Positions 1 to 64,000 of a stretch of 64,000 bases of DNA are shown here, piece by piece; within the stretch, counting starts at the first letter, position 1; every line of letters begins with the position of its first letter. Location of the stretch: the IMG/VR virus record IMGVR_UViG_3300045988_085064, one strand, 5' to 3'. The DNA is from a virus. The notes below the pieces were generated by a model. It saw only the letters and a program-made list of their open reading frames with translations. It was not told the DNA's origin and searched no databases. Both the position numbers and the translations under genes were made by a program.

Positions 1-97
1 AAAAATCCCATGCGTTATATGTAATTTTGGAAAATGACAACTAAAGAATTTCGCAGACAGTTTGAAAATTAACATATGTTAGGGAGGAACAAAAAAA

Positions 98-436
98 ATG
101 AAATACAAGACAACTATCAAAGCAGTCCGGCAATGCGCTTGCAATCCCCGCTCGGTTGGATATTGCGATCTCCAGTATCTGTTAACTAACCATAGTCCAA
201 ACGCTTATACTTGCGGAGTTTACGGGTGGAATTTTGATGTATATGACGTGTACGGCGTGACTATTTGCACCGGATACCGTGGGATGATCGGCCCGCGCTG
301 CGAAGGTGTCAGGGAGTACGAAGAAAAAGCCGCAAAGATTCTTTCATGGGAAAATAAGGAAATGACATACGACGAAAAGCGGGAAGCTGTAGAAAATTTA
401 CTGCATGAATTTTGCAAACTAAATGGAGGATATTAA
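98..436 (+). CDS. hypothetical small Cys-rich protein
   Basis: 112-aa ORF with an AGGGAGG SD about 10 nt upstream. No family recognised. Confidence 0.5.
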   Translation: MKYKTTIKAVRQCACNPRSVGYCDLQYLLTNHSPNAYTCGVYGWNFDVYDVYGVTICTGYRGMIGPRCEGVREYEEKAAKILSWENKEMTYDEKREAVENLLHEFCKLNGGY

Positions 437-437
437 A

Positions 438-845
438 ATGTATATGTATAACTATTTGGAAGCAGTTACCAACGACGCAAAACAAGCTATTCTCGAAAAC
501 ATGAATGACTGGAACTTTGCAGACCGGGAAGAACTGGAAGAAATCGCAAGTGATGAGTTGTGGGTAGATGATAACGTGACCGGCAATGGAAGTGGAAGCT
601 ACAGTTTCAATTCTGAAATGGCAAAAGAATATGTGCTTGAGTCTGATGACGGGCTAGACACTCTCCGCGATGCAGCCAAGGATTATAACTGTGAACACAA
701 AGCATTCACAGCGTTTTTAGAAGAGAACTGGGAATATCTGGATGTTACAATCCGTTGCTATCTTTTATCGCAGGCAATCAGCGCCGCCATTGATGAGCTG
801 GAAGAAGAAGGGAAAATTCAGTATTCGGAAGAAGAAGAAAAGTAA
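438..845 (+). CDS. hypothetical strongly acidic protein
   Basis: ATG 438 follows GGAGGA (424-429) and abuts the upstream stop. Asp/Glu-rich composition only; function unknown. Confidence 0.5.
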   Translation: MYMYNYLEAVTNDAKQAILENMNDWNFADREELEEIASDELWVDDNVTGNGSGSYSFNSEMAKEYVLESDDGLDTLRDAAKDYNCEHKAFTAFLEENWEYLDVTIRCYLLSQAISAAIDELEEEGKIQYSEEEEK

Positions 846-921
846 ACATTTCCGCGCGGTTTCCAAAGGGTTTCCGCTCAAAAATCCATGAACATTTTAT
901 AAAAAAGGAGATTTTTTTGCA

Positions 922-1176
922 ATGAAATATAAAGCCAATTTAATTGGAAAACGATATATAAAAAATGGATATGCTACAGAGCTTTTTTATGAATATCGCG
1001 GAAAAGAATACATGTTAACCGCGTACAATAACGGATATATGGAAGATTCGCTATATAAGCGACATAAAGAAGAACAATATAAGATCGATGAAATGATCAA
1101 GAATGAGAATAAATCAGTTCAGCAAGGAACTTTCAATCTTGATGAAATATTCAATATTTTAGAATCGGAGGAATAA
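922..1176 (+). CDS. hypothetical protein
   Basis: 84-aa ORF with AAGGAG upstream. Confidence 0.45.
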   Translation: MKYKANLIGKRYIKNGYATELFYEYRGKEYMLTAYNNGYMEDSLYKRHKEEQYKIDEMIKNENKSVQQGTFNLDEIFNILESEE

Positions 1177-1179
1177 AAA

Positions 1180-1449
1180 ATGAAAAACGACATATCTAAA
1201 ATTTCTATATCCGTTATTGTAAACCATACGGAAAGAACGACGACGGTTAAAATGTCAGGAGAAAAAACGCCAGTGTCATTTATTCAAACTGCCAGTCAAT
1301 CCGCATACGTCGCCGCTCTTCGAGATGCTGCATTTTATTTACTTGAAAAGGCTGCTTTACTTGATGAAAAAAGTCCGTATAATACACGGGAGCAGGTGGT
1401 CAAAATGTTTAATGAGCATCGCGGATTCAATGAAAAGGAGCTTTTTTAA
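1180..1449 (+). CDS. hypothetical protein
   Basis: 89-aa ORF tightly packed after the previous gene (GGAGGA upstream). Confidence 0.45.
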   Translation: MKNDISKISISVIVNHTERTTTVKMSGEKTPVSFIQTASQSAYVAALRDAAFYLLEKAALLDEKSPYNTREQVVKMFNEHRGFNEKELF

Positions 1450-1450
1450 T

Positions 1451-1576
1451 ATGAAAAAATCTAAAAAACGTTTCAATCCCATTTACTGGATGTTCCAGTA
1501 TTTGGGCGGTCTGATAGCAATTTCCAGCTTGTTTTGGATTCCTGTAATTGTCTGTAAAATTTTAGGAGGTTGTTAA
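1451..1576 (+). CDS. small membrane protein (41 aa)
   Basis: ATG 1451 directly follows the upstream stop. Hydrophobic helix IAISSLFWIPVIV. Confidence 0.35.
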   Translation: MKKSKKRFNPIYWMFQYLGGLIAISSLFWIPVIVCKILGGC

Positions 1577-1577
1577 A

Positions 1578-1790
1578 ATGAAAAGATTTGTTCTCGAATA
1601 TGCACATTTTGAAAAAGCAAAGCCGCGTGAATATATGCCGGAATGCGGACGTATTTTACATAATAAGGAATTGGACAAAATAGAATGTTCATATGTTCGT
1701 GGGTTTATCACGGAAGCGGAAGCCGTTAAAATGATACTAGAATCAGAAGGTAAAATAATTGACGGATTGCAGAAAGAAGATATAATGTGA
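1578..1790 (+). CDS. hypothetical protein
   Basis: 70-aa ORF with a TAGGAGG SD upstream. Confidence 0.45.
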   Translation: MKRFVLEYAHFEKAKPREYMPECGRILHNKELDKIECSYVRGFITEAEAVKMILESEGKIIDGLQKEDIM

Positions 1791-1996
1791 TGCATACTGT
1801 AAAATACTGGGATTCCAAATTGTACCAACTCCAGAAACTGGCAGATTCCATAAACTACCATATAGATAGTGATACAGACTATCTGACTATCTGCCAGCTT
1901 TTGCCAGTATCAAGAAACAAGTCAGCACCCGTCGAGATTCTGCCACTTTTTTGCAAGGTAGTTGAGCGGGTGCAAAGCGTAAAAAATTGTAAATAA
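1787..1996 (+). CDS. hypothetical protein
   Basis: 69-aa ORF with an ATGA overlap to the upstream gene. Confidence 0.4.
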   Translation: MMHTVKYWDSKLYQLQKLADSINYHIDSDTDYLTICQLLPVSRNKSAPVEILPLFCKVVERVQSVKNCK

Positions 1997-2012
1997 TAGG
2001 GAGGGTTTTACC

Positions 2013-2201
2013 ATGGAAAGAAATAGGAAAATCCGTTGCTATATTAACGGGGAATATCTTTTCACTACCGCAAAATTTTCCAGTCAAAAGGCGCTAAAAA
2101 ATCATCTGCGCAGCGTGAAACATATCGAAATCGCATCAATTCCAGTCAAATATATTACGATTTACGACTATGACAAATTGACTTTTGAATATGTTGAATG
2201 A
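2013..2201 (+). CDS. hypothetical protein
   Basis: 62-aa ORF with a GGGAGGG SD upstream. Confidence 0.45.
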   Translation: MERNRKIRCYINGEYLFTTAKFSSQKALKNHLRSVKHIEIASIPVKYITIYDYDKLTFEYVE

Positions 2202-2216
2202 TAGGAGGATTTTACA

Positions 2217-2399
2217 ATGCTATTTTATGGAAATTATGAAAACGGAAAGCGTTATATTTGCGCGTACGATGAAAAAAAGCACGGAGCGCCGCGCGTGATC
2301 TCGGAAGATATAACTTTTATCTATCATAATTCGATCAGTGTTTACCGGATTTACAAAACAGAGCGGGAAGCAATGTCTGGCAGCTGGGGGGAAGTATAG
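2217..2399 (+). CDS. hypothetical protein
   Basis: 60-aa ORF with a TAGGAGGA SD. Ends TAG TAA TAA. Confidence 0.45.
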   Translation: MLFYGNYENGKRYICAYDEKKHGAPRVISEDITFIYHNSISVYRIYKTEREAMSGSWGEV

Positions 2400-2587
2400 T
2401 AATAAGCCCGTTATCATGCCAGACGGAACAGAGACAACGCCAGCGCGTTATTTCGGCACGGAGGATGTTCACGACGTGTTTATATCGTGGTATGACGTAA
2501 AGGGCGAACTTTGGCCGGGTGAAACGGCATAGAACGCCCACCACGCCCCGAACACAAAAAAACATATAAACATATGCCGCCGTTCTG

Positions 2588-2630
2588 AAAGCCCGTTGGC
2601 AAGCCGCTGACGGGCTTTTCTTTGCTTTTC
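2588..2630 (+). terminator. rho-independent terminator closing the left gene block
   Basis: AAAGCCCGT (2588-2596) pairs with ACGGGCTTT (2610-2618), followed by a T-rich run. Confidence 0.7.
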
Positions 2631-2742
2631 TATGTTCCTATAGCACTAGCATAGTTTGCGCCGTATACGTCCACCAGAGCCGCCAGAATGGCATTGTACA
2701 ATATACCTAAAATAGACGGCTTATTTTTGTGCAATTTTTTTG

Positions 2743-2771
2743 TTGACATATGGCGCACGATCTGTTATAAT
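2743..2771 (+). promoter_or_regulatory. consensus sigma70-type promoter (P1)
   Basis: TTGACA 2743-2748, 17-nt spacer, TGtTATAAT ending at 2771. Confidence 0.7.
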
Positions 2772-2777
2772 CAAAAA

Positions 2778-3340
2778 TGACCTATGGGCAACATATGAGG
2801 GGGGAGGAGAAGATATGCTAGTTAGAGACGGCTAACTATGTTGTTTAGACAATCTGCACAATTCCCAACTTTCCGGCACACTTTACTCAACTAAAGTATT
2901 TAGCTAGTCCAAGCTAACTCCAGAAGTTGCTCTTCACTAACTTCATTTCGTTAAAGTGAAAATCCAGGGTCATGTGCGCCTATGCGTATGCATACGCCCA
3001 AGAGATTTTTATTTTTCCGGGCCGGAGTATATAATATTATATATAGCGCGGCGGCTGGTCCTTCGCGTTGCCTAGCGCCATGTCCTGGACTAGCGGATCA
3101 GGGCTATGCGCACAACGGTATTCTTCAGCTCGAGTATGTAAAAGCCGTAGCGACGTTTTGCCGAAAGATTTTGACAGAGGTATAAATATTCTTAGTGAAA
3201 TGTGAACTTAACTCAAATCGGCACCGACGGCGCGACATGATTATGATGAAATTTGCGCTCACAGTTTGCACGTCTTATGCCATATAGACAAGTTACCAAC
3301 CGACAGCCACACATTATTTTACGATGGAAAAATGTGTGAG
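2778..3340 (+). ncRNA. candidate large structured non-coding RNA (class unknown)
   Basis: About 560 nt downstream of P1 with no credible ORF. G+C is visibly higher than in the flanks. Many local helices, for example 2819-2825/2832-2838, 2900-2905/2912-2917 and 3054-3061/3087-3094. Confidence 0.35.
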
Positions 3341-3399
3341 TGTACACAAATCTCCTACGAAAAATGTGATGATGTTGACTTTGATGCTAATACGCTAAT

Positions 3400-3720
3400 C
3401 AATATGTATATGAAAGTATGATAATGCTTCTATTCATAGACATAAAACTGTATATTGCTTATAAATACATATATCTATATCATGTGTATTTCTATCTGCA
3501 TCATTTATGTGCATGATGATGTAGATGTATCTGCATATGAATATGTAAATGTATATGCAGGTGGATGTGTAAATGATAATGATTATTGTTATTGTATATG
3601 TATATAGGTATCTATATATACACGAGCTGGAAAATGAAAAATGACTTTCCTATATGTAAATACAGCCCGAAAATGAAATTCTAAAATTGGAATTGATATT
3701 TACAATTCCAAAATGAAAAT
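3400..3720. repeat. AT-rich low-complexity tract plus phased AAAATGAAA 9-mers (candidate origin or DNA-bending region)
   Basis: TATR-type low complexity over 3400-3620. TATCTGCAT appears twice and TGTAAATG twice. AAAATGAAA occurs at 3631, 3670 and 3710, about 40 nt apart. Confidence 0.4.
3687..3711. promoter_or_regulatory. operator-like perfect inverted repeat TTGGAATTG-N7-CAATTCCAA
   Basis: 9-bp arms at 3687-3695 and 3703-3711, just upstream of P2. A third TTGGAATTG lies at 3797-3805, downstream of the predicted start site. Confidence 0.45.
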
Positions 3721-3732
3721 TAAAATTCGTAC

Positions 3733-3761
3733 TTGACAAATAGAATCAAATGTGGTATACA
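3733..3761 (+). promoter_or_regulatory. sigma70-type promoter (P2)
   Basis: TTGACA 3733-3738, 17-nt spacer, TGgTATACA. Confidence 0.65.
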
Positions 3762-4024
3762 TATATACGAGGTGATAATTATGACGTGACTAATTATTGG
3801 AATTGTATTTTTTGTATTCTTTTTTTTATTTGCATTTTTTGGATTGGTAATGGTACATTGTATTTACGTCAAAAATGGAGGGAAATTATATTTTGATGAG
3901 TGGATTAAAAAAGTATGGCACAAAATTTGGTGATGATGATGTATGTACTCTATAATCACAAATACTATCTTATACACAATGCCATAGGACAATATTATGT
4001 TAGAGAAATGGAGGAGCTGTTTGA

Positions 4025-4156
4025 ATGATTGATGTATTGTGGAATGTCGTTTGTTGCATTGGATATGTCGCGTTTGCTTTGATTGGGATTTTATTGTGTG
4101 TTGCATTAGTTGGTTGTATTTTGAAATTGATTAAAATTTTTAAGGAGAATATCTAA
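4025..4156 (+). CDS. 43-aa membrane micro-protein
   Basis: GGAGGAG SD, then ATG 4025. Sequence MIDVLWNVVCCIGYVAFALIGILLCVALVGCILKLIKIFKENI. Too short for the ORF track. Confidence 0.35.
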   Translation: MIDVLWNVVCCIGYVAFALIGILLCVALVGCILKLIKIFKENI

Positions 4157-4220
4157 TGATTGAAACAAGAATTTATAAATGCGAATATTGCGGTGCAGGT
4201 TACGATTTCTGAGGTATATT

Positions 4221-4427
4221 ATGGATAATGTGTTAGTTAAATTTATAAAAATAATGTATGAACAGGCTAAAATGTCAAAAGATTCGTTAGATATCCATCT
4301 GTATATTGCAAATTGCGTAGGCGCTTGTGCATATGAGCATATGAGAACAGGAGAGAGACTTGCATTTAATTTATGGAAGAACGAATGGAGTGAAAAATTT
4401 AACAAATTGCTTGAAAATAATTCTTGA
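4221..4427 (+). CDS. hypothetical protein (68 aa)
   Basis: ATG 4221 follows TGAGGT. This is the in-frame inner start of track ORF 4179-4427. Confidence 0.4.
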   Translation: MDNVLVKFIKIMYEQAKMSKDSLDIHLYIANCVGACAYEHMRTGERLAFNLWKNEWSEKFNKLLENNS

Positions 4428-4452
4428 CAAACAATAAATCATATGGTATAAT
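4424..4452 (+). promoter_or_regulatory. consensus promoter (P3) driving tRNA and zinc-ribbon gene
   Basis: TTGACA 4424-4429, 17-nt spacer, TGgTATAAT. Confidence 0.7.
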
Positions 4453-4555
4453 ACAGATGTGGTTGAGAGATTGGGTAATCTCAATTACAATTCTTCATTG
4501 TGAACCTCCTGAAAATATAGTCCTGAGCATGACGCTAAAAGGCTCAATCAAATAT

Positions 4556-4648
4556 GGCGGTGTCGGTTAATGGTAAGCCAGCGGTCTTATAAACCGTTTA
4601 GCTCTAGATTGGGGCAAAATCAGAGTTCGACCCTCTGCGCCGCTACCA
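4556..4648 (+). tRNA. atypical class-II (long variable arm) tRNA, formal anticodon UAU, CCA encoded
   Basis: Manual cloverleaf. Acceptor GGCGGTG/CGCCGCT, D arm GGTT-AATGGTA-AGCC, anticodon arm GCGGT-CTTATAA-ACCGT, 23-nt variable region, T arm CAGAG-TTCGACC-CTCTG, discriminator A plus CCA. Confidence 0.6.
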
Positions 4649-4678
4649 GATAAAATCCAAATCCAATGAGGTGATAAT

Positions 4679-4915
4679 ATGGAAAAATCTCCACTAAAAG
4701 CCATCCGCGCAAAATGCTTGGATTGTACTTGTGGTCAAGCAAGCGAAGTTAAAAATTGCCAAATCAAGCAATGTCCACTTTGGGAATATAGATTTGGCAA
4801 ATCAGGGCGTACCCGCTCAATGACCGACGAGCAGAGGCAAGCTGCGGCAGAACGGCTCAAATCAGCTCGTCTGGCAAAGAAATCATTGACTAATAATGAA
4901 GAAAATTCAGATTAG
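4679..4915 (+). CDS. small zinc-ribbon protein (CxxC...CxxxxC)
   Basis: 78-aa ORF with a GAGGTGA SD. N-terminus KAIRAKCLDCTCGQASEVKNCQIKQCPLWEYRFG. Confidence 0.6.
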   Translation: MEKSPLKAIRAKCLDCTCGQASEVKNCQIKQCPLWEYRFGKSGRTRSMTDEQRQAAAERLKSARLAKKSLTNNEENSD

Positions 4916-5052
4916 TTGATTAAGTAAGGTAAGTTGTAGGGTAAGTAGTTAAGAGGAATTTATTGATTATTAGTGTATGATTATTTTATTTGCTTGTTTA
5001 GGCTCGTTTGCGGCTGGCGTTGCAGTTGGGATGCTGATTGCAAAAACAATGC

Positions 5053-5081
5053 TTGACAAATAAAATCAAGTATGGTATAAT
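5053..5081 (+). promoter_or_regulatory. consensus promoter (P4) of the 1-kb tRNA/structured-RNA transcript
   Basis: TTGACA 5053-5058, 17-nt spacer, TGgTATAAT. Confidence 0.7.
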
Positions 5082-5092
5082 TGAAAATGTAA

Positions 5093-5267
5093 ATAATATC
5101 CGACCGGATTTGAAGATAACCGTCAAAATCTATATCACGCCTGTACTGAGGTCTGCGCAGAGTTTGAGAAGCGGCAGATACAGACTAGAGAATTGGGGTC
5201 GCGCCTGAGCGTGTTCCGTTAGCATGAGGACAAAAACATAACGGCAAAGGTGATATAAGGATATTAT
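5093..5267 (+). ncRNA. closed structured RNA domain D1 (unknown class)
   Basis: ATAATATCC (5093-5101) pairs with GGATATTAT (5259-5267). Nested inside it, TATATCAC (5131-5138) pairs with GTGATATA (5250-5257). No ORF. Confidence 0.35.
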
Positions 5268-5335
5268 GTAAACATCATTCACGGGTCAGTGCTAGAAATA
5301 GCTATGAGGTAGGAAGCTGGCTTGAGATAAAATAT

Positions 5336-5420
5336 GCGGGATTGGTGGAATTGGCAGACACATCTGATTCAAGCTCAGATGCCGTAAGGCGTAGGGATTC
5401 GAGTTCCCTATCCCGCACCA
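5336..5420 (+). tRNA. tRNA-Leu (anticodon CAA)
   Basis: Canonical class-II cloverleaf. Acceptor GCGGGAT/ATCCCGC, D region GTGGAATTGGCAGACAC, anticodon arm TCTGA-TTCAAGC-TCAGA, long variable arm, T arm AGGGA-TTCGAGT-TCCCT, ACCA end. Confidence 0.9.
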
Positions 5421-5512
5421 TTAAGTCCACAGCTTGTTGGATGCATACGGCTTGCTAAACTGAATAGGAATCCAATGCTTCTAATGGGTTGATGCTTAAA
5501 GCCCATTTCCAT

Positions 5513-5607
5513 ATGATAGCAAGTAGCGCAAATTTTATATAAGATGCTCAATGAGAATTGGGGAATGTATATAAGATGAGGTCATGCGCGGCCTCGCTTG
5601 CTATCAT
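5513..5607 (+). ncRNA. closed structured RNA domain D2 in a tRNA-equivalent position
   Basis: An 11-bp terminal helix: ATGATAGCAAG (5513-5523) pairs with CTTGCTATCAT (5597-5607). It is preceded by the same leader hairpin and CCATAT motif as the tRNA-like element at 5726. Contains an internal direct repeat TATATAAGATG twice. Confidence 0.3.
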
Positions 5608-5725
5608 AACCAGTAGTTATGGTTTGTTGACCATTGTTTGGATTACTAGCCAATCGATGCCTAGAGTCGATAAAAACAAATCAATGGCGGTTCTGGTAGG
5701 TTGAGCCTAAAGCCTACTACCATAT

Positions 5726-5799
5726 GACCGTATCAGCTAATTGGTAAGCCCAAGCTGTTCAGAGCAGTTGGAATGCAGATTCAAATCCTGCTTCGGTCA
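5726..5799 (+). tRNA. tRNA-like element, formal anticodon CAG, imperfect
   Basis: Acceptor GACCGTA/TTCGGTC has one T-T mismatch. There is an extra nt between the D and anticodon stems. Anticodon arm AGCTG-TTCAGAG-CAGTT. T arm GCAGA-TTCAAAT-CCTGC has an A-C mismatch. No encoded CCA. Needs tRNAscan-SE. Confidence 0.35.
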
Positions 5800-5805
5800 T
5801 ACGAT

Positions 5806-5987
5806 TATAGGATTGCACACAGTTATGCCCACCATTGTAACTGACCCAGATGCAAACCTAAGAAAATCTTAAAACCCTTAGTAAATAACGCGCGTCACTG
5901 CTAAGGTTGGCTGTTGGTCGAATCTCATCTAGTACCATCCGAAGAGCAAAACTGGAAAATGTGCTCATAGTGCGGTGATAATCCTAT
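5806..5987 (+). ncRNA. closed structured RNA domain D3 (unknown class)
   Basis: ATAGGATT (5807-5814) plus GCAC (5815-5818) pairs with GTGC (5970-5973) plus AATCCTAT (5980-5987). Followed by hairpin ATAGGG (6001-6006) with CCCTAT (6052-6057). Confidence 0.3.
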
Positions 5988-6140
5988 TCCGTGCATTGGT
6001 ATAGGGCTTGGGTAAAGATGACCTTGTAAGTAGTTGATAGTGGAACAATAACCCTATATATCAAGTCAATATGCGCATGAACATTGCGACTTGTTTTAAT
6101 AAAATTTTATTAGAAATTGAAAGGAAATTAAAAGGAATTT

Positions 6141-6416
6141 ATGACAAAGAAGGAACTAATCAAGTTTGTAGCAGATAGTACAGAGAATACGGTCAAGGAC
6201 ACAACTGAGATCGTAGATACGTTCATTGACTATATCAGACATAGCCTAGTTCAGCATGAAGATGTGGTGATTCATGGCTTTGGCAAGTTTACAACTAAGC
6301 TGCGAGATGCAAGAACTGCTCGTAATCCACAGACTGGTAAAATCATTGAAGTCCCTGCCAAGTATGCTCTGACGTTTAAGCCGACAAGCACACTAAAGGC
6401 AGAAATCAATGAGTAA
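6141..6416 (+). CDS. hup: HU/IHF-family DNA-binding protein
   Basis: 91 aa. Sequence KKELIKFVA...VVIHGFGKFTTKLRDARTARNPQTGKIIEVPAKYALTFKP is the classic HU arm motif. Confidence 0.85.
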   Translation: MTKKELIKFVADSTENTVKDTTEIVDTFIDYIRHSLVQHEDVVIHGFGKFTTKLRDARTARNPQTGKIIEVPAKYALTFKPTSTLKAEINE

Positions 6417-6430
6417 ATAATCCTCCTGTT

Positions 6431-6467
6431 AAAATCCCTATGGTCGAAAGATTGTAGGGATTTTTCT
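6431..6467 (+). terminator. rho-independent terminator after hup
   Basis: AAAATCCCTA (6431-6440) pairs with TAGGGATTTT (6455-6464), then a T run. Confidence 0.7.
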
Positions 6468-6477
6468 AAAATAACCC

Positions 6478-6506
6478 TTGACAAATTGTCGCTATGGTGC
6501 TATACT
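6478..6506 (+). promoter_or_regulatory. sigma70-type promoter (P5)
   Basis: TTGACA 6478-6483, 17-nt spacer, TGcTATACT. Confidence 0.7.
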
Positions 6507-6535
6507 TAAATCATCAAATGAAGGAGCTGAACATT

Positions 6536-7375
6536 ATGAATGAACTGTTTATTATGAGCCTCAAGGCAAAGCATCGTAGCGAAGGCACTGTTCGTGAATA
6601 TACCAAGGCGATTGAGAATTGCATGGCTTATGTCAATAAGCCTGAAGCTGAAATCAAGCCGATTGACCTTGAATTGTGGCAGTCCAGCATGAGCAATCTC
6701 AGCTCTGCATCTGTTGCTCAGAGAACATCTGCGGTCAGAGAATACTTCAAATTCCTTTATCGGAATGAATTCATTAGCCGCAATCCGGCTGAGATGCTTG
6801 AAGCACCGCAGATTAAAAATCGTGAGCAGTCAGCTCTTAATGGTGAACAGGTCAGGGCAATGGTCAATGCGGCAACTAATGAGCGCAATAAAGCAATTAT
6901 TATGATGCTTGCTCAGACTGGTTTGCGTATTCATGAGCTTGCTAATATCACGCTTGAACAGTATGAATCCCGTAGTAATAATGTGCTGGTCATCCGTGGC
7001 AAGGGCGATAAGGATAGGCTGGTTGGTCTGGCAGATGAAACAATCGAGCTGATTGATAACTATATTTCCAATGAGCGCAAAGATGGATGCGAATATCTGT
7101 TCGTAGGCAATCGTGGAAATAAAATGGATGGCAAGAACACCAGCGCCATGCTCAAGGTATGTGCTAGAAAAGCTGGTATTGAAAATTGGGAAGAATTGCA
7201 TATTAGTAATCATACCATGCGCCGCACATTTGCTACTATGATGTCTGAGGCTGATGTACCTATTGAGATCATTAGTAAAGCAATGGGGCATAGTTCAGTT
7301 GCCATTACAGCGAATAGATATATTAAGCGTACAGAGCAGAGAGCAATTAACGCAATGAGCGTTGTTAATTTCTAA
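6536..7375 (+). CDS. tyrosine recombinase/integrase (XerC/D-like)
   Basis: The C-terminal sequence HTMRRTFATMM...MGHSSVAITANRYI carries the R..H..R..Y catalytic pattern. ATG 6536 follows GAAGGAG. Track start 6494 lies upstream of the predicted transcription start. Confidence 0.85.
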   Translation: MNELFIMSLKAKHRSEGTVREYTKAIENCMAYVNKPEAEIKPIDLELWQSSMSNLSSASVAQRTSAVREYFKFLYRNEFISRNPAEMLEAPQIKNREQSALNGEQVRAMVNAATNERNKAIIMMLAQTGLRIHELANITLEQYESRSNNVLVIRGKGDKDRLVGLADETIELIDNYISNERKDGCEYLFVGNRGNKMDGKNTSAMLKVCARKAGIENWEELHISNHTMRRTFATMMSEADVPIEIISKAMGHSSVAITANRYIKRTEQRAINAMSVVNF

Positions 7376-7403
7376 AATAAAAAATACAAGGAGGACAAAA
7401 ATA

Positions 7404-7898
7404 ATGTTTGAGTACAAATTCTTTACTGGTAACACTGCTCCGAAATATGTGGAGGGAGATTATTTGCTTACTGTAAAGGGAAATGTGATGGAAATGAAAA
7501 AGGTAGGTGAAGCAAATACCGTTAAGGTGTCTTCTATTTGTAAAGAGGGAGACACTTGGAGCCTTCAGGGTGGAATTGAAGACTGTCTTTCTAAGGTTCC
7601 AGAAAGCACCAGAATCAATGTTGGCGATACAGTCAAATTCAAGAATGACATGAATAATTTTTTCTCTTGGCGCGAAACGGCAGAGATGAGAGAATTTATC
7701 GAGAAAGAAAATATGCTCATGAAGTATGTTCTTAGTGCTGTTGAAACTGAACGAGCAATTGAAAATCTTGAAACATTTAAATATGTGCGCGATATGAGTT
7801 TTGTAGTGCTTTATATTGATTCCCGGTTTGCTTATATTTACGAAGGCCAGACTGGCTATGGGCTGTTTGTTGAAACAAAGGATATTAAGCGCGTATGA
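7404..7898 (+). CDS. hypothetical protein
   Basis: ATG 7404 follows AAGGAGG. 164 aa. Confidence 0.55.
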   Translation: MFEYKFFTGNTAPKYVEGDYLLTVKGNVMEMKKVGEANTVKVSSICKEGDTWSLQGGIEDCLSKVPESTRINVGDTVKFKNDMNNFFSWRETAEMREFIEKENMLMKYVLSAVETERAIENLETFKYVRDMSFVVLYIDSRFAYIYEGQTGYGLFVETKDIKRV

Positions 7899-8179
7899 TT
7901 TGTCAATATGATATTATAGAGGCTATGAAAGATTATTTCAAGGCTGATGAGGAGATTTTCGTAGAGGCGCTTATATATCTGCTAAAGAGCTGCGATCCAG
8001 TGCATGGCATATGGATCAAAGGTGAAATTGCTCATGAGCTAAGAATGATGGGCCGTTGCCCCAAGTGCGGTGCTAAACTTGAGCGAATTAAGACTTATGA
8101 ACCACATACTGAGTTGGATGATTGCCCATATGAAATTATTGTTGAGGATTGTTGTCCAAAATGCGATTGGAGGGAATGA
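7895..8179 (+). CDS. zinc-ribbon protein
   Basis: Two CxxC pairs (CPKCG...CCPKC). ATGA overlap with the upstream gene. Confidence 0.5.
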   Translation: MICQYDIIEAMKDYFKADEEIFVEALIYLLKSCDPVHGIWIKGEIAHELRMMGRCPKCGAKLERIKTYEPHTELDDCPYEIIVEDCCPKCDWRE

Positions 8180-8406
8180 TGGATAAAAACGAAGATTTTA
8201 ACAAAGTGCTAGAAGATAAGCTAAAGATGGAATTTGAGCGGCATTTTAATCGTGGACTAATAGCAGGTTGGGATGCTTGTATCTATGAAATTAGTAAACA
8301 GATTGCACCACTAACATCAGCTAAGTCCATAAAAGACCTAATTAAATCCAAGATGGGCGAGGCTGACAAGCGGAGAAATCGAGGTGATGCTAATGCGACC
8401 AATTGA
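8176..8406 (+). CDS. hypothetical protein
   Basis: ORF overlapping the upstream stop. The exact start (8161, 8176 or 8179) is uncertain. Confidence 0.45.
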   Translation: MMDKNEDFNKVLEDKLKMEFERHFNRGLIAGWDACIYEISKQIAPLTSAKSIKDLIKSKMGEADKRRNRGDANATN

Positions 8407-8647
8407 TGCTGACGAATTAGAGCAAATCCTCGTTAAAGATTTTGAATTTTATCCAGCAATTGTTCGCCGCGCCATTCAACGATGTAAGACTCTTGATATT
8501 CCAAATATTGTAAGATGTCGTAATTGCAAGTATTGTAAGCAAAATCTATTTATGGGGAACTATTGGTGTAATAAGTTTGTTGGTAAAATTAGTGTTTGTA
8601 ACCCAGATGGATTTTGTGAATATGGAGAAATGAAGAATGGATGGTAA
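8393..8647 (+). CDS. Cys-rich hypothetical protein
   Basis: ATG 8393 is 6 nt after GAGGTG. Confidence 0.5.
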   Translation: MRPIDADELEQILVKDFEFYPAIVRRAIQRCKTLDIPNIVRCRNCKYCKQNLFMGNYWCNKFVGKISVCNPDGFCEYGEMKNGW

Positions 8648-8903
8648 GGACCGTCTAACCCCGCTATGGATTGCAGGAGGCGCAGTCCTATTTGTAAGCT
8701 CACTGTTGCCTCTGTGCGGCTCGATTGTAGACTTTGTACAGTCAGTTATCAATGCTAAGATTAACCGTATGTCGTTTGAACTAGAGCTTGACAAGGCAGA
8801 ACATGAAGCTGCTGCTGAAAAGATTGCGCCTAGCCCTGCTATCACCCAAGCTATTGGGTTTAGCTTGCCGCCTGAGCCTGAATATGAGGAGGGACATGAA
8901 TGA
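8637..8903 (+). CDS. membrane protein
   Basis: N-terminal TM helix LWIAGGAVLFVSSLLPL. Confidence 0.45.
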   Translation: MDGKDRLTPLWIAGGAVLFVSSLLPLCGSIVDFVQSVINAKINRMSFELELDKAEHEAAAEKIAPSPAITQAIGFSLPPEPEYEEGHE

Positions 8904-9094
8904 GCCGTAGACCTAATCACGTCTATGACATTCCTTGTATGCGATGCGATTGTCAAACAGATTGTGACAAATATGTAAAAATCGACCCACGCATGACCGC
9001 ACAGAGAGATAAAATGTGGAATGACGCAGATTTGAATTGTATGGATTGTGTACTGAGAAATGTGCTAAAAATGAGGAAGGAGTCGGCTAATTGA
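8900..9094 (+). CDS. Cys-rich hypothetical protein
   Basis: 64-aa ORF coupled to its neighbours. Confidence 0.45.
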   Translation: MSRRPNHVYDIPCMRCDCQTDCDKYVKIDPRMTAQRDKMWNDADLNCMDCVLRNVLKMRKESAN

Positions 9095-10464
9095 CAGATA
9101 AAGGCTGTAAAAAGCCATATATTCATTTCTTGTCAAATGCCGCAGTTGACGTAACTGGCTCTTGTCATCATGTGCGATTCAAAAAATATAGCATCCTCCT
9201 AGATTGTGGCATGATACAGGGGATGGGAGATATTGTATCTAACTATAAGGCTAATCTTGCACAACTAAAAAAGATTAAACCAAGGGATGTAGATTTTATT
9301 GTATTGGGGCATAGCCATTTAGATCATATTGGGCTTGTTCCTGCATTATATGCTAAAGGATGCAATGCGCATCTCTATGTGCCATCTGGCTCTACTAATT
9401 TTCTCAAATTGTTATGGGAAGATAGCCTAAAAATCATGCGATCTGATTGTCTGAAAATTCAGAATAAGCACGGACAGAAAGCTGCGCCATTCTATGACGA
9501 ACAAGCTATTGAACGTGCGCTTAATCGCATTATAGAGATTGATTATAACATACCAATCTCGCTTGCACCAGACATTAAATTGACATATTATCCAGCCGGT
9601 CATATTATCAATTCGGCGCAATGCGTACTTGAGCTAAAAGATGGATATGTGACTAAGCGCATTGGTTTCACTAGTGATATTGGTGGTGTATCTGAAAAAC
9701 CGTACAAAGCGCGTAGACAGCCGTTGCCATTTGTTGATGTTCTTATCTCTGAATGCACATATTGCCAACAGGGGCGACCCAACAGCCACAAGGATAGAGA
9801 TAAGGATATTGAGAAGATTAAGACGGTTATTGCTGAATCCAATAAAATACTAATCCCATGTTTTTCTCTTGACCGAACACAATCTATGTTGCGCCTATTA
9901 CATGATAAGGGTATTGATAAGCAAATCAAAATTTATCTTGATTCCCCTCTTGCATCTAAATTCTGTGCAATCTGGCCGTGGGAAGAAGATGAAATTGAGA
10001 ATGTGCGAATTGTTGAATCTCAAGAAGAATCAGTTAATCTACAAATGCGAAATGAGCATTGCTTAATCATAAGTGCATCAGGCTTCCTTGTCGGAGGCCG
10101 GATTATGAGTCATCTAAAAACGGCTCTGCCTGATAGTTGCAATCATATCTTATTCTGCGGCTTTGCTGGGGAAAATGGACTTGCGTCTCAAATTAAATCC
10201 AATATGCCAGAGGTCAATATTGATGGCGTGAATGTAGCGAACAAAGCCAATATCACAGAACTGCGCTCATTTAGTAGCCATGCTAGTTATGAAGAATTGA
10301 TTGACTACTTAACAAATCAATGCCGTTTCAATAAACTATGCTTAGTGCATGGGAACTATGAGAACAAAGTAGAATTTTCTCATACATTACAAGATGAGCT
10401 AATAAAACAAGGTAAATCAAGTAGAGTAGTATGCACTCAACAAGATCAGCGAATTTATTTGTAA
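9091..10464 (+). CDS. MBL-fold / beta-CASP-type metallo-nuclease
   Basis: HxHxDH motif (LGHSHLDHIGLVP). 457 aa, a length typical of RNase J/CPSF/SNM1-like enzymes. TTG start. Confidence 0.8.
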   Translation: MTDKGCKKPYIHFLSNAAVDVTGSCHHVRFKKYSILLDCGMIQGMGDIVSNYKANLAQLKKIKPRDVDFIVLGHSHLDHIGLVPALYAKGCNAHLYVPSGSTNFLKLLWEDSLKIMRSDCLKIQNKHGQKAAPFYDEQAIERALNRIIEIDYNIPISLAPDIKLTYYPAGHIINSAQCVLELKDGYVTKRIGFTSDIGGVSEKPYKARRQPLPFVDVLISECTYCQQGRPNSHKDRDKDIEKIKTVIAESNKILIPCFSLDRTQSMLRLLHDKGIDKQIKIYLDSPLASKFCAIWPWEEDEIENVRIVESQEESVNLQMRNEHCLIISASGFLVGGRIMSHLKTALPDSCNHILFCGFAGENGLASQIKSNMPEVNIDGVNVANKANITELRSFSSHASYEELIDYLTNQCRFNKLCLVHGNYENKVEFSHTLQDELIKQGKSSRVVCTQQDQRIYL

Positions 10465-10480
10465 AATTAAATAAACCCTC

Positions 10481-10509
10481 TTGACAACCGCTCTAATCTA
10501 TGATATAAT
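10481..10509 (+). promoter_or_regulatory. consensus promoter (P6) with SD-complementary spacer
   Basis: TTGACA 10481-10486, 17-nt spacer, TGaTATAAT. Positions 10484-10493 are complementary to 10528-10537. Confidence 0.65.
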
Positions 10510-10520
10510 CCAAGTATCAA

Positions 10521-10826
10521 ATGAAAGGGGCGGTTGTTATTATAAAATTCTGTTTGAACATCACGTCGATTGGTTATCCATTTTATGTAGAGGCGATTAA
10601 CAAGTATCCTTGTCTTGTGGATGAAAAGTATAAGATGTCCACGACGCGAGTATGGAACAAGGACAAAAGCATTGTGCAGAATATTACATATATTGACATT
10701 TCATCTATAGCTAAACTAAAAGAACTGATTGATGAAACAGGACATGATGTTATAATTGCACCACCACGCAAGTGGCGCGACAAGAAGCATTATGAGCTTG
10801 AAATTTATGATGATTATAGGGAGTAA
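10521..10826 (+). CDS. hypothetical protein (ends ...YELEIYDDYRE)
   Basis: 101-aa ORF. The start is uncertain: ATG 10521 would be almost leaderless from P6, and an in-frame ATT at 10539 follows a GGGG-rich SD-like site. Confidence 0.5.
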   Translation: MKGAVVIIKFCLNITSIGYPFYVEAINKYPCLVDEKYKMSTTRVWNKDKSIVQNITYIDISSIAKLKELIDETGHDVIIAPPRKWRDKKHYELEIYDDYRE

Positions 10827-10832
10827 GTAATT

Positions 10833-11475
10833 ATGACCACTAAAAAATTGTATGACATTATCAAAGCATGGCGTGATTCCTGTGATACTGCCGGGTTGTA
10901 TCTAATTGTCAAGGATATGGATACTACACTGAAGCAGCTTGAATCTGATATGCTCATTGAGCAATCAAAGAAATCTGGTACTAAATCCATTGTGACTGCG
11001 GCGAATAGGATTATTAAAAAACGCTGAATCGCGCAATAAGCCTATGCTTGAAGGTATGTTTACCAATCAGACAAGAGATGGATTAACGCTATATTGTGTA
11101 TGTGATAGCTTTGTAGCTATTAGATTCAACGAAAAGCCGCTCCTGCCTGAGATTGATGAAAAATATCACGGATAGGAAATGCAGCTTGAACAGATTGTTA
11201 AGTTTATGGACGGCTCTAAGGAAATTAAGCTGCCTAATATTGGCGAACTCAAGGTATATATCAAGACGCATAAAATTAAAGAAAAGGATAATCCTAAGAA
11301 AGTGGCTGATTATCTGCTTGATGAGGAATTAAATCTGTAGATAAATCCACAGTATTTACTTAATACTATGGAATGTCTGCCTGATTGTAAGGCGTATGCG
11401 GCAAATAGAATCAGTCCGATTTATTTCAAGGCAGAAAATGGTGATGGCGTGGTTATGCCGGTAAATCATCAATAA
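10833..11475 (+). pseudogene. sliding-clamp-like gene, disrupted or recoded (one frame change at an A6 tract, two in-frame TAG)
   Basis: Frame 0 runs 10833-11027. Frame +1 is open from 10996 to TAA 11473-11475 except for TAG codons at 11173 and 11338. Motifs KPMLEGMF...LYCVCDSFVAIRF and NPQYLLNTME...SPIYFKAENGDGVVMPV recall DnaN-type clamps (recalled from memory). Confidence 0.4.
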
Positions 11476-11489
11476 GGAGGAATAAAAAG

Positions 11490-11810
11490 ATGGAATATAA
11501 TATTGGAGACATCATAAAGTTCAAAAATGAAGCCGGTGTATTTCAGGTTGAGATTAAGAGTGAGATTCCAACAATAGATGCTATTCAAGGATTTGCTGAC
11601 GATATGATTTTTGAAGGCAAAATGCGGTTTGAAGTACACCACAGAGACTATGGAGAATATATTATTACCATGACAAGCCGTGAAGAATCCAATGATACGG
11701 GTAAAATTATCGTATGTTTGCTTGATACTTGTAATGATGAGGTTGAATATTATCTTGGACAGATTATTCAGTATGAAGATGAAGAAGATGTATTTGAGTT
11801 GATGAAGTGA
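11490..11810 (+). CDS. hypothetical protein
   Basis: 106-aa ORF with a TAAGGAGGA SD. Confidence 0.5.
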   Translation: MEYNIGDIIKFKNEAGVFQVEIKSEIPTIDAIQGFADDMIFEGKMRFEVHHRDYGEYIITMTSREESNDTGKIIVCLLDTCNDEVEYYLGQIIQYEDEEDVFELMK

Positions 11811-14800
11811 TGAATACAAACTATACAATCCTTCACCTTCATTCTATGCTATCTAATGGCGTAACCAACATAGATTCTGTGACGCGCTACGACCAATATA
11901 TAGACCGCGCCGCAGAGTTAGGGATGAAGGCAATAGCATTTTCTGAACACGGGTCAATTTTTCAATGGGTAAAGAAAAAATTGCATACTGAAGAAATGGG
12001 TATGAAATATATCCATGCTCAAGAATTTTATCTAACTCAGACCTTGGATGAAAAAATCCGTGATAATTACCACTGTCTGTTAATTGCTAAAAATTATGAT
12101 GGCATATTAGAGCTGAACAAGTTATCAAGTAAGGCATTTAACCGTGACGATAATTCATTTTATTATGTACCGCGAATCACGATTGATGACGTAAAGAATA
12201 CCAGTGATAATATCATTGTATCTACAGCTTGTCTTGGCGGCGTATTGAACAAAGCACCAGATGATGTTCGATGGGATTTCTACCATTGGCTATGTGAGCA
12301 TAGAGACAGATGTTTTCTTGAGATTCAGCCCCATCTTGACCCCGCTCAAAAGAGCTATAACAACACGCTATGGGCACTATCTAAACAAAGCGGCTTGCGG
12401 CTATTGATGTGTACTGATACTCATGCGCTCAATTCTACTCATGTAGATGGGCGACGCATCCTACAAAAAGCCAAGAATATTCATTTTGACGGTGAAGATA
12501 AATTTCATCTTGAAATGATGAGCTATGATGAGTTAGTGCAACTATGCTGCATGCAAGACGCGCTACCTATAGATGTGTACTTGGATGCTATTGAGATGAC
12601 AAACACGGTAGCAGATATGATTGAACCGTTTGAGCTTGATTATAGCTATAAATATCCTCATCTATGGGGTGATGATAGTGAGGCTGTGCTTAGAGATAAG
12701 ATCGCAGACGGTATTATGTGGCGCGGTGTTGATAAGCTGCCTAATTATCAAGAATACCTAGATCGCATCGAATACGAGATGAAAGCATATATCCATAATA
12801 GCGCGATTGACTTTATGTTGCTCATGGAGGACATCATAGCATGGTGCAAGACACAGGGTATTCTTGTGGGATATGGGCGCGGCTCATGTAATGGCTCAGT
12901 CATTGCTTATCTGCTTGGAATTACTGAGATGGATAGCATCAAGCACGGGCTTAATTTTGAGCGATTCATGAATACGGAGCGTGTATCACTGTCTGATATT
13001 GATACAGATTTTCCTCCTAGTAGAATCAATGAGGTCAAGCAATATATATTTAACAAACACGGATTACACTGTTCTGACATTGTAACATTTAATACGATTG
13101 CTCTGAAGGGCGCTATTCGTGATGTTGGTAGAGCGTTGGAAATGCCACTTGATGAAGTAGGGCAAATCTGTAATACCGTAGAACAAGATGAGCACAAATG
13201 CCGCACTAAATATCCAGAGCTATTCAAATATGTCGATATTGTAAATGGTTGCGTTGTATCAGTTGGCAATCATCCTTGCGGCTTAGTTGTATCACCTCAT
13301 TCTATTGATGACCGTATGGGGCTATTCACCACATCAACAGACGATGTTCCAATCAGTCAAATTAATATGAAAGAGGTTGATTTGCAGAATTATGTCAAGC
13401 TAGATTTACTCAAACTAGACACCATTGAACTAATCAACGAGACGTGTAAATTAGCTGGTATTGAGCGCCTAACACCTGACAATGTTGATATAAATGATAA
13501 AGTCGTGTGGGATAGCATTAGAGATGATACTACGGCTATATTCCAGTGGGAAGGCATGACTGGCGATAGATATATCAAGCAACTCTTGTCTGAATCTAAT
13601 ATTCAGAAATTCAAGGCATTGAACCCAAATATTGACTATATGACATTGCTATCAATCGGTAATGGCGCAATTCGTCCTGCCGGTGCATCATATCGTGATG
13701 ACCTTGCTAATGGTGTTATCCGCAAATCTGGAAATGCGGCGATTGATGAATTTATGAAGCCGACATTTGGCTATCTTGTATTCCAGTGTCAAATTATTCA
13801 ATTCTTACATGAATATTGTGGCTATACTATGGGCGAAGCCGATGTTGTGCGCCGCCATTTTGCTAAAAAGACTGGTACAGACAAGGATATACCACAAATC
13901 AAGGCTGGTTTTGCTGAGACAATGGCAGAGCGATATAATATGAGCCAAGATGAATCAGATAAGGTTATAGCTGATTTTATCCAAGTCATTATCGACGCTA
14001 GTAATTATCTGTTCTCTCTAAATCATAGTCAGCCATATAGCTATGAGGGATATGTATCAGGTTGGCTTAGATACCACTATCCACTTCAATTCCTTACGGT
14101 TGCTATGAATATCAATCAAGGTAAAGAGGAAAAGACGGCGGCACTAACGGCATATGCTCATAAAGTCGGCATTAAAATTAAATCTCCTAAATTTCGTCAT
14201 TCTCGCTCAGATTATTTTTACGATATAAACGAAAATACAATCTATAAGGGGCTTGGCTCAATCAAGTATATGAGCACCGATGTAGCCGAGGCATTATATG
14301 GTATGCGCGATATGCAGTTTAAGAATTTTATTGATGTGCTATTTGCTATTCAACAGCTCAACTCTAAACCAGATGCGCGGCAACTTGATATTCTAGTTAA
14401 AATTGGTTATTTTGCAGAATTTGGACCAGCCAAGGCACTATTGCTAGGTATTGAGATTTTTAATAAATTTTCAAAATGCAAGACAATTAAACTTGACAAA
14501 TGGGTTGGAATGGGTTATAATGTAGATATGCTCAAGCCGTATGCTGGTAATCTAACAGAGAAAACAGCTAGTCAACTTGATAATCGCGGCATCATATTAT
14601 CGATTCTGCGCTCAATGAAAATGCCAAAGACAACTATTGCTGATAAACTGAAATGGCAGATTGAGTTATTAGGCTATGTGGATGGCAACGACCCCAATTC
14701 AGACCTTAATGATTGGCTAGTGCTAGATGTTAAGACAACAGGATATGGTACGATTTATTGTATGCTTTATAACCTATGCTATGGCGCAGAACGCACATAT

Positions 14801-14968
14801 CGAGCTAATAAGAAATTCTGGACAAATCATCAATTATCAAAGGGTGATGCAATTAGAGTTGTATTGCAAGAGAAAAATAAAATGAAAAAGGATGAAAATG
14901 GTGAATGGGTAACATTATCGGAAACGTATCAGGAGATGAAAGTGTGGAAGAAGCATGAAGAAATGTAA
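11807..14968 (+). CDS. dnaE: DNA polymerase III alpha subunit (DnaE-type, N-terminal PHP domain)
   Basis: 1053 aa. PHP motif ILHLHSMLSNG...AFSEHGS, and GYGRGSCNGSVIAYLLGIT typical of Pol IIIalpha. Confidence 0.9.
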   Translation: MMNTNYTILHLHSMLSNGVTNIDSVTRYDQYIDRAAELGMKAIAFSEHGSIFQWVKKKLHTEEMGMKYIHAQEFYLTQTLDEKIRDNYHCLLIAKNYDGILELNKLSSKAFNRDDNSFYYVPRITIDDVKNTSDNIIVSTACLGGVLNKAPDDVRWDFYHWLCEHRDRCFLEIQPHLDPAQKSYNNTLWALSKQSGLRLLMCTDTHALNSTHVDGRRILQKAKNIHFDGEDKFHLEMMSYDELVQLCCMQDALPIDVYLDAIEMTNTVADMIEPFELDYSYKYPHLWGDDSEAVLRDKIADGIMWRGVDKLPNYQEYLDRIEYEMKAYIHNSAIDFMLLMEDIIAWCKTQGILVGYGRGSCNGSVIAYLLGITEMDSIKHGLNFERFMNTERVSLSDIDTDFPPSRINEVKQYIFNKHGLHCSDIVTFNTIALKGAIRDVGRALEMPLDEVGQICNTVEQDEHKCRTKYPELFKYVDIVNGCVVSVGNHPCGLVVSPHSIDDRMGLFTTSTDDVPISQINMKEVDLQNYVKLDLLKLDTIELINETCKLAGIERLTPDNVDINDKVVWDSIRDDTTAIFQWEGMTGDRYIKQLLSESNIQKFKALNPNIDYMTLLSIGNGAIRPAGASYRDDLANGVIRKSGNAAIDEFMKPTFGYLVFQCQIIQFLHEYCGYTMGEADVVRRHFAKKTGTDKDIPQIKAGFAETMAERYNMSQDESDKVIADFIQVIIDASNYLFSLNHSQPYSYEGYVSGWLRYHYPLQFLTVAMNINQGKEEKTAALTAYAHKVGIKIKSPKFRHSRSDYFYDINENTIYKGLGSIKYMSTDVAEALYGMRDMQFKNFIDVLFAIQQLNSKPDARQLDILVKIGYFAEFGPAKALLLGIEIFNKFSKCKTIKLDKWVGMGYNVDMLKPYAGNLTEKTASQLDNRGIILSILRSMKMPKTTIADKLKWQIELLGYVDGNDPNSDLNDWLVLDVKTTGYGTIYCMLYNLCYGAERTYRANKKFWTNHQLSKGDAIRVVLQEKNKMKKDENGEWVTLSETYQEMKVWKKHEEM
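14493..14521 (+). promoter_or_regulatory. perfect consensus promoter inside the dnaE coding sequence (P7)
   Basis: TTGACA 14493-14498, 17-nt spacer, TATAAT 14516-14521. No TG extension. Confidence 0.4.
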
Positions 14969-15161
14969 AGGATTCTGTGCAAATGAATGTGTGACCGGAT
15001 ATTGCCCGATTGCGCTTGATAGGAAATACGATTGGTATAGTGATATGGGATATGATGTGCCAAAGAACTGCAAAGAATGTTACTACAATACATTTAATTG
15101 TGCAGATTGCATTTTCCAAAAATCAAAATATTGTATAAAATTAGAGGGGGGCGTAAAATAA
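14955..15161 (+). CDS. Cys-rich hypothetical protein
   Basis: 68-aa ORF overlapping the dnaE end. Confidence 0.5.
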   Translation: MKKCKGFCANECVTGYCPIALDRKYDWYSDMGYDVPKNCKECYYNTFNCADCIFQKSKYCIKLEGGVK

Positions 15162-15520
15162 TGGATGCTGTTGAATTTTTGAAACAGCTTAATTGAATGT
15201 GTAAAGCATACAACGATGATGGATGTAAGGAATGTCCTGCTTATGGGTATCGTTGCGGAGAAGAATTTGATGGACAAGAAGAAGATGGTGTTTTTATTGT
15301 AGAACAATGGGCAAAAGAATACCCGGTCAAAACGAGGCAGAGCGAATTGCTCAAGCTATTTCCTAAAGCTAATATGCTATATGATGGATATCTAAGTATT
15401 TGCCCAGCTCAAATTTCAAGTGAATATCGTGATAAGGAAACTGGTGGATGTGGATGTCGTACCCCCGGAATAGGTTGTGATAAATGCAAACGTAATTTTT
15501 GGCTAAAAGAAATTCAATGA
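15161..15520 (+). CDS. Cys-rich protein with in-frame TGA at codon 12
   Basis: A GAGGGGGG SD precedes ATG 15161 (TAATG coupling). The sequence reads MDAVEFLKQLN-TGA-MCKAYNDDGCKECP... in one frame. No SD precedes ATG 15197. Confidence 0.45.
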
Positions 15521-15525
15521 GGTGA

Positions 15526-15690
15526 ATGATGACCAATCAAGAAGCTTCCACATTGATAGTTAAGGAATATGGTAATTATAGAGGACTTTGCATTGAATAC
15601 AAACAATTTTCTTATATCAACCCAAATCTATCTGAAGCTATTGCTATGGCTGTAGCAGCATTAAGTAAAGAAAATAATAAGGAGGATTAA
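15526..15690 (+). CDS. hypothetical protein (54 aa)
   Basis: TGAGGTGA SD, then ATG 15526. Below the track cutoff. Confidence 0.35.
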   Translation: MMTNQEASTLIVKEYGNYRGLCIEYKQFSYINPNLSEAIAMAVAALSKENNKED

Positions 15691-15698
15691 GTAAGTAA

Positions 15699-16367
15699 AT
15701 GGGCGTAGCAGTTCTTATTTTAGGTGAAAGTGGCTCTGGTAAATCAGCGTCACTTAGAAATTTCAAGCAAGAGGATGTTGGCATCCTAAATGTAGCATCT
15801 AAACCGCTACCATTCAGAAATGTAAATAAACTACAAAGTATGAATAAAGCAACATATGCCAGTATCAAAGGCGCGGTATGTAGCGGCAAAAAGCTAAGTT
15901 GGGTCGTAGACGATGCTCAGTATCTTATGGCTTTTGAGAGCTTTGATAAAGTAAATGAAGTCGGATATGGCAAGTTCACTACGATGGCTAAGAACTATGA
16001 AGATATGTTGCGTGTTGTTCAGGAAGATACAAATCCAGATACGATTGTATATATCATGCAACATATTGATACCGATGAAAATGGCAAGGTAAAGGCTAAG
16101 ACGCTTGGCAAGATGCTAGACCAGCAGCTCACAGTAGAGGGACTGTTTAGCATTGTCCTGCTATGTAAAGCTGATGAGCGCAAGCATTATTTTATCACAC
16201 AGTCTGACGGCTCGAATCCATGCAAGTCTCCAATGGGTATGTTTGATTCTCTTGAGATTGACAATGACCTAAAGATGGTTGATGATACAATCAGAGAATA
16301 TTATGGGCTAAAGAAGGCAAGTGCGCCAAAGGCTAAACCTACTACTCCAGCTAAAAAGGCTGAGTAA
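15699..16367 (+). CDS. P-loop ATPase (Sak4/AAA_24-like recombination ATPase)
   Basis: Walker A LILGESGSGKSAS. 222 aa. Sits beside an SSB-like gene. Confidence 0.7.
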   Translation: MGVAVLILGESGSGKSASLRNFKQEDVGILNVASKPLPFRNVNKLQSMNKATYASIKGAVCSGKKLSWVVDDAQYLMAFESFDKVNEVGYGKFTTMAKNYEDMLRVVQEDTNPDTIVYIMQHIDTDENGKVKAKTLGKMLDQQLTVEGLFSIVLLCKADERKHYFITQSDGSNPCKSPMGMFDSLEIDNDLKMVDDTIREYYGLKKASAPKAKPTTPAKKAE

Positions 16368-16383
16368 GATATAAAAATAATAC

Positions 16384-16412
16384 TTGACAAATATATGGCA
16401 ATGTGATATAAT
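16384..16412 (+). promoter_or_regulatory. consensus promoter (P8)
   Basis: TTGACA 16384-16389, 17-nt spacer, TGaTATAAT. Followed by a roughly 90-nt hairpin-rich leader. Confidence 0.65.
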
Positions 16413-16514
16413 ATAGTAGAGGTCAAAGCTGGGTTGCAAACTGGCTTAGTTTAAGAGGGTTGCCTATATCAGCCCTCTACTCTAAATAAATCTTATATAG
16501 GGAGATTGATAAAG

Positions 16515-17084
16515 ATGCACAAAACTCATAATATGTCAAATACGAGAATATATCGAATTTGGAGCGATGTTAAGGCAAGATGTTATTATGTTGGCAATGA
16601 TAATTATAAATATTATGGTGAACGTGGCATAGCAATGTGTGAGGAATGGAAGGATTCATTTGAAAATTTCTATAATTGGGCAATTAGTGCTGGATATAAT
16701 GATGATTTGACATTAGATAGAATTGATACGAATAAAGGATATTACCCAGCTAATTGTAGATGGATAACCTTGACTGAACAATGTAGAAATAGGCGAAATA
16801 ACGTAAGATATAAATATAATGGTGAAGAAAAAACATTAAAAGAATGGGAAGAAATTTATGGAGTTCCTTCGGCAACATCTTGGGCACGTATAAATAAATA
16901 TGGTTGGGATGTTGCAAAAGCTATTACATATAATGAAGAAGAATTATATGAATACAATGGGAAATCTCAAATATTATCTGATTGGGCAACTGAATTAGGT
17001 ATAAAATATACAACTTTAAGAGCTAGAATAAAGGCATATAAATGGCCTATAGAAAAAGCATTTAACACAAAAACATTAAAGTGA
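16515..17084 (+). CDS. free-standing homing-endonuclease-like DNA-binding protein (AP2/HNH-associated family)
   Basis: TRIYRIWSDVKARCY...YYGERGIAMCEEW...LTLDRIDTNKGYYPANCRWIT is the pattern commonly annotated HNH/AP2 homing endonuclease in phages. Confidence 0.65.
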   Translation: MHKTHNMSNTRIYRIWSDVKARCYYVGNDNYKYYGERGIAMCEEWKDSFENFYNWAISAGYNDDLTLDRIDTNKGYYPANCRWITLTEQCRNRRNNVRYKYNGEEKTLKEWEEIYGVPSATSWARINKYGWDVAKAITYNEEELYEYNGKSQILSDWATELGIKYTTLRARIKAYKWPIEKAFNTKTLK

Positions 17085-17094
17085 GGTAATCAAA

Positions 17095-17718
17095 TTGAAA
17101 AGAATTGAAAATTGGGACTCTATCGTTGAAAGCACGTCTTTTAAGCGTCTAACACCAAATGGCTATATTTGTAAGATTTTGAAGGTGGAAGATCATCCTG
17201 AGAAAGAATATCTAAAGATTTATTTTGATATTTTCAAGGGCGATGACAAGGGATATTTCAAGAAGCAGTATGATGGAGATACACGCAAGGAAAAGAAATG
17301 GCCTAATGCTGGCACATTCATTCGCTCTTATAAGGATAGTGCGGCATCTATGTTCAAGGGCTTTACCAATGCTATTGAGCGTTCAAATAAGGGCTATCAG
17401 TGGAATTTTGATGAAAAGACACTTGTCAATAAGATCATTGGTCTAATCATTGCAGATGAGCAGTATCAGAACCAGAAGGGTCAGGTTCGTGTCCGTAACT
17501 ATGTCGCGGCTGTTCGCTCTGTTGAAACCATTGAAAAGGGCGAATATGAAATTCCTGCGCTAAAGGAACTAACAACCACTAAGACTACTACATCTACTCC
17601 TGCTAATGACCCACTACCTGATTTTGGGGATGTGTTCAATACTACGTCTACTGATACGTCTACTCCTGCTGAATCAGAAAATCCTTGGGATGATTCCGAC
17701 GAGAATCCATTTAGCTAA
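17095..17718 (+). CDS. putative ssDNA-binding protein (DUF669-like) with acidic C-terminal tip
   Basis: TTG start after GAGGTAA. The C-terminus NPWDDSDENPFS resembles SSB tails. Lies next to the Sak4-like ATPase. Confidence 0.55.
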   Translation: MKRIENWDSIVESTSFKRLTPNGYICKILKVEDHPEKEYLKIYFDIFKGDDKGYFKKQYDGDTRKEKKWPNAGTFIRSYKDSAASMFKGFTNAIERSNKGYQWNFDEKTLVNKIIGLIIADEQYQNQKGQVRVRNYVAAVRSVETIEKGEYEIPALKELTTTKTTTSTPANDPLPDFGDVFNTTSTDTSTPAESENPWDDSDENPFS

Positions 17719-17732
17719 TCTATAAAAATATT

Positions 17733-17765
17733 AAAGGCGGGGCTTGACAATCCCGCCTTTTTATT
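17733..17765 (+). terminator. rho-independent terminator with a promoter -35 in its loop
   Basis: AAAGGCGGG (17733-17741) pairs with CCCGCCTTT (17752-17760), then a T run. The loop is GCTTGACAAT. Confidence 0.7.
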
Positions 17766-17772
17766 ATATAAT
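17744..17772 (+). promoter_or_regulatory. consensus promoter (P9)
   Basis: TTGACA 17744-17749, 17-nt spacer, TATAAT 17767-17772. Confidence 0.6.
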
Positions 17773-17791
17773 AGCTGTGAGGTGATGATGT

Positions 17792-18421
17792 TTGAATAGA
17801 TTTCTATGTATATCCCAGCTACAAGAGCTGCGAATCGACATATATCAGACCCACATGAAAGCCAGATTCAGTGTCATCACCAACAATCAATGCCTCACAA
17901 TGAGCCAAACATTAAGCCGCAAATGGAATGAGGCGCAAATCAAATCATGGCTGGGTATGGCGCAATATATCCATCCACGAATAGACAGCTATATATATGT
18001 CAAAAATAAACATTATTATACAATGAAAAAATCTGATATACCTACTAGACTATTGGTATCAGGCAATATCAACGAATGGAAAAAATCATTGTATTATAAT
18101 GTACAATATTGCCGCATAATTGAAGATAATACGGCTGATAGCATGAATATAGAAATGGATGGGCAATGGGTCGATTCGAGCCGATTCCTGAACATATGCG
18201 GCGATTCACCTAGGGTATTTAATATTAAGTGTCCTGACGGCTGTGAGGGCTGTGTATGCCGATTGCGGCTTGAATATGATGCAGGATATAGCATAGAGCA
18301 AAATCGGGTTATAACGCATCCTAGCGGTATTAGAGTGGTTGATTGTAAGAGGATAGATGCGGCTATGAGCCAAGAAGAAATTGATAAGTGGATGTTAGAA
18401 TATGAGATAATTTCCTCTTGA
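17792..18421 (+). CDS. hypothetical protein
   Basis: 209-aa ORF. TTG start after GAGGTGA. Confidence 0.5.
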   Translation: MNRFLCISQLQELRIDIYQTHMKARFSVITNNQCLTMSQTLSRKWNEAQIKSWLGMAQYIHPRIDSYIYVKNKHYYTMKKSDIPTRLLVSGNINEWKKSLYYNVQYCRIIEDNTADSMNIEMDGQWVDSSRFLNICGDSPRVFNIKCPDGCEGCVCRLRLEYDAGYSIEQNRVITHPSGIRVVDCKRIDAAMSQEEIDKWMLEYEIISS

Positions 18422-18446
18422 CAACCTCCTATTTCTATGCTATAAT
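18418..18446 (+). promoter_or_regulatory. consensus promoter (P10) with SD-complementary spacer
   Basis: TTGACA 18418-18423, 17-nt spacer, TGcTATAAT. Positions 18421-18430 are the perfect complement of 18465-18474. Confidence 0.65.
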
Positions 18447-18480
18447 TAAGTCAACAAATGAAACAGGAGGTTGTTTTATT

Positions 18481-18618
18481 ATGACTTGGAAAGTATGGTT
18501 TGATGGTGATGAATGCCAGAACGTGATTATTGTTCAGTGTGATTCTTTTGATGAGGCAATTAAATATGTACGAACGATTGATGAACGGTATGACACAGCA
18601 CAGGTGGTAAGCAAATGA
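18481..18618 (+). CDS. hypothetical small protein (45 aa)
   Basis: ATG 18481 follows AGGAGG (18465-18470). Track start 18418 is the promoter -35 itself. Confidence 0.5.
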   Translation: MTWKVWFDGDECQNVIIVQCDSFDEAIKYVRTIDERYDTAQVVSK

Positions 18619-19097
18619 GAAAGCCACCTACAATTAAATGCCGCCAATGCGGTAAATCAACGTTAAAACAAAATGCAATTGAATATAAGCCTAAATTCTA
18701 TTTTTGTTGTGAACAATGCAAGCAAGATTATATCAATACTCATACTGCTAAGTCAAAGCCAGAATCAAAAGATGATAGGCGCAAATTGTTAGATTATATA
18801 CGTCAAATCTCCCCTGATGCCAATATGCGGCTTGTAGGTATACAGCTTGCTCAGTTAATGAAAGATAATCCTGATATGACATGTGGCGGCATTGCTTATA
18901 CCATTAGATATATCCATAAGGAGCAAGGATTGGATATATCTAAATCACCACTTGGACTGGTCAAATATAAATATGATGAATGTAAAAAATATTATACTTG
19001 GCTAAATCAGGTAAAGCAGAATATACAGCAATGGAAAGCTGAAGATGGGGTTGAGACGATTATGAAAAGAAATGATGAGGAGGATGTGTTTGGATGA
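18615..19097 (+). CDS. zinc-ribbon protein
   Basis: N-terminal CRQCG...CCEQC motif. 160 aa. Confidence 0.55.
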   Translation: MRKPPTIKCRQCGKSTLKQNAIEYKPKFYFCCEQCKQDYINTHTAKSKPESKDDRRKLLDYIRQISPDANMRLVGIQLAQLMKDNPDMTCGGIAYTIRYIHKEQGLDISKSPLGLVKYKYDECKKYYTWLNQVKQNIQQWKAEDGVETIMKRNDEEDVFG

Positions 19098-19312
19098 TTT
19101 TAATTGAATACTATCCGGGATATGATATTGGCTATGACGCTACTAAGATGTATGTTGATATTTCAAGTATTCAATATATTACTTATACTTATGTCAGAGG
19201 GCATAAGTATCTAGTTATTGGACTCAATGGGGAATCTTTTACTCTAACAGATGAGAGTGGCAAGGATTTGTTGGGTATCATGGGATTGTCTAAGGAGGAT
19301 TTGATGTCATGA
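19094..19312 (+). CDS. hypothetical protein
   Basis: 72-aa coupled ORF. Confidence 0.5.
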   Translation: MILIEYYPGYDIGYDATKMYVDISSIQYITYTYVRGHKYLVIGLNGESFTLTDESGKDLLGIMGLSKEDLMS

Positions 19313-19560
19313 AACAATATGTCAATGAATATGATGAAGCTCTCAATGCTCTAACTAGCGGTATGCTTGATACAAGTGATATTGAGCCATATATGGGTGC
19401 TATTGTTGGAGCATTGCAGAAACAAATCCCCATATATGCGGTTGGTGTGCGCTCATCTGGATTGTACAAAGATAGTGGCATTTGCCAGTTATGTGGTAAT
19501 GATGTCAACTCATATATGCAATATTGTGAATGTTGTGGGCAAGCGTTGAAATGGAAATGA
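19309..19560 (+). CDS. hypothetical protein with C-terminal zinc ribbon
   Basis: 83 aa, with CQLCGN...CECCG. Confidence 0.5.
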   Translation: MKQYVNEYDEALNALTSGMLDTSDIEPYMGAIVGALQKQIPIYAVGVRSSGLYKDSGICQLCGNDVNSYMQYCECCGQALKWK

Positions 19561-19670
19561 TAATGTGTCCATATAAAGATGGTGCTAAATGTACCGCTCC
19601 TGATACAGATTGCCTGCATTGGCAAGGCACATTTTGTGAATTAGATGAATCGAGCAAGGAGGAATAATCA

Positions 19671-21143
19671 TTGCTCTATGACCAAAATTCTGTTAGGTTG
19701 CTATTGGGTTGTTTGCTAATTAAGTCGTCTCTTGCTATTTCCGACAAGTATCCTTTAAGCCGTGATGATTTCACGGTCGATTTCCATCTCAGATTGTGGC
19801 AAGGGTGCGTTGCTCTAGCTAAACGTGGGGCTGAATCTATATCTGCCCTAGACCTCTATATGCTATGTAAGAATAATAAGCAGGTAGAGGATATATTCAA
19901 GTTAAATCAGCTAGACGATTTTATTGATACTGTTAAGCAACTTGCTAATGTGGGCAATTTTGAGGTATATTACAACAATGTGCGCCGCGCAACATTACTC
20001 CGTTCATATAAAAATGCTGGCTATAACGTAGACAAATTTGAGCAAGACGATAAAGCAACCATAGAAGATATAGTACAATATTTTGACGCACAACAGATAG
20101 CTATAAAGAAGCAATTCTATAAAGACAAAGATATAGATGAGCTAAAAGCCGGTGATGGATTTGAGGCGGTTAAAGAGGGTTTCAAAGCAGAACCGCTATT
20201 CGGCGCAACAACTTTTAGTGAATATCTAAACACAGCTGCTAGAGGTTGGATTCCGGGACAGCTATCTATCTATTCAGTCGGCTCAGGTGTAGGCAAGTCA
20301 ACTATTGGCTTGGCTAATCTTGTGCAAGTATGTTGCCCTAGAATCTATGATATAGACAAGGGGCAATATGTAGATAATCCATGTTATCAGCATAAGGCTG
20401 GTCTATATCTTCAATTTGAGATGGCTGGTGATACTGAAATCACGCCCAAGATTGTGGCTACAATTAGCGGCGTACCATGTTTTAGCATCTTAAATGGGCG
20501 ATATGAAGAAGGTGAAGAAGAACGTGTAGATGAGGCTATTAAAATCCTGCATGAATCTAAGCTATATATTGTCACCATGCCTAATTATACTGTTGATTTG
20601 ATTGAATCATATGTAAAGGATTATGTGGTAAATAAGCAAGTAGGCTTTCTATGTTATGATTATATCGTTGAATCATCATCCGTATCGAGTGACCTAGCTA
20701 AAAAGAACGGCGTATCTACTCGTTCAGATCAGGTGCTATCTGGTATAGCAAGTAAGCTCAAGGATTTAGCTGTTGAATATAATATAGCAGTACTTACATT
20801 TACTCAGGTCAATGCTAATGCTATGACGCAAGAAATTATGGATAGTGGTGTTGCGGCTGGTTCAAGAGCGATTCAGAACAAGGCTGATGTGGCCGGTGTA
20901 ATTATGCCTTTGCGCCGTAAAGAGCAAGAGATAGCTGATATGATGATGGAGAAATATCCTGATAAAACAAAGCCAAATCGCGTGCTGCATCTCTATAAAA
21001 TGCGCTTTTCACAGGTTGAACAGGGTATTAAGATATATTTTAATCTTGACTTGAATACTGGACGAACAAAGGATTGTTTTGTAACGAGCAAGTTCGACAA
21101 TCCAATACAGCTTCAAAGAACAAGGTTGGTGTATGCGAAATGA
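19671..21143 (+). CDS. dnaB: replicative DNA helicase (DnaB family)
   Basis: 490 aa. Walker A SVGSGVGKSTIGLAN. RecA-like C-terminal domain. TTG start after AAGGAGGA. Confidence 0.85.
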   Translation: MLYDQNSVRLLLGCLLIKSSLAISDKYPLSRDDFTVDFHLRLWQGCVALAKRGAESISALDLYMLCKNNKQVEDIFKLNQLDDFIDTVKQLANVGNFEVYYNNVRRATLLRSYKNAGYNVDKFEQDDKATIEDIVQYFDAQQIAIKKQFYKDKDIDELKAGDGFEAVKEGFKAEPLFGATTFSEYLNTAARGWIPGQLSIYSVGSGVGKSTIGLANLVQVCCPRIYDIDKGQYVDNPCYQHKAGLYLQFEMAGDTEITPKIVATISGVPCFSILNGRYEEGEEERVDEAIKILHESKLYIVTMPNYTVDLIESYVKDYVVNKQVGFLCYDYIVESSSVSSDLAKKNGVSTRSDQVLSGIASKLKDLAVEYNIAVLTFTQVNANAMTQEIMDSGVAAGSRAIQNKADVAGVIMPLRRKEQEIADMMMEKYPDKTKPNRVLHLYKMRFSQVEQGIKIYFNLDLNTGRTKDCFVTSKFDNPIQLQRTRLVYAK

Positions 21144-22192
21144 TTGACATTCAATCTCTCAAATCCCAACTAACCGATGACCGCATTATAGAGCTAATGG
21201 ACGCTATGGGTGCGCCATTAATGAAGGCTGATAGTAATAATTTGATATTCGGCTCAATTTGTCATTGGGGTGCTGATTGGGATAAACACAAGCCCAAATT
21301 ATGGTACTATATAAAATCAGGTTCATTTCACTGTTGGAGCTGCGGCTTTTCAGGCGATACCATATCTCTAGTTCAGTACGTCAAGCATCTTGACTTCAAT
21401 CAAGCTGTATCATATATCTGCTCAATCCTACATCTACAAGTAGGGCAAATAGAACAGAATGGGCAGATTGATAATTGGGCTGAATTGCGCCGATTCTTAC
21501 CTAATGCTGAGCCAGAGCCAGACAAGCTATTGACATATGACAAGTCCATATTATCTCTATTTGACCATTTATATCCGCAAGAATGGCTGGATTATGGTAT
21601 TTCAGCGGATATACTTGATAAATTTGGTATAGGCTGGTATGCGCGTCAGGCGTGCATATCAATACCTGTCGTGTTTAATGGACAACTAGTAGGTGTAAGG
21701 GGGCGATATACAAGAGAGCAGGATGTGGTTAAAGGCAAATATAGACAAATATGTACGCTGGATGGTACAGTGCTAAAGCTGGCAACATCACAAGTCATGT
21801 ATGGCTACGACCAAAATAAAGCCGCTATTGAAAAGTCGCGTCAAGTGGTGCTATTTGAATCAGAAAAAAGCGTACTCAAGTCGCCCAAATACGGTATAAA
21901 TAATGCTCTAGCCGTCTTTGGCTCTAATATAAGCAAGCAGCATATACAACTATTGCTAGAGCTGGGCGTGAATGATGTGGTGCTTGCGTTTGATAGCGAT
22001 TATAAGCAAGTAGGCGATGAGGAATTTAAGTTCTTTGTAGTCAAGCTGAAGAAATTAGCGGTTAAGTTAAAGCCTTTCTTCAACTGTTCGATAGTCTATA
22101 ATAATCAAGGTTATGATATGTATAAATGCAATATGATGGACATACCATATGAGCAAGCAATGAAATTATGGGAAAGTAGGGTAAAAATATGA
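21140..22192 (+). CDS. dnaG: DNA primase (zinc-finger + TOPRIM)
   Basis: ATG 21140 overlaps the dnaB stop. CHC2-type zinc finger FHCWSCGFSGDTISL. TOPRIM-like VVLFESEKSVL...VLAFDSD. Confidence 0.8.
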   Translation: MIDIQSLKSQLTDDRIIELMDAMGAPLMKADSNNLIFGSICHWGADWDKHKPKLWYYIKSGSFHCWSCGFSGDTISLVQYVKHLDFNQAVSYICSILHLQVGQIEQNGQIDNWAELRRFLPNAEPEPDKLLTYDKSILSLFDHLYPQEWLDYGISADILDKFGIGWYARQACISIPVVFNGQLVGVRGRYTREQDVVKGKYRQICTLDGTVLKLATSQVMYGYDQNKAAIEKSRQVVLFESEKSVLKSPKYGINNALAVFGSNISKQHIQLLLELGVNDVVLAFDSDYKQVGDEEFKFFVVKLKKLAVKLKPFFNCSIVYNNQGYDMYKCNMMDIPYEQAMKLWESRVKI

Positions 22193-22488
22193 GTAAACCA
22201 GTTATGGAAAAATTTCTGAATGGAGAAAAGCTAACAGAAGAAGATCGCTCTAATTTAGCATGGGGTTTTCTTGATGATGAAGGATATGAATATGTAGACC
22301 AAATTGATGGCGCATCTGGTAGATGGACACAAGAGACGCAAACTGTGTTTAAATATAATGGTGAATATTGGGCTATTGACTGGCGCTTTGGTTTAACTGA
22401 ATATCAAGAAAATGAATATCCGTCAAATCCATATCGTGTTGAGCGTAAAGAACGTGTTGTTACTGTTGTGGATTGGGTGAGAGTATGA
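22189..22488 (+). CDS. hypothetical protein
   Basis: 99-aa coupled ORF. Confidence 0.5.
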   Translation: MSKPVMEKFLNGEKLTEEDRSNLAWGFLDDEGYEYVDQIDGASGRWTQETQTVFKYNGEYWAIDWRFGLTEYQENEYPSNPYRVERKERVVTVVDWVRV

Positions 22489-22611
22489 GAGGCAAATGTA
22501 AGTATGCGCATGAATGCCGTTATCAGCGATATGTGGACGGAAAATAGCGCACTGTGGTTAGAACAGAATGTTGGGCTACCAAAGAGCCGTTTATAAGGAG
22601 GCTGATTTTTT

Positions 22612-24288
22612 ATTAAGATTCATCCACTACTTGGTTCCCTTAATGAAGCCACATTTTTAAGGGATTTACTTCATACCTACGGCATATCTGATATTGACGC
22701 ATATCTAAATCCAGATAAGATTGAATATCAATCGCCCGATATGTATAAGAATATGGATGTGGCTGTGAATCTATTCAATCATACCAAAGGCTCTGTTGGT
22801 ATTGTTATTGATAGTGATCTTGATGGAGCTTGTTCGGCGGCTATTGCCTATATGCTATGTATTGAGAACGGGCTAGAGGACATTCGTATTTATAGTCATG
22901 CTGGTAAAGAGCATGGGTTATCAGACCTAACAGGTCAAATCACCATTGATGAATTAGATTTGTTAATTGTGCCAGATGCCGGGTCGAACGATATATATCA
23001 ATGTGAAGAACTGATGTGTATGGGTATTGATGTTATAATCTTAGACCATCACATCATTGAGAAGTCAAATAAGTATGCTACAGTAGTCAATCCATATAAT
23101 AGTGCTATTATTCGACCAATGCCAGATGACCAAATGGAGTCAATCGAACACAAATATTGGGGCGTTGGTGGCGATGTCACATACACTTGTAATGCCGACA
23201 TCAGTGGCACAGGCGTTGTAGAAAAATTTGCTTGTGCACTTGGCTCTAAGCAATCTTTCAAAGACCTAGTAGCTGTTAGCCTAATCTCTGATATTTGCAA
23301 TTTGCGCTCACTTGAGAATCGCAAATATGTATATGACGGATTGACTAATCCTACTAATCCATTTATCAAATACTGCCTAGAGCATTGTTGCAATCGCGGC
23401 GTTAATCCAGAGGGTGTGGCATTTGGGATAGCGCCTCTTGCTAATGCGCTTGCTCGTAGCGATGACCAGTCTACTAAGCGGCTATTCTTTGATGCGCTGA
23501 TTGGCAAGATTGAGCCAGAAGCCGCAGTAAAGGCTATGAAAGCCGTAAAATCTAAGCAGGATTATCAAGTCAAGAAGGTCGTAGATAAGCTGTCTGATGG
23601 ACTTGACACATCTCATAAGGTCATTATCGGCTTTGGTGAACCTGAGAATAAGTCCTATTTAGGGCTTGTAGCCAATAAATTCTGTGGAAAATACAATAAG
23701 CCGACATTCCTATTGAGAGAACTAAATAGCACAACATGGTCTGGCTCGATGCGTAGTCCTATTGATTTACTTGAGATTATCAATAAATCAGGATTGGCTA
23801 AATGTCAAGGACATGGCGCCGCAGCTGGCATAACCGTCAAGAAAAGCAACTTAAAGAGATTTGCACGATTCTTAGACGGGCTTGATTTGGACGTAGAGCC
23901 AGATATTGAGGTGGCGGCTCAGATCGCGCCTAATAATATCACACACAATCTTGCAAATCTGTGTGTAGAAAATAATATTCTATGGGGTCAAGGTGTACCG
24001 AAGCCGCTATTCCATCTAACCCTATCATCCCCTCAAATCTATATCTATCGTAATCGCTCAACTACTGTCAAGTTGATTCAGGATGATGTTGAGTTCATTA
24101 AATTCTTTGTTAGTAATGAAGAGGCAAGCCAATTTGAATCAGCTCAAGGTAAATCTATTGAGGTGGTAGTATCGCTTGGATTGAATGAATATAATGGACA
24201 GATTAAGCCACAAGCAATTATTGAGCTATATGAAATTATTGATAAACCAAATGATAATGAAATTGATTGGGAGGTGATTTTCCACTAA
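22612..24288 (+). CDS. DHH-family phosphoesterase / RecJ-like exonuclease
   Basis: Motifs DSDLDGACSAA, VPDAGSND, LDHH and GHGAAAG. Conserved-looking sequence extends upstream of ATG 22741 to a stop at 22603. The only plausible start after AAGGAGG is ATT 22612. Confidence 0.75.
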   Translation: MKIHPLLGSLNEATFLRDLLHTYGISDIDAYLNPDKIEYQSPDMYKNMDVAVNLFNHTKGSVGIVIDSDLDGACSAAIAYMLCIENGLEDIRIYSHAGKEHGLSDLTGQITIDELDLLIVPDAGSNDIYQCEELMCMGIDVIILDHHIIEKSNKYATVVNPYNSAIIRPMPDDQMESIEHKYWGVGGDVTYTCNADISGTGVVEKFACALGSKQSFKDLVAVSLISDICNLRSLENRKYVYDGLTNPTNPFIKYCLEHCCNRGVNPEGVAFGIAPLANALARSDDQSTKRLFFDALIGKIEPEAAVKAMKAVKSKQDYQVKKVVDKLSDGLDTSHKVIIGFGEPENKSYLGLVANKFCGKYNKPTFLLRELNSTTWSGSMRSPIDLLEIINKSGLAKCQGHGAAAGITVKKSNLKRFARFLDGLDLDVEPDIEVAAQIAPNNITHNLANLCVENNILWGQGVPKPLFHLTLSSPQIYIYRNRSTTVKLIQDDVEFIKFFVSNEEASQFESAQGKSIEVVVSLGLNEYNGQIKPQAIIELYEIIDKPNDNEIDWEVIFH

Positions 24289-24479
24289 TGTATATCGCAA
24301 AGAGGCACATCAAACAGGCCATCATGGAGAATGGTGGAAATGCCACATTTGACAAGATTGCTGATTGGACTGAATATGAGTGTATCAATCTGAATGCCCG
24401 TATCAATGAGATGGTAAATAATGGCGAGCTGGTCAGACGTGACAATAGATATTATTTGAAAGGAGAAAGAAGAAATTGA
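24288..24479 (+). CDS. hypothetical small protein
   Basis: ATG 24288 overlaps the upstream stop. Confidence 0.45.
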   Translation: MYIAKRHIKQAIMENGGNATFDKIADWTEYECINLNARINEMVNNGELVRRDNRYYLKGERRN

Positions 24480-24655
24480 GCAGAGCAGAAAGAAATCGTC
24501 GCAAACGGACTGAGCATCCCCTAAAATATGCTCCTATCAAATGTCCAAATTGCGGCTTAATGGTAGATGAAAAATATGTAGTTGACATAAATTCTACTTG
24601 TCCTATTTGTGGCAGAGAGCTATTTGCAGAGTTAAAGAAAATGATTGAAAAATAA
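24476..24655 (+). CDS. zinc-ribbon protein (59 aa)
   Basis: TTG 24476 overlaps the upstream TGA. Contains CPNCG...CPICG. Below the track cutoff. Confidence 0.4.
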   Translation: MSRAERNRRKRTEHPLKYAPIKCPNCGLMVDEKYVVDINSTCPICGRELFAELKKMIEK

Positions 24656-24667
24656 TTAAAATAATGC

Positions 24668-24696
24668 TTGACAACCTCTTGTTACTATGATATACT
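24668..24696 (+). promoter_or_regulatory. sigma70-type promoter (P11) with SD-complementary spacer
   Basis: TTGACA 24668-24673, 17-nt spacer, TGaTATACT. Positions 24671-24683 pair with 24710-24722. Confidence 0.65.
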
Positions 24697-24729
24697 TGAT
24701 TTATCAAAGAACAGGAGGTTGTTTTAATT

Positions 24730-24921
24730 ATGAAACGGGTAAAAGGTTCTATCTACGTCAGAGCATTAGGTGAATATAATTGGGAATTTTATGTACCAGA
24801 CGATGCGACAGATGACGAAATTAGAGAACAAGTTGAAGAAATCTGTAACTATGATATTGACTATACTGTAGAAGAGGGATATGAAGAGTACACTGAAACG
24901 CGCTATAGAAAGAAGTGGTGA
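24730..24921 (+). CDS. hypothetical acidic small protein
   Basis: ATG 24730 follows AGGAGG (24713-24718). Confidence 0.5.
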   Translation: MKRVKGSIYVRALGEYNWEFYVPDDATDDEIREQVEEICNYDIDYTVEEGYEEYTETRYRKKW

Positions 24922-24924
24922 CAA

Positions 24925-25182
24925 ATGCAAGACGTATTAACCTATGAAGCATGGCTCGAGTCTGTATGTCATATCTGTAATAGCTTGCTGAAAGCGAATG
25001 TAAGCATCATTGGTAATGAATTTAAGGTGGTAGCAAGCAAATATAGATGGATTACATTCATTGATGTAGCGCATATTCGTTACGCATATAGTGTCGGATT
25101 TGAGCCGGCTTGGGGAGCAACTGAGCTGATGAAGCTGATTATTGATGAATGGGACAAATTGCTGGTTGAGGAGGATGATTGA
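24925..25182 (+). CDS. hypothetical protein
   Basis: 85-aa ORF. Confidence 0.5.
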   Translation: MQDVLTYEAWLESVCHICNSLLKANVSIIGNEFKVVASKYRWITFIDVAHIRYAYSVGFEPAWGATELMKLIIDEWDKLLVEEDD

Positions 25183-25909
25183 CATAAAATACGTTGGAAG
25201 CAAGAATCGCCTGAGCAAGTACATCGCGCCTATTATCCAGTCATATATTGATAATATGCCTGATTGCCGTGGTTATTTAGAGCCATTTGTTGGCGGCGCT
25301 AATATGATTGATAAAATTAAATGTCCATGTAAGATTGGTAACGATATTCATAAATATCTGATTGCATTGCTAAATCATGTATCAGAGACAACAGATGATT
25401 TTCCTGATACCATCACAGAAGAAGAATATAATGCTGTAAGAATCAATCCATCCAATTATCCAGATTGGTATGTAGGGTTTGTTGGATTCTGTACGTTCGG
25501 CGCAAAATGGTTTGGCGGCTATCCAAGAAGCTTCAAAGCAGATGGCGTAACGCCAAGAGATATTGCCAATGAAGCTATCCGCAATATCAAGAAGCAAGCA
25601 CCTAAGCTAAAAGGCACAATTTTTGTATGCGGCGATTTCTGGAAATTGAGTGCAAGCAATATGGTTATCTATTGTGACCCGCCTTACCGTGATACAACAA
25701 AATATGCAACAAGCGATTTTGACTATGATAAATTCTATGCTTGGTGTAAAGAGATGGCTAAAACCAATATTGTATTGGTAAGTGAATACTGGATGCCAGA
25801 GGATGGATTTGAATGTATCTGGGAAGGTAAGTTGAAATGCACATTAGATAAATCAAGCCGCATAGATAAAACAGAAAAATTATATAGGTGTATTCCATGC
25901 AAACAGTAA
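25175..25909 (+). CDS. dam: DNA N6-adenine methyltransferase (Dam-like)
   Basis: KYVGSKNRL at the N-terminus, FVGGAN, and the catalytic DPPY motif (IYCDPPYRD). Confidence 0.85.
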   Translation: MIDIKYVGSKNRLSKYIAPIIQSYIDNMPDCRGYLEPFVGGANMIDKIKCPCKIGNDIHKYLIALLNHVSETTDDFPDTITEEEYNAVRINPSNYPDWYVGFVGFCTFGAKWFGGYPRSFKADGVTPRDIANEAIRNIKKQAPKLKGTIFVCGDFWKLSASNMVIYCDPPYRDTTKYATSDFDYDKFYAWCKEMAKTNIVLVSEYWMPEDGFECIWEGKLKCTLDKSSRIDKTEKLYRCIPCKQ

Positions 25910-28065
25910 AATTAACCCCAATGCGCATGATATTCAATAATCCTGAATCCAATTTCTCGATTATATCATGCAGCACTAAGGACGAATCAATAGAAGCCCA
26001 TCCTAAATATGGCACAATCAGTCTAAAAGGGACTGGAATTGCTGATCTAAAAATGGGGCAATCCATTGATTGTATCATAGAGACATGCGTGGATGACAAA
26101 TATAAATATAGCTATAAATTCATTGGTTTTGCTGGATTTGTAGCTAAAGATGGTAAATTCAATCTAACAGAGAAAGCCGAATTACAGACACTACGCAGCT
26201 TAATGACCAATGGGCAAGCTGAATCATGCCATGTAGCATATCCTCATTTTGTTAGTATGGTGCTGAATGGCGAAGAAGCCAAGTTGGACTATAAAAAAAT
26301 TAAAGGTGTAGGCAAGGTACTATTGCCAAGATATATTGCAAAAATCAAGACAATCAACAAGCGCGTTGAATTTATGGGCGAAACATATGCTTGGGGTATT
26401 GAGAATGATGAGGATATAAACAAAATCGCCGCGACATATAAAAATGTATATGAATTTAGCAAGGATATAAACGCTAATCCATATGCCGTTATAATTAACT
26501 TGCTTGAATGGTCATTTGATAGAGTTGATAGAGCAATAATCAATAAAACAGCAATTTGGTTGGATAGCTATGAACGATGTGAAGCGGCTACTATATATGC
26601 TCTAAAGCATAATGAGCTGGACGGCAATACAAGAATGCAAGCCAAGATGCTATTCAATATGGTTAAGCAGAAAACGCCTCAATGCGTTCATCATCTCCTC
26701 GATGTTGTGACGAAATCGGCGCAAGTACACTATGACGCGCCTAGCCAAAATACCGCCCTACAAGCCACATATAGCGCTGAAAAGCATATTGCTGATGTCA
26801 TCAAGAAAAAAATAGCCAATCCACATTATTATCCTATGGATTGGCAGAAGTTTACAAGTGTAGACGGCTTAGAGCTTACAGATGAACAAGCGCAGATTCT
26901 TGAAATGGCTTGTAAGCAAGATGTGATGATGCTGACTGGCTCGGCTGGCGTTGGAAAATCGGCTACAACTAAGGCAATCATTGAGATGCTAGAAGCCAAT
27001 GATTATAGTTATACCCTGTTATCCCCGACCGGTATAGCTACAAAGAGACTAAGAGAAGCAACGGGTCGTAAAGCAAGCACCATTCATATGTTCTTGACTT
27101 GTGACGGCAATCTAGGCGATTATGTACTAATTGATGAGATGGGCATGGTTAGCGTTCATTTACTGTCAATGCTATTCGATAAAGTAACAGACCGTACCAA
27201 AATCATCTTTATAGCCGACCCATCTCAGCTTGCATCTATTGCTTGCGGCAACATTGTGGAGGATATGCTTGATAGCGGCATCGTGCCTGTTTGTAACTTG
27301 ACTAAGGTATTCAGATACAACACATCTGGCATTATTACCATAGCTACTGATGTACGAAATGGAGTAAATGAACACCTGACAGATACTTTCACAGATTATA
27401 AGTTCATTGAAACTGATACATTAGTAATCAATCAAATTGAACAAGAATATGCGTGGCTATTAGCAAATGGGTATAGTAAAGATGATGTGCTGATTCTATC
27501 GCCATTTAATAAGGGCGAAGTTGGCTCATTGGCTATCAATGCGGCGATTCAAGCCAAATTCAATCCAAATGAATTGAGTAAGGTTGGGCATACTGTTAAT
27601 AATGTGCCTATTTATTTCAAAGTTGGCGATAAGGTAATTAACAAAAAGAATGAATATGCTATGCCGCTTGCTGATAATGACGATACGGCTTTTGTAGCCA
27701 ATGGAGATATTGGCACAGTAATGGAGATTGTGCCTGATGGAAAAGAGCCATATATGATTGTGCGATATGATTGCGGCGATTGCATAGTAGATAAGGCGCA
27801 TATTAAGAATACGCTGTTGGCATATGCAATTTCTATTCATAGCTGCCAAGGTAGCCAAGCAAAGGCTGTAATTGTGGTGATTGATAGAAGCCATGTAAGG
27901 ATGTTAAGTCGTAACTTGTGCTATACAGCGGTATCACGTGCACAAGAGCGGCTAATATTGATTGGAGATGAAGTGGCTATTCAAGAGGGATTGAGAGTAC
28001 AAGAGGAAATGGAAAGGAACACAGAATTATGTGAAATGTTACTTGACAAATCAACCAAATCGTGA
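25897..28065 (+). CDS. SF1 ATP-dependent helicase, RecD-like
   Basis: Walker A LTGSAGVGKSATT, Walker B VLIDEMGMV, then SIHSCQGSQA and YTAVSRAQERLILIG. Confidence 0.85.
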   Translation: MQTVKLTPMRMIFNNPESNFSIISCSTKDESIEAHPKYGTISLKGTGIADLKMGQSIDCIIETCVDDKYKYSYKFIGFAGFVAKDGKFNLTEKAELQTLRSLMTNGQAESCHVAYPHFVSMVLNGEEAKLDYKKIKGVGKVLLPRYIAKIKTINKRVEFMGETYAWGIENDEDINKIAATYKNVYEFSKDINANPYAVIINLLEWSFDRVDRAIINKTAIWLDSYERCEAATIYALKHNELDGNTRMQAKMLFNMVKQKTPQCVHHLLDVVTKSAQVHYDAPSQNTALQATYSAEKHIADVIKKKIANPHYYPMDWQKFTSVDGLELTDEQAQILEMACKQDVMMLTGSAGVGKSATTKAIIEMLEANDYSYTLLSPTGIATKRLREATGRKASTIHMFLTCDGNLGDYVLIDEMGMVSVHLLSMLFDKVTDRTKIIFIADPSQLASIACGNIVEDMLDSGIVPVCNLTKVFRYNTSGIITIATDVRNGVNEHLTDTFTDYKFIETDTLVINQIEQEYAWLLANGYSKDDVLILSPFNKGEVGSLAINAAIQAKFNPNELSKVGHTVNNVPIYFKVGDKVINKKNEYAMPLADNDDTAFVANGDIGTVMEIVPDGKEPYMIVRYDCGDCIVDKAHIKNTLLAYAISIHSCQGSQAKAVIVVIDRSHVRMLSRNLCYTAVSRAQERLILIGDEVAIQEGLRVQEEMERNTELCEMLLDKSTKS

Positions 28066-28071
28066 TAGTAT
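28043..28071 (+). promoter_or_regulatory. sigma70-type promoter (P12) inside the helicase 3' end
   Basis: TTGACA 28043-28048, 17-nt spacer, TGaTAGTAT. Confidence 0.55.
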
Positions 28072-28093
28072 ATATGACAAGGAGGTAATGTAA

Positions 28094-28276
28094 TTGAAAG
28101 TAAACCAATTTTATGGCGAGGTATATGATTGTGTTATGCAATCACCTGGCTATATTTTCGATCAATTTGTTCGCGTCCACATTGGCAATCTACTATATGA
28201 TGTTGACCACATTGACACAGTAATTGATATGGATAGCAATAAGCCAAATATTGTTATTCATGTTAAGGAGAAGTAA
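28094..28276 (+). CDS. hypothetical protein
   Basis: TTG start after AAGGAGG. Confidence 0.45.
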   Translation: MKVNQFYGEVYDCVMQSPGYIFDQFVRVHIGNLLYDVDHIDTVIDMDSNKPNIVIHVKEK

Positions 28277-28278
28277 AC

Positions 28279-28659
28279 ATGAAAATGAATAAAGAACAAT
28301 TCAAGAAAATCATTGATACTTATTACGCTCAATCGCCGCCTACTAAATTTGTATTAGCAGTGGATTTTGACCATACACTATGTTACAGCTTATATCCGCT
28401 ATGTGGTGAAGAAACGCCAATTGCAGCATTTATTCGCTCTGTACAGGATTTGGACATGATTATCATTATTGCCACTTGTCGCGAAGGACATGTCGCCGAA
28501 TTTGCTAAAGAATGGCTAAATGCGCATAATATCCGTTGGGATTATTTCAATGAAAATGACCCAGCAAGAATTGAGATATATAAGGATTGCCGCAAGATTT
28601 ATTGCGATATGCTAATTGATGATACTGCGTATTGCTTTAATATGGATGATTTTGAATAA
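28279..28659 (+). CDS. HAD-superfamily phosphatase (nucleotidase-like)
   Basis: DxDxT motif (LAVDFDHTLC). 126 aa. Confidence 0.6.
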   Translation: MKMNKEQFKKIIDTYYAQSPPTKFVLAVDFDHTLCYSLYPLCGEETPIAAFIRSVQDLDMIIIIATCREGHVAEFAKEWLNAHNIRWDYFNENDPARIEIYKDCRKIYCDMLIDDTAYCFNMDDFE

Positions 28660-28674
28660 AAGGAGGACGATTTA

Positions 28675-30939
28675 TTGTTTGTTGAAGAGTGGCTAGGTAA
28701 AGAAAATCAGCTTGGTATTGACATCTGGAATAAGAAATATCAACGTAATAATGAATCTTTTGAAGATTGGCTTGATCGTGTAAGTGGTGGCGATGCAGAT
28801 GTAGCAGAGCTTATTGCTGATAAGAAATTCTTGTTTGGTGGGCGCATCTTGAGCAATCGAGGTATTGATGATGAAAAGGTAACATATAGCAACTGTTATG
28901 TGATTGCGCCTCCAGAAGATAATATTGAGTCAATTTATGATACCGCTAAAAAGCTGGCTCGTACTTATAGTTATGGAGGAGGCTGCGGCATTGACATCAG
29001 TAAACTTGCTCCATGTGGTGCAAAGGTAAATAATCAAGCCAAATCAACATCAGGTGCAGTCAGCTTTATGGACACATTTGGTCAAGTAACAGAGCAGATT
29101 GGTCAGAATGGTAGACGTGGCGCATTGATGATTAGCATTGATTGTACCCATCCAGACCTAGAAAAATTCATTACGGTCAAATCCGACTTGAATAAAGTAA
29201 CATCTGCTAATATCTCAGTTCGCGTCACAGACCGTTTTATGGTAGCAGTCAAAAATAATGAAGATTGGGAATTGTACTATAAGCGTAATGAAACAGGCGA
29301 AGAAATCAAAAAGACTGTAAAAGCACGAGATATTTTTGACCTGTTATGCCGTAATAATTGGGATTATGCTGAACCGGGTATTCTCTATTGGGATAGAATT
29401 ACCAACTGGAATTTGGTAAGTAATGATAAGGATTTTGAATATGCTGGTGTAAATCCATGCGCAGAAGAACCACTACCGGCAGGAGGCTCATGCCTACTTG
29501 GTGCAATCAATCTAGCTGCATTTGCCGATAACGGCAAGTTTGATTGGGATGATTTTAACAGAACTGTAAAGATTTCCGTTAGAGCATTGAATGATGTATT
29601 GGATGAAGGGCTTGAACGCCATCCGCTTGCTGAACAGCGCAAAACAGTAAGAGATTGGCGGCAGATTGGGCTTGGAATCATGGGTTTAGCCGATATGCTA
29701 ATCAAATTAGGTATTGAATACGGCTCTCCTGATTCTATTACTCTATGCGATGCTATTGGCTATTCTATGGCTAGAAATGCCATTGTAGCTAGTGCTAGAG
29801 TAGCTAAGGATAAGGGATGCTATGATAGGTATAGTCAAGATACAGTAGTATCATCTCCATTCTTTACTGAACATATTAAAGAGGATGATTTTGAGTCAAT
29901 TGACCTTATTCAAGTAAACGGGCTAAGAAATAGCCAGCTATTGACAATCGCGCCAACTGGCTCTATTAGCACCATGATTGGTGTATCAGGCGGTATTGAG
30001 CCAATCTTTGCTAACTACTACGAACGTACTACAAAATCCCTGCATGGGCATGATGAGGTATATAAGGTATATACAGCAATTGTCAAGGAATATATGGATG
30101 CTCATGATATTAAAGACGAACTTGGGCTACCATCCTATTTTGTCACATCTGCGACCATTCCCATTAAGCGGCGCATTGATATGCAGTCAGTATGGCAGAA
30201 ACATATTGATGCGAGTATTAGCTCAACTGTTAATCTACCAAATGAGGCGACAGTAGATGATGTGAAAGACCTATATATGTATGCTTGGGAAAAGCATCTA
30301 AAGGGCATCACAGTATATCGTGCAGGATGTAAAAGAGCTGGGATTCTCAATGCTGATACAAAGAAAGACGCTGAGCATAAGTTAGAATGTGCATCTACTA
30401 TTCTCCCTCGCGGCTCAATCATCGAACCAAGTAATGACCTGATTGGCAAAAAGCGCAAAATCCAGACAGGATGTGGCTCACTTCATGTTCTAGCATTCTT
30501 TGACCCTATTGACGGTAATCTACAAGAGGTATATTTTAACAAAGGCTCGACAGGCGGATGCGCTAATTTTATGACAGGTCTAAGCCGAATGGTCAGCCTA
30601 CTATGCCGTGCAGGTGTAGATATTATGACAATTAAAGACCAGCTTGATTCAACTGGGGTATGCCCATCATATGCTACTAGAAAGGCAACTCACCACGATA
30701 CTAGTAAAGGCTCATGTTGTCCTATGGCTATTGGTAATGCTCTAATAGATATGTATAATGAGATGCAAGCAGAACTAGATGATAAAGACGAGGAAGAAAA
30801 GCCAGCTAAGAAAATCGATATGAAGTCTAAAGTTGCCAAAGTAAAAGAAGCTCAGACTTGTCCCGAATGTGGCGAACCTTTAGTATTTGAGGGAGGTTGC
30901 TGCACCTGTAAATCCTGTGGATATACAAAATGTGAATAA
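28675..30939 (+). CDS. nrdJ: ribonucleotide reductase, class II (adenosylcobalamin-dependent type)
   Basis: 754 aa. NPCAEEPLPAGGSCLLGAINL active-site region. C-terminal CPECG...CCTCKSCG zinc ribbon. No NrdB partner is present. Confidence 0.8.
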   Translation: MFVEEWLGKENQLGIDIWNKKYQRNNESFEDWLDRVSGGDADVAELIADKKFLFGGRILSNRGIDDEKVTYSNCYVIAPPEDNIESIYDTAKKLARTYSYGGGCGIDISKLAPCGAKVNNQAKSTSGAVSFMDTFGQVTEQIGQNGRRGALMISIDCTHPDLEKFITVKSDLNKVTSANISVRVTDRFMVAVKNNEDWELYYKRNETGEEIKKTVKARDIFDLLCRNNWDYAEPGILYWDRITNWNLVSNDKDFEYAGVNPCAEEPLPAGGSCLLGAINLAAFADNGKFDWDDFNRTVKISVRALNDVLDEGLERHPLAEQRKTVRDWRQIGLGIMGLADMLIKLGIEYGSPDSITLCDAIGYSMARNAIVASARVAKDKGCYDRYSQDTVVSSPFFTEHIKEDDFESIDLIQVNGLRNSQLLTIAPTGSISTMIGVSGGIEPIFANYYERTTKSLHGHDEVYKVYTAIVKEYMDAHDIKDELGLPSYFVTSATIPIKRRIDMQSVWQKHIDASISSTVNLPNEATVDDVKDLYMYAWEKHLKGITVYRAGCKRAGILNADTKKDAEHKLECASTILPRGSIIEPSNDLIGKKRKIQTGCGSLHVLAFFDPIDGNLQEVYFNKGSTGGCANFMTGLSRMVSLLCRAGVDIMTIKDQLDSTGVCPSYATRKATHHDTSKGSCCPMAIGNALIDMYNEMQAELDDKDEEEKPAKKIDMKSKVAKVKEAQTCPECGEPLVFEGGCCTCKSCGYTKCE

Positions 30940-30957
30940 GATAAGGAGTAAACTAAA

Positions 30958-31182
30958 ATGACAGAAAATCGTATCAATTTCTATCTAGGCAGACTAGGTA
31001 ATGAGGACTGGATTTGTTCATGTGATGAACTAGACCTGATGGGCGAACCAAATAAGGACGATTTGGTATGGCTACCACTAGATGCGCCGGATGAAGAGCG
31101 TGAAATGTATGTGGTCATGCAGAAATATATCTCAGATGATGAACTTAGCTATTTCTGTAAACTATATAATTGGGAGGATTGA
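30958..31182 (+). CDS. hypothetical protein
   Basis: 74-aa ORF with an AAGGAG SD. Confidence 0.45.
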   Translation: MTENRINFYLGRLGNEDWICSCDELDLMGEPNKDDLVWLPLDAPDEEREMYVVMQKYISDDELSYFCKLYNWED

Positions 31183-31186
31183 GCGA

Positions 31187-31435
31187 ATGGAATTTCTGCT
31201 AAGATATTTTATTGATGATAGTGAAAGCTGTGAAGGGCATGAATGGTCATACACCCATGCCGCACGTATGATTATCCCTCGCATTGGTGAGCGCGTATGG
31301 GTCGATGATGACACTTGTGTAGAGGTTGATATGGTCACATATTATCCTAATCGCCATGATGATGACAAGTTATATTTTGTGGATATTGAATGCCATGATA
31401 TTACGGAGGAAAAATGTGATGAGGAGGACTACTAA
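31187..31435 (+). CDS. hypothetical protein
   Basis: ATG 31187 follows GGGAGGA. Confidence 0.45.
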   Translation: MEFLLRYFIDDSESCEGHEWSYTHAARMIIPRIGERVWVDDDTCVEVDMVTYYPNRHDDDKLYFVDIECHDITEEKCDEEDY

Positions 31436-32053
31436 TTGCCTAATGTATCTAATGTTCGTGTATATGGACTAGATGAGGCGATTAGAGCAGCTAAGTACCC
31501 AAAGGCGGTTGAGCTTGACGGCTTGACCGCCGAGCTTACTAAGGGTATTAAGGCTTGCTTGAATTGCCCGACAGGTGAAGGACATGATAATGCTCTGAAT
31601 GGAATTATCGTACAATTTGACCTTACATTCAGCCAGAAAGCATGGGTAGAATTGCAAAGATACCACTTCATTGATTTTGTTTCATCTTGCTCTACAATGC
31701 ACAAGTTACAGAATATGAACCCCAGACTACAATGTAACCGTTATGTAGACCCAAGAACTATTAACATCCTACAAGAAAAGATTAACCGCTATAATTGGCT
31801 AGTTGCTATGAATAAGAAGCCAGAATATAACATCAGCTCAAATGAGCTAAAGCAAGCACGACTTGAGATGCTATATAATATCCCTAGCGGTTTTGAGCTT
31901 ACAGCTGCAATGACCACAAATTATAGGCAACTCAAGACAATCTATCAGCAGAGACGGCATCACGCCCTTCCTGACTGGCAGATGTTCTGTGACTTTTGCG
32001 AGACACTACCTCGATTTCTTGAACTGACACAAAAGGAGAAAAACAATGCTTAA
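31436..32053 (+). CDS. ThyX-like protein with a degenerate signature motif
   Basis: ELQRYHFIDFVSSCSTMH sits where ThyX carries RHRxxSxxxxSxR. TTG start after GAGGAGGA. Neighbours RNR and dUTPase. Confidence 0.5.
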   Translation: MPNVSNVRVYGLDEAIRAAKYPKAVELDGLTAELTKGIKACLNCPTGEGHDNALNGIIVQFDLTFSQKAWVELQRYHFIDFVSSCSTMHKLQNMNPRLQCNRYVDPRTINILQEKINRYNWLVAMNKKPEYNISSNELKQARLEMLYNIPSGFELTAAMTTNYRQLKTIYQQRRHHALPDWQMFCDFCETLPRFLELTQKEKNNA

Positions 32054-32525
32054 CGTTAAAATCAAGCGGTTGTCTGTTAGTGCTTGCATTCCCACCTATG
32101 GTTCTAATAAGGCCGCTGGGCTTGACCTATATGCTAATATTGGTTGTGAATACGCCCGTACTACAGATGGTATGCGTCTTTTCCCAAAGTCCATTGATAT
32201 TGCCCCTCATACCACAGTAAAAGTAGGCACTGGTTTGGCAATTCAGCCCCCGGAAGGCTATTGTGGACTTATCTTTGCCCGTTCTGGACTTGCTACTAAA
32301 CAGGGTCTAAGACCAGCCAACTGTGTTGGCCTTTGTGATGAGGATTATACAGGTGAGTATATTGTTGCTCTGCACAACGATACAGACGAAGCTCAAATCG
32401 TCTATCATGGAGAACGCATTGCACAGCTTGTATTTATGCCCTATGAACGGGTGTCCTTTACCGAAGTAGATGAACTTGATTCTACTGAACGTGGTGATAG
32501 AGGCTTTGGCTCTAGTGGCGTATGA
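32046..32525 (+). CDS. dut: dUTP diphosphatase
   Basis: AAGLDLYA, RSGLATKQGL and the C-terminal GDRGFGSSG motif. Confidence 0.9.
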   Translation: MLNVKIKRLSVSACIPTYGSNKAAGLDLYANIGCEYARTTDGMRLFPKSIDIAPHTTVKVGTGLAIQPPEGYCGLIFARSGLATKQGLRPANCVGLCDEDYTGEYIVALHNDTDEAQIVYHGERIAQLVFMPYERVSFTEVDELDSTERGDRGFGSSGV

Positions 32526-32743
32526 TTCTACCACGGCTACAAATCAATCAAGAAGGAAAATGTAAACTAGAATTATATTATCCAGATGAGACTTGTGATG
32601 AAACAGTATTTAGTATATCTGGAGCAGATAAGCCAATTTGTGAGATGTTCCTAAACATTTTATACATGTCTTTAGATAATTACGATGAAGGCTATAATGA
32701 CGGCTATATTGACGCCATGAATGACATGAATCCTCTAGAGTAA
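32522..32743 (+). CDS. hypothetical protein
   Basis: 73-aa ORF, the last gene of the plus arm. Confidence 0.45.
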   Translation: MILPRLQINQEGKCKLELYYPDETCDETVFSISGADKPICEMFLNILYMSLDNYDEGYNDGYIDAMNDMNPLE

Positions 32744-32746
32744 AAA

Positions 32747-32783
32747 ATAGGGTAGTATAGATTTAATTTCTATACTACCCTAT
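32747..32783. terminator. bidirectional terminator between the convergent arms
   Basis: Perfect 15-bp inverted repeat ATAGGGTAGTATAGA / TCTATACTACCCTAT with a 7-nt loop. Flanked by an A run on one side and T-rich sequence on the other. Confidence 0.75.
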
Positions 32784-32788
32784 AATTA

Positions 32789-33829
32789 TTATGCTCTAGC
32801 TGTATATTTTAGATAAATCCAGCCATTACGATTATTAGAATATGCTTTGAGTAGCCCCCATCCATTTTGTTCTTCGACGATAGTATAGCCACCGCCATAT
32901 GGAATCGATTGTACAATACTGTAGCCAGTACCTGGTCCACTACGGACGTTTAACCCACTCTTAGCTGTAATTCGAACAACATAGCTAGTCTTGTTTGTAT
33001 TTGGTTGGGTATCAGGCTTCACCGCTTCCAGTGCAGCCCAAGTGAGCTTCCCACAGATGCCGTCGGAACTCAGACCTGACTTGCACTGGAAAGCTCGAAC
33101 AACACTATCCGTATAGTCGCCCCAAATACCATCAGCACCCCAAGGACTAAAACTATATCCAGCCTTGATGAGCAACTTTTGCATTCTTGCCACAGCCTCG
33201 CCTCTGTCGCCCTTACGAAGCGTCGGATGATTTGAGGATGTAGGAGTAGAAGGAGTTGCCGGAGTAGAACTACTGCCACCCATCTCTGCCGCGACATCCT
33301 TACGGAGCTTTGCAATATCATAGCCCAGGCCCAGGCCGTCCCAGAGGTGCTGCGGGTCCACATGGTCCGTATTGCTAAGACCCCGCCGGGTGATATCATA
33401 GTGTGTTTCTACTGCTGTATATGGGTCCCAGCCGTACTTCTTACACAGTTGCGCAATCAGCCAAACGGCATTTTTATATGTGGCCTTGGCGTAATTCTGC
33501 GCGGAGGCTAGGTCGGAAACAGTAAACCGAGCGCCTGACGTGTAATGAATCTGACGAGGTTCACCCATTTCAATGCCAAGATACTGAGCATTGCCAGGAC
33601 TACCAATGTGCCAGCATTTATAATTGTCTGGCATACAATGCAAAATAGTTGCATCATCCACCATATAATGAACTACATATTGTGAGCCATTATTTTGCCA
33701 ATAATTATATAGTGCCTTAGCACTTGGTTGTGGTGTACCAATAGAATGTAGCACAACGCCTCTAGGTGTAAATTTTTGAGCTGCCTTGTATCGACTGTTC
33801 CCAGTACAAATTGCTTCTGTAATGACCAT
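32789..33829 (-). CDS. endolysin: N-acetylmuramoyl-L-alanine amidase + PG_binding_1 + SH3-like domain
   Basis: Amidase_2-like VVLHSIG...CWHIGSPGNAQYLGIEM...HVDP. LRKGDRGEAVARMQKLLIKAGY matches a PG-binding repeat. The C-terminal LNVRSGPGTGYSIV is SH3-like. Confidence 0.9.
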   Translation of the reverse strand: MVITEAICTGNSRYKAAQKFTPRGVVLHSIGTPQPSAKALYNYWQNNGSQYVVHYMVDDATILHCMPDNYKCWHIGSPGNAQYLGIEMGEPRQIHYTSGARFTVSDLASAQNYAKATYKNAVWLIAQLCKKYGWDPYTAVETHYDITRRGLSNTDHVDPQHLWDGLGLGYDIAKLRKDVAAEMGGSSSTPATPSTPTSSNHPTLRKGDRGEAVARMQKLLIKAGYSFSPWGADGIWGDYTDSVVRAFQCKSGLSSDGICGKLTWAALEAVKPDTQPNTNKTSYVVRITAKSGLNVRSGPGTGYSIVQSIPYGGGYTIVEEQNGWGLLKAYSNNRNGWIYLKYTARA

Positions 33830-33877
33830 TCAATATCCCTTCCTTTTCTTTATCAAATATAAAATTTCATCTATCTA

Positions 33878-34408
33878 TTAGCCACCAACAGCTTCTTGCA
33901 TTACAATAGTAAACGTCTGGTCGCCTGTATTCTTGACCTGTTTAGCCTCAGTAGTATATCCTTCTCTAGTAGCTGTAACGGTATATGTATCGCCAATGCC
34001 ACTCAGTATGAATTGCTTAGCATTGCCACTAACTGGGTCAACCTCTGTACCATCAACATCAGTCACAGTGATAAGAGCATCCTTTGGCGTTACATCAACA
34101 GTAAGCAGAAAGCCTTCTTGTAGAGTAACAGCGCCCTTAACTACCTTGAAAAAACGTCCATCAAGACCAACGCCGCAATTGCCCCTACTCATAATAGGCG
34201 CACCAATTCCCTCGCCTTCAGAACCATGCAAAGTGATATAGCCAGCACCACCAATTTTGGCTACGGTAAATAATGCGCCATCCCAGAGCTGACCGCAAGT
34301 AGATACTGCTTTACTCTTATCAACGGTTGTTGCATTTACATCACAAATTACACCATCAATAATCTTGAGTCCATCGCCTAAGCGGATGCCACCACAAAAA
34401 TTAGCCAT
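33878..34408 (-). CDS. structural-type protein with C-terminal Ig/PEGA-like beta-sandwich
   Basis: 176 aa. LLTVDVTPKDALITVTDVDGTEV...YTVTATREGYTT. Confidence 0.45.
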   Translation of the reverse strand: MANFCGGIRLGDGLKIIDGVICDVNATTVDKSKAVSTCGQLWDGALFTVAKIGGAGYITLHGSEGEGIGAPIMSRGNCGVGLDGRFFKVVKGAVTLQEGFLLTVDVTPKDALITVTDVDGTEVDPVSGNAKQFILSGIGDTYTVTATREGYTTEAKQVKNTGDQTFTIVMQEAVGG

Positions 34409-34428
34409 ATTTTATTCCCCTCTCTATA

Positions 34429-35241
34429 TTATGCTTTAGCGACCCATGCTAATGCGCCATTTACAATGCCTAGCACCTTGTCATTGTCGGCAGCCGTGAA
34501 TGGTGGCAGAATAGCGTCAACATATGCCTTATCAACTGCGTCATTATCTTCAGTTGGTTCGGCAGTTAGCTTGAGCTTACCTACCATAGTACCACCCGAT
34601 TTAAGGATTGCACTAGCTTGAATTGCACCTGTCTTGCCATCTACATATTCTTTAGTAGTAGCATGATTTGTTGATGTTGGCACACCTACACTAACAGGTA
34701 CATAAGTAGACTGTGTATCAGCCTTAACAAATGCCGCTGTGCCATCATTTGAGCTAGTCAATCTAGGCGCATTTGTGCCGGTTGGTTCAATAGTTGATCC
34801 AATATATAATAGAGCTGGACCGTCCGTGCTAATTCTATGCGCATTAACAATACCATGCTCATTCATATTTAGGTCACTATCAATCTTGCCATCATCGCCA
34901 AGTAGGCTATGCCCATCTACATATGCCTTAGTTGCCGCGTCTTGGTCTGTAACTGGGTCGAGCAGGTCAGTGATTTTATGATTGTTCAAGCTGACCTCTG
35001 ATTCAATAGCCATGCCACTATCTGTATTGCTAATGGACTTAACGCCCATAATATTATTGCCGTTCATGTATAGGTTGCCACTCATAGGCACTGTGCCATC
35101 CGACTTAAAATCGCCTGATGCGCCATCAGCACCAGTTGTACCCTTTATATTAAGCACGGGTCTGCCCTGTGCATCCTTGGTATAATTAAATTGATCTGAA
35201 TTTAATAGATAACCACCATCTGCGGCTCTGATTGTTGCCAT
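34429..35241 (-). CDS. tail-fibre-like protein
   Basis: Contains ATKAYVDG, TTKEYVDG and VDKAYVDA repeats typical of fibre proteins. Confidence 0.55.
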   Translation of the reverse strand: MATIRAADGGYLLNSDQFNYTKDAQGRPVLNIKGTTGADGASGDFKSDGTVPMSGNLYMNGNNIMGVKSISNTDSGMAIESEVSLNNHKITDLLDPVTDQDAATKAYVDGHSLLGDDGKIDSDLNMNEHGIVNAHRISTDGPALLYIGSTIEPTGTNAPRLTSSNDGTAAFVKADTQSTYVPVSVGVPTSTNHATTKEYVDGKTGAIQASAILKSGGTMVGKLKLTAEPTEDNDAVDKAYVDAILPPFTAADNDKVLGIVNGALAWVAKA

Positions 35242-35313
35242 ATATTATCACATCCCTTTCTGAAATAATAATAGAGCACCCTAAATAAAAGGATGCTCTA
35301 TTATTATGTGATA

Positions 35314-35577
35314 TTACTCTTGTTTTAGTTGCTTGAACACCTGATTTACACCAGTAGCGGCCAAGCCAGAAACAATACCTACAGCTACAGCCGTAATCAT
35401 ATCTTGCGCAGGATAATCGGGCATGACACGCATAGCAACAGCACCTAAAATGCCACCTAGAACACCACAGATAGCTGGTAGCCACTTGTTATCCAATGCT
35501 GTTGCTTTTAAACCAAGAGCCAATAGATAACATATAACCGTAATTGCCGCGATTGAACTAATACCTAGAATTTCCAT
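35314..35577 (-). CDS. holin
   Basis: 87 aa with predicted TM helices and a charged C-terminus (KQLKQE). Lies in the lysis region. Confidence 0.75.
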   Translation of the reverse strand: MEILGISSIAAITVICYLLALGLKATALDNKWLPAICGVLGGILGAVAMRVMPDYPAQDMITAVAVGIVSGLAATGVNQVFKQLKQE

Positions 35578-35599
35578 ATTATTTTACCTCCATTATTTT

Positions 35600-36553
35600 T
35601 TAAGATGCTGTACCACGAACATAAATTTTTAATGCGCCACTGACTGCTAAGTTGGTAGGCCGAACAATGGCAATTTGTCCTGGATTTTGCATTGATGCAC
35701 CAGTCCCGGAATACGAAACCGCCCATGCTCCGGCAGTTGTATTTGTGTTACACATAAATGAATATTGTATATTCGGCCATGTTGTAAATGTAATGGGATA
35801 GTTTGGGACCGTTACTGGGAGTACATATAAATTACTCCATTGTTCAGATGGATTGCCAGAGACAGATAGACTACCCCAACATTCCGCAATCCCATCTCTA
35901 TATTTCTTATAAGACCAAATGCCAGAAGACCCTTCTTCTATTAGGGATTCTACTTTTCTCCATCCTGGCTCAGCAAATGTGGAAGAACTTCTTCCATAGA
36001 ACATTCGATTATATTCATCAATATAAATATGTAAGGCATACTCAGCCTTAAAAATTACAAGAACGCCGTAGTTCCCGTGGGTGAACGAAAGGTTCTTGAA
36101 AATATCCGTCCCGACGGTCCGATAAATACCTGGAGATGTTGGATATGTCGTAACAGATTGCCAGCTTCCATATCGCTCACCAAATACCGTATGGATAAGG
36201 CCCTCTAGTGTTTGCGTTCCAGTACCACCACTTTCAAGGGGTACTGGATTAGTAAATGATGGTAAACAATCAAACAGAAGTTGTCCTGCTTGTTGCTCAA
36301 TAATACGCGATGTGAAATTACTTGTATTACCAGCATAGTGAAAATCAACATAGCCACCATTAGTAGTCTCATCCATGCCAAGTTCAATACCTGAATCAAA
36401 TGAATTAACCTTAACCTCGCCACTATTGTTAGGCATTGCCCCGTTTACAGAGGTAACCCCGCCTTCAACTTGAGAAACTTTCGTTTTTGGATATAATGTA
36501 TCATAATCCGACCCATTATATTGTTTCATTGTAATATTTTTATTTTCAGCCAT
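35600..36553 (-). CDS. tail fibre / receptor-binding protein
   Basis: N-terminus MKQYNGSDYDTLYPKT...ESGGTGTQT is typical of Firmicute phage fibres. Confidence 0.55.
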   Translation of the reverse strand: MAENKNITMKQYNGSDYDTLYPKTKVSQVEGGVTSVNGAMPNNSGEVKVNSFDSGIELGMDETTNGGYVDFHYAGNTSNFTSRIIEQQAGQLLFDCLPSFTNPVPLESGGTGTQTLEGLIHTVFGERYGSWQSVTTYPTSPGIYRTVGTDIFKNLSFTHGNYGVLVIFKAEYALHIYIDEYNRMFYGRSSSTFAEPGWRKVESLIEEGSSGIWSYKKYRDGIAECWGSLSVSGNPSEQWSNLYVLPVTVPNYPITFTTWPNIQYSFMCNTNTTAGAWAVSYSGTGASMQNPGQIAIVRPTNLAVSGALKIYVRGTAS

Positions 36554-36565
36554 TTCTTACCTCTA

Positions 36566-36844
36566 TCATCCTGTTAATTCAAAATAAACTTGACCAGATT
36601 GCAAAGTTGGAGCCGTAGTCGCCACTTGAATTCTATCAGCCTTAAATGTTGCGTCGTTTAGATTTTCGGTCGCTTCGATCTCAGATGCAACATGATTAAT
36701 GTTGACCGCAATCAATGCCTTTGGAGACATTGCGTCAGCCGTTACAATAGCATGAGCTGTAGTATAATTTCCAGCTTCAACATCTGCAATAAACTCATCT
36801 CGCTTATTTACATCAGAAATTCTAATATCCTGATATTTCAACAT
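36566..36844 (-). CDS. hypothetical tail-module protein
   Basis: 92-aa coupled ORF. Confidence 0.45.
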   Translation of the reverse strand: MLKYQDIRISDVNKRDEFIADVEAGNYTTAHAIVTADAMSPKALIAVNINHVASEIEATENLNDATFKADRIQVATTAPTLQSGQVYFELTG

Positions 36845-37158
36845 TATGCTGTCACCTCAAACCAAAAATCACCATTTTCTTGAGATACTGGTTTAGTTGA
36901 TGACACCACATATGCTGGGCTATATCTTGCTGCAAAATAATCCTGTACGGCCTCAATCGTATCATTCATATCGTTGAGGTAGTTTGCTTGAATAATCTTT
37001 CTCGCATAGTTTGGAATTTGAACAAGAATTTGTCTCGCCAACGCATAATCTTTATTTTTCATTGCTGTCTGGTATTGATTAACAAGCTGCAAATCAGATT
37101 GCTCAATATCCATCATCCTAGGAAATGTCTGCGTTGACTCTGGGAATGTAGTTGCCAT
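36844..37158 (-). CDS. hypothetical tail-module protein
   Basis: 104-aa coupled ORF. Confidence 0.45.
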   Translation of the reverse strand: MATTFPESTQTFPRMMDIEQSDLQLVNQYQTAMKNKDYALARQILVQIPNYARKIIQANYLNDMNDTIEAVQDYFAARYSPAYVVSSTKPVSQENGDFWFEVTA

Positions 37159-37161
37159 TTA

Positions 37162-38595
37162 TCATCCCTCCTTATAGTAAGGGTAGTATTTACTTGTTGT
37201 TATAGTCATTGAATTTGATTCTCCATAATCTGCCTTGATACTCTGTATCATATATTTATCGGATGCTGATTGATTTGACAGTGTGTATGATATAATATAG
37301 TTTACATCGAGCCATGGAATAGGAATACACCCAAGCGACATAGCATCATTTAGGCGGCATCTCCAGTATAATTCAATGTCGGCCCGTTGTTTTGCCAGAT
37401 TATCTGACATGATGTTATCATATTCACCACCGTATAGAGCAATCCGAATAATGCCAATATCGCCGTTAATATAAAATGGGCTATCAGGGTTTGTATCAGA
37501 AGCAATGGCCTGAGCCTGATTATGTCCAAGAAACAGCCATGTGTTATTGCTTTGATATACTGCAACATAATATTCATTGGCTTTGAGCATTTTGATTTGT
37601 ACTCCACTTTCATCTACAAGTTTATGAAAACCAGATATGTTGTTGATTCCAATAGCTACAGGGGAATTGATATCTGTTGTAAGCGTGAATCCTATCATCG
37701 TATTTGCTTTAATGGTTGTCTCTGTAATAGAGCCATATGCCAATCTAATATTGCCGCCGCTGACTGTTGCCGTAGATGAATAATGTTGAACATCATGACT
37801 ACGCCCATATACCTCTATATAGTTCTTGACGCTCTCAAAATCTGTGTCTACGCTCTCCGATGTAGTAATGCGGCTCAAAATATCATCATCTAATATAACA
37901 GGCGCATCATATCCAAACGGAATTTGCTCATAATGGAATACACCATCCACATCGAAATACATTTGATATTGAGGCAAGATATCTCGCAACTCAGATAGAA
38001 TATTGTATATAGTTCCGCCTTGATTTATAGTAATATCATATGGAACGTTTTGAATAGCTCCATCAGTATTGACACACTCAGATACAATATACTTGTTCAT
38101 ATTAGCCAGCTTTAACGTGGCAATAATAGCTTGGCGAACATTTGACCCAGTTGTAATCACCGTAGGAATACTAGGAAGATTACCGTTGCGTAAACCAGTC
38201 AATTTGGACATCATATCCAACCCTTGTAATTGCAATGTTCGACTTGCCCCATCATATGAAAACGACGGAGCATTGATTAAATACGTGCCCTGATTATACC
38301 ATTGAATTTCTTTAGTATGAATATTTTCATAGCCGATATATGGTTGAATATACTTATCTAGCCAAATTTTACCGCCAGGCTGAATATCAAATGAGCTGTT
38401 CTGAACGACTAAGTTTACAGTACATGAACGTCGCAAGTCGCTATTGGCATCTATGGACACCTCAAGTCCAATTAAATCTCCACTAATCTCATCGACGATA
38501 TTTAACTGAAAATTTAACAAATATAGCTTGATATATTTTTTGATATATGATTGCTTCAGGATAGAATAATCATTTGCCCCAATATTAAAGCCCAT
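37162..38595 (-). CDS. baseplate / tail-tip protein
   Basis: 477 aa. Call rests on position in the tail module. Confidence 0.5.
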   Translation of the reverse strand: MGFNIGANDYSILKQSYIKKYIKLYLLNFQLNIVDEISGDLIGLEVSIDANSDLRRSCTVNLVVQNSSFDIQPGGKIWLDKYIQPYIGYENIHTKEIQWYNQGTYLINAPSFSYDGASRTLQLQGLDMMSKLTGLRNGNLPSIPTVITTGSNVRQAIIATLKLANMNKYIVSECVNTDGAIQNVPYDITINQGGTIYNILSELRDILPQYQMYFDVDGVFHYEQIPFGYDAPVILDDDILSRITTSESVDTDFESVKNYIEVYGRSHDVQHYSSTATVSGGNIRLAYGSITETTIKANTMIGFTLTTDINSPVAIGINNISGFHKLVDESGVQIKMLKANEYYVAVYQSNNTWLFLGHNQAQAIASDTNPDSPFYINGDIGIIRIALYGGEYDNIMSDNLAKQRADIELYWRCRLNDAMSLGCIPIPWLDVNYIISYTLSNQSASDKYMIQSIKADYGESNSMTITTSKYYPYYKEG

Positions 38596-38597
38596 GT

Positions 38598-39506
38598 TTA
38601 ATCCTCCGTTGGAATCATATTTGTATCATATAAGTCGGACTTAGAATCCATAGAACCAATCTCTGTCCAATCAGCAGACACATCCATAATACCCATTCCA
38701 TATTCATTACTATACGTCACAGATGGGTTACCCGTAATATATACGAGCCAAGCATTACCATTCCAGTCCTTGATGATTTTCGGCTCTTTATTTGTCAAAT
38801 AATCAAGTAATGCCGTCTTTTCTTGCTGAATGGCATTTCTATCGATTTTACCTGTTTTCTCAAATGATTTGTTTATAATCTTACCACTAATATTCCCCGT
38901 CTCGTAATTCAACAGCCCATTGCTAACCACAACTGGCATACGCCGCCCAAATGGGGTAAATACACCGACCTGTTGGACGCGGTCATTTGAATTGTAGGCT
39001 ACACCATACTTGAATTTATAGATTGTATTAGCATCACAAATATATATACCCTTAAAATTTGATACTACATCATCCGTAATATAATTTCCTTCCACGCCTT
39101 CCATTACTGGAACAAACGCATACTCATATTCTTTAAAGTTGACGTTTAGCCTATCAATATAAGAAAATGATAAATCGTCCAGACTATTGACAGTAGTCTC
39201 ATATAGCGTAACCCATTCAAAAGCGCCCTTCTCCCGACGCTTGACTCGAACAGATGTAATCTGCGAACCAATCTCAGCCAAAGAGCCGCCATTCAGATTC
39301 CCATTAAATCCAGCGTTGATAATTGTAGAGAAATCCCAAGATGCTGGGATTGTATCGTCAAAATCCATGGAACCGTTAGAACTTAAATTGAAATGATTAA
39401 CTACACCACTTGAAATCTTAGTTCGTTGAATATTCGTAATTCCAGTCGGAGATGGGTCTAAAGCGTTGACATCTCCGCAAAAATTATATCCAATCAATCC
39501 AATCAT
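38598..39506 (-). CDS. tail protein (distal-tail-like)
   Basis: ATG 39506 follows AAGGAGGTGG. Sequence KDWNGNAWLVYITGNPSV. Confidence 0.5.
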   Translation of the reverse strand: MIGLIGYNFCGDVNALDPSPTGITNIQRTKISSGVVNHFNLSSNGSMDFDDTIPASWDFSTIINAGFNGNLNGGSLAEIGSQITSVRVKRREKGAFEWVTLYETTVNSLDDLSFSYIDRLNVNFKEYEYAFVPVMEGVEGNYITDDVVSNFKGIYICDANTIYKFKYGVAYNSNDRVQQVGVFTPFGRRMPVVVSNGLLNYETGNISGKIINKSFEKTGKIDRNAIQQEKTALLDYLTNKEPKIIKDWNGNAWLVYITGNPSVTYSNEYGMGIMDVSADWTEIGSMDSKSDLYDTNMIPTED

Positions 39507-39522
39507 ATTAGACCACCTCCTT

Positions 39523-40593
39523 TTAGGTTGTCTTACCGATGGTAACATCATATATATTATTTCGTTTCTGTATAAAAATACACAGATTAGTTGTGCTCGT
39601 TACGTTTGACACCTCGTCACCTTTTATAGCGTAATAATATGCAACCCCAGCATTCCTTGCCGTTAGCTCAGGCCATATCGTATTGCCAGTATGCCGTAAC
39701 GCTACAGTCACAATATCCCCTGATACTGTTGAAAATGTTATTAAGTCGCCATTTGTATCAAAGTCATAACCCCAAATTCTTGCCGTAAAATCATCAGTAA
39801 CCGTATATCCTTCATTGAATGCTACGTAGTCGCCATCACCACGTAGGTCAATGGCCGTATTATCAATATAAATAGGGTCTTTTGGAGTCTCACCATCAAT
39901 GACTGTTACATTTGATTGGAACACAATATATCCATTTTCACAATCATTGACCAACACAATGTTTGAAAATACTTCTGGAATATCAAATGCTGTCAAAAAA
40001 TGAACTTTGCCAGTATCAACTTGAACGCCAGCATCAGATACCCCAATACATTCAATATAATATTTGGTATTATTTCTAAACCCAGCGAATGTATAGCTCA
40101 TCGTATATGGCAATGTCTTATCTTGAATATATATTTCATTACTGGTTGATAACAAAATTTGAGCATCGCTATATAAATTAAATATGCAACTATTCAATGC
40201 GTCCTTCTCTTCTTGATTATACATCACAGAGAATGAATATGATGCATTATTTACTTTTGCTCCACTTGAGATATTGTTAAACCCGAATGTCGCCGCAGTC
40301 AAACATTGAAAAGATATCGTATTTGAAGCAATAGATATGTCGCCAGTTGCGTTGATAGTTTGAATATAAGCTAGATATTGCGTTCCATTAGTCAACGTTC
40401 CAGATGGTAACATATGCTCATACCTAAACGTGGTGGTTTCTACACTATATACAATAGCCAACGTATCAGCATTTTGTATTGTCAATTTGTTTTTTACGAC
40501 TTGGTCCCCACCAATAACCGTAAATACAAACGTGTGTGATGTGGATGCGTCAAATGGCATTGTTGAATATAAAATTGGTTGAGTTAAAGCCAT
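39523..40593 (-). CDS. tail protein with repeated beta-sandwich (FN3-like) modules
   Basis: 356 aa. Call rests on position and composition. Confidence 0.45.
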   Translation of the reverse strand: MALTQPILYSTMPFDASTSHTFVFTVIGGDQVVKNKLTIQNADTLAIVYSVETTTFRYEHMLPSGTLTNGTQYLAYIQTINATGDISIASNTISFQCLTAATFGFNNISSGAKVNNASYSFSVMYNQEEKDALNSCIFNLYSDAQILLSTSNEIYIQDKTLPYTMSYTFAGFRNNTKYYIECIGVSDAGVQVDTGKVHFLTAFDIPEVFSNIVLVNDCENGYIVFQSNVTVIDGETPKDPIYIDNTAIDLRGDGDYVAFNEGYTVTDDFTARIWGYDFDTNGDLITFSTVSGDIVTVALRHTGNTIWPELTARNAGVAYYYAIKGDEVSNVTSTTNLCIFIQKRNNIYDVTIGKTT

Positions 40594-40636
40594 TTCTTCA
40601 CCTCCAGTATAATTAACTAAAACAAATATTTTTTAA

Positions 40637-40735
40637 TTACTTTAGATTTTCCCTTACGGCCTCCCGGTATTTTGCGGGTACCTGGGCCAGGGTGATGCGC
40701 CCCAGCCGCACCTGCAAGGTCAAAAACTGCACCAT
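40637..40735 (-). CDS. small protein (32 aa) in high-GC cassette
   Basis: MVQFLTLQVRLGRITLAQVPAKYREAVRENLK. TAAATG coupling to the upstream small ORF. Below the track cutoff. Confidence 0.45.
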   Translation of the reverse strand: MVQFLTLQVRLGRITLAQVPAKYREAVRENLK

Positions 40736-40909
40736 TTACTCCGTGCCTCCCATCACAAGCTCCAGCATCGCCGCCTCCAGCGCCTCCAGTCGCTCCTCCG
40801 CCGTCGGCCCCGGCTCCGGCTGCGCGGCCAGCATGGCGTTGTATTCCGCCTCTTCTTCCGGCGTCATGTTCCGGATGACCCCGTTGTCGCTGATCCTCAA
40901 TTTGCTCAC
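40736..40909 (-). CDS. small protein (57 aa) in high-GC cassette
   Basis: A GTG overlaps the fibre stop. ...MTPEEEAEYNAMLAAQPEPGPTAEERLEALEAAMLELVMGGTE. The inner ATG is also possible. Confidence 0.45.
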   Translation of the reverse strand: MSKLRISDNGVIRNMTPEEEAEYNAMLAAQPEPGPTAEERLEALEAAMLELVMGGTE

Positions 40910-42147
40910 CCCATTTTGTAAATGTTGACGGTCGTCCCGCTGATGATTTTGACGCCGGATGTTTGGGAGTAGATGTATATTTTGTTTGCTTTATATTCTG
41001 CATTTTGTGGGACGTTTTGGGAGTTTTGTGTCCTGTCCGACACCGAGTGGATCGTCCCTCCCAACACAAAAAAGGTCCACCTGGATTGTATGACCGAGTA
41101 TTTGTATTGTCCGGTGACCGTCCCCACCATCATACCGGTGTATGTGTTTCCTTCCGACCCGATCCTGACGTTTACAACAGGTGTTGTAACGTTGGCGGTC
41201 AAATCTCCGTTGTTCGGTACAATCGTCTCACAAAAATACAGCTTGCCCGGCTCAATCGTCAGATCGTTTATTGCCGACATGGTCGTCCCGTCTGCGGTCC
41301 AGGTATACACCAGCTCGATGCCGCTTGAGCTTCCACCGCCCCCCGGCGCGGTCCACAGCTTGCCGTCTGTGTCCATGCCCACGGTCTTGGTCATGTCATC
41401 TGTTTTACTATCAGGTCCAGGAATTTTTTGTAACACACGCGAAACATTGCCGTTAGACATAACGGTGAACTGGGATATGCTATTATTAAAAGTTAGTCCA
41501 GAGAAGAATGCAACCTGCGGTCCTTGTGCCCCAGCAAGATTGTGCATGATAGTAACGTACTGCGCAACCACCCGTTTCCCGGCCTGTATCGCAGCCCAGA
41601 TTTCTGTCGTAGTTTTGTTGCAAACATACGGAGATGCCGTTGTGCCGATCCCGGTAATCATGCAAACGAGAACCCCTGGACTATGGTTTGCCACATAATC
41701 TGCAATACCACCCGAATTGGCAACATTATTATCTGGATCATATACAGATTTAAGCATATCACCAGCTCCAGCTGCCGATAATGCGTCAGAAACAGCCTTT
41801 TCAGATGGAACTTTTGTTGTAGATACACCTAGTGTCTGAGACATATCACTTGTACTAATAGCCCCAATATCAGATGCATTCAGCACCACAGCACCAGTTT
41901 TTGAATTGACGCTAGTAACTGGGGCGGATGTTAATGGCGTAATCGTCTTATCACCAAGCGTAATCACGCCATTATCAATCTTAGCATCAGTAATACCATA
42001 ACCAACTATTGTGGTAGGTTTATTTTTTACATTATCCCATTCAACATCACTAGCTGTGCCGCCTCCTGATTTTACGGCGGCAATTAATTCATCCATTTTC
42101 CCTACATAGGATGAATTTTTTAGTAAGTCGATAGTAGTATCTGCCAT
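40906..42147 (-). CDS. mosaic tail fibre (low-GC N-terminal anchor, high-GC C-terminal domain)
   Basis: ATG 42147 follows GGAGGG. Contains an SVNSKTGAVVL repeat. Composition switches near 41700. Confidence 0.65.
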   Translation of the reverse strand: MADTTIDLLKNSSYVGKMDELIAAVKSGGGTASDVEWDNVKNKPTTIVGYGITDAKIDNGVITLGDKTITPLTSAPVTSVNSKTGAVVLNASDIGAISTSDMSQTLGVSTTKVPSEKAVSDALSAAGAGDMLKSVYDPDNNVANSGGIADYVANHSPGVLVCMITGIGTTASPYVCNKTTTEIWAAIQAGKRVVAQYVTIMHNLAGAQGPQVAFFSGLTFNNSISQFTVMSNGNVSRVLQKIPGPDSKTDDMTKTVGMDTDGKLWTAPGGGGSSSGIELVYTWTADGTTMSAINDLTIEPGKLYFCETIVPNNGDLTANVTTPVVNVRIGSEGNTYTGMMVGTVTGQYKYSVIQSRWTFFVLGGTIHSVSDRTQNSQNVPQNAEYKANKIYIYSQTSGVKIISGTTVNIYKMG

Positions 42148-42165
42148 ATATCCCTCCAAGTAATT

Positions 42166-42993
42166 TTACTCACTCCATACTAAGTTTAGACTATTATCTT
42201 CATTTTTTGTCAGTTTATAATTTATCCCTATATCATTTGGGGTTAATACAACTACGCCTGTTTTACCATTAACTGAATCAACATTGCCGCCAGTAGATAT
42301 TGTCACATCACCAGTCTGCCCGTTTACAGATGTTACAGGATATGGAGGTGGATTACTTATACTATATTGTTTAACATTATCAACATTCCCAAGCCCAACA
42401 TCAGTTTTCCCAATCACCACCGTGCCAGTCTTGCTATTAACGCTCTGAACCGGAGCGGCATTCTTAGCAGCTGTAATATCTACATATTCACTATCGTTCT
42501 CAAGTTGACTCGTTTTAGTCGGAACAGCGGATTCCGTGATATAGCCACTATCATTGGTAAGGTCTGACGTTTTATTAGGAATTTTTGTCCCAGACGGCAA
42601 CGCTCCAACATCTGCCGCTGTCAAAACCACATCTCCTGTTTTGCCATTAACCGACTGCACCCCAGATTCACCAGTGCTTGTATCTGCAAATATGAGCGTA
42701 AACGCTTGAGACATATTACCAAATGGAACAAATACTCTATAGGCATTGCCAACAATAGGCGTACCACCATAATAAGCAATATTGCTATATGTGTTGCCAT
42801 TTATTTTCATCGTACAGACGCTAGTTGATATCTCTGTAACTATGCCACTATATATCACGGCATTATTCTTTGCCGATTTCTCTGCTAAAATTTCAATAGC
42901 ATCTAGTAGTTCATTTGCTTCGTTAATGTTGTACACCTCTATTCTTATAAAAATCCGGGTCAACACCGTGGTATCAACCCGGATATATATCAA
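42166..42993 (-). CDS. tail fibre protein with SVNGKTG repeats
   Basis: VQSVNGKTGDVVL, VQSVNSKTGTVVI, VTSVNGQTGDVTI and VDSVNGKTGVVVL. TTG start overlaps the TMP stop. Confidence 0.55.
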   Translation of the reverse strand: MIYIRVDTTVLTRIFIRIEVYNINEANELLDAIEILAEKSAKNNAVIYSGIVTEISTSVCTMKINGNTYSNIAYYGGTPIVGNAYRVFVPFGNMSQAFTLIFADTSTGESGVQSVNGKTGDVVLTAADVGALPSGTKIPNKTSDLTNDSGYITESAVPTKTSQLENDSEYVDITAAKNAAPVQSVNSKTGTVVIGKTDVGLGNVDNVKQYSISNPPPYPVTSVNGQTGDVTISTGGNVDSVNGKTGVVVLTPNDIGINYKLTKNEDNSLNLVWSE

Positions 42994-45900
42994 CGTCTGC
43001 TAAAAGCTCTCTGGTATGCTAATGCTTTTACATTTTCTACAAATTTCCTTGCATCTGCCGCAGTCTGAATATTCGGGAATGACATAGTAGTATTATTAAA
43101 TTCCATACTCATACCCGCTGGATTTCTATTTGATATAGCAATACCTTTATTATCTATAACAGACCTACCCAGATTCCAAAGATTCTTTGTGATATTGCTT
43201 GGAATAATTCCATCACCAGAGTTAAGTACCCTAAGTTCTGGGCCATTTTCACCAACCATATGAAGCCCACTTGTGCTAGATAATGTTCCATTTGCATATC
43301 CAGTAATAGAACTTAGTTTCTTATTGATTTCGTCCTGTTGCTTGATTACCTTGGCAAGTTCAGCGTCGCGTTTTGCCTCAATCACAGATTTCTTTGCTTC
43401 AAGGCTCTTGCTACGATTGTATTCATTTAGAGCTTCTTGCGCCGTGGCAATTGCATCATAATCTTGAGCGTATTGATATCGTCCATCCTTAAAAGTATAC
43501 ACCCGCTTAGAACGAGCCTCTGCTAGGTTCTTTAGCAACCCCTCATATTTAATTTGGTCTTCTAACTTATTGTTTGTATCTTCAAGCGCCTTAATCTCTG
43601 CATTATACTTATCATTGATTGCGCTCTGAGTCTCTTTGAGGGCTTTAAGCTGCGCATTCAAATTATCCTTTATCTGGGATTTTTCCCATTTGTATATCTC
43701 CTCTTGATATTTCCAATATTCCTTTTGATACTCTTGCCGCCCTTGGAAATATTTTTTATTCATCTCTTCAAGCTCTTTATAATATTGAGCTTCAGAAATT
43801 TCATCCATTGCCAAAGCGTGTTTCTTGGCGTCTAACCAAGCATCAAATTCATCTTTCCAAATATCTTTAGAACTCTTACTAGAACCTGAAGATGAAGATG
43901 AACTTGAACCAGATGAGCCAGAACTACTAGCAGAAGAATAAGACGAAGTAGGATATGAGCCACTTGTTTCCCTGCTTTTAGACGTTTTAGGGATTTTGCC
44001 CTTAGCCGTAATAGGCGTTAGTCTCGAAACAAGGTCGAACGAAACTCTTGGGATGTATCCAAGTCTATGTGCTTGAATCGCGCCATGTAATTTTTTCCCA
44101 TTTAGAATAGCTCTAGTCTCTTCTGCCGTATACACATAATCTCCATCGTGCATCTGAGTAATTGTCGGCATACCATTACCAGCGATATATGCCTCATTAC
44201 CACTTTGGATAAGCTCAGGGCCTTCCTCATTTACAAGAGATGGCCCTTCTTTTGTTCTACCGCCATCTGCATTGACTTGGTATCTTGTGTCGCCAAGATT
44301 CTGAATGTTATTCTTTGCGTTTTGCGCTTGATTGGACACTCTAAGTAGTTGATCGCCAAGAGACCTAACCTGACTCGTAATACCCGACAGAGACGTACTA
44401 TTCAAATCTTCCAACTCAGATGTCATCTCTGCCGTTGCAGATTCCGTCTCACCAGCTTTTTTGATAATATCGTCTATGCTCTCAGGTACATTTGTCAATC
44501 TTACATTATCCGCATCTTCCAAAGAACGCTTCATGTCTAAGATGGCATCCTTAGAATAACCAACCTCAGATAACCCCTCTACAACCTTAGTAAAATCGAT
44601 TTCATTAACGCCATTTTTGACTGTAACAATAGAACTATCAAGATTGCTAAATGCAGATATGAGCGCATCAATGTTCCAATCAACATCCGCTCCATATACC
44701 TTGCCAGCCTCAATAAGTGCCCAAAGCTGAGATGTTGTCAGCCCCATAGAATTGGCAAGTTGGTCAAAATCAGTAATATTATAGGATATAGAGTCTCCCG
44801 TTGTATCTAATGTCGCGCCAACAAGCTCTCCAGCATCTGCCAATTCTTGCATAACTGTAACAAATCCAAGCCCGCCCGATTCAGCGTCAGAATACAAGGT
44901 TGACAATCTATCCATAATACCGGCCATATACTCAGCCTTATCAGAAGCGTTGTCAAATCTAGTTAAAATGTCATCCCCGACAAGTTGAGATAAGGCATTT
45001 CTGAATGTTAGAGAGCCAATTTGCCCAGCTTCAAATTCGTCATTAAGAGTTGAGAACACAGATGCAAGCCCCTTAAAAGCATCATCATAGTCGCCCGTTT
45101 GGGACATGGCATTGTCAAAATTCGTTTTAGCATCTGTCGCGCCTTGAATCATGTCGGCCCATCTTAGAACCGTTTCAGCAGACGATTTGAATTTAGAATC
45201 CATATCGCTGGTCGCATCGCCTATACTACCAGCTAGATCGCTAAACCTCTTATATAGCTCATAGACTTCATCCTTGGTAATAGATAATCTTTGAGCAATA
45301 GTATCAGCAACATCAGAAAACGACCGCCCCTCAGAATTAGCAACCGTTTGTACCACTACCAATTGCTGATAACTATTATATTCATCCATCAAAGCATCAG
45401 ATACTTGATTCCCAGCATCTATCTGTTGCTTGATGATTTCATAATATTGTTTGCCGCTTTGAATCGCATTGTCAACATCTTCGGCCCAGCGCTTAGTTTG
45501 TGCTCTGGGACTATCAAATATATTCTTAGACATCCCAGAATAGGTATATAAAGATTTGTAATATTCAGCATTGGACTTTGCGGCCTCGTTCTGAGATACA
45601 GTATTTTCCTTAATGGCAATTCCATATTTCTTAGCGGCTTTGGCAAGAGCCTCGGTATCTGCCTCATAATCGCCTGTTACCTCAATAAGGTCAATCAATT
45701 TGGCCTTTTGAGCAATTATAGTTTGGCTATTTGTAGCGGACGCTATCGTAACAGTGATCTCGGCATCAGCAATATCCCATAGAGCATCAGACATATCTTT
45801 GTATACCTTAGTATTATCAATACCAGATATATTAATATTTGAATTCTTGGTGCCAACAGATACACCTTCAACCCTATCCTTGCTAAGGATTGACGCGCCT

Positions 45901-46833
45901 TCAGCAATTTGAGCTTTCTGTTGGATATCTAGCAACTTTTCATAATATGCAATGACGTGCTCTAGGTATTCCGCTTCTTTATCAATATCAGCGGTCCTGT
46001 CCTCCCATGGCGTTGCATTGATTTCCTGAAGACTGGACTTAGCATCATCGTATTTGCCGCTAATTTCTTGGACTTTATCTCCAAGTTCATTATATTCATC
46101 AATATGCTCTTGGATGGATTTATTTGCTTCGGCAATAAGCCCAGATATGCCTCTAAACACCTCGGCTAATCCAGCCACAGCCACAGCAACAGCAGCTATA
46201 ATTACCAATGTTTTCGGAGCTAATAATGTTGCAAGTAAGCCACCGCCACCAGCAGTTGCCGCTAATGTGGCACTCAATTTAGCCATAGCCGCAATTATAG
46301 TGCCAACAATGCCAACTAATGCAGTTAATGCCGCAGCAAATCCACCTACACGGGCGATAACAGCCACAACATCATTATTGGCAAAACTAAGCATTGTATG
46401 CCCAGCATCAAGGAAACCGCTTACTAAATCCTTTGATAAGACACGATTGGAAAAATCCTCAAATTCAGCCTTGAGCAGTTGTTCTTTAGCTCCAAGACTT
46501 TCCATATACCGCTCATTTTCTTTCATGGCCGAGCCATTGGATTCTAGTGCTGTATTAGTTGCATTGATAGCTGTTTGGTAATTCTTTAAAAGAGCGGCTA
46601 GATTTTGAGTTTGAGTGGTTCCTGCTTGCTGTTGCAGATAATACATCTGCTCATTCTTAGTTAATGTCGGCCAGATTTTTGCTACATCAGTCAATACATC
46701 ATATAGACTGCGAATCTGACCTTCGTCATCTTTTATCGCAATTTCGTGTTCTTGATACCATTTTGTAAGCGCCTTACCAGTGTCAGATGATTCATCTACG
46801 ACTTGGTTTAAGCGGGCTTGTACAGTGATAAGT
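42990..46833 (-). CDS. tape measure protein, exon 3
   Basis: The frame is open from 46832 (after an in-frame TGA at 46835-46833). Sequence LITVQARLNQ..., TM/Gly-Ala region, long coiled coils. Confidence 0.85.
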
Positions 46834-48385
46834 CAATGTATTAACTCGGATTCGTCACATCCGATAAGGAGAATTTATTTATAAAATCAGTTAACAAGAC
46901 ATCGTGCTCGTCTTTTTCTAACACCCAAAATGGAACCCGCAATAACGGAATGTTATTATCTTCACAGTATTTAGTTTTTATCTCGTCATTCTCTTTCACT
47001 GTCTCATATTTCTTTTCTGCTTGTTCTCTATATTTTTTACCACCAAATGAAACTGGCCTATAATGTCCTATTCCATCAACCTCAATGCAAGCATTAAAAT
47101 CTGTTAAATAAAAATCAAATGGTAATGCTCTTTTATTGACACATCTATCAAATGTTTTTTCTTTTTCATATAGTATATTATTATTATTTAGCCACAGCTC
47201 TACTTTTGCAGAAATAGCAGATTGTTTCATTCTACATTCATTGCATTGATACTTTCCATCTGCGAAATGATATGCATCAACCTTAAAGTCGTTGCCACAA
47301 GAGCATTGAACAATAAATGGCGATTTTACACCATTGTATTCTTGATTATAAATGGTACAATCCCAATCTTTTAGAAAAGCATATATCCTTAAATTATCAA
47401 GAGCGTATGGGTTTGATTTGCCGAATCTCTCAAATGAACACCCGTTATATAGCGAGGTAACACTAATAAGCCCACGATAACCGTTTTTGTCCTGAACAAC
47501 AACATTATCTTTTGACCTTATCGTTGAATCATTCAAAATACACAATCCAGATTTCCTAGCAATTTCATGATATTTGTTAGAATCAATATGGTTTGTATTG
47601 ACTTCTCCCCTACTTCTTTTTATCTTGTAACATCTATTGCAGCATTTATCATCTTTTGAATAATATTTATGCCATGTTGATGTAAATTCACCGCCACATA
47701 TTCCGCACTTAAACATGATTGGCATATCAATGTTTGATATATCTTCTTTTTTTGTTAATAAAATAGTACCATACTCATTTGTCTTTTTGATATATAACAT
47801 CATATTGTCATAAAAATATGGGTTTTTTGTGCTAAATGTATGCTCTACATCCACAGAGTAACGTTTTTTATATGTTAAAGTGTGTTTACAAGTGTGGTAG
47901 CTTCTTTTGTATTTATATCCATCAGAATCAACACAGTCATATTTATAATCTACGCCACGCGCAATATCTTCCAATAACGTTAATCCAACTTGTTCAAATA
48001 ATTTCCTTGTTTCTTCTATTGTTATTTTTTTCGACATAAATTCTCCTTCTTGCATTTTCATGCAATGTTTAGACTATTTCTTCATCTCATAGTATTGAGA
48101 GTCTATCATTTCGATTTAAGGGAATCTCACCCACAAGCTTAGACGTACTTGCCCTACTCCTATTGTGATATAGTCACCAATGGGATAGTCGTTTGACTCA
48201 CTCCTATTCGGAGCTTTGCGCCCAAACATCCATTATAAAATACTTAGGTGTTTCCACCATATATCATCTCTATCGTTTTTAATACTTTCGCACATTCACG
48301 CTTGTCAATCTTTCAAGACTACGTTGTAGTGATAGAGCTTTAGGAATTACTGGGTTTAGATAGATATCATGAGGCATATTACTAT
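46834..48385 (-). mobile_element. group-I-like intron 2 (1552 nt) with endonuclease ORF
   Basis: 5' exon GAGGU pairs with internal GCCUC (48375-48371). The last nt is G (46834). Shares core blocks and covarying helices with intron 1. Confidence 0.7.
46841..48037 (-). CDS. intron-encoded homing-endonuclease-like protein (zinc ribbons + PD-(D/E)XK/Vsr-like C-terminal domain)
   Basis: ATG 48037 follows AAGGAG. Several CxxC...CxxC modules. C-terminal LPFDFYLTDFNACIEVDGIGHY matches the nuclease-type motif. Confidence 0.55.
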   Translation of the reverse strand: MSKKITIEETRKLFEQVGLTLLEDIARGVDYKYDCVDSDGYKYKRSYHTCKHTLTYKKRYSVDVEHTFSTKNPYFYDNMMLYIKKTNEYGTILLTKKEDISNIDMPIMFKCGICGGEFTSTWHKYYSKDDKCCNRCYKIKRSRGEVNTNHIDSNKYHEIARKSGLCILNDSTIRSKDNVVVQDKNGYRGLISVTSLYNGCSFERFGKSNPYALDNLRIYAFLKDWDCTIYNQEYNGVKSPFIVQCSCGNDFKVDAYHFADGKYQCNECRMKQSAISAKVELWLNNNNILYEKEKTFDRCVNKRALPFDFYLTDFNACIEVDGIGHYRPVSFGGKKYREQAEKKYETVKENDEIKTKYCEDNNIPLLRVPFWVLEKDEHDVLLTDFINKFSLSDVTNPS

Positions 48386-48774
48386 ACCTCTAGGCACTTA
48401 TTGTTTGCCCTACTTCCCTTGGCGGCGTTCCTCGTGATTTCAGTCATAGCCGTAAGCATACCAAGGGATTGTTCAAATGTATTATTGCCTGTTGCCATAG
48501 CAGCAGACATATTACCTAGGTTCTGTGCTAATTGCCCAGATGAAACAGCATAATTATTTGATACAGCATTAACCGCATCGATAATATGCTCAGCATTATC
48601 CGCTTCAATATTGAACGCCTTCATCTGCGCAACAATAAATGATGCGCTATCTGCCGCAGAAACCGATTCATCCGCTACGTTCTGAAAAGTAGTCGCAACT
48701 TTAGCTAGAGTTGCCGAGTCAGAATCATTAAAGCTGTTTTTACGGAATTGAGTTGCGGCCTCAACCATCTCTGA
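48386..48774 (-). CDS. tape measure protein, exon 2 (TP901-type core)
   Basis: SEMVEAATQFRKN...NVADE...AVSSGQLAQNLGNMSAAMATGN...TEITRNAAKG. The 5' splice site could alternatively lie at 48410|48409. Confidence 0.8.
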
Positions 48775-48795
48775 CGGTTATAAATTATCCAATGC

Positions 48796-48882
48796 TTACT
48801 TGCCCTTCCAGCAAGCAACTGTATATGCAATCATAAATGTAAACCAGCCAACAATGAAAATTGTAGCGTAGAAATCTCCCAT
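48796..48882 (-). CDS. 28-aa hydrophobic micro-ORF inside intron 1
   Basis: TAATG coupling to the upstream ORF. MGDFYATIFIVGWFTFMIAYTVACWKGK. Confidence 0.3.
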   Translation of the reverse strand: MGDFYATIFIVGWFTFMIAYTVACWKGK

Positions 48883-49112
48883 TACAGCTTCCCCCATCTT
48901 TCATCGTCACACCCATATTCAGCCGTTCTTTTCTGCTCTTCTTCAGCGGTTTCATAATGAATGTTGTACTGTTCATCATCAGGCTCTTTTTTAATAAGCC
49001 CATGGTCGTGGTTGTTACGAATACCATACACAATCATCTTGATTAGTGTAACCAGTCCAACAATAAAGAACGCTGGAACAACAAAAATAAAAACCATAAT
49101 TGAGAGAATCAT
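48882..49112 (-). CDS. 76-aa single-pass membrane protein inside intron 1
   Basis: AAAGGA SD, then ATG 49112. N-terminal TM MILSIMVFIFVVPAFFIVGLVTLI and an acidic C-terminal tail. Confidence 0.45.
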   Translation of the reverse strand: MILSIMVFIFVVPAFFIVGLVTLIKMIVYGIRNNHDHGLIKKEPDDEQYNIHYETAEEEQKRTAEYGCDDERWGKL

Positions 49113-49145
49113 AATGTAACATCCTTTCTTTTATTTGGTGTCTAC

Positions 49146-49174
49146 ACTATAACACATATTAGATAATTTGTCAA
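49146..49174 (-). promoter_or_regulatory. consensus promoter inside intron 1 (P13)
   Basis: On the minus strand: TTGACA (49174-49169), 17-nt spacer, TGtTATAGT (ends 49146). Confidence 0.55.
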
Positions 49175-49520
49175 GGGGTTTTTAATCCCTTCCTGAATAT
49201 TTCTTCGCCCTATTTTATTGGAGGGTCGCCCTGTATATTCGATTGACACATCCCTCATCAGGACTTCGCGCCCAATTTGCCCTTTTGTCCCAAATATTAT
49301 ACATTATTTGTGACAGATTCTTTAGGTTTTTCAACCATGGAATCATCCTTATCGTCTTTCTGCTTTCGCACTAATTGTTCATTACTAATGAACATATCAC
49401 ACTCAGGCATATCTCATCCTCATGTTGTAGTGATAAGGCTCTTGAGGCTTTCAAGGGTTTAGGGGCTGTTCTCTATGCTGCTTTACCATCGCAACATACC
49501 GGCTCAGACCGATTTGGTTT

Positions 49521-49892
49521 ACCGGTTCGTCCTACTTCCTTGCCCATATTGGCAAGTTTCTGCGTATATGAATCAAGCGCCGCGCCAGTTAAATCCGACA
49601 CCTTTTTAAATTCTGTTTGTGCCGTGTCAAGCGCTTTAACTTGAGTATACATTTTGCTTGTAACATCCACAACGGCATCGAATACTTGTCGTAATTGTTG
49701 ATACGTTATAGATAGCTCTTTTGTGGCGTTATCAAGCGATTGCGTTGCACCAGTTGTTTCTTTTATTCCTTTACCATTTACGGTTGTTTCAACGTCAACG
49801 CTATATTTCCTAGAGCTTAGGTTTCTTTGTATTTTTTCAAGATCGAGTACAGCATCGAGAACTATACTATAATTACTATTTGTTCCAGCCAT
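49521..49892 (-). CDS. tape measure protein, exon 1
   Basis: 124 codons ending ...TEFKKVSDLTGAALDSYTQKLANMGKEVGRTG. The unspliced frame stops 15 codons later. Confidence 0.8.
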
Positions 49893-50397
49893 TCATCACA
49901 CTCCCTTTTTTTATTTGTGAGTAGGCTATAAGGATTCCTTCTGCGCAATCATCCTCATTCTTTTTGCTACTTGGGGCAACCCATGCCAATTCGAGGCCAA
50001 ATTCTTCATTCGCCATCTCTATAGCTTTTTTCTTCAGAACATCTCTTTGTAAACCAGCTCTTGTACCATCAAAGAGATTAAGGTCGCCACGCCATTTACT
50101 TGGCATCAAGAAGCATGGCTTTATCTTGAAGCCAGCGCATAATGCTAATATCACACCCTGTACTGCGCCCAATTTCTCTATGGTAGACGCGCCTTTCTTT
50201 AATGGTACTTCTTCAGCATAGAGAATTGTCGGTTTATACTGTTTAAATATACTTGACAATTCCATAGTAAGCCCCATTACCCTATCGTGCCAATCATCGC
50301 CCTTTGGCTTAATTGTACCATATGCAATGAGTTCTCCATTATCAAATATGGACCATCCTGTAGAAGATGTGCTAGCGTCCAATCCGGCTATAATCAT
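49876..50397 (-). CDS. ruvC: RuvC-family Holliday-junction resolvase
   Basis: MIIAGLDASTSSTGWS (catalytic Asp), YAEEV, and DDCAEGILIAY. 173 aa. Confidence 0.8.
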   Translation of the reverse strand: MIIAGLDASTSSTGWSIFDNGELIAYGTIKPKGDDWHDRVMGLTMELSSIFKQYKPTILYAEEVPLKKGASTIEKLGAVQGVILALCAGFKIKPCFLMPSKWRGDLNLFDGTRAGLQRDVLKKKAIEMANEEFGLELAWVAPSSKKNEDDCAEGILIAYSQIKKGSVMNGWNK

Positions 50398-50400
50398 ACA

Positions 50401-50958
50401 TCAATTCTCTGTGACTTGAATAGCCGTATTATGCATTTGTACTGTAAGCCCAGCCATCTCAAGCCCCTCTTTCATCCATTGTTTAACCTTACGTCTTCCA
50501 ATACGCTCGTTAAGCTCTTTCCAAGCGTTCCTTGCCTTTTGCCAATATCCATTGCCAAACGCATCACCAGCACCGCCGCAACCGTTCATATGATAAATAA
50601 TGTCAGCCAAATATGATCTTGCATCTTCGCCTTCATATGGGCTTGCAACACCTATATGTTGCCCAAAATTATCATCACCAAGAATCATGCTACCTACAGA
50701 CATTGAATTTGGATTGTAATAAAATTCGCTTCGTGCATCATGCCCATGCGTCAAATTATGCTTTCCTTGAGTATAATTCCAAGCATTCAAAAACCCGTAT
50801 GTTCTTTTATATTCTTGAGGCAACCCGGTCTCATATACCACGACACGAACAATTTCACGGTTCTCATTCCATATTTTTTGAATGACATAATCACAGGCTT
50901 TTTGAATAGCAGGCTGAAGAAGACTCTTCAACTCATCTTTACTTTTTGCTTGTGGCAC
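50401..50958 (-). CDS. hypothetical protein
   Basis: 185 aa. GTG start after GGTGA. Confidence 0.5.
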   Translation of the reverse strand: MPQAKSKDELKSLLQPAIQKACDYVIQKIWNENREIVRVVVYETGLPQEYKRTYGFLNAWNYTQGKHNLTHGHDARSEFYYNPNSMSVGSMILGDDNFGQHIGVASPYEGEDARSYLADIIYHMNGCGGAGDAFGNGYWQKARNAWKELNERIGRRKVKQWMKEGLEMAGLTVQMHNTAIQVTEN

Positions 50959-51328
50959 TCTTCATCACCGCATCGACCTTCTTATTGAATTCAGGGATTT
51001 CCTTAGCAAGTTGTAGCAAAATACGAACTGGCGATTCCTCATATTTAAGAGCGTCTTCAATCTGAATATAATTCTTAATGTGTTGTTCTACATCTGGAAT
51101 CAATCCAATTGTCAGCCAATAATCATGGTTGTGCGCGTCTAGTTCCTCTTTAGAGATATCCGTAGCAAATGCAAGAACCAACATATCGATACACTGCTGT
51201 CTATCTGCCCAAGATTCAAATTGCCGCGCTTGATTAACAATGCTCTGAATCTGTGCATATGTTAAATACTGATTGACGTTAATGTTATAATCGCCAAGAT
51301 GAATCTTAATTGTTTCAAGTTTCTCCAT
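50939..51328 (-). CDS. possible tail assembly chaperone
   Basis: 129 aa. The call rests only on its position between the tube and tape-measure genes. Confidence 0.35.
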   Translation of the reverse strand: MEKLETIKIHLGDYNINVNQYLTYAQIQSIVNQARQFESWADRQQCIDMLVLAFATDISKEELDAHNHDYWLTIGLIPDVEQHIKNYIQIEDALKYEESPVRILLQLAKEIPEFNKKVDAVMKSATSKK

Positions 51329-51638
51329 TTTCTTTATTCTCCTTTACTACCTTATAATTTCCTTTATATTTCCTTAGTTGTACATTCTCCGGAATGTAAT
51401 CGTATGGGTTTTCTACCTTGATAATTTGATTGCCAACTTGTACATATAGATAGCCATGCCGCGCCATCTTGACATTACCCTGTCTCCTACGAATTGGACA
51501 ATTTAACATAGCGTCTAATTGCTTCCAAATTTGAAGTTTGGCGCATCTATATACATGGGGACAAATTGGAGCGCCTTCTTGCTTGGTGCATTTACAAAAA
51601 TCCATATATGCACCTACTTTGCAATATGGACAATCCAT
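51315..51638 (-). CDS. Cys-rich hypothetical protein
   Basis: 107 aa, with a CPYC...CKC...CPH...C pattern. Confidence 0.45.
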   Translation of the reverse strand: MDCPYCKVGAYMDFCKCTKQEGAPICPHVYRCAKLQIWKQLDAMLNCPIRRRQGNVKMARHGYLYVQVGNQIIKVENPYDYIPENVQLRKYKGNYKVVKENKENGET

Positions 51639-51653
51639 AAATATCGCCTCCGT

Positions 51654-51684
51654 AATAAAATGGGGTAGCCGAAACTACCCCATT
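51654..51684 (-). terminator. rho-independent terminator after the tail tube gene
   Basis: On the minus strand AATGGGGTAG pairs with CTACCCCATT (51684-51675 / 51668-51659), then UUUAUU. Confidence 0.6.
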
Positions 51685-51706
51685 ATTTTAATTTATTTAA
51701 TTGTAA

Positions 51707-52774
51707 TTAAGCTGGCGTGACGTTAGCATAACCAACCTTATCGGTAGGCTTGCCAGCAGCGTCTTTTAGAGTTGCAGAAATAACAGTGACCCCAGTGCCA
51801 TCTGCCTTAGTGACAACGCCAGTGCTTGCATCAACAGTTGCAGAAGTGCCAGATTCAACCGCAAAAGTAAAGTTGCTATTGTCCATCAGACGAGAAGCAA
51901 CAGAACCGCCGAAGACGGCGTAAACCTGAAGAGCTTCGGAAGTAGCACCGATCTCAAGGTCTGCATTACCAATAGCAATAGCTTTAACTTCATCCTGCCA
52001 CTTAGTGCCAAAGATTTCCTGAGTCATAGTACCGTAAATGGAGTTCTCCTCGCAGGATAGTTCATCGTCAACTGCTAGAGCAGAGCCATTCAGAGAAACG
52101 GTTGCCGCAGAAGTAGCAGACCATGCTAGATTCTGTTCACCAGAAAGCTGGAACTGAGGAATATCAGTAATGAGACGGCCATACTTGGAAGTAGAAGCGG
52201 CAACATTAGCAACATCACCAGAGTATAGGTCGTTAATCAGAACAAGGTGCAGGGTCTTAGGCACATACTGAGCCTTAATAGTGATAGACTTAGCATTTAG
52301 ATTCTGATAGAAATACTTAACGCAGTAATGGTCGCCAACAACTGCGCCAGGGACAGTAATTGCATTTTGAGAAACAGATGCAACAGTCCAATCATCATCT
52401 GCTGGCTTTTTGTACCATGCGAGAATGGAACCGTCAAATGCTACAGCAGTCTCGGTCAGAGCAATCTTGCCACCAGCCGCAACAGTTTCACCAGCCTTTG
52501 CAGACTCATACAAGGATAGTCCACCCTGCTCAACATCAACACCTAGAGATGCAGCAACATACTGGAGGTTGAACATTGCATCAGTGATGGAAATGTTCAG
52601 AGAAGAATCGTGGAAATACTTACCGTATAGAAGATTACCAGGGCCGCCACGGACTTCTTCACCAGTGATTGTAGAATCAAACGTACTATCGGATAGGGTG
52701 CGACCAACACCAATTAGTTGCTGGCCGTAGAAGAATAGTGCTCTTGCAGGGCCAGCCGTAAAAATATTAGCCAT
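51707..52774 (-). CDS. major tail (tube) protein with C-terminal Ig-like domain
   Basis: 355 aa. Higher-GC codon usage typical of abundant virion proteins. The C-terminal FTFAVESGTSATVDASTGVVTKADGTGVTVISATL is Big_2-like. Confidence 0.7.
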   Translation of the reverse strand: MANIFTAGPARALFFYGQQLIGVGRTLSDSTFDSTITGEEVRGGPGNLLYGKYFHDSSLNISITDAMFNLQYVAASLGVDVEQGGLSLYESAKAGETVAAGGKIALTETAVAFDGSILAWYKKPADDDWTVASVSQNAITVPGAVVGDHYCVKYFYQNLNAKSITIKAQYVPKTLHLVLINDLYSGDVANVAASTSKYGRLITDIPQFQLSGEQNLAWSATSAATVSLNGSALAVDDELSCEENSIYGTMTQEIFGTKWQDEVKAIAIGNADLEIGATSEALQVYAVFGGSVASRLMDNSNFTFAVESGTSATVDASTGVVTKADGTGVTVISATLKDAAGKPTDKVGYANVTPA

Positions 52775-52791
52775 ATATTTTCATTTCCTCC

Positions 52792-53658
52792 TCAATCATT
52801 TTGAGTTGTATTCATATTATACATAGCATCTAAAGCTGCCCCATCTTGAGGCACATTCTTCGATGCTCTAAATTTTCCATCAGCGACTTTACCATCACCG
52901 CCCATAGATTTATTATAATCCTCAATCGTCATGATATAATCGCTATATTTGTCTTTCTTCTTCTTATAAATCCATTCTATTTCATTTGCTTTACCAGCAT
53001 ATAGAGCAATTGGTCGAGTTGTAGTATAATTGATTTCTGCCACGCATTCTTCAAATAATGATTCATGCGCTCTCATAGTCATAGCCATCTGATCCTTTTT
53101 AGATAAACCGCAATGCGCCGTTATAATAGACATTTTACGTTCGATAGACGGTAGTTCGATATCCCTTAACCGTAGCTTATCAGTTTCCTCTATTGATTTT
53201 TTTAAGTCAGGATCAATATATTCATCTGTGTACCCTAGTAAATTTTGATATAATATAATACGTTTAATATCATCAAAATCCTTAGCAGATATGATATCGC
53301 TGTTGTCAGTATTTATGATAAATGGTTTATTCGTGCTATCAAAGCTAACGCTCCAATTATCCCATTTTAAACACAACGACATTATATTACGAACCTTATC
53401 TGCCATCGCCTCGTTTTTATCTATCTGTAAGATGACGCCCATAAGAAATTCTAGATAGGACATCTGTATAATTTCAACAGATGAAGACGAATTTTTATCA
53501 AATTGCAATATATCTACACTCGACATAAATATTTCATAATCAGAAACAAACACAGGATATATAGGTATCGTCTTTTTTTTGCGAGTTATATATAAAACTG
53601 GCTTATCAAAATAGAAATACGCCTTTTCCAAAAATGCAATGTCAACGGCCACAGCCAA
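52792..53658 (-). CDS. hypothetical head-tail module protein
   Basis: 288-aa ORF. Confidence 0.45.
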   Translation of the reverse strand: MAVAVDIAFLEKAYFYFDKPVLYITRKKKTIPIYPVFVSDYEIFMSSVDILQFDKNSSSSVEIIQMSYLEFLMGVILQIDKNEAMADKVRNIMSLCLKWDNWSVSFDSTNKPFIINTDNSDIISAKDFDDIKRIILYQNLLGYTDEYIDPDLKKSIEETDKLRLRDIELPSIERKMSIITAHCGLSKKDQMAMTMRAHESLFEECVAEINYTTTRPIALYAGKANEIEWIYKKKKDKYSDYIMTIEDYNKSMGGDGKVADGKFRASKNVPQDGAALDAMYNMNTTQND

Positions 53659-54220
53659 CCTCCTCGCCAGTGTCGCCTACGTTGACTGCCATATATAACT
53701 GTACTCCTGTAAAAGTCTTGTTGTTACCAATGATTGAACGTGCCGCGCTATATCGGCTCATATCATCCAAGAATGTCAGCTTGCCTACCCCGCCGACCTC
53801 TACTCCATTCAATAGAGTAAGGATGCAATGGATAAATAAATCACCGCGATTGACAGGAACACCATTATATTCAACTAGGCTCATTTGACCGCCATATAGA
53901 CAATCGAACGCATAGACTACTGTGCTAGTATACAGCTCAGAGGCATGGATATAATATTGATATATCTTAACAATCTGCTTAGATTCAGCCATAGCGTCCT
54001 CAATTAGATTAGTTAAAAATACACTATATGTGTCCTGCTTGCCCTGCGCCCATACTAACTTCATCTTCTGTTGAAATGTAAGCGGCTCATGGCTCAATGT
54101 CTTGTAGTCCTTATATGCTAGCATTTTCCAAAAAACATCAGCAATAGGGTCGGTCGATTTTGCTAGATATACCATAATATTATATGGTATTGTCGGTAAA
54201 CGACTTAATGAATTATACAT
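53642..54220 (-). CDS. hypothetical head-tail module protein
   Basis: 192-aa ORF. Confidence 0.45.
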   Translation of the reverse strand: MYNSLSRLPTIPYNIMVYLAKSTDPIADVFWKMLAYKDYKTLSHEPLTFQQKMKLVWAQGKQDTYSVFLTNLIEDAMAESKQIVKIYQYYIHASELYTSTVVYAFDCLYGGQMSLVEYNGVPVNRGDLFIHCILTLLNGVEVGGVGKLTFLDDMSRYSAARSIIGNNKTFTGVQLYMAVNVGDTGEEVGCGR

Positions 54221-54234
54221 CTAACCGCCCTCCT

Positions 54235-54987
54235 TTAGCCCATTGGAAATGGCTCGTTTTCATCCATTGGATAATCAATAGAGCTGTTATCCGCAAGCTG
54301 ATTAACGAGGTCATCACCAGCATGAGCCTCATCAAAATATAGCTCAAGAGTAAGTAGCGTCGGCTTGTTATCGCCATATGCGTTGATTGCATTTTGATAA
54401 GCCAACAGCTTGAATGGTCTGCCACCTAAAATATATCTGGTATTTAACTTAAATAGCCTATATACGTCCTCATTACCCTGAACCATAACAACGGCATGAT
54501 TGTTTGGCGTAATAATAGGCGTACTTACCTTTGCTGATGGTGATTGCGTATTATATTCAATAACGCATGGTGCGCTAAAGATTACGTCATTGACCCCATC
54601 TTTAATCCGCATCACATTATTGCAACGGCGCACACCAACACCACGGGGCAAGCCATCAAATTTACCTGAATCGTGGACAATCCACACATTATTATCGAAC
54701 TTGTAATACAGTCCACGCACAACAAAATGGTCAATATCTCTAAATATTAGCTGTAAAAAATCAATCGTATCTTTTTGTCCGGTCGATGTAGTTGCCACAG
54801 TAGGAGCAACCCATGCCTCTACAACATTATATTCATTAGACCCTATTCCATTTTGTTCTAACAATTCACCGCCATTCTCAGGTGTTTTAGCAGACGTGTT
54901 ATCCCACTGCGCGTTTATATATTCCTGTGTCAAATCGCGGTAATAATCATTGGGGTTTGATTGATATTGAAACATCTCATATACCAT
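54235..54987 (-). CDS. hypothetical head-tail module protein
   Basis: ATG 54987 follows AAAGGATGGGTGA and abuts the upstream stop. Confidence 0.45.
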   Translation of the reverse strand: MVYEMFQYQSNPNDYYRDLTQEYINAQWDNTSAKTPENGGELLEQNGIGSNEYNVVEAWVAPTVATTSTGQKDTIDFLQLIFRDIDHFVVRGLYYKFDNNVWIVHDSGKFDGLPRGVGVRRCNNVMRIKDGVNDVIFSAPCVIEYNTQSPSAKVSTPIITPNNHAVVMVQGNEDVYRLFKLNTRYILGGRPFKLLAYQNAINAYGDNKPTLLTLELYFDEAHAGDDLVNQLADNSSIDYPMDENEPFPMG

Positions 54988-54988
54988 A

Positions 54989-55255
54989 TCAATCACCCAT
55001 CCTTTCAATCCTGTTCGTCATGCGTAGTACGCATGAACGAATAATAGGATGAGTAAGCTCAAGCCCCATCTTACTTAGTCCTGCTAATGTATCAGCGATT
55101 TCACCATCAACCGCCCTAAATCGCACAGATAGCCGCTTACAATATGCTGTATAGTCGGCTTCTTCGATTGTTGGCTCAAGACTGGTCAAATCTTCAAACA
55201 GCAACAAGACTTTATATAAAGCATGAATTTTATCTCGTTTATCTGTTCTACTCAT
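54989..55255 (-). CDS. hypothetical protein
   Basis: 88-aa ORF. Confidence 0.45.
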   Translation of the reverse strand: MSRTDKRDKIHALYKVLLLFEDLTSLEPTIEEADYTAYCKRLSVRFRAVDGEIADTLAGLSKMGLELTHPIIRSCVLRMTNRIERMGD

Positions 55256-55269
55256 ATATCCACCCCTCT

Positions 55270-55710
55270 TTAATAATTATAGGAGGATAGATATAAGAGC
55301 TGGTATTTATCATGAATGAGCCTATCTACATCTTCTTCTAGCTTATCAATGACGTTCTGTTTTTCTTTGAAATTCTGTGAGGATACGCCATCCATCTGAA
55401 AAGAGGATGGAACTTTAAGTTTTTGTGCAATCTGTGTTGCTACGTCCGTCTCGCCGCGCCACCAGTAAATTACCCAATATTCGGCAAGAATCTGAATCTC
55501 TAAATTTGTTAAATCTTCGTCAAATTGTCTAAGCTCTGAATCATATGTTAATGGTTGCTCACATTCTATAAACTTCGCGGCTGAACTAATGACCCATCCA
55601 TCAATCTTGTCATGAAATAAGGCGATATTCGCGTCATATAGCTTGCGCAGTTTATAGTCATCAATTACACTTAATGCTCTTTGCCCAATAACATCAAATG
55701 ATGTTGCCAT
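55270..55710 (-). CDS. possible head-tail connector protein
   Basis: 146 aa. Call rests on position downstream of the capsid gene. Confidence 0.4.
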   Translation of the reverse strand: MATSFDVIGQRALSVIDDYKLRKLYDANIALFHDKIDGWVISSAAKFIECEQPLTYDSELRQFDEDLTNLEIQILAEYWVIYWWRGETDVATQIAQKLKVPSSFQMDGVSSQNFKEKQNVIDKLEEDVDRLIHDKYQLLYLSSYNY

Positions 55711-55716
55711 AATTTA

Positions 55717-56364
55717 TCACTCCTCTTCGAGGGGTTCAATATCAATTAGATTTTTACCACTAAGCTCACCAAGTTTTACTAGAACATTGGCGTCAACGTG
55801 CTTTCCGTCCATAACTGAATTTGCAATCATATCTGTAATAATTTTCTTCTGTTGATCTGAACATTGTTTGTAAATTTCACAAATATCATCCACATTCTTA
55901 GTAAGAAGGTTTTTTAGTTGCTCATCACTTAGAATATTACGATAAATTTCATCCAAATCACAATCATCAACGAATTTTTTGTCTGCAATATATACCATGC
56001 CGCTAGATATAGTTTCTGGCATATTATTAACAACAGCAAGTGCTTCAGACTCAGGAATCATTTTATATTTAAATTGTCCTTCAATTCTATGGAATCTAGT
56101 ACCACGCAAATTCAAATTGCCAGAACACAGATTGATAAATTTAATATTGCGAATGGATTTTTCAGACTTCTGCTCATCTAATTTTTTACCATCTGCTTGA
56201 GCTTGCATGAGAACTTTCATCTGTACCATCATTTCAGACATCTGCTTCTGTTGTTCTGCAAGTTGTGCTCTTAGCTGTTCCTTTTCGGCATCAACGACAG
56301 GTGTTTCAGTCTGCTTGATTGTCTTGGTAGTCGTAGTGGATTTAGTGTTTGTAGTATTTGCCAT
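55717..56364 (-). CDS. hypothetical protein with N-terminal coiled coil
   Basis: 215 aa. Confidence 0.45.
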   Translation of the reverse strand: MANTTNTKSTTTTKTIKQTETPVVDAEKEQLRAQLAEQQKQMSEMMVQMKVLMQAQADGKKLDEQKSEKSIRNIKFINLCSGNLNLRGTRFHRIEGQFKYKMIPESEALAVVNNMPETISSGMVYIADKKFVDDCDLDEIYRNILSDEQLKNLLTKNVDDICEIYKQCSDQQKKIITDMIANSVMDGKHVDANVLVKLGELSGKNLIDIEPLEEE

Positions 56365-56401
56365 TCCTTTTATTTTCCTTTCTAATTTCCAATTTTAAAT
56401 A

Positions 56402-56424
56402 GAGAGGGGCTATTAACCCCTCTC
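56402..56424 (-). terminator. hairpin (attenuator/terminator) after the capsid gene
   Basis: GAGAGGGG pairs with CCCCTCTC (8 bp, 7-nt loop). The trailing U run is weak. Confidence 0.5.
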
Positions 56425-56433
56425 AGAAAAATA

Positions 56434-57525
56434 TTATTCAGTGATGGTATAGCAACCAGCAAACTGAGCACCAACAAATTCCATACCATAATTCTTACGC
56501 ATGGTGAAATTCTGAGTAAGATCAGCATTCTCATAGAACTGGTTGCTATTGGTTAGAGTCGTAGACATTGCGCCCACAACTAGCTTGGAGCCAACAGGAG
56601 ACACGACATATAGCTTATTGTCAGCAAGAGCTAGACCATAATCAGAGCCAGTTGGCATCTGGGGTAGCTCATAAAGAGCAAAGCCATAGAAATCACGGAG
56701 AACGTGAACAGCGCCACCATTGGCATCATAAGTGCCACGATAGCCCATAGTGCTATCAGGTAGAACATTGGATAGAGCAGCAGCAGTACCCATGATAATT
56801 GGCTTAATGCCATTGTTATAAGCCTGAACGCGTTGTGCTAGAGCAATGAGCTTCTTGGCATCAAACGCAGCATTTTCAAGGAACGCCTGGGGATAAGATG
56901 CGCCAGCTAGACCAGCATCAAGAGCAGATACTGCCATCTTCTGCATATCAATCTCAATGGAAAGAACAATAGCGCGAACGAAATCAGCAATATCTTCCTT
57001 GCCAGCCATTACACGGTACATATCTACATAAGTAGTGATGATGCGCTCCTGCATAGGAATGATTACATCGCCAGCAAACTTTTTCTGACGGAAAGTGGTA
57101 CGCTCACCGGTGCCGCCAGCAGATACAGTGTAAAGAGTACGAGGCAGAACCTTTACCTTTACAATATCACCAATACCAGCCATCCGAAGATCAACAAATG
57201 GAGCAAGAGACTCAGTGACATATGCAGGAAGAACTGCATTAACTAATGCGTTGATGACGGCGAAGTTTGCCCAGCGAACCATAGGATTGGCAGACCAAGC
57301 GTCGGTATTGTCAGCGTTACGAACACAATTAGAAAGACGCTCAACCTCTGCAAAATATGCCGCATTGACCTTATCATGCTTTTCAGACAGAAGAATGCTA
57401 GAATCATAAGCCCCTAGCTTACGACCCTGCTCGACATCAGACTTGTGGAAATGATAATCCATGAACTGCTCATAGAACTTAGTGTTGCCAGCAGAAAAAG
57501 CAACAATCTCTTTACTTAGATTCAT
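56434..57525 (-). CDS. major capsid protein
   Basis: 363 aa. Supported by position, size and abundant-protein codon bias. Followed by a hairpin. Confidence 0.7.
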   Translation of the reverse strand: MNLSKEIVAFSAGNTKFYEQFMDYHFHKSDVEQGRKLGAYDSSILLSEKHDKVNAAYFAEVERLSNCVRNADNTDAWSANPMVRWANFAVINALVNAVLPAYVTESLAPFVDLRMAGIGDIVKVKVLPRTLYTVSAGGTGERTTFRQKKFAGDVIIPMQERIITTYVDMYRVMAGKEDIADFVRAIVLSIEIDMQKMAVSALDAGLAGASYPQAFLENAAFDAKKLIALAQRVQAYNNGIKPIIMGTAAALSNVLPDSTMGYRGTYDANGGAVHVLRDFYGFALYELPQMPTGSDYGLALADNKLYVVSPVGSKLVVGAMSTTLTNSNQFYENADLTQNFTMRKNYGMEFVGAQFAGCYTITE

Positions 57526-57560
57526 AATATATATCTCCTTTACTTATTTATTAAATTTAA

Positions 57561-58082
57561 TTAGTTACGGGCGCACTTGAGAATCCAAGTAGGAACAGCT
57601 TCAATACCAATATCAACGGTATGCTCAGCCTCAATGGTAAAATAAGTACCAGAAGCAGGAGCACTAGCAGCTGCAACCAGACGGCCATCAGTACCAACAG
57701 AGGCAACAGTAGCACTGGCAACAGTCTTGGGGTCCTTAGAAACGGCAAACGCAGAAGCGGGAACCTCAATGAAAGTGCGGCCAGCAGTTAGACCCTTGAT
57801 GGAAAATGCGCTGCCCTTGGGGTTATAGAAATAACGGGGGTCGCTCATCTCCTGCATTTCAACAGTAGAGCCAACAGGAGGAATTTCGACAAGCCATAGA
57901 TCGGTAGCATTAGCAACGGGTAGTGCGCAAGCAAATTCATAGCCGCCATCGGTCTTTAGACCAAGAGCGCCACGAGTAACAAACTGACCATTGTCTAGGT
58001 CAACAGTAGCAACGCCAGCACAGTTGATGGCGTCATTCTGCCAATCATCAAGAGTGCGGATAACAAAAGAGTGATTATTCAT
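57561..58082 (-). CDS. possible head decoration / auxiliary capsid protein
   Basis: 173 aa, directly upstream of the capsid gene, with the same codon bias. Confidence 0.4.
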   Translation of the reverse strand: MNNHSFVIRTLDDWQNDAINCAGVATVDLDNGQFVTRGALGLKTDGGYEFACALPVANATDLWLVEIPPVGSTVEMQEMSDPRYFYNPKGSAFSIKGLTAGRTFIEVPASAFAVSKDPKTVASATVASVGTDGRLVAAASAPASGTYFTIEAEHTVDIGIEAVPTWILKCARN

Positions 58083-58117
58083 AATATATTTGTCTCCTTT
58101 TTAATCAATTTTAGTTT

Positions 58118-59617
58118 TTAGTCCCATAGACTAGTTCTTTTCTTGCCCTCGATTGGGGCCGCAAATGAAAACACGTCAGATTTTTCTTTCTTATTTACTT
58201 TCTTAGCCACAGAGAAACAACACGCTTTAACCTTATTGCTCCAAGCGTCAACTTCTTCAAACTTACATTCAAGACCCTCTTGACGAAGCTGCTTATATGC
58301 GTCATCCGCTAGATAATCCTTGCATTCTGTCATTACGGATTCTACACAAATAGCCTTTTCCTTGTCCTCTACATCTTTCTTAAACTGACGTAGCGTCTCA
58401 AGCTCAGAATTTTGACCCATGATGATATTGTCTCTATCTTCAATATCTTTTTCAAGTTGCGCAATACGAGCCTTCATTTCGTCCGCAGACATTTCTTCCT
58501 CATGCACATCATCGTCATGCTCGTCACAATCGTCACAGTTCGGTTCTTCCGCCTTAACCTCAATCTCTGGCTCGGCCATTTCTTCTTTCTTTTCTTCAAG
58601 AGTGGATTCAGCCTCAACCTCGGTAGCGGCAAGTTCTTTAATCTCTTCCATTTTAGCCTCCTCCTTTCTTTCAGAATCGTCATCAAGGTCTAACTTCTTA
58701 TAGATAGCCTTAATTTTATTTACAACCTCAGTCTCATCATTCTGCTTTGCATATGCTAGCGCAGATGATAGAGCGTTTCGGTTATAGATGAATTTGTCAC
58801 CATCAAGCATCATAACTGGGTACTTGAGGTGTTCAGATGGCACATCTTTCCAACCATCTTCTACAAGTAGATATACAGATTTTACAAGTGTGTCACGATT
58901 CTTAGCTTCCATGATCTTATCTCTCATAGCTGCCTTGTCGTAATCGCCCCAATCAGCCGTAGACATGACTTCTTTTGACTTGTCAATCTTGTATGTTTTC
59001 TTTTCAGCCATTGATTGTTTCCTTTCTTCGACAAATTGCTTTAGATTAGATAGAGAATCAGATTTAGCAAAATAAGCATCCGCATCTTCAGTAGAAAATC
59101 TAACCATTTTAATATCTGCATCTGGGCAACTGCCGTTTATGGCCTTCCCAAGTACAGTTAGCCCAAAAATGTCTAGCGCTACTACCTTGCCTTCATCCTC
59201 ATCATTATCTGTTGTTACTGTCATTTCGACAGAGCTATTGCGAAGATTATCAAACTCAAAGATATTGTTTAGTTCCTTGCTATAGTGTTTACTTACAACC
59301 GCATAAGCATATGCTTTAGTAACGCCATCTTCCTCAACAAACTCAATCTCTTGTTCGCGTGGAAAATAGCCATATTGAATTTCTGATGGTAGGTGCGTAG
59401 TTGCATCGCCATTCTGTATTTTCGCCACAAGCATATTGCCAAGAATAGATTGAGCGTCGCGCCGCAGTACATCATTGCTAATATCTAATTTATGTGAATT
59501 TGGCTTAGTGCTTAGAAAGCAACACTTAAACACAGTAAATTTATGCTCTGGATAATTATCACACCATTCAGGATATTCAACAGCGTCTTCAAGCTGAAAT
59601 TTTACATCTTTCTGCAA
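58118..59617 (-). CDS. scaffold / prohead-protease-like protein
   Basis: 499 aa. The C-terminal half is an acidic coiled coil. TTG start after AAGGAGGAAG. Confidence 0.45.
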   Translation of the reverse strand: MQKDVKFQLEDAVEYPEWCDNYPEHKFTVFKCCFLSTKPNSHKLDISNDVLRRDAQSILGNMLVAKIQNGDATTHLPSEIQYGYFPREQEIEFVEEDGVTKAYAYAVVSKHYSKELNNIFEFDNLRNSSVEMTVTTDNDEDEGKVVALDIFGLTVLGKAINGSCPDADIKMVRFSTEDADAYFAKSDSLSNLKQFVEERKQSMAEKKTYKIDKSKEVMSTADWGDYDKAAMRDKIMEAKNRDTLVKSVYLLVEDGWKDVPSEHLKYPVMMLDGDKFIYNRNALSSALAYAKQNDETEVVNKIKAIYKKLDLDDDSERKEEAKMEEIKELAATEVEAESTLEEKKEEMAEPEIEVKAEEPNCDDCDEHDDDVHEEEMSADEMKARIAQLEKDIEDRDNIIMGQNSELETLRQFKKDVEDKEKAICVESVMTECKDYLADDAYKQLRQEGLECKFEEVDAWSNKVKACCFSVAKKVNKKEKSDVFSFAAPIEGKKRTSLWD

Positions 59618-59654
59618 TTATCTTCCTCCTTTCTTCAAGGATGGTAATATATGG

Positions 59655-60074
59655 TTAATTGACATCTTGTGAATCAACACCAGTATAGTCAACAGACCAC
59701 GTTTTCATTTCCTCAATAAGCCCCTTAGTATAATGATTCTTTTGCAGCTTATTGACATAAATATCCTCAATCTGTAGCATGTGCATCTTTTCATAATATG
59801 GTAGTGTCTTGGTGCCCATATATCTATAGAATATATTCTTAATTTCACCACGACACGCCTCGGTTGTATATGCTACAGTTGCATCTAGCTTACTCTCAAT
59901 TCTCTTGAGCGTCGCTTTGAGGGCATTTTGCTTTAATTTATCATCTTGTTCGCTCTGATATTTTTTTAGAGCATTCGCAATATATAGTTTAATAGGTTTG
60001 CAACATAGGGTAATAACCGCTGCCAAAGAAAGGATTGCTCCTAAAATTGCGGCAATGTTCTTGACTGTTTCCAA
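59655..60074 (-). CDS. membrane-anchored protein
   Basis: N-terminal TM IAAILGAILSLAAVITLCC. TTG start after AAAGGAGGTG. Confidence 0.45.
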   Translation of the reverse strand: METVKNIAAILGAILSLAAVITLCCKPIKLYIANALKKYQSEQDDKLKQNALKATLKRIESKLDATVAYTTEACRGEIKNIFYRYMGTKTLPYYEKMHMLQIEDIYVNKLQKNHYTKGLIEEMKTWSVDYTGVDSQDVN

Positions 60075-60099
60075 TCATAGACACCTCCTTTCTAGCGTA

Positions 60100-60276
60100 T
60101 TATCCTTCTATTCCGTTCTTATTTAACCATTTTAGCAATTTTGCGTTTCGCTTATAATAATGCGCGTCCTCATCTAGGTATTTAGCAGAAAATCCAGCTC
60201 TATCTAATTCCCAAGCAAGGGTATCATCAGCAATAAAATAATCTTCTGGATTCTTTGGGATTCCAAGGATAATCAT
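60100..60276 (-). CDS. hypothetical small protein
   Basis: ATG 60276 follows GGAGGA, with an ATGA overlap to the upstream stop. Confidence 0.4.
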   Translation of the reverse strand: MIILGIPKNPEDYFIADDTLAWELDRAGFSAKYLDEDAHYYKRNAKLLKWLNKNGIEG

Positions 60277-60785
60277 TGATAATCCTCCAAGCCAACAATT
60301 CCCCAACTATCAATATGACGGTCATATTCGTCATATTCTGTTGGCATTTGTTTGGCTTTGTCATCCAATAGAATAATCTGCGCTACAACTTTATTCATAT
60401 CCTGCATAAGCTCTTGTAGCATAGCATTGGCGTTAAAATCTTTTTCTTCTTTTGCGATATAATACGTCTGCTTAATAACTTGATATAGGTCAACCGTTTC
60501 TCTAAGCATAGTATCCATCATTTGCTCAAGATTATCATACTCGCGCTTATCGCCGCGAGTCTCAGGATAATATGTAGTAATATTCCACTGATGCTTAAAA
60601 TCGCTTACAGCATCAGCCATAAGCGGCCAGAGATGCGCTAATTTGTGATGGATAATATTTGCCGCATTTGGCATAGCAAATTTTACTTCCATCCACGATA
60701 CGCAACGATCAAACGTGCGGTTCAACTGAAAATACTGCCCAACTAGAATATCTAGAGCTTCACTTGTTCTTTCTGATAACATCAT
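60273..60785 (-). CDS. hypothetical helical protein
   Basis: 170 aa. A ferritin/Dps-like helix-bundle impression only. Confidence 0.4.
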   Translation of the reverse strand: MMLSERTSEALDILVGQYFQLNRTFDRCVSWMEVKFAMPNAANIIHHKLAHLWPLMADAVSDFKHQWNITTYYPETRGDKREYDNLEQMMDTMLRETVDLYQVIKQTYYIAKEEKDFNANAMLQELMQDMNKVVAQIILLDDKAKQMPTEYDEYDRHIDSWGIVGLEDYQ

Positions 60786-60796
60786 AATATTTCACC

Positions 60797-62374
60797 TTAT
60801 TCTAATGAATCTCGGCTTGCTTCGCCCGATTCGGTAAGTGCGGTCGAATTTTCTCTGGGTCTACCACCCTCATTATCTGAGCCACCCTTAGTTGTATTGG
60901 TATTTTTCAAGAGCTGTGTATATTTATCAATCCAACCAGTATATTTACTCTCAGCCATCATTGCTTCAAATACCTGTGGCTGATAGCCAGATACAGACGC
61001 CCACGTCTGCATAGGTAGAACAATGCCAGAATCGGCCATTTTCTTCACTTTATCAAATCGAGCCTCGCGCTCAAATGGATAATTAGACCCGTCAAAAATA
61101 AATTTCCACTTGTATTTCTTTGTTAATTTATTTGCATAATATTCTACAAAATTAGCAAATTGATGATACATAGGGTGCATAGTCTGATACATATCATTAA
61201 GTCCAGCCTCAATCTCAGCATTGGACTGTCTATCAGAACTATAAATAACGCGGCTAATACCAGAACCAACACCAGCAGATGTGGCTAGTTGCGTTGAATA
61301 CATATCCGTATTCTTATCCTCAAATTGATAAAATTTTAAATTTTCAGTAGGCATTGCAGCAAGTCTAATTAAACTACCTAGTCCAGTTTTAGCTTTCTGC
61401 ATAAATCCGCCCAGGGTTTTTGGATCAATAGCAAACTGATTGGATTTAGTGCCAGATTTTGCATTGTCAAATAGACGAATTTCACCAGCCAAAATAGCAT
61501 AAGCTGAAGCCATATCTTTGTTATATTGAAGTTGCGCAATTTCATCATTTTGAATAGCATTCTTTAAGAATGGAGCAAGATATGGTGTTGTATTAAAGTT
61601 GGAAGAATCAAATTTAAATGCCCATGCCCCATCCTCAGGCGATGTCTGCGCCCATGTCGAATATGCACCATCACGCTTCCAAAGCGGGTTTGTAGGACGA
61701 TAATTTTTAATGGAATCTTCTTGAACCCCAAAAACACGCTGAAAATATTTCTTAAATGCTGGGTCATACGCATCAATATCAACACCAGCTTGTAAGAAAT
61801 AGTTCATATCAAAATCAAATAATAGACCCTTTTCCCAATATCCGGTTAGCAAACATCTGTCTTGAGGCAAAATTTGCAATGCAAATTTCATGCCCTTATT
61901 TCCCCATTTAGTTTTTCTAAACCATGTGAAATAAACCTCATGAGACATAATCTGTTGAATAACTTTTCTAAATTCATATTTATAATTAAATTTATTCAAA
62001 AAATCATAGATGCGCTTTTTATCTTCTTGATATCCATTTGATTCATAATCTGATTGTGTAAACGCATTGATGCAAACCGGCTCTAAATCAAAAGCAAGCG
62101 CATTTGCATAAGATTGTAATGTTCTAGCAAATATCATATCGAAAAACTTCATATATTCCATGTAGCCATGAATATTTTCTCCACTTTCACGATATGTACT
62201 CAATGCTTTTCTAATAGATTCTGATGTCGGTAGTCTTGGATTATTATTTAAACCTTGTAGCAACTCATTACTTGTATATGGCGACCAAAAACCAATTTGG
62301 TCATACGCATATAATGCTGTTGCAAAGTCAACAACATCTTTACTTTGTTCAAATGAAATTAGCGGTTCTGCCAA
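60797..62374 (-). CDS. portal protein
   Basis: 525 aa, directly downstream of the terminase. TTG start after AAAGGAGGG. Confidence 0.7.
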   Translation of the reverse strand: MAEPLISFEQSKDVVDFATALYAYDQIGFWSPYTSNELLQGLNNNPRLPTSESIRKALSTYRESGENIHGYMEYMKFFDMIFARTLQSYANALAFDLEPVCINAFTQSDYESNGYQEDKKRIYDFLNKFNYKYEFRKVIQQIMSHEVYFTWFRKTKWGNKGMKFALQILPQDRCLLTGYWEKGLLFDFDMNYFLQAGVDIDAYDPAFKKYFQRVFGVQEDSIKNYRPTNPLWKRDGAYSTWAQTSPEDGAWAFKFDSSNFNTTPYLAPFLKNAIQNDEIAQLQYNKDMASAYAILAGEIRLFDNAKSGTKSNQFAIDPKTLGGFMQKAKTGLGSLIRLAAMPTENLKFYQFEDKNTDMYSTQLATSAGVGSGISRVIYSSDRQSNAEIEAGLNDMYQTMHPMYHQFANFVEYYANKLTKKYKWKFIFDGSNYPFEREARFDKVKKMADSGIVLPMQTWASVSGYQPQVFEAMMAESKYTGWIDKYTQLLKNTNTTKGGSDNEGGRPRENSTALTESGEASRDSLE

Positions 62375-62494
62375 ATTTCGCCCTCCTTTCTTTGTTTTAT
62401 ATTTTGAGTATTTTTATTTTCTAGTTGGAACTTATAATCCTAATAATATCTCCACGGCAACACACCATCATAGTTGCCGCTCCATAGATAAATA

Positions 62495-64000
62495 CTAATA
62501 TACTAATTGAATGGAATCTATATCAAACTCATCTTCTTGTAACTGTTGTTGCCATGCGTTCTCAATCAAATCGATAATATGATTCCCATACATAATAGTT
62601 ACAATTCTATCCTTTGTGCCATTTCGTGGTTCTTCTAGCTTGATTTTATCTTGCTTGATAACCGTCTTTAGGTTGACCGCCTCTATGATTGTCATATCTG
62701 TTTGACCATATGGCTCAAGCTGATTAGCTAATTCCTCAGCTGTATATTTATAATATTCACCACTATCTGTTAGCTCGTTCTGATAATCTTGCATAGAAAT
62801 AAGAAATTTCATATTGTTAGTCTCAAGCTGTTTGCGCAATGACAACCAACCAGTAGAGTTTAGCTCTGGTGTGCCTATCACGGGTATAATAGCTGGAACT
62901 GCATCTTTGTCAACGACACGACTTCTGTAATCATCCAATTTTGCTTGTGGAACCATCTGGTATTTATCTGCAAGACCTAGTCCGTGCTTATTCCACCTCA
63001 ACCCTAATTCTGGCCAAGATAATGGCTCTGTCATATGGTTAAATAGAACTTCGCCACCTGAACGTCCATCAGGACATAGATAATCCGCATCATATACCCA
63101 CCATAAGTATCTTGCTCTGTCAGACGCGCCGATGGTATCAGATGCGTCATGACCTTCTATGTAATCAATATGACGCTCAAACCGATTTTTCTTTTTATCC
63201 CAATGCGCCGACATAAGCGTAATAATGGTATTGTCGTTCTTTGTACAACCAGTAGTGTTGGAAAATGCGTAGTCAACCACAACAAGCCGCACTTCATCTT
63301 CCTTTTTCTCTGGAAAATCAACCTGCTCACCAGAGAAAAAATCAAGGTAAGTAAGAGGTCTAAAACAATGCTGTAAAATTTGTGCCGTCTTGAATTGTTC
63401 ATATGTGAAAAACGCATCTTCAGCCTCACCAATCATTTGATTGAGGTCTTCCATTTTCCAGTCCATCTCAGACTCCGCTTTATCTTTACGATAATCAGCC
63501 CATGTTTTCAAGCGATTGTCTATTGCCATAAATATATCACCGGCAAACACATTATGATTAACACGCTTATCTACAAAATGCTGAGTGAACACATTCTTGA
63601 AAGAACGCCAAAACCATTCGTATTTGTATCTTGCAGACGTAATATAAATACGTTGACATTCTTCAATCCATCGTTTATTATTCCCATAAACAGGATTATC
63701 CATGTATTTAGCCTGTCTTGGATGTGGCATCTTTTCAAATACTGCATCAAGAATTGTCTTTTTAAGCAAACGCACCTCTTCATAAATAAGTAATGTTGCA
63801 CGTTCACCACGGCTTGCCTCAGTACACGGCAACACAACAATAGTTGAGCCATTCAGCTTATTTTCTATCTTTGTGCCATCATCTGGCTTTGTTATGACTA
63901 TATACTCATGCTCGTACATATATAGCAAATAGCTTGAGAGCTTTTTAATTATTTCATCACGTATCTTTTTATCAGCCAATTTATTAGCCTGTTGAACAGT
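62495..64000 (-). CDS. terL: terminase large subunit (partial; N-terminus beyond the window)
   Basis: The frame stays open to position 64000. C-terminal nuclease-domain-like sequence. Ends in TAG. Confidence 0.8.
   Translation of the reverse strand, partial: TVQQANKLADKKIRDEIIKKLSSYLLYMYEHEYIVITKPDDGTKIENKLNGSTIVVLPCTEASRGERATLLIYEEVRLLKKTILDAVFEKMPHPRQAKYMDNPVYGNNKRWIEECQRIYITSARYKYEWFWRSFKNVFTQHFVDKRVNHNVFAGDIFMAIDNRLKTWADYRKDKAESEMDWKMEDLNQMIGEAEDAFFTYEQFKTAQILQHCFRPLTYLDFFSGEQVDFPEKKEDEVRLVVVDYAFSNTTGCTKNDNTIITLMSAHWDKKKNRFERHIDYIEGHDASDTIGASDRARYLWWVYDADYLCPDGRSGGEVLFNHMTEPLSWPELGLRWNKHGLGLADKYQMVPQAKLDDYRSRVVDKDAVPAIIPVIGTPELNSTGWLSLRKQLETNNMKFLISMQDYQNELTDSGEYYKYTAEELANQLEPYGQTDMTIIEAVNLKTVIKQDKIKLEEPRNGTKDRIVTIMYGNHIIDLIENAWQQQLQEDEFDIDSIQLVY

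What the first reader, a model, noticed from the sequence alone, without database searches (positions are those of the whole stretch)
2580..6140. A 3.5-kb protein-poor locus driven by four consensus promoters, dedicated to tRNAs and structured RNAs
Between the terminator at 2588-2630 and hup (6141), the only convincing CDS is a 78-aa zinc-ribbon gene plus a few micro-ORFs. Yet the region holds four near-perfect promoters, all pointing rightwards: P1 2743, P2 3733, P3 4424 and P4 5053.

Their transcripts would contain:
- a roughly 560-nt GC-elevated RNA;
- a micro-ORF cluster;
- an atypical tRNA plus the zinc-ribbon gene;
- a roughly 1-kb RNA with tRNA-Leu embedded among closed helical domains.

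Devoting about 5% of the window, with the strongest promoters, to non-coding RNA suggests an RNA-based function. Large ornate RNAs of the ROOL and GOLLD classes are known to sit in Firmicute phages next to tRNAs, so they are the first hypothesis. A new class is the alternative.
Basis: partly seen in the sequence, partly recalled or inferred. Interest (0 to 1): 0.8.

Follow-up and report, generated by a model that had tools for sequence, protein, structure and literature searches.

The report
Phage tRNA and structured-RNA cassette array
This stretch of a human-gut phage genome really is a nearly protein-free, promoter-rich locus that makes tRNAs and several small folded RNAs, one of them an undescribed 177-base RNA, but it is a shuffled array of independent RNA cassettes, not one giant ROOL- or GOLLD-like RNA.

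Summary

- No ROOL, GOLLD, raiA, tmRNA or intron model matches, even at E<=10.
- 66 related ~90-kb human-gut phage contigs show a mosaic of small cassettes with sharp breakpoints. Each cassette is present or absent on its own, and three relatives lack the whole P4 array. This argues against a single 1-kb RNA.
- Window 5092-5268 is a real, unannotated structured RNA. It has 38 pairs in 8 helices, 99% paired, 17 pairs with compensatory changes, and a divergent 132-nt paralogue.
- Around it lie tRNA-Leu(CAA), a low-scoring tRNA-like gene (CAG), a very stable Y-shaped RNA, and modules ending in a covarying hairpin plus NCCA.
- tRNA(UAU) carries a conserved extra arm.
- The P1 "560-nt RNA" has no support. 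Its promoter cassette is optional, the sequence evolves fast, and the fold z-score is -0.4.

Best reading: a hyperplastic early region whose tRNA-punctuated transcripts are diced into tRNAs for A/U-ending codons and stable small RNAs of unknown role.

The parts
2587..2619 (+). Intrinsic-terminator-like hairpin that closes the upstream small-gene block.
   Evidence: 14 pairs, 7 of them G-C, followed by a T-run.
2743..2771 (+). P1, a perfect extended -10 promoter. It belongs to a ~115-nt optional cassette that also holds a G-rich SD-like run and the hairpin 2820-2837.
   Evidence: In one search the cassette is a clean presence/absence indel: present in L003, L004, L012, L020, L021, L023 and L026; absent in L001, L005, L013, L016, L017 and L022.
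2778..3730 (+). Non-coding spacer. It holds a fast-evolving GC-richer part (2900-3200, with the palindrome GCGTATGCATACGC at 2984-2997) and an AT-rich repetitive part (3400-3730). No conserved RNA structure was shown.
   Evidence: One search gives a fold z-score of -0.42. One search gives no credible Rfam hit.
3733..3761 (+). P2, with the same promoter-cassette sequence as P3 and P4 but a -10 of TATACA.
   Evidence: (repeat family D1).
3915..4427 (+). Micro-ORF cluster: 37 aa (3915-4028), 43 aa with a transmembrane look (4025-4156), 18 aa with CxxC (4156-4212) and 68 aa (4221-4427). SD sites are evident for the last three; the first has only a weak one. In relatives this spot holds up to ~4 kb of other small genes.
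4424..4452 (+). P3, a perfect extended -10 promoter.
4459..4555 (+). P3 leader RNA and the best-conserved stretch of the locus. It has a 5' hairpin, an invariant unpaired ACCUCCU (anti-Shine-Dalgarno-like) and the pre-tRNA hairpin 4523-4547.
   Evidence: present in 25 of 26 relatives at 90-95% identity; 49 sequences; the hairpin.
4556..4648 (+). tRNA with anticodon UAU and a ~20-nt extra arm (stem GCUC/GGGC, loop UAGAUUG). CCA is encoded.
   Evidence: Searches show the UAU anticodon kept on at least 6 different tRNA backbones in relatives, with the extra-arm stem covarying.
4679..4915 (+). 78-aa Cys-rich (zinc-ribbon-like) protein gene of unknown function.
   Evidence: full length in 25 relatives at 69-79% aa identity. 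Searches give no family.
5053..5081 (+). P4, a perfect extended -10 promoter.
   Evidence: conserved at 95%.
5092..5268 (+). 'Block A': a 177-nt structured RNA not in Rfam. The closing helix is AUAUCC/GGAUAU. A hairpin carries the invariant loop AGAUAACCG. The helix UAUAUCAC/GUGAUAUA encloses three hairpins, one with the invariant loop AGAGUUUGAGAA.
   Evidence: alignment A2; model R1 scores the window at 196.8 bits. Alignment A4 has 45 distinct sequences, 38 pairs, 99.2% paired and 17 pairs with double changes, against 6.3 in shuffles (0/500). A 132-nt paralogue occurs in L014 and L018.
5272..5335 (+). Leader hairpin of tRNA-Leu. The stem is 5281-5324 with an inner GAAA-capped hairpin. It travels with the tRNA, not with block A.
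   Evidence: In one search, L015 and L019 have it without block A, and L003, L008, L011 and L017 have a 288-nt insert between the two.
5336..5420 (+). tRNA-Leu(CAA), class II, with CCA encoded.
   Evidence: 50.9 bits.
5421..5511 (+). Module C. It ends in the hairpin AAUGGG-UUGAUGCUUAAAG-CCCAUU (5483-5507) followed by UCCA.
   Evidence: (z -2.2).
5514..5612 (+). Module D, a very stable Y-shaped RNA. It has an 11-bp closing stem, a long AU-rich arm and a GC hairpin next to the 3' strand, then UAACCA.
   Evidence: -36.2 kcal/mol, z -5.14, 0 of 200 shuffles as stable. Only L012 and L022 share it, with a 54-nt insert in the long arm.
5613..5722 (+). Module E. It ends in the hairpin GGUAGG-UUGAGCCUAAAG-CCUACU (5695-5718) followed by ACCA.
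   Evidence: 21 sequences, 3 pairs with double changes.
5726..5799 (+). Low-scoring tRNA-like gene of class I shape with anticodon CAG. The loop-proximal T-stem pair (G53-C61 in standard tRNA numbering) is broken to A-C, and there is a U6-U67 mismatch. It is probably decaying.
   Evidence: 29.5 bits against a threshold of 29. ARAGORN does not call it; the nearest homologue, in L097, is an ARAGORN-called tRNA(UAG); other relatives carry CAU, UAU, UGU or UAC tRNAs at this position.
5800..6062 (+). Modules F (5800-5881), G (5881-5963) and H (5963-6062). They are small hairpin domains, each with its own distribution among relatives.
   Evidence: H has a covarying hairpin (GGGU/ACCC to GGCG/CGCC). 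F has z -3.1.
6063..6416 (+). The hup 5' region, present in all relatives, followed by the HU gene, which is the last cistron of the P1-P4 transcripts.
   Evidence: 26 of 26 relatives..
6432..6467 (+). Hairpin AAAUCCCUA...UAGGGAUUU plus a T-run. It is the likely common terminator and is followed by the next promoter at 6478.
   Evidence: Read from the sequence. The simple scan did not list it, so this is an inference.

Best explanation
This is the hyperplastic early region of a ~90-kb human-gut Firmicute phage. It is built from exchangeable cassettes, most of which start with a copy of one host-type (sigma-A, extended -10) promoter.

The P3 and P4 cassettes are non-coding RNA operons. No terminator is predicted before the hairpin after hup, so their transcripts would run on through hup.

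These transcripts are punctuated by tRNAs and by tRNA-like ends (a stem followed by NCCA). Host RNase P and 3'-trimming enzymes would therefore cut them into discrete molecules:
- tRNA(UAU)
- tRNA-Leu(CAA)
- a probably decaying tRNA(CAG)
- the ~100-nt P3 leader
- the 177-nt block A RNA
- the smaller modules C to H

The tRNAs top up decoding of the A/U-ending codons this AT-rich phage favours. Block A and the other folded modules are independent, stable small RNAs whose targets are unknown.

What is shown: the promoters, tRNAs, covarying structures, cassette mosaicism and absence of coding capacity.

What is inferred: transcription itself, RNase P dicing, the codon-compensation role, and any action of the small RNAs in trans.
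For: Promoters:
- The consensus occurs 11 times against 0.12 expected, and P2, P3 and P4 share a 39-nt cassette.

Mosaicism:
- Breakpoints are sharp.
- In a scan of 66 family loci (26 IMG/VR loci and 42 metagenome loci), block A matched in 59, C in 16, D in 2, E in 20, F in 17, G in 10 and H in 22-34.
- The P4-to-hup interval ranges from 524 to 2213 nt and is ORF-poor in all relatives. It is absent in L006, L009 and L010.

Block A:
- All 8 helices have at least one compensatory pair. 99.2% of cells are paired. 17 pairs show double changes, against 6.3 +/- 1.7 in shuffles. Slid controls give covariation <=0.05 against 0.189 observed.
- Indels between variants are 1, 4, 1 and 7 nt, so the sequence is not coding.
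- A paralogue keeps helices P1, P2 and P3 and both invariant loops, with a different interior.

Hairpin before each tRNA:
- There are three variants. 4 of the 6 stem pairs show double changes. The covariation score is 0.744 against 0.224 in shuffles.
- Cassette junctions fall directly after CCA: CCA|UAUG, CCA|GUAG, CCA|UUGA.

tRNAs:
- The family carries anticodons UAU, CAA, UAA, UAG, CAU, GAA, UGU, UAC and UCC.
- The phage's favoured codons include CUA (24 per 1000), ACA (24), GUA (25) and AUA (15) in the + strand genes.

Precedents:
- Promoter/stem-loop cassettes shuffle genes in T4-type phages (PMC2839356, PMC4122927).
- Phage tRNAs serve codon supply or escape from tRNA nucleases (PMC10264068, PMC11555353).
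Against: - There are no expression data, so transcription and processing are inferred from consensus matches.
- The host is unknown, so codon compensation cannot be tested against host codon usage.
- The comparative set is a single phage family. Most compensatory changes in block A come from two divergent lineages, so the number of independent events is small. Alignment A4 was also fitted to the model.
- Most modules (C, D, F, G) have little or no covariation and rest on thermodynamics alone. Modules G and H, and the P3 leader, fold no better than shuffles.
- The P3 and tRNA-Leu leader hairpins are not followed by CCA, so the 'tRNA-like end' idea covers only modules C, D and E.
Confidence: 0.6

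Rival explanations
1. The whole P4 transcript (5088-6140) is one large multi-domain ornate RNA, either a distant ROOL or GOLLD relative or a new class of that kind, with tRNA-Leu embedded in it as tRNAs sometimes are in the GOLLD linker.
For: - The transcript is about 1 kb with no ORF, in a phage, next to tRNAs.
- It has many closed helices.
- GOLLD and ROOL are found in phages near tRNA islands. GOLLD has a variable 5' half and sometimes carries tRNAs in its linker (PMC12286853, PMC5737381).
Against: - No ROOL or GOLLD match at E<=10 with permissive filters.
- None in seven relatives at the gathering threshold.
- The domains are present or absent independently, are reordered, and have other modules inserted between them. 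Three relatives lack them all.
- No region is universally conserved in the way the GOLLD 3' half is.
- No long-range pairing between modules was found.
Confidence: 0.05
2. The folded modules have no function of their own. They are cis-acting spacers that protect the tRNAs and the hup mRNA from nucleases and guide tRNA maturation.
For: - Every tRNA is preceded within 6-12 nt by the conserved hairpin.
- The tRNA-Leu hairpin travels with the tRNA.
- The modules are dispensable in some relatives.
Against: - Block A keeps 12-nt and 9-nt loops invariant across lineages and in a paralogue whose stems have changed. That is more than a passive spacer needs.
- Module D and RAGATH-33 (in L012) are free-standing folds not adjacent to a tRNA.
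Confidence: 0.2
3. The conserved non-coding sequences act mainly as DNA. The hairpins would be recombination sites that shuffle cassettes, integron-like and served by the adjacent Xer-type tyrosine recombinase. The 2780-3730 spacer would be a replication origin or operator region.
For: - A tyrosine recombinase gene lies just downstream, at 6494-7375.
- Cassette turnover has sharp junctions.
- There are AT-rich repeats, a 14-nt perfect palindrome and GAAAAATGTG-like boxes in 2980-3730.
- The P1 cassette sits upstream of an AT-rich tract.
Against: - Junction sequences differ from one breakpoint to the next, so there is no common core site.
- The hairpin has 6-bp arms and a 12-13-nt loop with no attC-type R/L boxes.
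- The recombinase is co-directional and downstream, not divergent as in integrons.
- Stem covariation with G-U intermediates (U-G pairs counted) points to RNA, not DNA.
- The repeat box is not enriched in the window: 41 found against 35 expected.
- GC skew does not switch here.
Confidence: 0.1
4. The region is decayed or recoded protein-coding sequence.
For: Small ORFs of 40-70 codons are scattered on both strands.
Against: - No stop-free stretch exceeds 127 codons under any single stop-codon reassignment.
- Long ORFs elsewhere in the window read normally in the standard code.
- Indels between block A variants are not multiples of three, and substitutions are compensatory in helices.
- The relatives' arrays are equally ORF-poor.
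Confidence: 0.03

Closest known systems
Phage tRNA islands with co-transcribed structured ncRNAs (GOLLD RF01998, ROOL RF03087)
   Same: - Phage-borne, adjacent to tRNAs and probably co-transcribed with them.
- No protein partner or function is known.
- Structure is supported by covariation (PMC5737381, PMC12286853).
   Different: - Block A is 177 nt, against about 580-800+ nt.
- It has no sequence or structure match.
- The locus is an array of separable small domains, not one obligate multi-domain fold.
RAGATH-33 RNA (RF03102) and other RAGATH candidate RNAs
   Same: A bona fide RAGATH-33 copy (139.9 bits, threshold 120.4) sits in the equivalent P4 array of relatives L012 and L022. This type of locus has therefore already yielded a catalogued candidate structured RNA.
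   Different: - The window has no RAGATH-33, and none of its modules matches any RAGATH model.
- The function of RAGATH-33 is unknown too. The name and origin of the family are given from my own knowledge of the Weinberg et al. surveys. The held paper text does not describe it.
T4 tRNA gene cluster with its two small stable RNAs, and other non-tRNA RNase P substrates of phages (P1/P7 C4 RNA, phi80 M3 RNA)
   Same: A polycistronic phage transcript carries tRNAs and small stable RNAs of unknown function that host tRNA-processing enzymes release. This is established knowledge and was not checked in a paper here.
   Different: - The host clade differs.
- There is no sequence relation.
- Here several non-tRNA modules end in stem + NCCA.
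- Processing has not been shown.
PeSL mobile regulatory cassettes of T4-type phages
   Same: Repeated early-promoter (plus stem-loop) sequences flank small accessory genes in hyperplastic regions and mark the insertion, deletion and replacement junctions between close relatives (PMC2839356, PMC4122927).
   Different: - Here the cargo is largely RNA genes.
- The promoter is a Firmicute-type extended -10.
- Many junctions lie at module ends (after CCA), not at promoters.
Phage tRNAs for codon compensation or escape from tRNA-cleaving defences
   Same: The anticodons match A/U-ending codons that the phage favours. The backbone of the UAU tRNA has been replaced repeatedly while the anticodon was kept, as expected if decoding capacity or nuclease escape is selected (PMC10264068, PMC11555353).
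   Different: tRNA architecture is unusual. UAU sits on class-II-like bodies of 90-95 nt, and the Leu anticodons CAA, UAG and CAG sit on class-I bodies of 74-77 nt. The amino-acid identity of these tRNAs is unknown.

Membership tests
ROOL RNA (RF03087) | Match to the ROOL covariance model (~580 nt, P1-P19, pseudoknots). | tested here: not met
   cmscan of 2500-6500 at E<=10 gave no ROOL hit. The whole window and 7 relatives gave none at the gathering score.
GOLLD RNA (RF01998) | Match to the GOLLD model, in particular the universally conserved 3' half. | tested here: not met
   No hit. No part of 5088-6060 is universal among relatives.
ROOL/GOLLD-like 'large ornate RNA' as a kind | A single RNA over 500 nt whose domains are co-inherited and linked by long-range tertiary pairs. 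| tested here: not met
   Modules assort independently: A in 59, C in 16, D in 2, E in 20, F in 17 and G in 10 of 66 family loci. Three relatives lack the array.
ROOL/GOLLD-like 'large ornate RNA' as a kind | Homo-oligomeric nanocage assembly. | not testable with these tools
   This needs cryo-EM or native gels (PMC12286853).
tRNA (RF00005) | Cloverleaf match above the gathering score, with an intact acceptor stem and T arm. | tested here: met
   4556-4645 scores 49.4 bits and 5336-5417 scores 50.9 bits. ARAGORN calls both.
tRNA (RF00005), applied to 5726-5799 | Cloverleaf match above the gathering score, with an intact acceptor stem and T arm. | tested here: inconclusive
   The score is 29.5 bits against a threshold of 29, and ARAGORN does not call it. 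The loop-proximal T-stem pair (53-61 in standard numbering) is A-C, and positions 6-67 are U-U. The intact homologue in L097 carries UAG.
tmRNA, group I/II introns, raiA, self-cleaving ribozymes | Match to the Rfam model. For tmRNA, also detection by ARAGORN. | tested here: not met
RAGATH-33 (RF03102) | Match to the model at >=120.4 bits. | tested here: not met
   The window has no hit. Relative L012, at 7770-7882, scores 139.9 bits.
Integron cassette array | An attC site with R''/L''-L'/R' boxes at each cassette's 3' end, and a common GTT crossover point. | tested here: not met
   The hairpins have 6-bp arms, a conserved 12-13-nt loop and no RYYYAAC/GTTRRRY boxes. Junction sequences differ between breakpoints.
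Integron cassette array | An IntI-type integrase divergent from the array, with attI and Pc. | tested here: not met
   The recombinase at 6494-7375 lies downstream, is co-directional and is Xer-like. It scores 66 bits against the integron-integrase model, whose cut-off is 265.
PeSL-type promoter cassette shuffling | A repeated early-promoter sequence at the boundaries of indels between close relatives. | tested here: met
   P2, P3 and P4 share a 39-nt repeat. Relatives carry 3-8 copies in the region. Homology blocks start or stop at 5043-5093. P1 is itself an indel.

The most novel reading that the evidence does not exclude
Block A would be the founding member of a new phage ncRNA class. The non-tRNA modules that end in stem + NCCA (C, D and E) would be tRNA-acceptor mimics released by RNase P. 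Together with architecture-swapped tRNAs, they would form an exchangeable 'RNA toolkit'. It would decoy or saturate host enzymes that recognise tRNA ends or anticodon loops, for example tRNA-tail nucleases of the Cas12a3 type, for which no viral countermeasure is yet known (PMC12851939), or anticodon nucleases.
Probability: 0.1. Interest if true: 0.85.

Novelty: new variant of a known kind. Interest (0 to 1): 0.6.

Why it matters
Phage tRNA islands are where the largest unexplained bacterial RNAs (GOLLD, ROOL) live. What these RNAs do is a long-standing open question.

This locus offers a simpler, dissectable version in a phage family recovered from many human-gut metagenome assemblies:
- a set of small, separately inherited folded RNAs
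- one with strong covariation and invariant loops
- natural presence/absence variants that amount to ready-made deletion mutants

It also shows tRNAs whose anticodon is conserved while the body, and even the structural class, is swapped. That bears on whether phage tRNAs are selected for decoding or for evading tRNA-targeting immunity.

If the CCA-ending modules prove to be acceptor mimics, they would be a new kind of counter-defence.

Tried and rejected
1. ROOL, GOLLD, raiA, tmRNA, introns and ribozymes: no Rfam or ARAGORN match.
2. Recoded or decayed coding sequence: rejected (and the indel pattern).
3. Homologues outside the family:
   - GenBank phages and PLSDB plasmids match only the tRNA-Leu.
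   - A 17-mer from block A hit only family members plus 5 chance coding hits in IMG/VR.
   - nhmmer against 23 unrelated loci found nothing in the RNA modules; its one weak hit, in L054, lies in the zinc-ribbon gene.
   - GTDB genomes gave nothing, either for an RNA pattern or for the DNA polymerase. The host and any lysogen remain unknown.
4. Replication-origin idea for 3200-3730: the GAAAAATGTGA-like box is not enriched (41 against 35 expected), and GC skew only switches at ~32.5 kb, with gene orientation.
5. A 'UUGUAAG' loop motif seen in relatives' arrays: there are only 2 copies in the window's array. The cluster at 8508-8698 lies inside densely packed small ORFs. I dropped it.
6. Three IMG/VR contigs end at window-equivalent 2606-2619. 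I considered a physical genome end. An assembly break at the border of a strain-variable region is at least as likely, and I did not pursue it.
7. 'TTATGTAAAC' at 5266-5275 resembles the XerD arm of B. subtilis dif (from memory). No matching left arm exists, so I treat it as coincidence.
8. Long-range pairing of the invariant block A loops with other modules: nothing conserved was found by eye.
9. The window's tRNA-like gene as 'one tRNA with a mutating anticodon': rejected. The relatives carry different tRNA bodies at that position.

Full report
**What is in the sequence**

- A strong terminator-like hairpin lies at 2587-2619.
- Three perfect TTGACA-17-TATAAT promoters with an extended -10 TG lie at 2743, 4424 and 5053.
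- A fourth, at 3733, has the same -35 and TG but a -10 of TATACA.
- The consensus with at most one mismatch occurs 11 times in the 64-kb window, against 0.12 expected. The promoters are therefore real.
- Seven of the 11 matches lie outside the locus, in front of ordinary genes (6478, 10481, 14493, 16384, 17744, 18418, 24668, and 49146 on the other strand); P2, with two mismatches, is not among the 11. This is the phage's general host-type promoter. The locus is enriched in it, not privileged.

ARAGORN and Rfam agree on a 93-nt tRNA with anticodon UAU at 4556-4648 and on tRNA-Leu(CAA) at 5336-5420. A permissive Rfam scan adds a borderline tRNA at 5726-5799 (29.5 bits). hup is a clear HU gene, and 6494-7375 encodes a Xer-like tyrosine recombinase. 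The 78-aa Cys-rich ORF is kept at full length in 25 relatives.

Neither 2630-3760 nor 5082-6140 yields a stop-free stretch above 127 codons. That holds under the standard code and with any single stop codon reassigned.

**Known RNA families**

No ROOL, GOLLD, raiA, tmRNA, intron or ribozyme model matches 2500-6500, even at E<=10 with relaxed filters. The only other hits are noise-level microRNA and snoRNA models in the AT-rich repeats.

**Relatives**

The recombinase and the zinc-ribbon protein retrieved 26 IMG/VR genomes of about 48-101 kb. A degenerate pattern from the RNA retrieved 42 more contigs, several of them labelled human gut metagenome. The polymerase is a DnaE-type Pol III alpha. 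It is closest to a Clostridioides phage (50% aa) and to Bacillus phages (43%). The promoters and Shine-Dalgarno sites are Firmicute-like. No cultured phage, plasmid or GTDB genome carries the locus.

**The locus is a mosaic**

Between the terminator and hup, the relatives align with the window only in blocks with sharp ends. Other sequence is inserted or substituted between the blocks.
- The P4-to-hup interval is 524 to 2213 nt long and ORF-poor in every relative. The one exception is a 185-aa ORF in L018.
- L006, L009 and L010 lack the interval altogether.
- In a scan of 66 family loci (the 26 IMG/VR loci and the 42 metagenome loci), block A matched in 59, C in 16, D in 2, E in 20, the tRNA-like gene in 31-37, F in 17, G in 10 and H in 22-34.
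- P1 is itself an optional ~115-nt cassette.
- P2, P3 and P4 are copies of one 39-nt sequence.

Independent assortment is the main argument against a single 1-kb ornate RNA.

**Block A (5092-5268)**

This is the strongest finding. An alignment of 25 distinct sequences gives a three-way scaffold enclosing three hairpins. It has 38 pairs, 99.5% paired, and 11 pairs with changes on both sides. The covariation score is 0.250 against 0.128 in shuffles (0/500) and at most 0.06 when partners are slid.

A covariance model built from that alignment scores the window at 196.8 bits. It also finds a second, 132-nt paralogue in L014 and L018 (64 bits). The paralogue keeps helices P1, P2 and P3 with changed base pairs. 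It also keeps both conserved loops, AGAU(A/C)ACCG and GAGUU(U/G)GAGAAG, around a different interior.

With the paralogue included, there are 45 distinct sequences. 17 of the 38 pairs show compensatory changes, against 6.3 +/- 1.7 in shuffles, and every helix has at least one. Indels between variants are 1, 4, 1 and 7 nt, which excludes a coding explanation.

Caveats:
- The variation comes from a few lineages of a single phage family.
- The last alignment was fitted to the model.
- The single-sequence fold energy is unremarkable (z -0.27).

**Other modules of the P4 transcript**

Every tRNA or tRNA-position RNA is preceded within 6-12 nt by a hairpin with a 6-bp stem and a conserved 12-13-nt loop, WUGA(N)GNNUAAAG. 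There are three variants in the family and three copies in the window, at 4523-4547, 5483-5507 and 5695-5718. 4 of the 6 stem pairs show double changes.

Two of these hairpins are followed by UCCA or ACCA. Module D is a very stable Y-shaped fold (-36.2 kcal/mol, z -5.14) and ends in UAACCA. In relatives, the sequence after these CCA triplets switches between different cassettes: CCA|UAUG-tRNA, CCA|GUAGUU and CCA|UUGAC. Modules C, D and E therefore end like tRNAs.

The hairpin in front of tRNA-Leu (5272-5335) travels with the tRNA, not with block A. L015 and L019 have it without block A, and four relatives have a 288-nt module between the two.

Modules F, G and H are small hairpin domains. H has one covarying hairpin. 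G and H fold no better than shuffles.

In L012 and L022, the equivalent array contains a genuine RAGATH-33 RNA (139.9 bits). This kind of locus has therefore already contributed a catalogued candidate RNA. The window has none.

**The tRNAs**

At the P3 position, the relatives carry at least six different tRNA bodies, all with anticodon UAU. Most have a ~20-nt extra arm whose stem covaries under a conserved loop, UAGAUUG. Conversely, the Leu anticodons CAA, UAG and CAG occur on class-I-sized bodies of 74-77 nt as well as on normal class-II ones.

The window's 5726-5799 gene has anticodon CAG. Its loop-proximal T-stem pair, G53-C61 in standard tRNA numbering, is broken, and it has a U-U in the acceptor stem. 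Its intact homologue in L097 has UAG. It is probably decaying.

The family's anticodon set is UAU, CAA/UAA, UAG, UGU, UAC, UCC, GAA and CAU. This fits the phage's preference for CUA, ACA, GUA and AUA. That supports codon supply, although the host's codon usage is unknown.

**The P1 and P2 parts**

Positions 2778-3330 fold no better than shuffles (z -0.42). Its promoter is optional. Positions 2900-3200 are homologous to the relatives but too diverged for blastn. Only short local hairpins are kept. I find no support for a conserved 560-nt RNA.

An origin or operator role for the AT-rich repeats at 3400-3730 is possible but unproven. The repeat box is not enriched, and GC skew does not switch here.

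The P2 part is a real micro-ORF cluster, most of its ORFs with clear Shine-Dalgarno sites. In relatives that position holds up to ~4 kb of other small genes.

**How it most likely works**

The simple scan predicts no terminator between 2630 and hup. A hairpin with a T-run follows hup at 6432-6467. The four promoters therefore probably give nested transcripts with a common 3' end, and hup would be the last cistron.

I propose that host RNase P and 3' trimming cut the P3 and P4 transcripts at the tRNAs and at the tRNA-like stem-NCCA ends. This would release the tRNAs, the ~100-nt P3 leader, block A and the smaller modules as separate RNAs. The P3 leader carries an invariant unpaired ACCUCCU.

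The tRNA role is reasonably grounded. The roles of block A and the other modules are unknown. The cassette turnover resembles the promoter/stem-loop (PeSL) shuffling of T4-type hyperplastic regions (PMC2839356, PMC4122927).

**Verdict**

The locus is neither ROOL nor GOLLD, and it is not one large RNA. It is a cassette array of tRNAs and small folded RNAs, and it contains at least one well-supported RNA family that is not in Rfam.

I rate it as a new variant of a known kind (phage tRNA-island ncRNAs), with interest 0.6.

Noticed in passing
window 9091-10464 (+): A 457-aa beta-CASP metallo-beta-lactamase with an RNA-specificity (RMMBL) domain. It resembles archaeal aCPSF1 (1e-59) and the type VII CRISPR Cas14 nuclease (9e-75), both below the curated cut-offs. 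The phage seems to encode its own RNA-processing nuclease 3 kb downstream of the RNA array.
   Followed up: partly
L012 7770-7882 (also L022): An Rfam RAGATH-33 RNA (139.9 bits) sits in the relatives' version of the P4 array. It is absent from the window.
   Followed up: partly
window 4556-4648 and family loci: tRNA architecture is decoupled from the anticodon. UAU occurs on 74-76-nt class-I bodies and on 90-95-nt bodies with an extra arm. CAA, UAG and CAG occur on class-I bodies as well as class-II ones. Many of the 93-nt copies have C instead of the near-universal U at position 33 (loop CCUAUAC). Which amino acid they accept is unknown.
   Followed up: partly
window 4504-4510 and 2796-2812: The P3 leader has an invariant, unpaired ACCUCCU, identical to the anti-Shine-Dalgarno tail of 16S rRNA. 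The optional P1 cassette carries a long G-rich SD-like run (GAGGGGGGAGGAG) with no credible ORF behind it (only MLVRDG). Possible SD/anti-SD mimicry.
   Followed up: no
L014 8163-8294, L018 7360-7491: A shorter paralogue of block A lies upstream of the full-length copy in the same array.
   Followed up: yes
L003, L008, L011, L017 (e.g. L003 6261-6548): A 288-nt ORF-free module is inserted exactly between the block A closing helix and the tRNA-Leu leader. Relatives also carry further unclassified ORF-free modules between P4 and block A, for example 'GGGAACGUGCGUGAGACAAAUGAG...GGGAUUGGGAUUGAC' and 'GAUGAUGGUGCU...CAGCCAUCAU'.
   Followed up: no
window 4977-5063 (+): A 28-codon hydrophobic ORF (MIILFACLGSFAAGVAVGMLIAKTMLDK) overlaps the -35 of P4. 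It is conserved in about 11-15 relatives, but no good ribosome-binding site is nearby.
   Followed up: no
window 4916-4976: The non-coding stretch after the zinc-ribbon gene is 89-98% conserved in 25 of 26 relatives. It shares GUAAGUAGUU and an 'AAGAGGAAUUUAU' ribosome-site-like box with the hup leader at 6026-6142.
   Followed up: no
window 2640-2710 (-): A conserved stretch just downstream of the terminator could encode the C-terminus of a small hydrophobic peptide on the minus strand (...ILYNAILAALVDVYGANYASAIGT). Relatives without the P1 cassette lack a matching start codon, so it is doubtful.
   Followed up: partly
L003, L005, L017 contig ends (window-equivalent 2606-2619): Three independent IMG/VR contigs terminate within 15 nt of each other, just inside the terminator hairpin. 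This is either a physical genome end or repeat, or an assembly break at the edge of a strain-variable region.
   Followed up: no
L018 7212+843..1400 (array coordinates): One relative has a 185-aa ORF inserted in the array between tRNA-Leu and the next hairpin. It is the only sizeable ORF seen in any P4 array, and I did not identify it.
   Followed up: no

Follow-up and report, generated by a model that had tools for sequence, protein, structure and literature searches.

Organization of the locus

The window, that is, the whole 64,000-nt stretch of DNA analysed here (IMG/VR record IMGVR_UViG_3300045988_085064), comes from an uncultivated phage which, judging from its sequence, probably infects a member of the Oscillospiraceae (Clostridia); positions 2778-3340, the segment under study, appear to lie in a hypervariable early region. 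The Firmicute context can be read directly from the sigma-A-type promoters and the GGAGG Shine-Dalgarno sequences, and the closest DnaE polymerases are those of Clostridioides and Bacillus phages. The segment is real non-coding DNA on both strands, located behind a strong early phage promoter, P1.

The left boundary of the non-coding block is the intrinsic terminator of an upstream operon of small ORFs (2587-2619, + strand), which is formed by a 14-bp stem followed by a T-run and is kept in the relatives. Next comes a conserved non-coding block A (2620-2735), present in almost all relatives of group 1 (one of the allele types described below); its identity to this phage is 71-86% in most relatives, 59% in L002 and 40% in L024. 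Block A holds an apparent minus-strand ORF (2630-2758), which was rejected as a gene since it is not kept as a reading frame, being truncated or out of frame in L003, L020, L012, L021 and L023. Promoter P1 (2743-2771, + strand) is composed of TTGACA, a 17-nt spacer and TATAAT with the upstream TG of an extended -10 element, with 12 of 12 consensus matches, and the segment lies directly downstream of it, as the original prediction had stated. Transcription would start near position 2778, where the segment begins with TGACC (the word ATGACC occupies 2777-2782); with a very strong promoter immediately upstream, the segment is probably transcribed in this phage.

At its other side, the segment end at 3340 falls inside a distinct element. 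This element, made up of arrayed AAAAATGTGTG boxes (3308-3371), extends further downstream and includes an inverted pair (3308-3320 and 3328-3340) and a direct copy (3359-3371). The boxes are nearly invariant in the relatives, which have one more direct copy, and they show no compensatory change (helix 7). The inverted pair, which overlaps a minus-strand promoter-like site (3340 to 3313), corresponds to the last “hairpin” of the original prediction, CACACATT/AATGTGTG; the arms of the latter are actually at 3308-3315 and 3331-3338, its start having been placed three bases off, and 3311-3340 reads ACATTATT...GTGTGAG. The following AT-rich, repeat-bearing non-coding stretch (3400-3733) contains ATGTAT microsatellites and GAAAATGAAA repeats, and the GC minimum of the whole 64 kb is found there (0.247 over 300 nt). 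It leads to the next early promoter, P2 (3734-3762, + strand), which comprises TTGACA, a 17-nt spacer and TG-n-TATACA (TATATA in the relatives) and is kept in most of them. All of the three largest gaps without an ORF in the window fall within 2566-6140; no + strand terminator was predicted from 2620 to 5000, hence none at the 3′ end of the segment.

The P1 cassette and its leader

Besides this phage, P1 is present in 8 relatives, its sequence being conserved wherever it occurs. Of the 23 relatives whose sequence spans the junction, 8 have the cassette (promoter plus leader) according to a covariance model of the leader and 15 are devoid of it; the model found one copy per genome, at this site only, and a mobile, multi-copy cassette was therefore rejected. 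Alignments revealed that the cassette is flanked by a short direct repeat, whose left copy is TTTGTGCAAT (2727-2736, + strand) and whose right copy is formed by the left arm of the palindrome TTGTGCA-ATC-TGCACAA. Since P1-less relatives keep a single copy of the repeat, the cassette represents an indel between direct repeats. None of the P1-less relatives was found to have another consensus promoter in its place.

The leader starts with a 5′-proximal stem-loop, TATG/CATA (2783-2795, + strand), which has one covarying pair (TATG/CATA versus TAGG/CCTA, in 4 and 5 sequences, respectively). It is followed by a polypurine, Shine-Dalgarno-like tract, GAGGGGGGAGGAGAAGA (2797-2813, + strand), at about +20 to +36 from the predicted start and resembling a STAB-SD element; every relative with P1 keeps the tract, as GAGGAGGGGRAGG, and no ORF following it is conserved. 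The G-run of the tract counts six residues in this phage (G6) and nine (G9) in strain L030, which is 99.8% identical. A mini-ORF of six codons (2815-2835, + strand; MLVRDG*) is not conserved: it has only 2 codons (MS*) in most relatives, and its ATG is lost in L004. As an ATG located 7-8 nt past the tract opens a two-codon ORF in most relatives, the tract could also be part of a start-stop mini-cistron. Finally, hairpin H1 (2819-2838, + strand), formed by GTTAG, a 6-nt spacer and CTAAC, occurs in all 9 P1-containing sequences, with one pair covarying between G-C and A-U. Across these 9 sequences the leader hairpins are 95.8% paired, each having one covarying pair.

The long-range pairing between 2777-2782 and 2968-2973 that had been proposed from the single sequence is not kept in the relatives: where P1 is present, GACCT forms a local helix with an AGGTC about 30 nt further on, and five of these relatives have no distal GGTC partner at all.

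Coding capacity, composition and elements of the segment

The absence of ORFs claimed for the segment is borne out where it matters, as neither strand has a frame that survives the 1-nt indels and the stops of the relatives. The 67-aa ORF at 2982-3185, already doubted as a gene in the original prediction, lacks a Shine-Dalgarno sequence and any Pfam or PHROG match; neither database gave a match for any of the ORFs in or next to the segment. The further statement that no ORF has a Shine-Dalgarno sequence is correct for 2982-3185, but not to the letter, because a strong one, GGAGGAG, precedes the ATG at 2815, which opens the six-codon ORF only. A hidden protein gene on either strand was rejected, since six-frame ORF clustering merely mirrors DNA identity and indels and stops break the frames; stop-codon recoding was likewise discarded, every frame being interrupted by all three stop codons. 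Readings as a retron, a diversity-generating retroelement (DGR) or a CRISPR-like element were also dismissed, with neither a nearby reverse transcriptase nor a repeat-spacer pattern.

The elevated GC content noticed by eye is a weak feature: the value is 0.440 in the segment versus 0.391 in the whole window, at the 92nd percentile of windows of the same length, and the impression arises mostly from the contrast with the next kilobase, which contains the GC minimum. Similarly, hairpin density is marginal, with 9 perfect stems of at least 6 bp versus 4.2 ± 2.2 in dinucleotide shuffles; at least 9 such stems are reached by about 5% of the shuffles, yet by 18% of the equal-size windows of this genome. 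The helices and palindromes that had been listed are all present, but three coordinate ranges were offset; for instance, TTCACT/AGTGAA, given one base off, is located at 2933-2938 and 2955-2960.

Several elements can be distinguished in the body of the segment. Alignment to the relatives identified a degenerate palindrome, TTAGACA-ATC-TGCACAA, with the conserved island CAATCTGCACAATTYCCAACTTT (2844-2872); the palindrome is perfect (7+7) in L004, L018 and L026, and even in group-2 relatives, where the flanking sequence is unalignable, the island is 84% identical over 50 nt. This element looks like a candidate protein-binding operator. The hairpin ACTTTA/TAAAGT (2880-2897, + strand) is common to group 2 (ACTTTAC/GTAAAGT) and absent from group 1. 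Every allele has a hairpin at the position of H2, TTAGCT/AGCTAA (2900-2917, + strand), the equivalents being GTTAGA/TCTAAC in group 1, GTTAGCA/TGCTAAC in group 2 and AATTG/CAATT in the L003 type; in group 1 the sole changes are C-to-T, which give G-U pairs on the + strand. At the position equivalent to H3, TTCACT...AGTGAA (2933-2960, + strand), the relatives have CUUUA/UGAAG (helix 2) in another register.

Repeat unit 1 (2975-3055) consists of the GC palindrome GCGTATGCATACGC (2984-2997), a T-run with CC, a 16-nt AT palindrome (3028-3043) and the clamp AGCGCGGCGG. Groups 1 and 2 have two tandem copies of the unit, spaced by about 100 nt, with the consensus ATTTTYCC..AATATA..TATATAAT..GCGGCG. 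An nhmmer profile search of the 64-kb window retrieved one copy only, unit 1; a decayed unit 2 (3095-3170), which has lost the AT palindrome, aligns to the second unit of the relatives. Hairpin H4, GCTGGTCC/GGACTAGC (3054-3094, + strand), occupies the position of helix 4 of the relatives (GAUUU/AGGUC), of which it is a GC-rich version with both sides changed. A genome-wide promoter or motif role for the AT-palindrome unit, the AAAAATGTGWGA box or GTTAR-N6-YTAAC was rejected, as none of them recurs beyond the locus.

Divergence and allele replacement among related phages

The comparison set included 26 related phage contigs and two near-identical ones; all relatives with contigs that span the segment have the block at this position. 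The third-codon positions of the integrase, about 70-76% identical, were used as the neutral yardstick. The segment block is full of indels and diverges about as fast as these positions: identity among the relatives is 0.71-0.75 for 2620-3340 and 0.84 for 3340-3760, versus 0.70 for the integrase third-codon positions. Within 3340-3760, the AT-rich stretch 3400-3733 is 84% identical, compared with about 70% for the yardstick.

The core of the segment (2846-3200) behaves differently, being only 38-61% identical to the homologous block of any other allele; as this is below the neutral yardstick, the core of this phage is a replaced allele. At least three poorly alignable types exist in 2846-3200, i.e. 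the allele of this phage, group 1 and group 2. The original prediction had considered a foreign non-coding insertion as an alternative; this is borne out in part by the replacement of the core, for which no source was found. Exact-word scans for the allele of this phage in IMG/VR, the JGI metagenomes and the GTDB genomes gave no matches, and nothing was found by blastn and megablast against 50,697 GenBank phage records. In six relatives a scrap of an Oscillospiraceae valS gene is present at this very site, which suggests an Oscillospiraceae host.

Folding potential

The consensus fold of 18 homologues, over about 500 nt, has 51 pairs in 7 local helices on the + strand (-20.7 kcal/mol) and 35 pairs on the - strand (-7.0 kcal/mol). 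For 2778-3340 the MFE z-scores of the + and - strands are -1.30 and -0.80; the means over 17 homologues are -1.06 (range +0.9 to -4.2) and -0.05, respectively, with the + strand folding better in 15 of the 17 and three alleles reaching z-scores of -3 to -4.2. The examination of the homologues for covariation, suggested as a check of the original prediction, revealed a few small helices with compensatory or wobble-compatible changes, but no conserved global fold on either strand. The Rfam scan, also suggested there, gave no relevant match in 2400-4000 even at E<=10, and only two tRNAs, located elsewhere, at the gathering threshold.

A probable untranslated leader of an early promoter

The segment is most likely a leader or spacer of patchwork make-up with a rapid turnover among related phages, a fairly ordinary feature and not a discrete RNA gene. 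More specifically, we assign a probability of about one half to the reading that it represents the promoter-proximal 560 nt of the untranslated stretch of about 1 kb between P1 and P2, which would act as an optional module providing a strong promoter and a stabilised leader. P1 is the optional part, a cassette made of a consensus sigma-A-type promoter and about 65 nt of leader, bounded by the short direct repeat and carried by about one third of the related genomes. Host RNA polymerase would initiate near 2778, and the first 60 nt or so of the transcript would contain the 5′ stem-loop, the conserved GGAGG polypurine tract and the GTTAG-N6-CTAAC hairpin. In a Firmicute host, a bound 30S subunit and the 5′ hairpin may then block 5′-exonucleolytic decay, in the manner of STAB-SD elements and of the polypurine stabiliser, the latter reportedly derived from early RNA of phage SP82. 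As there is no terminator behind P1, the transcript would run on across the segment, the AT-rich repeats and P2 into the early genes, where the expression of small ORFs and tRNA genes would be boosted. The remaining 450 nt or so, which change close to the neutral rate and have had a different allele swapped in, are best read as a spacer with a few position-kept hairpins and two tandem units of AT palindrome and GC clamp.

STAB-SD, a Shine-Dalgarno-like sequence near the 5′ end, is bound by the 30S subunit, with no initiation of translation, and blocks RNase J1 (PMC4113751). Hue et al. 1995, listed among the references of PMC3997798, concerns a polypurine 5′ stabiliser. Like these Firmicute elements (STAB-SD of cry3A; polypurine), the leader described here has a GGAGG-type tract about 20-35 nt from the predicted 5′ end; the tract comes after a small stem-loop and is kept with no conserved ORF behind it (PMC4113751). 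Unlike them, an ATG with a two-codon ORF lies 7-8 nt downstream in most relatives, and stabilisation is putative here.

Some observations do not sit easily with the leader. A length of 950 nt is unusual for a leader, and, if the DNA served only as a leader for P1, it is hard to explain why about 1 kb of non-coding sequence, of similar length, is kept at this position in all covering relatives despite sequence turnover and the loss of P1 from most of them. Furthermore, H2, H3 and H4 occupy the same positions in alleles of low identity, and wobble-only changes are found on the + strand; the position-kept hairpins and the stability of the + strand make a constraint at the level of RNA or of single strands, beyond the first 60 nt, likely.

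Alternative explanations

The main rival, which we consider unlikely, is a transcription-dependent replication origin of the type of lactococcal phage c2, with looser parallels in the T7 primary origin and T4 oriF. The untranslated P1 transcript would cross the hairpin region into an AT-rich unwinding region (3400-3730), activating or priming DNA synthesis, and the AAAAATGTGTG and GAAAATGAAA repeats would be candidate binding sites for initiation factors. The c2 origin contains no ORF of at least 100 bp and no ribosome-binding site after PE1; its non-coding transcript PE1-T, in the production of which PE1 is reportedly involved, has been implicated in initiation, and the origins of otherwise similar Ceduoviruses belong to three mutually non-homologous sequence types (PMC7150918). 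The layout is the same here, P1 being followed by about 950 nt of non-coding DNA and by P2 with no conserved ORF in between, and at least three alleles exist among the relatives. As in the Ceduovirus origins (c2, bIL67 and 923 types), a hairpin-rich stretch that is transcribed (by inference, in our case) and exists in several sequence types lies between two early promoters of a Gram-positive phage, with no real gene. The global GC minimum and the repeats are immediately downstream and are better conserved than the neutral yardstick, the window's three largest gaps without ORFs cluster in this region, and the EP1-EP2 region of c2 is also slightly GC-richer than its surroundings (0.386 versus 0.329 in the c2 intergenic region).

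There are also differences from c2. The upstream promoter is dispensable in most relatives, being absent from 15 of 23 with no substitute; the constrained part (3340-3760) lies outside the segment, while the part inside is near-neutral; the stretch measures about 950 nt as against about 360 nt for EP1-EP2. Moreover, the locus is away from the early/late divergence point, since it is placed inside a + strand gene block whose divergence point is about 3.5 kb further left in the gene map of L029. A DnaA-box cluster was looked for and not found, and blastn against the 611-bp intergenic region of c2 gave a best E-value of 0.1, i.e. no sequence similarity; an origin function is putative here. If it were true, the locus would mark where replication starts in a widespread family of uncultured gut phages of 77-101 kb, and the c2-type transcribed origin with interchangeable alleles would reach beyond lactococcal phages.

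Somewhat less credible is a DNA-level early control region, in which palindromes and boxes would be operators gating P1, P2 and the leftward promoter, and the apparent hairpins would be protein sites. Candidate operators are TTGTGCA-ATC-TGCACAA, the GTTAR-N6-YTAAC sites and the inverted AAAAATGTGTG pair. Indeed, the most conserved islands (2850-2872 and 3308-3345) are invariant palindromic or repeated words, the spacer of GTTAR-N6-YTAAC is fixed at 6 bp, a half-site is directly upstream of the P1 -35 element, and the conserved minus-strand promoter-like site falls inside the inverted boxes. On the other hand, no regulator gene was identified beside the region, none of the motifs is repeated at other places in the 64-kb window, and base pairing better accounts for the two-arm change from G-C to A-T in H1 and the + strand-only wobble in H2.

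It is more doubtful still that the whole P1-P2 block is a fast-evolving, modular early ncRNA of the + strand, with hairpins kept by position over sequence and alleles interchangeable among the members, all uncultured, of a family of gut Oscillospiraceae phages. Such an RNA could be a c2-like primer or activator RNA of an adjacent origin, or a multi-hairpin platform acting in decoy or processing.

Phages are known to encode large ncRNAs, e.g. GOLLD and ROOL, close to tRNA genes. Together with the strong promoter, the lack of ORFs, the several hairpins and the systematically more stable + strand, this favours the original prediction of a stand-alone, large structured ncRNA of about 560 nt transcribed from P1. 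Two-sided changes in the local helices of the homologues amount to 18 pairs versus 8.8 ± 1.9 in column shuffles, although these counts are biased upward, as the structure was derived from the same alignment. The locus shares with GOLLD, ROOL and the phi29 packaging RNA (pRNA) a long non-coding sequence of a Firmicute-type phage, near tRNA genes and with a strong promoter; unlike these, it has neither a covariance-model match nor a conserved multi-helix architecture. A stand-alone ncRNA is thus very unlikely, given only 51 consensus pairs in about 500 nt (-20.7 kcal/mol), an MFE z-score of -1.3 to -1.9 for this phage, no Rfam family at E<=10, near-neutral substitution with frequent indels, no terminator or defined 3′ end and a promoter cassette missing from 15 of 23 relatives.

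Comparison with other early regions

If the reading as an untranslated leader is true, the locus is an ordinary phage feature, an optional promoter/leader cassette placed before variable early genes. Its practical value is to keep annotators from calling an RNA gene at 2778-3340, and it offers a clear example of how early non-coding DNA of phages turns over, by cassette gain or loss and allele replacement, while its position is kept. Early host-takeover regions are known from large lytic phages, e.g., the terminal-repeat module of SPO1, the pre-early region of T5 and the left end of T7. The present locus resembles them in the clustered, consensus host-type promoters, each driving tiny ORFs, in a gene content that varies between relatives and in non-coding, repeat-rich stretches. 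It differs from them in having no homology to these phages and no sign of a physical genome end or terminal repeat: three contigs break at about 2600, but one of these three, from a relative, is closed by a 75-nt overlap between its ends, and a genome end at this position was rejected, the breaks being more likely assembly breaks at a variable junction.

Coding Potential and Composition of the Segment

The segment at 2778-3340 is a non-coding stretch of the phage early region and represents a known kind of DNA, either a leader or origin-like. As originally proposed, it is ORF-free: no frame is kept in the alignments with related phages, with stop codons and 1-nt indels hitting every frame, and six-frame clustering of ORFs from 19 loci revealed that all frames merely mirror DNA identity. 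No ORF matched a Pfam or PHROG family. The strong Shine-Dalgarno sequence at 2805-2811 is followed by an ORF of 6 codons in the window and of 2 codons in most relatives, while in the related contig L004 the ATG is absent. A minus-strand ORF at 2630-2758, ending in ILYNAILAALVDVYGANYASAIGT before its stop codon, was rejected as a gene; its frame is lost relative to the start, or truncated, in several relatives, and its amino-acid divergence equals that expected from neutral DNA change.

The promoter predicted upstream, P1 (2743-2771), is indeed a perfect TTGACA-17-TATAAT with an upstream TG, and lies directly after an intrinsic terminator (2587-2619). All three of the longest ORF-free gaps in the window fall within 2566-6140, a stretch that also contains the tRNAs, several consensus TTGACAAAT...TGnTATAAT promoters, and tiny ORFs bearing strong GGAGG sites; thus, the early region around the segment is rich in promoters and poor in genes.

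Direct reading of 2000-4200, element by element, recovered all helices and palindromes of the original prediction, mostly at the coordinates reported; three ranges were shifted, TTCACT/AGTGAA being located at 2933-2938/2955-2960 and CACACATT/AATGTGTG at 3308-3315/3331-3338, with ATGACC starting at 2777 instead of 2778. The G+C content is higher in the segment than in the window (0.440 vs. 0.391), but this is only the 92nd percentile of equal-length windows; the richness apparent by eye is mainly a contrast with the kilobase that follows, where G+C drops to its lowest value in the whole 64 kb at all scales examined (0.247 over 300 nt). The mild excess is common to group 1, one of the allele groups among the relatives (block 0.38-0.46 vs. 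locus 0.37-0.41), and is not found in group 2. Hairpin density is marginal: nine perfect stems of at least 6 bp were counted vs. 4.2 ± 2.2 in dinucleotide shuffles, but 18% of same-size genome windows match this number, and the MFE z-scores are −1.30 on the plus strand and −0.80 on the minus strand.

Relatives and Mosaic Structure

Twenty-six close relatives were retrieved from IMG/VR through the tyrosine recombinase encoded at 6494-7375 (89-96% amino-acid identity), and two near-identical contigs, L029 and L030, by exact-protein look-up. Blastn and MAFFT placed the block extending from the terminator to P2, the next early promoter (3734-3762), at the identical position in every relative with contig coverage, and this block behaves as a mosaic. 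P1 belongs to an indel cassette comprising the promoter and about 65 nt of leader, flanked by the direct repeat TTTGTGCAAT. The cassette is carried by the window and eight relatives (L003, L004, L008, L012, L020, L021, L023, and L026) and is missing in nine (L001, L002, L005, L013, L016, L017, L018, L022, and L024), while in six others (L006, L009, L010, L014, L015, and L019) it is replaced by a GC-rich fragment of valS. A covariance model of the leader matched only the window, L029, L030, and the eight P1-carrying relatives, with one copy per genome. The valS fragment, found on the minus strand at L006:7600-7740 and at the same site in the other five, corresponds to window positions ~2740-2845; it encodes the N-terminus of valyl-tRNA synthetase, with 88-91% nucleotide identity to valS of Oscillospiraceae MAGs. 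The fragment seems to have been picked up from a host genome, which gives a hint of the host clade.

A second variable module (2846-2900) is lacking in five relatives, and the core occurs as three alleles: group 1, group 2, and the window's own. Identity of the window to group 1 is 0.38-0.61 over 2846-2959 and 0.38-0.50 over 2960-3200, and to group 2 it is 0.61 and 0.50, respectively, while the flanks show at least 0.8 identity to most group-1 relatives; the core is therefore a replaced allele, and the foreign non-coding insertion first offered as an alternative survives in part, in this form. No source for it turned up when IMG/VR, JGI metagenomes, and GTDB genomes were scanned for exact words. 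As a near-neutral yardstick, the third-codon positions of the integrase have a mean pairwise identity of 0.70 (four-fold sites vs. the window, 0.54-0.76). Among relatives, the non-coding blocks matching 2620-3340 show identities of 0.71-0.75 and are barely constrained, while the stretch matching 3340-3760, at 0.84, is clearly constrained.

Three independent contigs from one metagenome (L003, L005, and L017) start within 20 nt of each other, at window 2601-2619, just past the terminator. Their shared break probably stems from assembly at a junction that varies between strains, a real DNA end being less likely; one contig breaking there, IMGVR_UViG_3300045988_084534 (101,275 bp), overlaps itself by 75 nt at its termini and so assembles as a circle.

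Conserved Hairpins and the 3′ End

RNAalifold analysis of nine P1 leaders gave two small hairpins, 95.8% paired, each with one covarying pair (TATG/CATA vs. TAGG/CCTA; GTTAGA/TCTAAC vs. GTTAAA/TTTAAC). For the body of about 500 nt (18 homologues), the consensus has 51 pairs in seven local helices (−20.7 kcal/mol) vs. 35 pairs (−7.0 kcal/mol) on the reverse strand. Two-sided changes affect 18 pairs of the local helices vs. 8.8 ± 1.9 in column shuffles, also above slid controls; since one alignment served both to derive the structure and to count the changes, and its sequences are related to one another, this covariation gives modest support, and to isolated hairpins only. At 2900-2917 a hairpin recurs with different sequences: GTTAGA/TCTAAC in group 1, TTAGCT/AGCTAA in the window, GTTAGCA/TGCTAAC in group 2, and AATTG/CAATT in the L003 type. 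Its changes within group 1 are only C to T opposite G, tolerated on the plus strand alone. The hairpins at 2933-2960 and 3054-3094 similarly keep their position across unrelated-looking alleles. Over 17 homologues, MFE z-scores average −1.06 on the plus and −0.05 on the minus strand, the former being lower in 15; only L017 and the two group-2 loci fall below −3. Thus, a few plus-strand hairpins are under some constraint, with no large conserved architecture.

The last helix (3308-3338, helix 7) is nearly invariant, with zero compensatory change. Its arms are an inverted pair of a AAAAATGTGTG box, which has a downstream direct copy at 3359-3371 and one further copy in relatives. A promoter-like site, conserved on the minus strand (3340 to 3313), overlaps the pair and reads TTCACA-16-AATAAT in the relatives and CTCACA-16-AATAAT in the window; transcripts from this predicted site would be antisense to the P1 leader. 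The AAAAATGTGTG element belongs to the conserved AT-rich repeat region (3340-3733) and P2, not to an RNA gene of P1. No plus-strand terminator is predicted in 2620-5000, so that 3340 is not a transcript end.

After P2 (3763-3786), the Shine-Dalgarno sequence GAGGTGA precedes a 2-codon ORF (ATG ACG TGA), a second case resembling the one behind P1; in the relatives, a real gene begins here instead.

Proposed Leader or Possible Origin

The evidence best supports an optional cassette, made up of a strong promoter and a leader, that feeds into a long untranslated stretch; we infer transcription, its start site, and stabilisation of the RNA. The conserved 5′ stem-loop, followed by a polypurine GGAGG tract that has no conserved ORF, fits the logic of Firmicute 5′ stabilisers, such as STAB-SD, where a 30S subunit is bound without translation initiation and RNase J1 is blocked (PMC4113751), and the polypurine stabiliser that PMC3997798 references as Hue et al. 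1995. The leader G-run (2799-2804) is also the sole difference between the window and L030 over 2500-6300, G6 vs. G9, a change that slippage in the homopolymer could explain, as could an artefact of sequencing or assembly. The style of the promoters and Shine-Dalgarno sites points to a Firmicute host, as do the related DnaE polymerases and the valS scrap of group-2 relatives.

The main rival is a transcribed replication origin of the type found in the lactococcal phage c2. In Ceduovirus, the origin is the non-coding sequence from the first to the second early promoter, and exists in three non-homologous types; a non-coding transcript, PE1-T, is implicated in initiation (PMC7150918). This layout, taken also from the c2 annotation, is strikingly similar to the non-coding stretch between early promoters of the window, and the AT-richest, repeat-bearing, constrained stretch of the genome lies directly downstream of the segment. 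However, most relatives are devoid of P1, the segment is away from the strand-switch point, a search for a DnaA-box cluster found none, and the c2 origin shows no resemblance to it in sequence. Less likely is that the palindromes are operators acting at the DNA level. The stand-alone large ncRNA originally proposed is also less likely and finds no support, given the lack of any Rfam match in 2400-4000 even at E ≤ 10, of a large conserved architecture, and of a transcript end at 3340; relatives were recovered as suggested, with covariation limited to isolated local hairpins. The sequence features of the original prediction for 2778-3340 are partly confirmed.

Phage Background

At the Rfam gathering score, only two RNA genes are detected in the window, tRNA-Ile (4556-4648) and tRNA-Leu (5336-5420). 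A third, degenerate tRNA-like sequence at 5726-5799, with CAG as anticodon loop, scores 29.5 bits on the tRNA model (gathering score 29) and was missed by ARAGORN and by the whole-window Rfam run. It falls in a 1.2 kb ORF-free gap adjoining the genes for HU (6141-6416) and the tyrosine recombinase (6494-7375), and may be what remains of a tRNA, or else an attP-type site.

GenBank phages gave zero nucleotide matches to the window. The plus-strand replication block encodes a DnaB-like helicase, a DnaE-type PolIII alpha, a RecD-like helicase, a RecJ-like protein, and a ribonucleotide reductase; the minus-strand gene block spans 32-64 kb. The closest DnaE polymerases are those of a Clostridioides phage-plasmid (50% identity) and of Bacillus phages (42%).

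To the left of the window, L029:1-1252 and L030:1-1376 encode a protein, at least 854 aa long, that weakly matches the RdRP family PF05183 and recalls YonO and the crAss-type single-chain RNA polymerases; therefore, the phage may also use non-host promoters, invisible to a consensus scan. Up to ~10.76 kb, L030 and the window share 99.8% identity; past this point L030 is completely divergent (L030:18500-20183) and encodes a PolB-type polymerase vs. the DnaE-type PolIII alpha at window 11807-14968, a replicative-polymerase swap between near-identical phage genomes.

Follow-up and report, generated by a model that had tools for sequence, protein, structure and literature searches.

The tRNA gene at positions 4556-4648 of the window (the whole stretch of viral DNA that was analysed, 64,000 nucleotides) probably specifies a phage tRNA by which AUA is read as isoleucine. 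The molecule has a class I build with two anticodon-type hairpins, the second of which would serve for recognition by IleRS. This second hairpin forms the long variable arm of the molecule. It carries the main isoleucine anticodon GAU in its loop, and the triplet is nearly invariant in a large family of phage tRNAs that have UAU in the decoding loop.

The UAU tRNA gene and its locus

ARAGORN predicts tRNA-Ile(tat) on the plus strand with exactly these boundaries. The same segment matches the Rfam model RF00005 above threshold, with a score of 49.4 bits against the gathering score of 29 (E=1.5e-7). The gene and its surroundings have the following parts.

4424..4452, plus strand: sigma-70 consensus promoter with extended -10 box, TTGACA-17-TGnTATAAT, 12/12 matches with TG
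4455..4555, plus strand: leader between the promoter and the UAU tRNA, about 100 nt, conserved; hairpin at the 5' side, invariant core that includes CCUCC
4556..4648, plus strand: whole tRNA gene, 93 nt, 7/5 acceptor/T geometry (ARAGORN, Rfam, covariation)
4565..4579, plus strand: D arm, 4-bp stem GGUU/AGCC (with U12.G23) and small 7-nt loop AAUGGUA, signature of the family
4581..4597, plus strand: decoding arm (hairpin 1), stem GCGGU/ACCGU, loop CUUAUAA
4588-4590, plus strand: anticodon UAU, which can pair with AUA; its 7-nt loop has U33 and A37
4598..4620, plus strand: variable region, 23 nt, UUA-GCUC-UAGAUUG-GGGC-AAAAU
4601-4604 and 4612-4615, plus strand: variable-arm stem (hairpin 2), GCUC paired with GGGC, 4 bp, covarying
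4605-4611, plus strand: variable-arm loop, 7 nt, UAGAUUG, of anticodon type
4607-4609, plus strand: GAU centred in the variable-arm loop, the main isoleucine anticodon
4616-4620, plus strand: 3' linker of the variable region, AAAAU, 5 nt (the 5' linker is UUA, 3 nt)
4621..4637, plus strand: T arm, CAGAG-UUCGACC-CUCUG
4645, plus strand: discriminator A73, read in the tRNA sequence
4646-4648, plus strand: encoded CCA, read in the tRNA sequence
5053-5081: second perfect promoter, upstream of tRNA-Leu(CAA)
5336-5420: tRNA-Leu(CAA), class II, ordinary, the only other tRNA in the window

The acceptor stem has 7 bp (GGCGGUG/CGCCGCU) with two wobble pairs, G1.U72 and U6.G67, and is followed by U8 and C9. 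The D arm has A26 on its 3' side. An initial annotation of this DNA had claimed a cloverleaf with a 7-bp acceptor, a T loop and an encoded CCA. All of these are present, and both ARAGORN and Rfam accept the structure. The 23-nt variable region with the 4-bp stem GCTC/GGGC and the A discriminator, claimed as well, can be read directly in the sequence, and the stem covaries. ARAGORN makes the same anticodon call (tat) as that annotation, which had placed UAU in the loop CUUAUAA. The GAU triplet centred in the 7-nt loop of the variable arm had been overlooked. The single-sequence fold z-score of the UAU tRNA is weak (-1.34). As the folding energy of the single sequence is unremarkable, the structure is established by comparative evidence instead.

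The genome belongs to a tailed phage of about 39% GC. The genes in the window encode a DnaE-type polymerase, a tyrosine recombinase, RecJ, a RecD-like helicase, ribonucleotide reductase, the tape measure and the portal. Megablast of positions 1-20000 of the window against INPHARED gave no match, and the sole match in a distant search around the tRNAs was the Leu tRNA. The predicted promoter at 4424-4452 lies about 104 nt upstream of the UAU tRNA and is kept in related phages. The leader at 4455-4555 is nearly invariant among phages whose polymerases are only 30-35% identical. It matches no Rfam family, and at a permissive threshold the two tRNAs are the only Rfam matches in the region 4380-5450.

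The codon AUA accounts for 215 of the 14,926 codons in long ORFs, and its usage is very uneven from gene to gene. The tRNA may be transcribed from its own consensus promoter and may supply AUA-decoding capacity to this phage of 39% GC, where one isoleucine codon in five (20%) is AUA. Recoding of stop codons was considered as well. Long ORFs are not markedly lengthened by reassigning any one stop codon; thus the window is in the standard code, and stop-codon suppression is not at issue. The initial annotation was correct in stating that the tRNA is not an obvious CUA, UCA or UUA suppressor; the window reads well in the standard code.

Extra arms with cognate anticodons in phage tRNAs

Exact matches to the decoding stem-loop were found at 113 loci of IMG/VR. 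They include 79 tRNA(UAU), 33 of which are at least 84 nt long. At the loci with relatives of the polymerase (30-94% identity), a long tRNA(UAU) lies upstream of the polymerase in 15 cases. The same position is occupied by a class I tRNA(UAU) of 76-77 nt in four cases and by family B in one. The latter is a second long-arm UAU family, which has a conserved extra loop CUNNCAA without GAU.

In the alignment of 23 distinct relatives the only invariant stretches are U34-A37 (UAUA), the CCA end and the G-A-U of the variable loop. Paired cells constitute 94%, 24 of the 25 pairs have changed on both sides, and none of 500 shuffles reached the observed covariation values. All five helices covary in these relatives, the extra arm included. 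Pairing reaches 95.5% in the variable-arm helix, where each of the 4 pairs has double changes, and 100% in the T helix, where the same is true of each of the 5 pairs.

The extra loop and the anticodon were then left free in turn. In the anticodon-free pattern the fixed parts were limited to the D, extra and T loops, and UAU was found in 109/109 tRNAs (79 unique) among the matches listed. The extra-loop-free pattern, limited to UAUA and the D and T loops with a long variable region required, returned 134 unique tRNAs. About 130 of them have GAU centred in a 7-nt loop, and these span 40 distinct stems. The exceptions are GAC in three tRNAs and one unrelated case. The discriminator is A73 in 141 of 153 family members.

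Phages carrying the family come from gut, marine, soil and dairy sources. Cultured carriers are the Lactobacillus phages LpeD, ENFP1, 3-521 and Lpa804, the Synechococcus phages SynMITS9220M01 and DSL-LC02, and the Acinetobacter phage vB_AbaS_qsb1; in cultured phages the tRNA is either labelled "tRNA-Ile" or has no annotation. The window-type decoding arm together with AGATT was also used as a query against 185,579 bacterial and archaeal species representatives. Only one of the six matches is a tRNA, located beside tmRNA on a 1.6-kb Terriglobia MAG contig, and with this single cellular member the family is all but missing from the genomes of cells. A search for a conserved phage protein partner up to 4 kb from the tRNA in 208 loci gave none, and the largest cluster of neighbouring proteins is clade-specific, covering 23 of 146 family loci. 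This suggests that the loop is read by a universal host factor.

The extra arm evidently replicates the anticodon arm of the usual isoleucine tRNA (GAU) and is conserved in this form. The composition of its loop in the family is C/U, A (96%), G, A, U, U/A, A/G, with G, A and U at the equivalents of positions 34-36 in about 97%; the decoding loop of the window tRNA has U34. The loop is CAGAUAA in 39 sequences, one base (U33A) off the anticodon-loop consensus of phage tRNA-Ile(GAU), CUGAUAA. The pair C29-G41 occurs in 93% of extra arms and in 61% of tRNA-Ile(GAU) anticodon arms, as compared to 9% of other class I tRNAs and 20% of family decoding arms. A38 occurs in 78% of extra loops versus 17% of family decoding loops. 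In the window tRNA the decoding arm has G29-C41, and the extra arm has C-G at the equivalent pair. Hairpin 2 has a C32/A38-type frame, C31-G39 and C29-G41. Its position 33 is the nearly constant A, and its position 37 is mostly U (61%); in class I tRNAs, U33 is found in 97% of 2069 sequences. With A33 and the frequent U37, hairpin 2 does not have t6A37, which bacterial-type IleRS uses as a determinant. The known isoleucine identity elements of E. coli include A73, the pairs C29-G41 and C4-G69 and, in the anticodon loop, G34 or lysidine-34, A35, U36 and A38 (PMC9976931). Of the elements outside the anticodon arm, the window tRNA has A73, whereas the pair C4-G69 is replaced by G4-C69.

The 3' linker of hairpin 2 is mostly 5-6 nt long, near the size of a class I variable loop. 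When hairpin 1 was removed in silico, ARAGORN recognised a class I tRNA(GAU) in 133 of 154 members, including the window tRNA. Thus the molecule can be read in two ways. Either it is a long-arm tRNA(UAU) similar to class II, or it is a class I tRNA(GAU) that has acquired a decoding hairpin after position 26. Other pairings of the extra loop were considered. A pseudoknot of AGAUU in the extra loop with AAUC at the junction of the linker and the T stem was seen, by eye in the alignment, in the lineage of the window but is not family-wide. The extra loop shows no covariation indicative of pairing with either the D or the T loop. The pair A33-U37 across the extra loop is broken by variants such as CGAUU, AGAUG and AGAUA.

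The same loci also held long amber and opal suppressor-type tRNAs. Two further scans, in which only the decoding stem-loop was fixed, yielded 87 unique CUA and 50 unique UCA tRNAs. In the pooled and de-duplicated table, the extra 7-nt loop is centred on CUG/UUG in 23 of 40 long-arm CUA tRNAs (loops CUCUGAA, CUUUGAA, UUCUGAA), and a CCA-centred extra loop, typically CUCCAAA, is present in 21 of 36 long-arm UCA tRNAs. By nearest-neighbour typing, the CUA/YUG bodies are nearest to tRNA-Gln and the UCA/CCA bodies are nearest to tRNA-Trp and tRNA-Gln. Many UCA/CCA tRNAs have a Trp-like acceptor AGGGGC...GCCCCU-G73. The remaining long CUA and UCA forms resemble ordinary Ser/Leu/Tyr or Sec tRNAs. In these two classes the deletion of hairpin 1 in silico left a class I tRNA with the cognate anticodon, as recognised by ARAGORN, in 22/29 and 20/21 cases. 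The second loop of the Gln and Trp classes retains U33 and A37.

Such loops are rare elsewhere. Only 4 of about 420 ordinary Leu/Ser/Tyr arms have any of these triplets in such a loop. Cross-combinations are not systematic; the only off-pattern cases are a CCA-centred loop in one CUA tRNA and a YUG-centred loop in one UCA tRNA. The long arm almost never occurs in tRNAs with the cognate anticodon (GAU, UUG, CCA), and in other long-arm tRNAs one-step relations between the extra loop and the anticodon are observed at chance level only. In all three classes, the extra-loop triplet apparently is the cognate anticodon for an anticodon-reading synthetase, with a single identity position distinguishing it from the decoding anticodon.

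The amino acid at AUA and the reader of the extra arm

LeuRS is indifferent to the anticodon. The initial annotation described a Leu/Tyr-type class II body and noted that such a tRNA could insert leucine at AUA. In this case the molecule would be a class II tRNA that retains Leu (or Tyr/Ser) identity after drift of its anticodon to UAU and that inserts leucine at AUA in the manner of the nematode nev-tRNAs, as may be suggested by the long variable region, by A73, and by A15 and U48, which fit a Leu-type Levitt pair. The long variable region with a paired stem is indeed there. However, the body, the size of the D arm and the anticodon are not of Leu, Ser or Tyr type. In nearest-neighbour typing based on the acceptor, D and T parts, the family bodies were grouped with class I tRNAs (Arg, Thr, CAU, Lys, Val), and those of ANN codons were the nearest. 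Among the top neighbours of 40 family members, Leu occurred in 2/40 and Ser and Tyr in none, whereas leave-one-out controls recovered 25/25 Leu, 24/25 Ser and 21/25 Tyr (84-100%). The typing was successful for the two-arm tRNAs of Gln and Trp type but gave no clear isotype for the UAU family, and its body was not placed with tRNA-Ile. The D arm is shorter than in class II, as the segment from the acceptor to the anticodon stem has 18 nt in the family and 19-21 nt in phage Leu/Ser/Tyr tRNAs. The 7-nt extra loop and the linkers of 3 and 5 nt are unlike those of ordinary class II arms. The anticodon, UAU both in the window and among the listed family matches (109/109), is outside the Leu, Ser and Tyr boxes.

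The codon itself provides further evidence. A protein search for distant homologues gave only 95-100% identical relatives among the 120 listed, and the meaning of AUA was tested instead by codon substitutions in related phage DNA. In close relatives AUA is aligned with AUA and then with AUC/AUU, ACA, GUA and AUG, and Leu codons constitute just 2%. In five non-redundant relatives, changed AUA codons became Ile in 60 cases, Val in 32, Met in 20 and Leu in 16; for changed CUA codons these counts were 191 for Leu and 29 for Ile. The test is valid even if the tRNA is common to all relatives, since AUA read as leucine would favour AUA->YUA over AUA->AUY. In the phage genomes AUA behaves as an isoleucine codon, and the class I tRNA(UAU) that replaces the long tRNA in the same slot of sister phages points to isoleucine as well. 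Insertion of leucine at AUA is thus unsupported, as AUA exchanges with AUU/AUC, Val and Met and not with Leu codons. It would also leave the invariant GAU of the extra loop unexplained, and we consider a tRNA of Leu, Tyr or Ser identity very unlikely. The other option of the initial annotation, a genuine although unusual Ile/AUA decoder, is supported both by the Ile-like substitutions of AUA and by the class I tRNA(UAU) that takes its place in sister phages.

A typical bacterial IleRS depends on G34 or lysidine-34. The E. coli enzyme charges UAU at about 1% of the LAU rate, the cause being a Trp stacked on the wobble base (PMC3575796); the IleRS of the host may differ. In the mechanism that we propose, hairpin 1 (U33, UAU, A37), directly after the D arm, would be the arm read by the ribosome at AUA, and hairpin 2 would offer IleRS the anticodon-arm identity elements missing from the decoding arm. 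The decoding arm would thereby be free to evolve for AUA reading. The simplest geometry would involve two alternative coaxial stacks on the D stem. In the charging state, hairpin 2 would be in the anticodon position, with hairpin 1 looped out after position 26; in the decoding state, hairpin 1 would be in the anticodon position and hairpin 2 would form a class II-type arm. This geometry is suggested by the 3' linker of hairpin 2, close to a class I variable loop, and by the fact that one layout would serve three synthetases of different architecture. On a broader scale, the chances seem even that phages have evolved, at least three times, tRNAs with separate hairpins for decoding (UAU, CUA, UCA) and identity (GAU, CUG/UUG, CCA) that are charged by unmodified host IleRS, GlnRS and TrpRS. 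Of these tRNAs with two anticodon arms, the one in the window would be the kind that reads a sense codon.

Several observations count against hairpin 2 as an identity arm for IleRS. It has A33 and U37, unlike a true isoleucine anticodon loop, and hence is without t6A37. The class I tRNA(UAU) of sister phages do without the extra arm. Family B lacks GAU, keeping a different conserved loop, and three members have GAC. Finally, the body was not placed with tRNA-Ile by the nearest-neighbour typing.

The loop, the armless genes and family B would also fit an extra arm that is functional but has a reader other than IleRS, the tRNA still being an Ile/AUA decoder via other determinants. The GAU loop is strongly selected. 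We regard this as possible but doubtful, and hold the same view of the candidate readers, which may be a modification enzyme of U34/A37, a leader of the host ileS gene with a T-box, a factor in stabilisation or processing, or an anticodon nuclease that is diverted by the arm as a decoy. However, the triplet follows the presumed amino acid in three unrelated classes (GAU/Ile, YUG/Gln, CCA/Trp), and such specificity is that of synthetases and not of a single modification enzyme or nuclease. T-boxes are for the most part confined to Firmicutes, whereas the family is also present in cyanophages and in an Acinetobacter phage, and there is no conserved phage protein partner nearby.

Neither of the two other readings of the extra arm seems probable. 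It could be a second decoding arm, so that on the ribosome the UAU hairpin reads AUA and the GAU hairpin reads AUU/AUC. Both 7-nt loops do have an isoleucine anticodon at the centre, a regular cloverleaf remains after the deletion of hairpin 1, and the second loop in the Gln and Trp classes has U33 and A37. However, U33 and a purine at position 37 are near-universal for decoding, whereas in hairpin 2 position 33 is A in 96% of cases and position 37 is a pyrimidine in 61%. Moreover, there is no obvious need for such a decoder, host tRNA-Ile(GAU) being abundant, and a second arm reading CAG or UGG would be useless to suppressors; double decoding is therefore improbable. Least probable of all is that the arm is a neutral relic of duplication or insertion of an anticodon arm and has no present function. 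The tandem look of the two anticodon arms does suggest such an origin. However, a relic is expected to decay, whereas GAU is retained in about 130 of the 134 unique sequences over 40 covarying stems and varied sources, and C29-G41 is enriched to 93%.

Relation to known tRNAs and anticodon-arm mimics

Changing the codon read by a tRNA normally harms its charging by anticodon-reading synthetases. This link between charging and decoding is a main brake on change of the genetic code and a practical obstacle to code engineering. A spare cognate arm for the synthetase together with a separate decoding arm, if true, would be a new solution. It would explain phage AUA decoders that are independent of TilS or a specialised IleRS, the charging of amber and opal suppressors by host GlnRS and TrpRS in recoded phages, and the oddly long "tRNA-Ile", "tRNA-Pyl" and "tRNA-SeC" annotated in phages. 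It also suggests a portable recipe for engineered suppressor or sense-reassigning tRNAs that stay good substrates of native synthetases. The idea is directly testable, since there are cultured Lactobacillus, Synechococcus and Acinetobacter phage examples. No description of anticodon replicas in variable arms was found in open-access papers and bioRxiv, the coverage of which was incomplete, and with such coverage the two-arm design may already be described elsewhere.

In class I tRNA-Ile2(UAU), known from Mycoplasma mobile, from a suppressor of the tilS deletion in B. subtilis and as tRNA-Ile(TAT) from many phages, UAU likewise reads AUA as isoleucine. These tRNAs too are lysidine-free, have A73 and face the bias of IleRS against U34 (PMC3575796, PMC3919564). 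However, their variable loop has 4-5 nt, whereas the window tRNA has an extra arm with the GAU loop, and the family decoding arm, unlike theirs, has largely lost C29-G41 and A38. In M. mobile the solution is on the side of the enzyme, as Arg replaces Trp at the wobble-stacking residue of IleRS (PMC3575796).

Long variable arms combined with UAU are also found in the nematode nev-tRNA-Ile(UAU) (Hamashima et al. 2012, PMC3333845). The nev-tRNAs are eukaryotic, derived from tRNA-Leu, charged only with leucine and weakly expressed (PMC3333845), whereas the window tRNA has a class I-like body, Ile-like AUA and a replica of the isoleucine anticodon arm. Allo-tRNAs (Mukai et al. 2017, PMC5389517) are likewise long-arm tRNAs with non-matching anticodons from metagenomes and phages, and UAU is a predominant anticodon among them (PMC5389517). 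However, their geometry is 8/4 or 9/3, their D arm is Sec-like and their identity is that of serine (PMC5389517), whereas in the window tRNA the geometry is 7/5, the D stem has 4 bp and closes a loop with G18G19, and the discriminator is A73. An 8/4 reading of the window tRNA was rejected, as the 5-bp T stem covaries fully. By the features that define them, the window tRNA appears to fall outside the nev, allo and Leu/Ser/Tyr classes.

Anticodon-like hairpins recognised by synthetases are known from the operator of the E. coli thrS gene, from viral tRNA-like structures such as those of TYMV and BMV, and from the yeast HisRS mRNA (PMC6542539). These mimics reside in mRNAs and viral genomes and serve regulation or 3'-end tagging. 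The candidate mimic described here, in contrast, is within a decoding tRNA and adjoins a different, functional anticodon.

The two-arm design is present in many suppressor tRNAs of recoded phages (UAG->Gln, UGA->Trp). Their targets are stop codons, whereas that of the window tRNA is a sense codon, and its phage uses the standard code. Phage tRNA-CUA have been reported to be substrates of E. coli GlnRS (PMC12636597).

Possible decoding-arm and anticodon exchange

Outside the 17-nt decoding arm, the window tRNA is identical to the tRNA of many related phages. The decoding arms themselves (window 4581-4597 versus positions 564-580 of the related locus L129, and likewise locus L123) differ at 8 of the 17 positions. 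The sequences compared are GCGGUCUUAUAAACCGU and GCUGGCCUAUACCCAGU, the latter with a very unusual C33. From this comparison, the decoding arm looks as if it had been swapped as a module.

The anticodon also varies in a 74-nt tRNA of related phages:
L128:3641-3714, L130:3589-3662, L131:4111-4184, L143:3160-3233, anticodon UAU
L132:1049-1122, anticodon UGU
L137:1607-1680, anticodon UAC
Since nearly identical bodies carry UAU (four loci), UGU and UAC, these genes suggest rapid anticodon switching within one lineage.

Extra arms of other long tRNAs

Long tRNA(UAU) of a second type, here called family B, were found at loci L004, L005, L050, L061, L062, L070, L110 and L144. The extra arm is AGCC-CUNNCAA-GGUU. 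In its frame the loop looks like a canonical anticodon loop, and C36, A37 and A38 are conserved. The loop centre is variable (GAC, AGC, AAC, CGC or CAC), and GAU does not occur in this family. In three other tRNA(UAU), from L295, L335 and L337, which otherwise resemble the window family, GAU at the extra-loop centre is replaced by GAC, the Val anticodon.

Among phage suppressor-type tRNAs (loci L352-L469 and L470-L589), an extra arm with a CUG/UUG (Gln) anticodon loop is frequent in the amber type (CUA; e.g. L381, L407, L439), and one with a CUCCAAA (Trp) loop is frequent in the opal type (UCA; e.g. L497, L518, L584). ARAGORN labels these amber- and opal-suppressor-type tRNAs as tRNA-Pyl and tRNA-SeC. 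Class I anticodons also occur on other long-arm phage tRNAs, namely Met/Ile2-type CAU (95 nt; L036:1530-1624, L096) and Gln UUG (88-90 nt; L003:4057-4146, L015, L027, L057, L112). The extra arms of these CAU and UUG tRNAs contain no obvious cognate anticodon.

The sole match to the window family in a cellular genome comes from a Terriglobia MAG, on a binned contig of 1.6 kb (L149:823-1309). The family tRNA there adjoins a tmRNA gene, so this contig probably derives from a phage.

Regions flanking the window tRNA

The following features surround the tRNA:
4455-4555 (+), leader between promoter and tRNA, about 100 nt, near-invariant across related phages
4679-4915 (+), 78-aa Cys-rich protein (CxxC...CxxxxC), directly 3' of the tRNA
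5053-5081 (+), second promoter, perfect TTGACA-17-TGnTATAAT, about 255 nt upstream of tRNA-Leu(CAA)
5336-5420 (+), ordinary class II tRNA-Leu(CAA), separated from the second promoter by a long leader

The leader at 4455-4555 is near-invariant even where phage polymerase identity is only 30-35%. The invariant core is CATTGTGAACCTCCT...TATAGTCCTGAGCATGACGATAAAAGGCTC and includes an anti-Shine-Dalgarno-like CCUCC; the 5' hairpin contains AGAUUGGG, which is also present in the extra arm of the window tRNA. An Rfam search of the leader gave no match. Candidate roles for this region are a processed small RNA and an element for processing or regulation.

The Cys-rich protein is retained at the same position in 22 related loci, whichever type of tRNA(UAU) is present. 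It has no informative family assignment, as the only PHROGs match, phrog_1709 (annotated as unknown function), is below threshold (E 0.008).

AUA usage among the window genes

In the long ORFs of the window, the AUA share of isoleucine codons is strongly bimodal from gene to gene. Some small or replication genes use AUA for more than half of their isoleucine codons; the integrase, RNR and several structural genes use it once or not at all. The ORFs contrasted as examples are:
16506-17084, 17792-18421, 21074-22192, 42166-42993, 49876-50397
versus 6494-7375, 28675-30939, 51707-52774, 56434-57525
The bimodality could result from mosaic origin, or from selection, linked to tRNA supply, according to how strongly or when genes are expressed.
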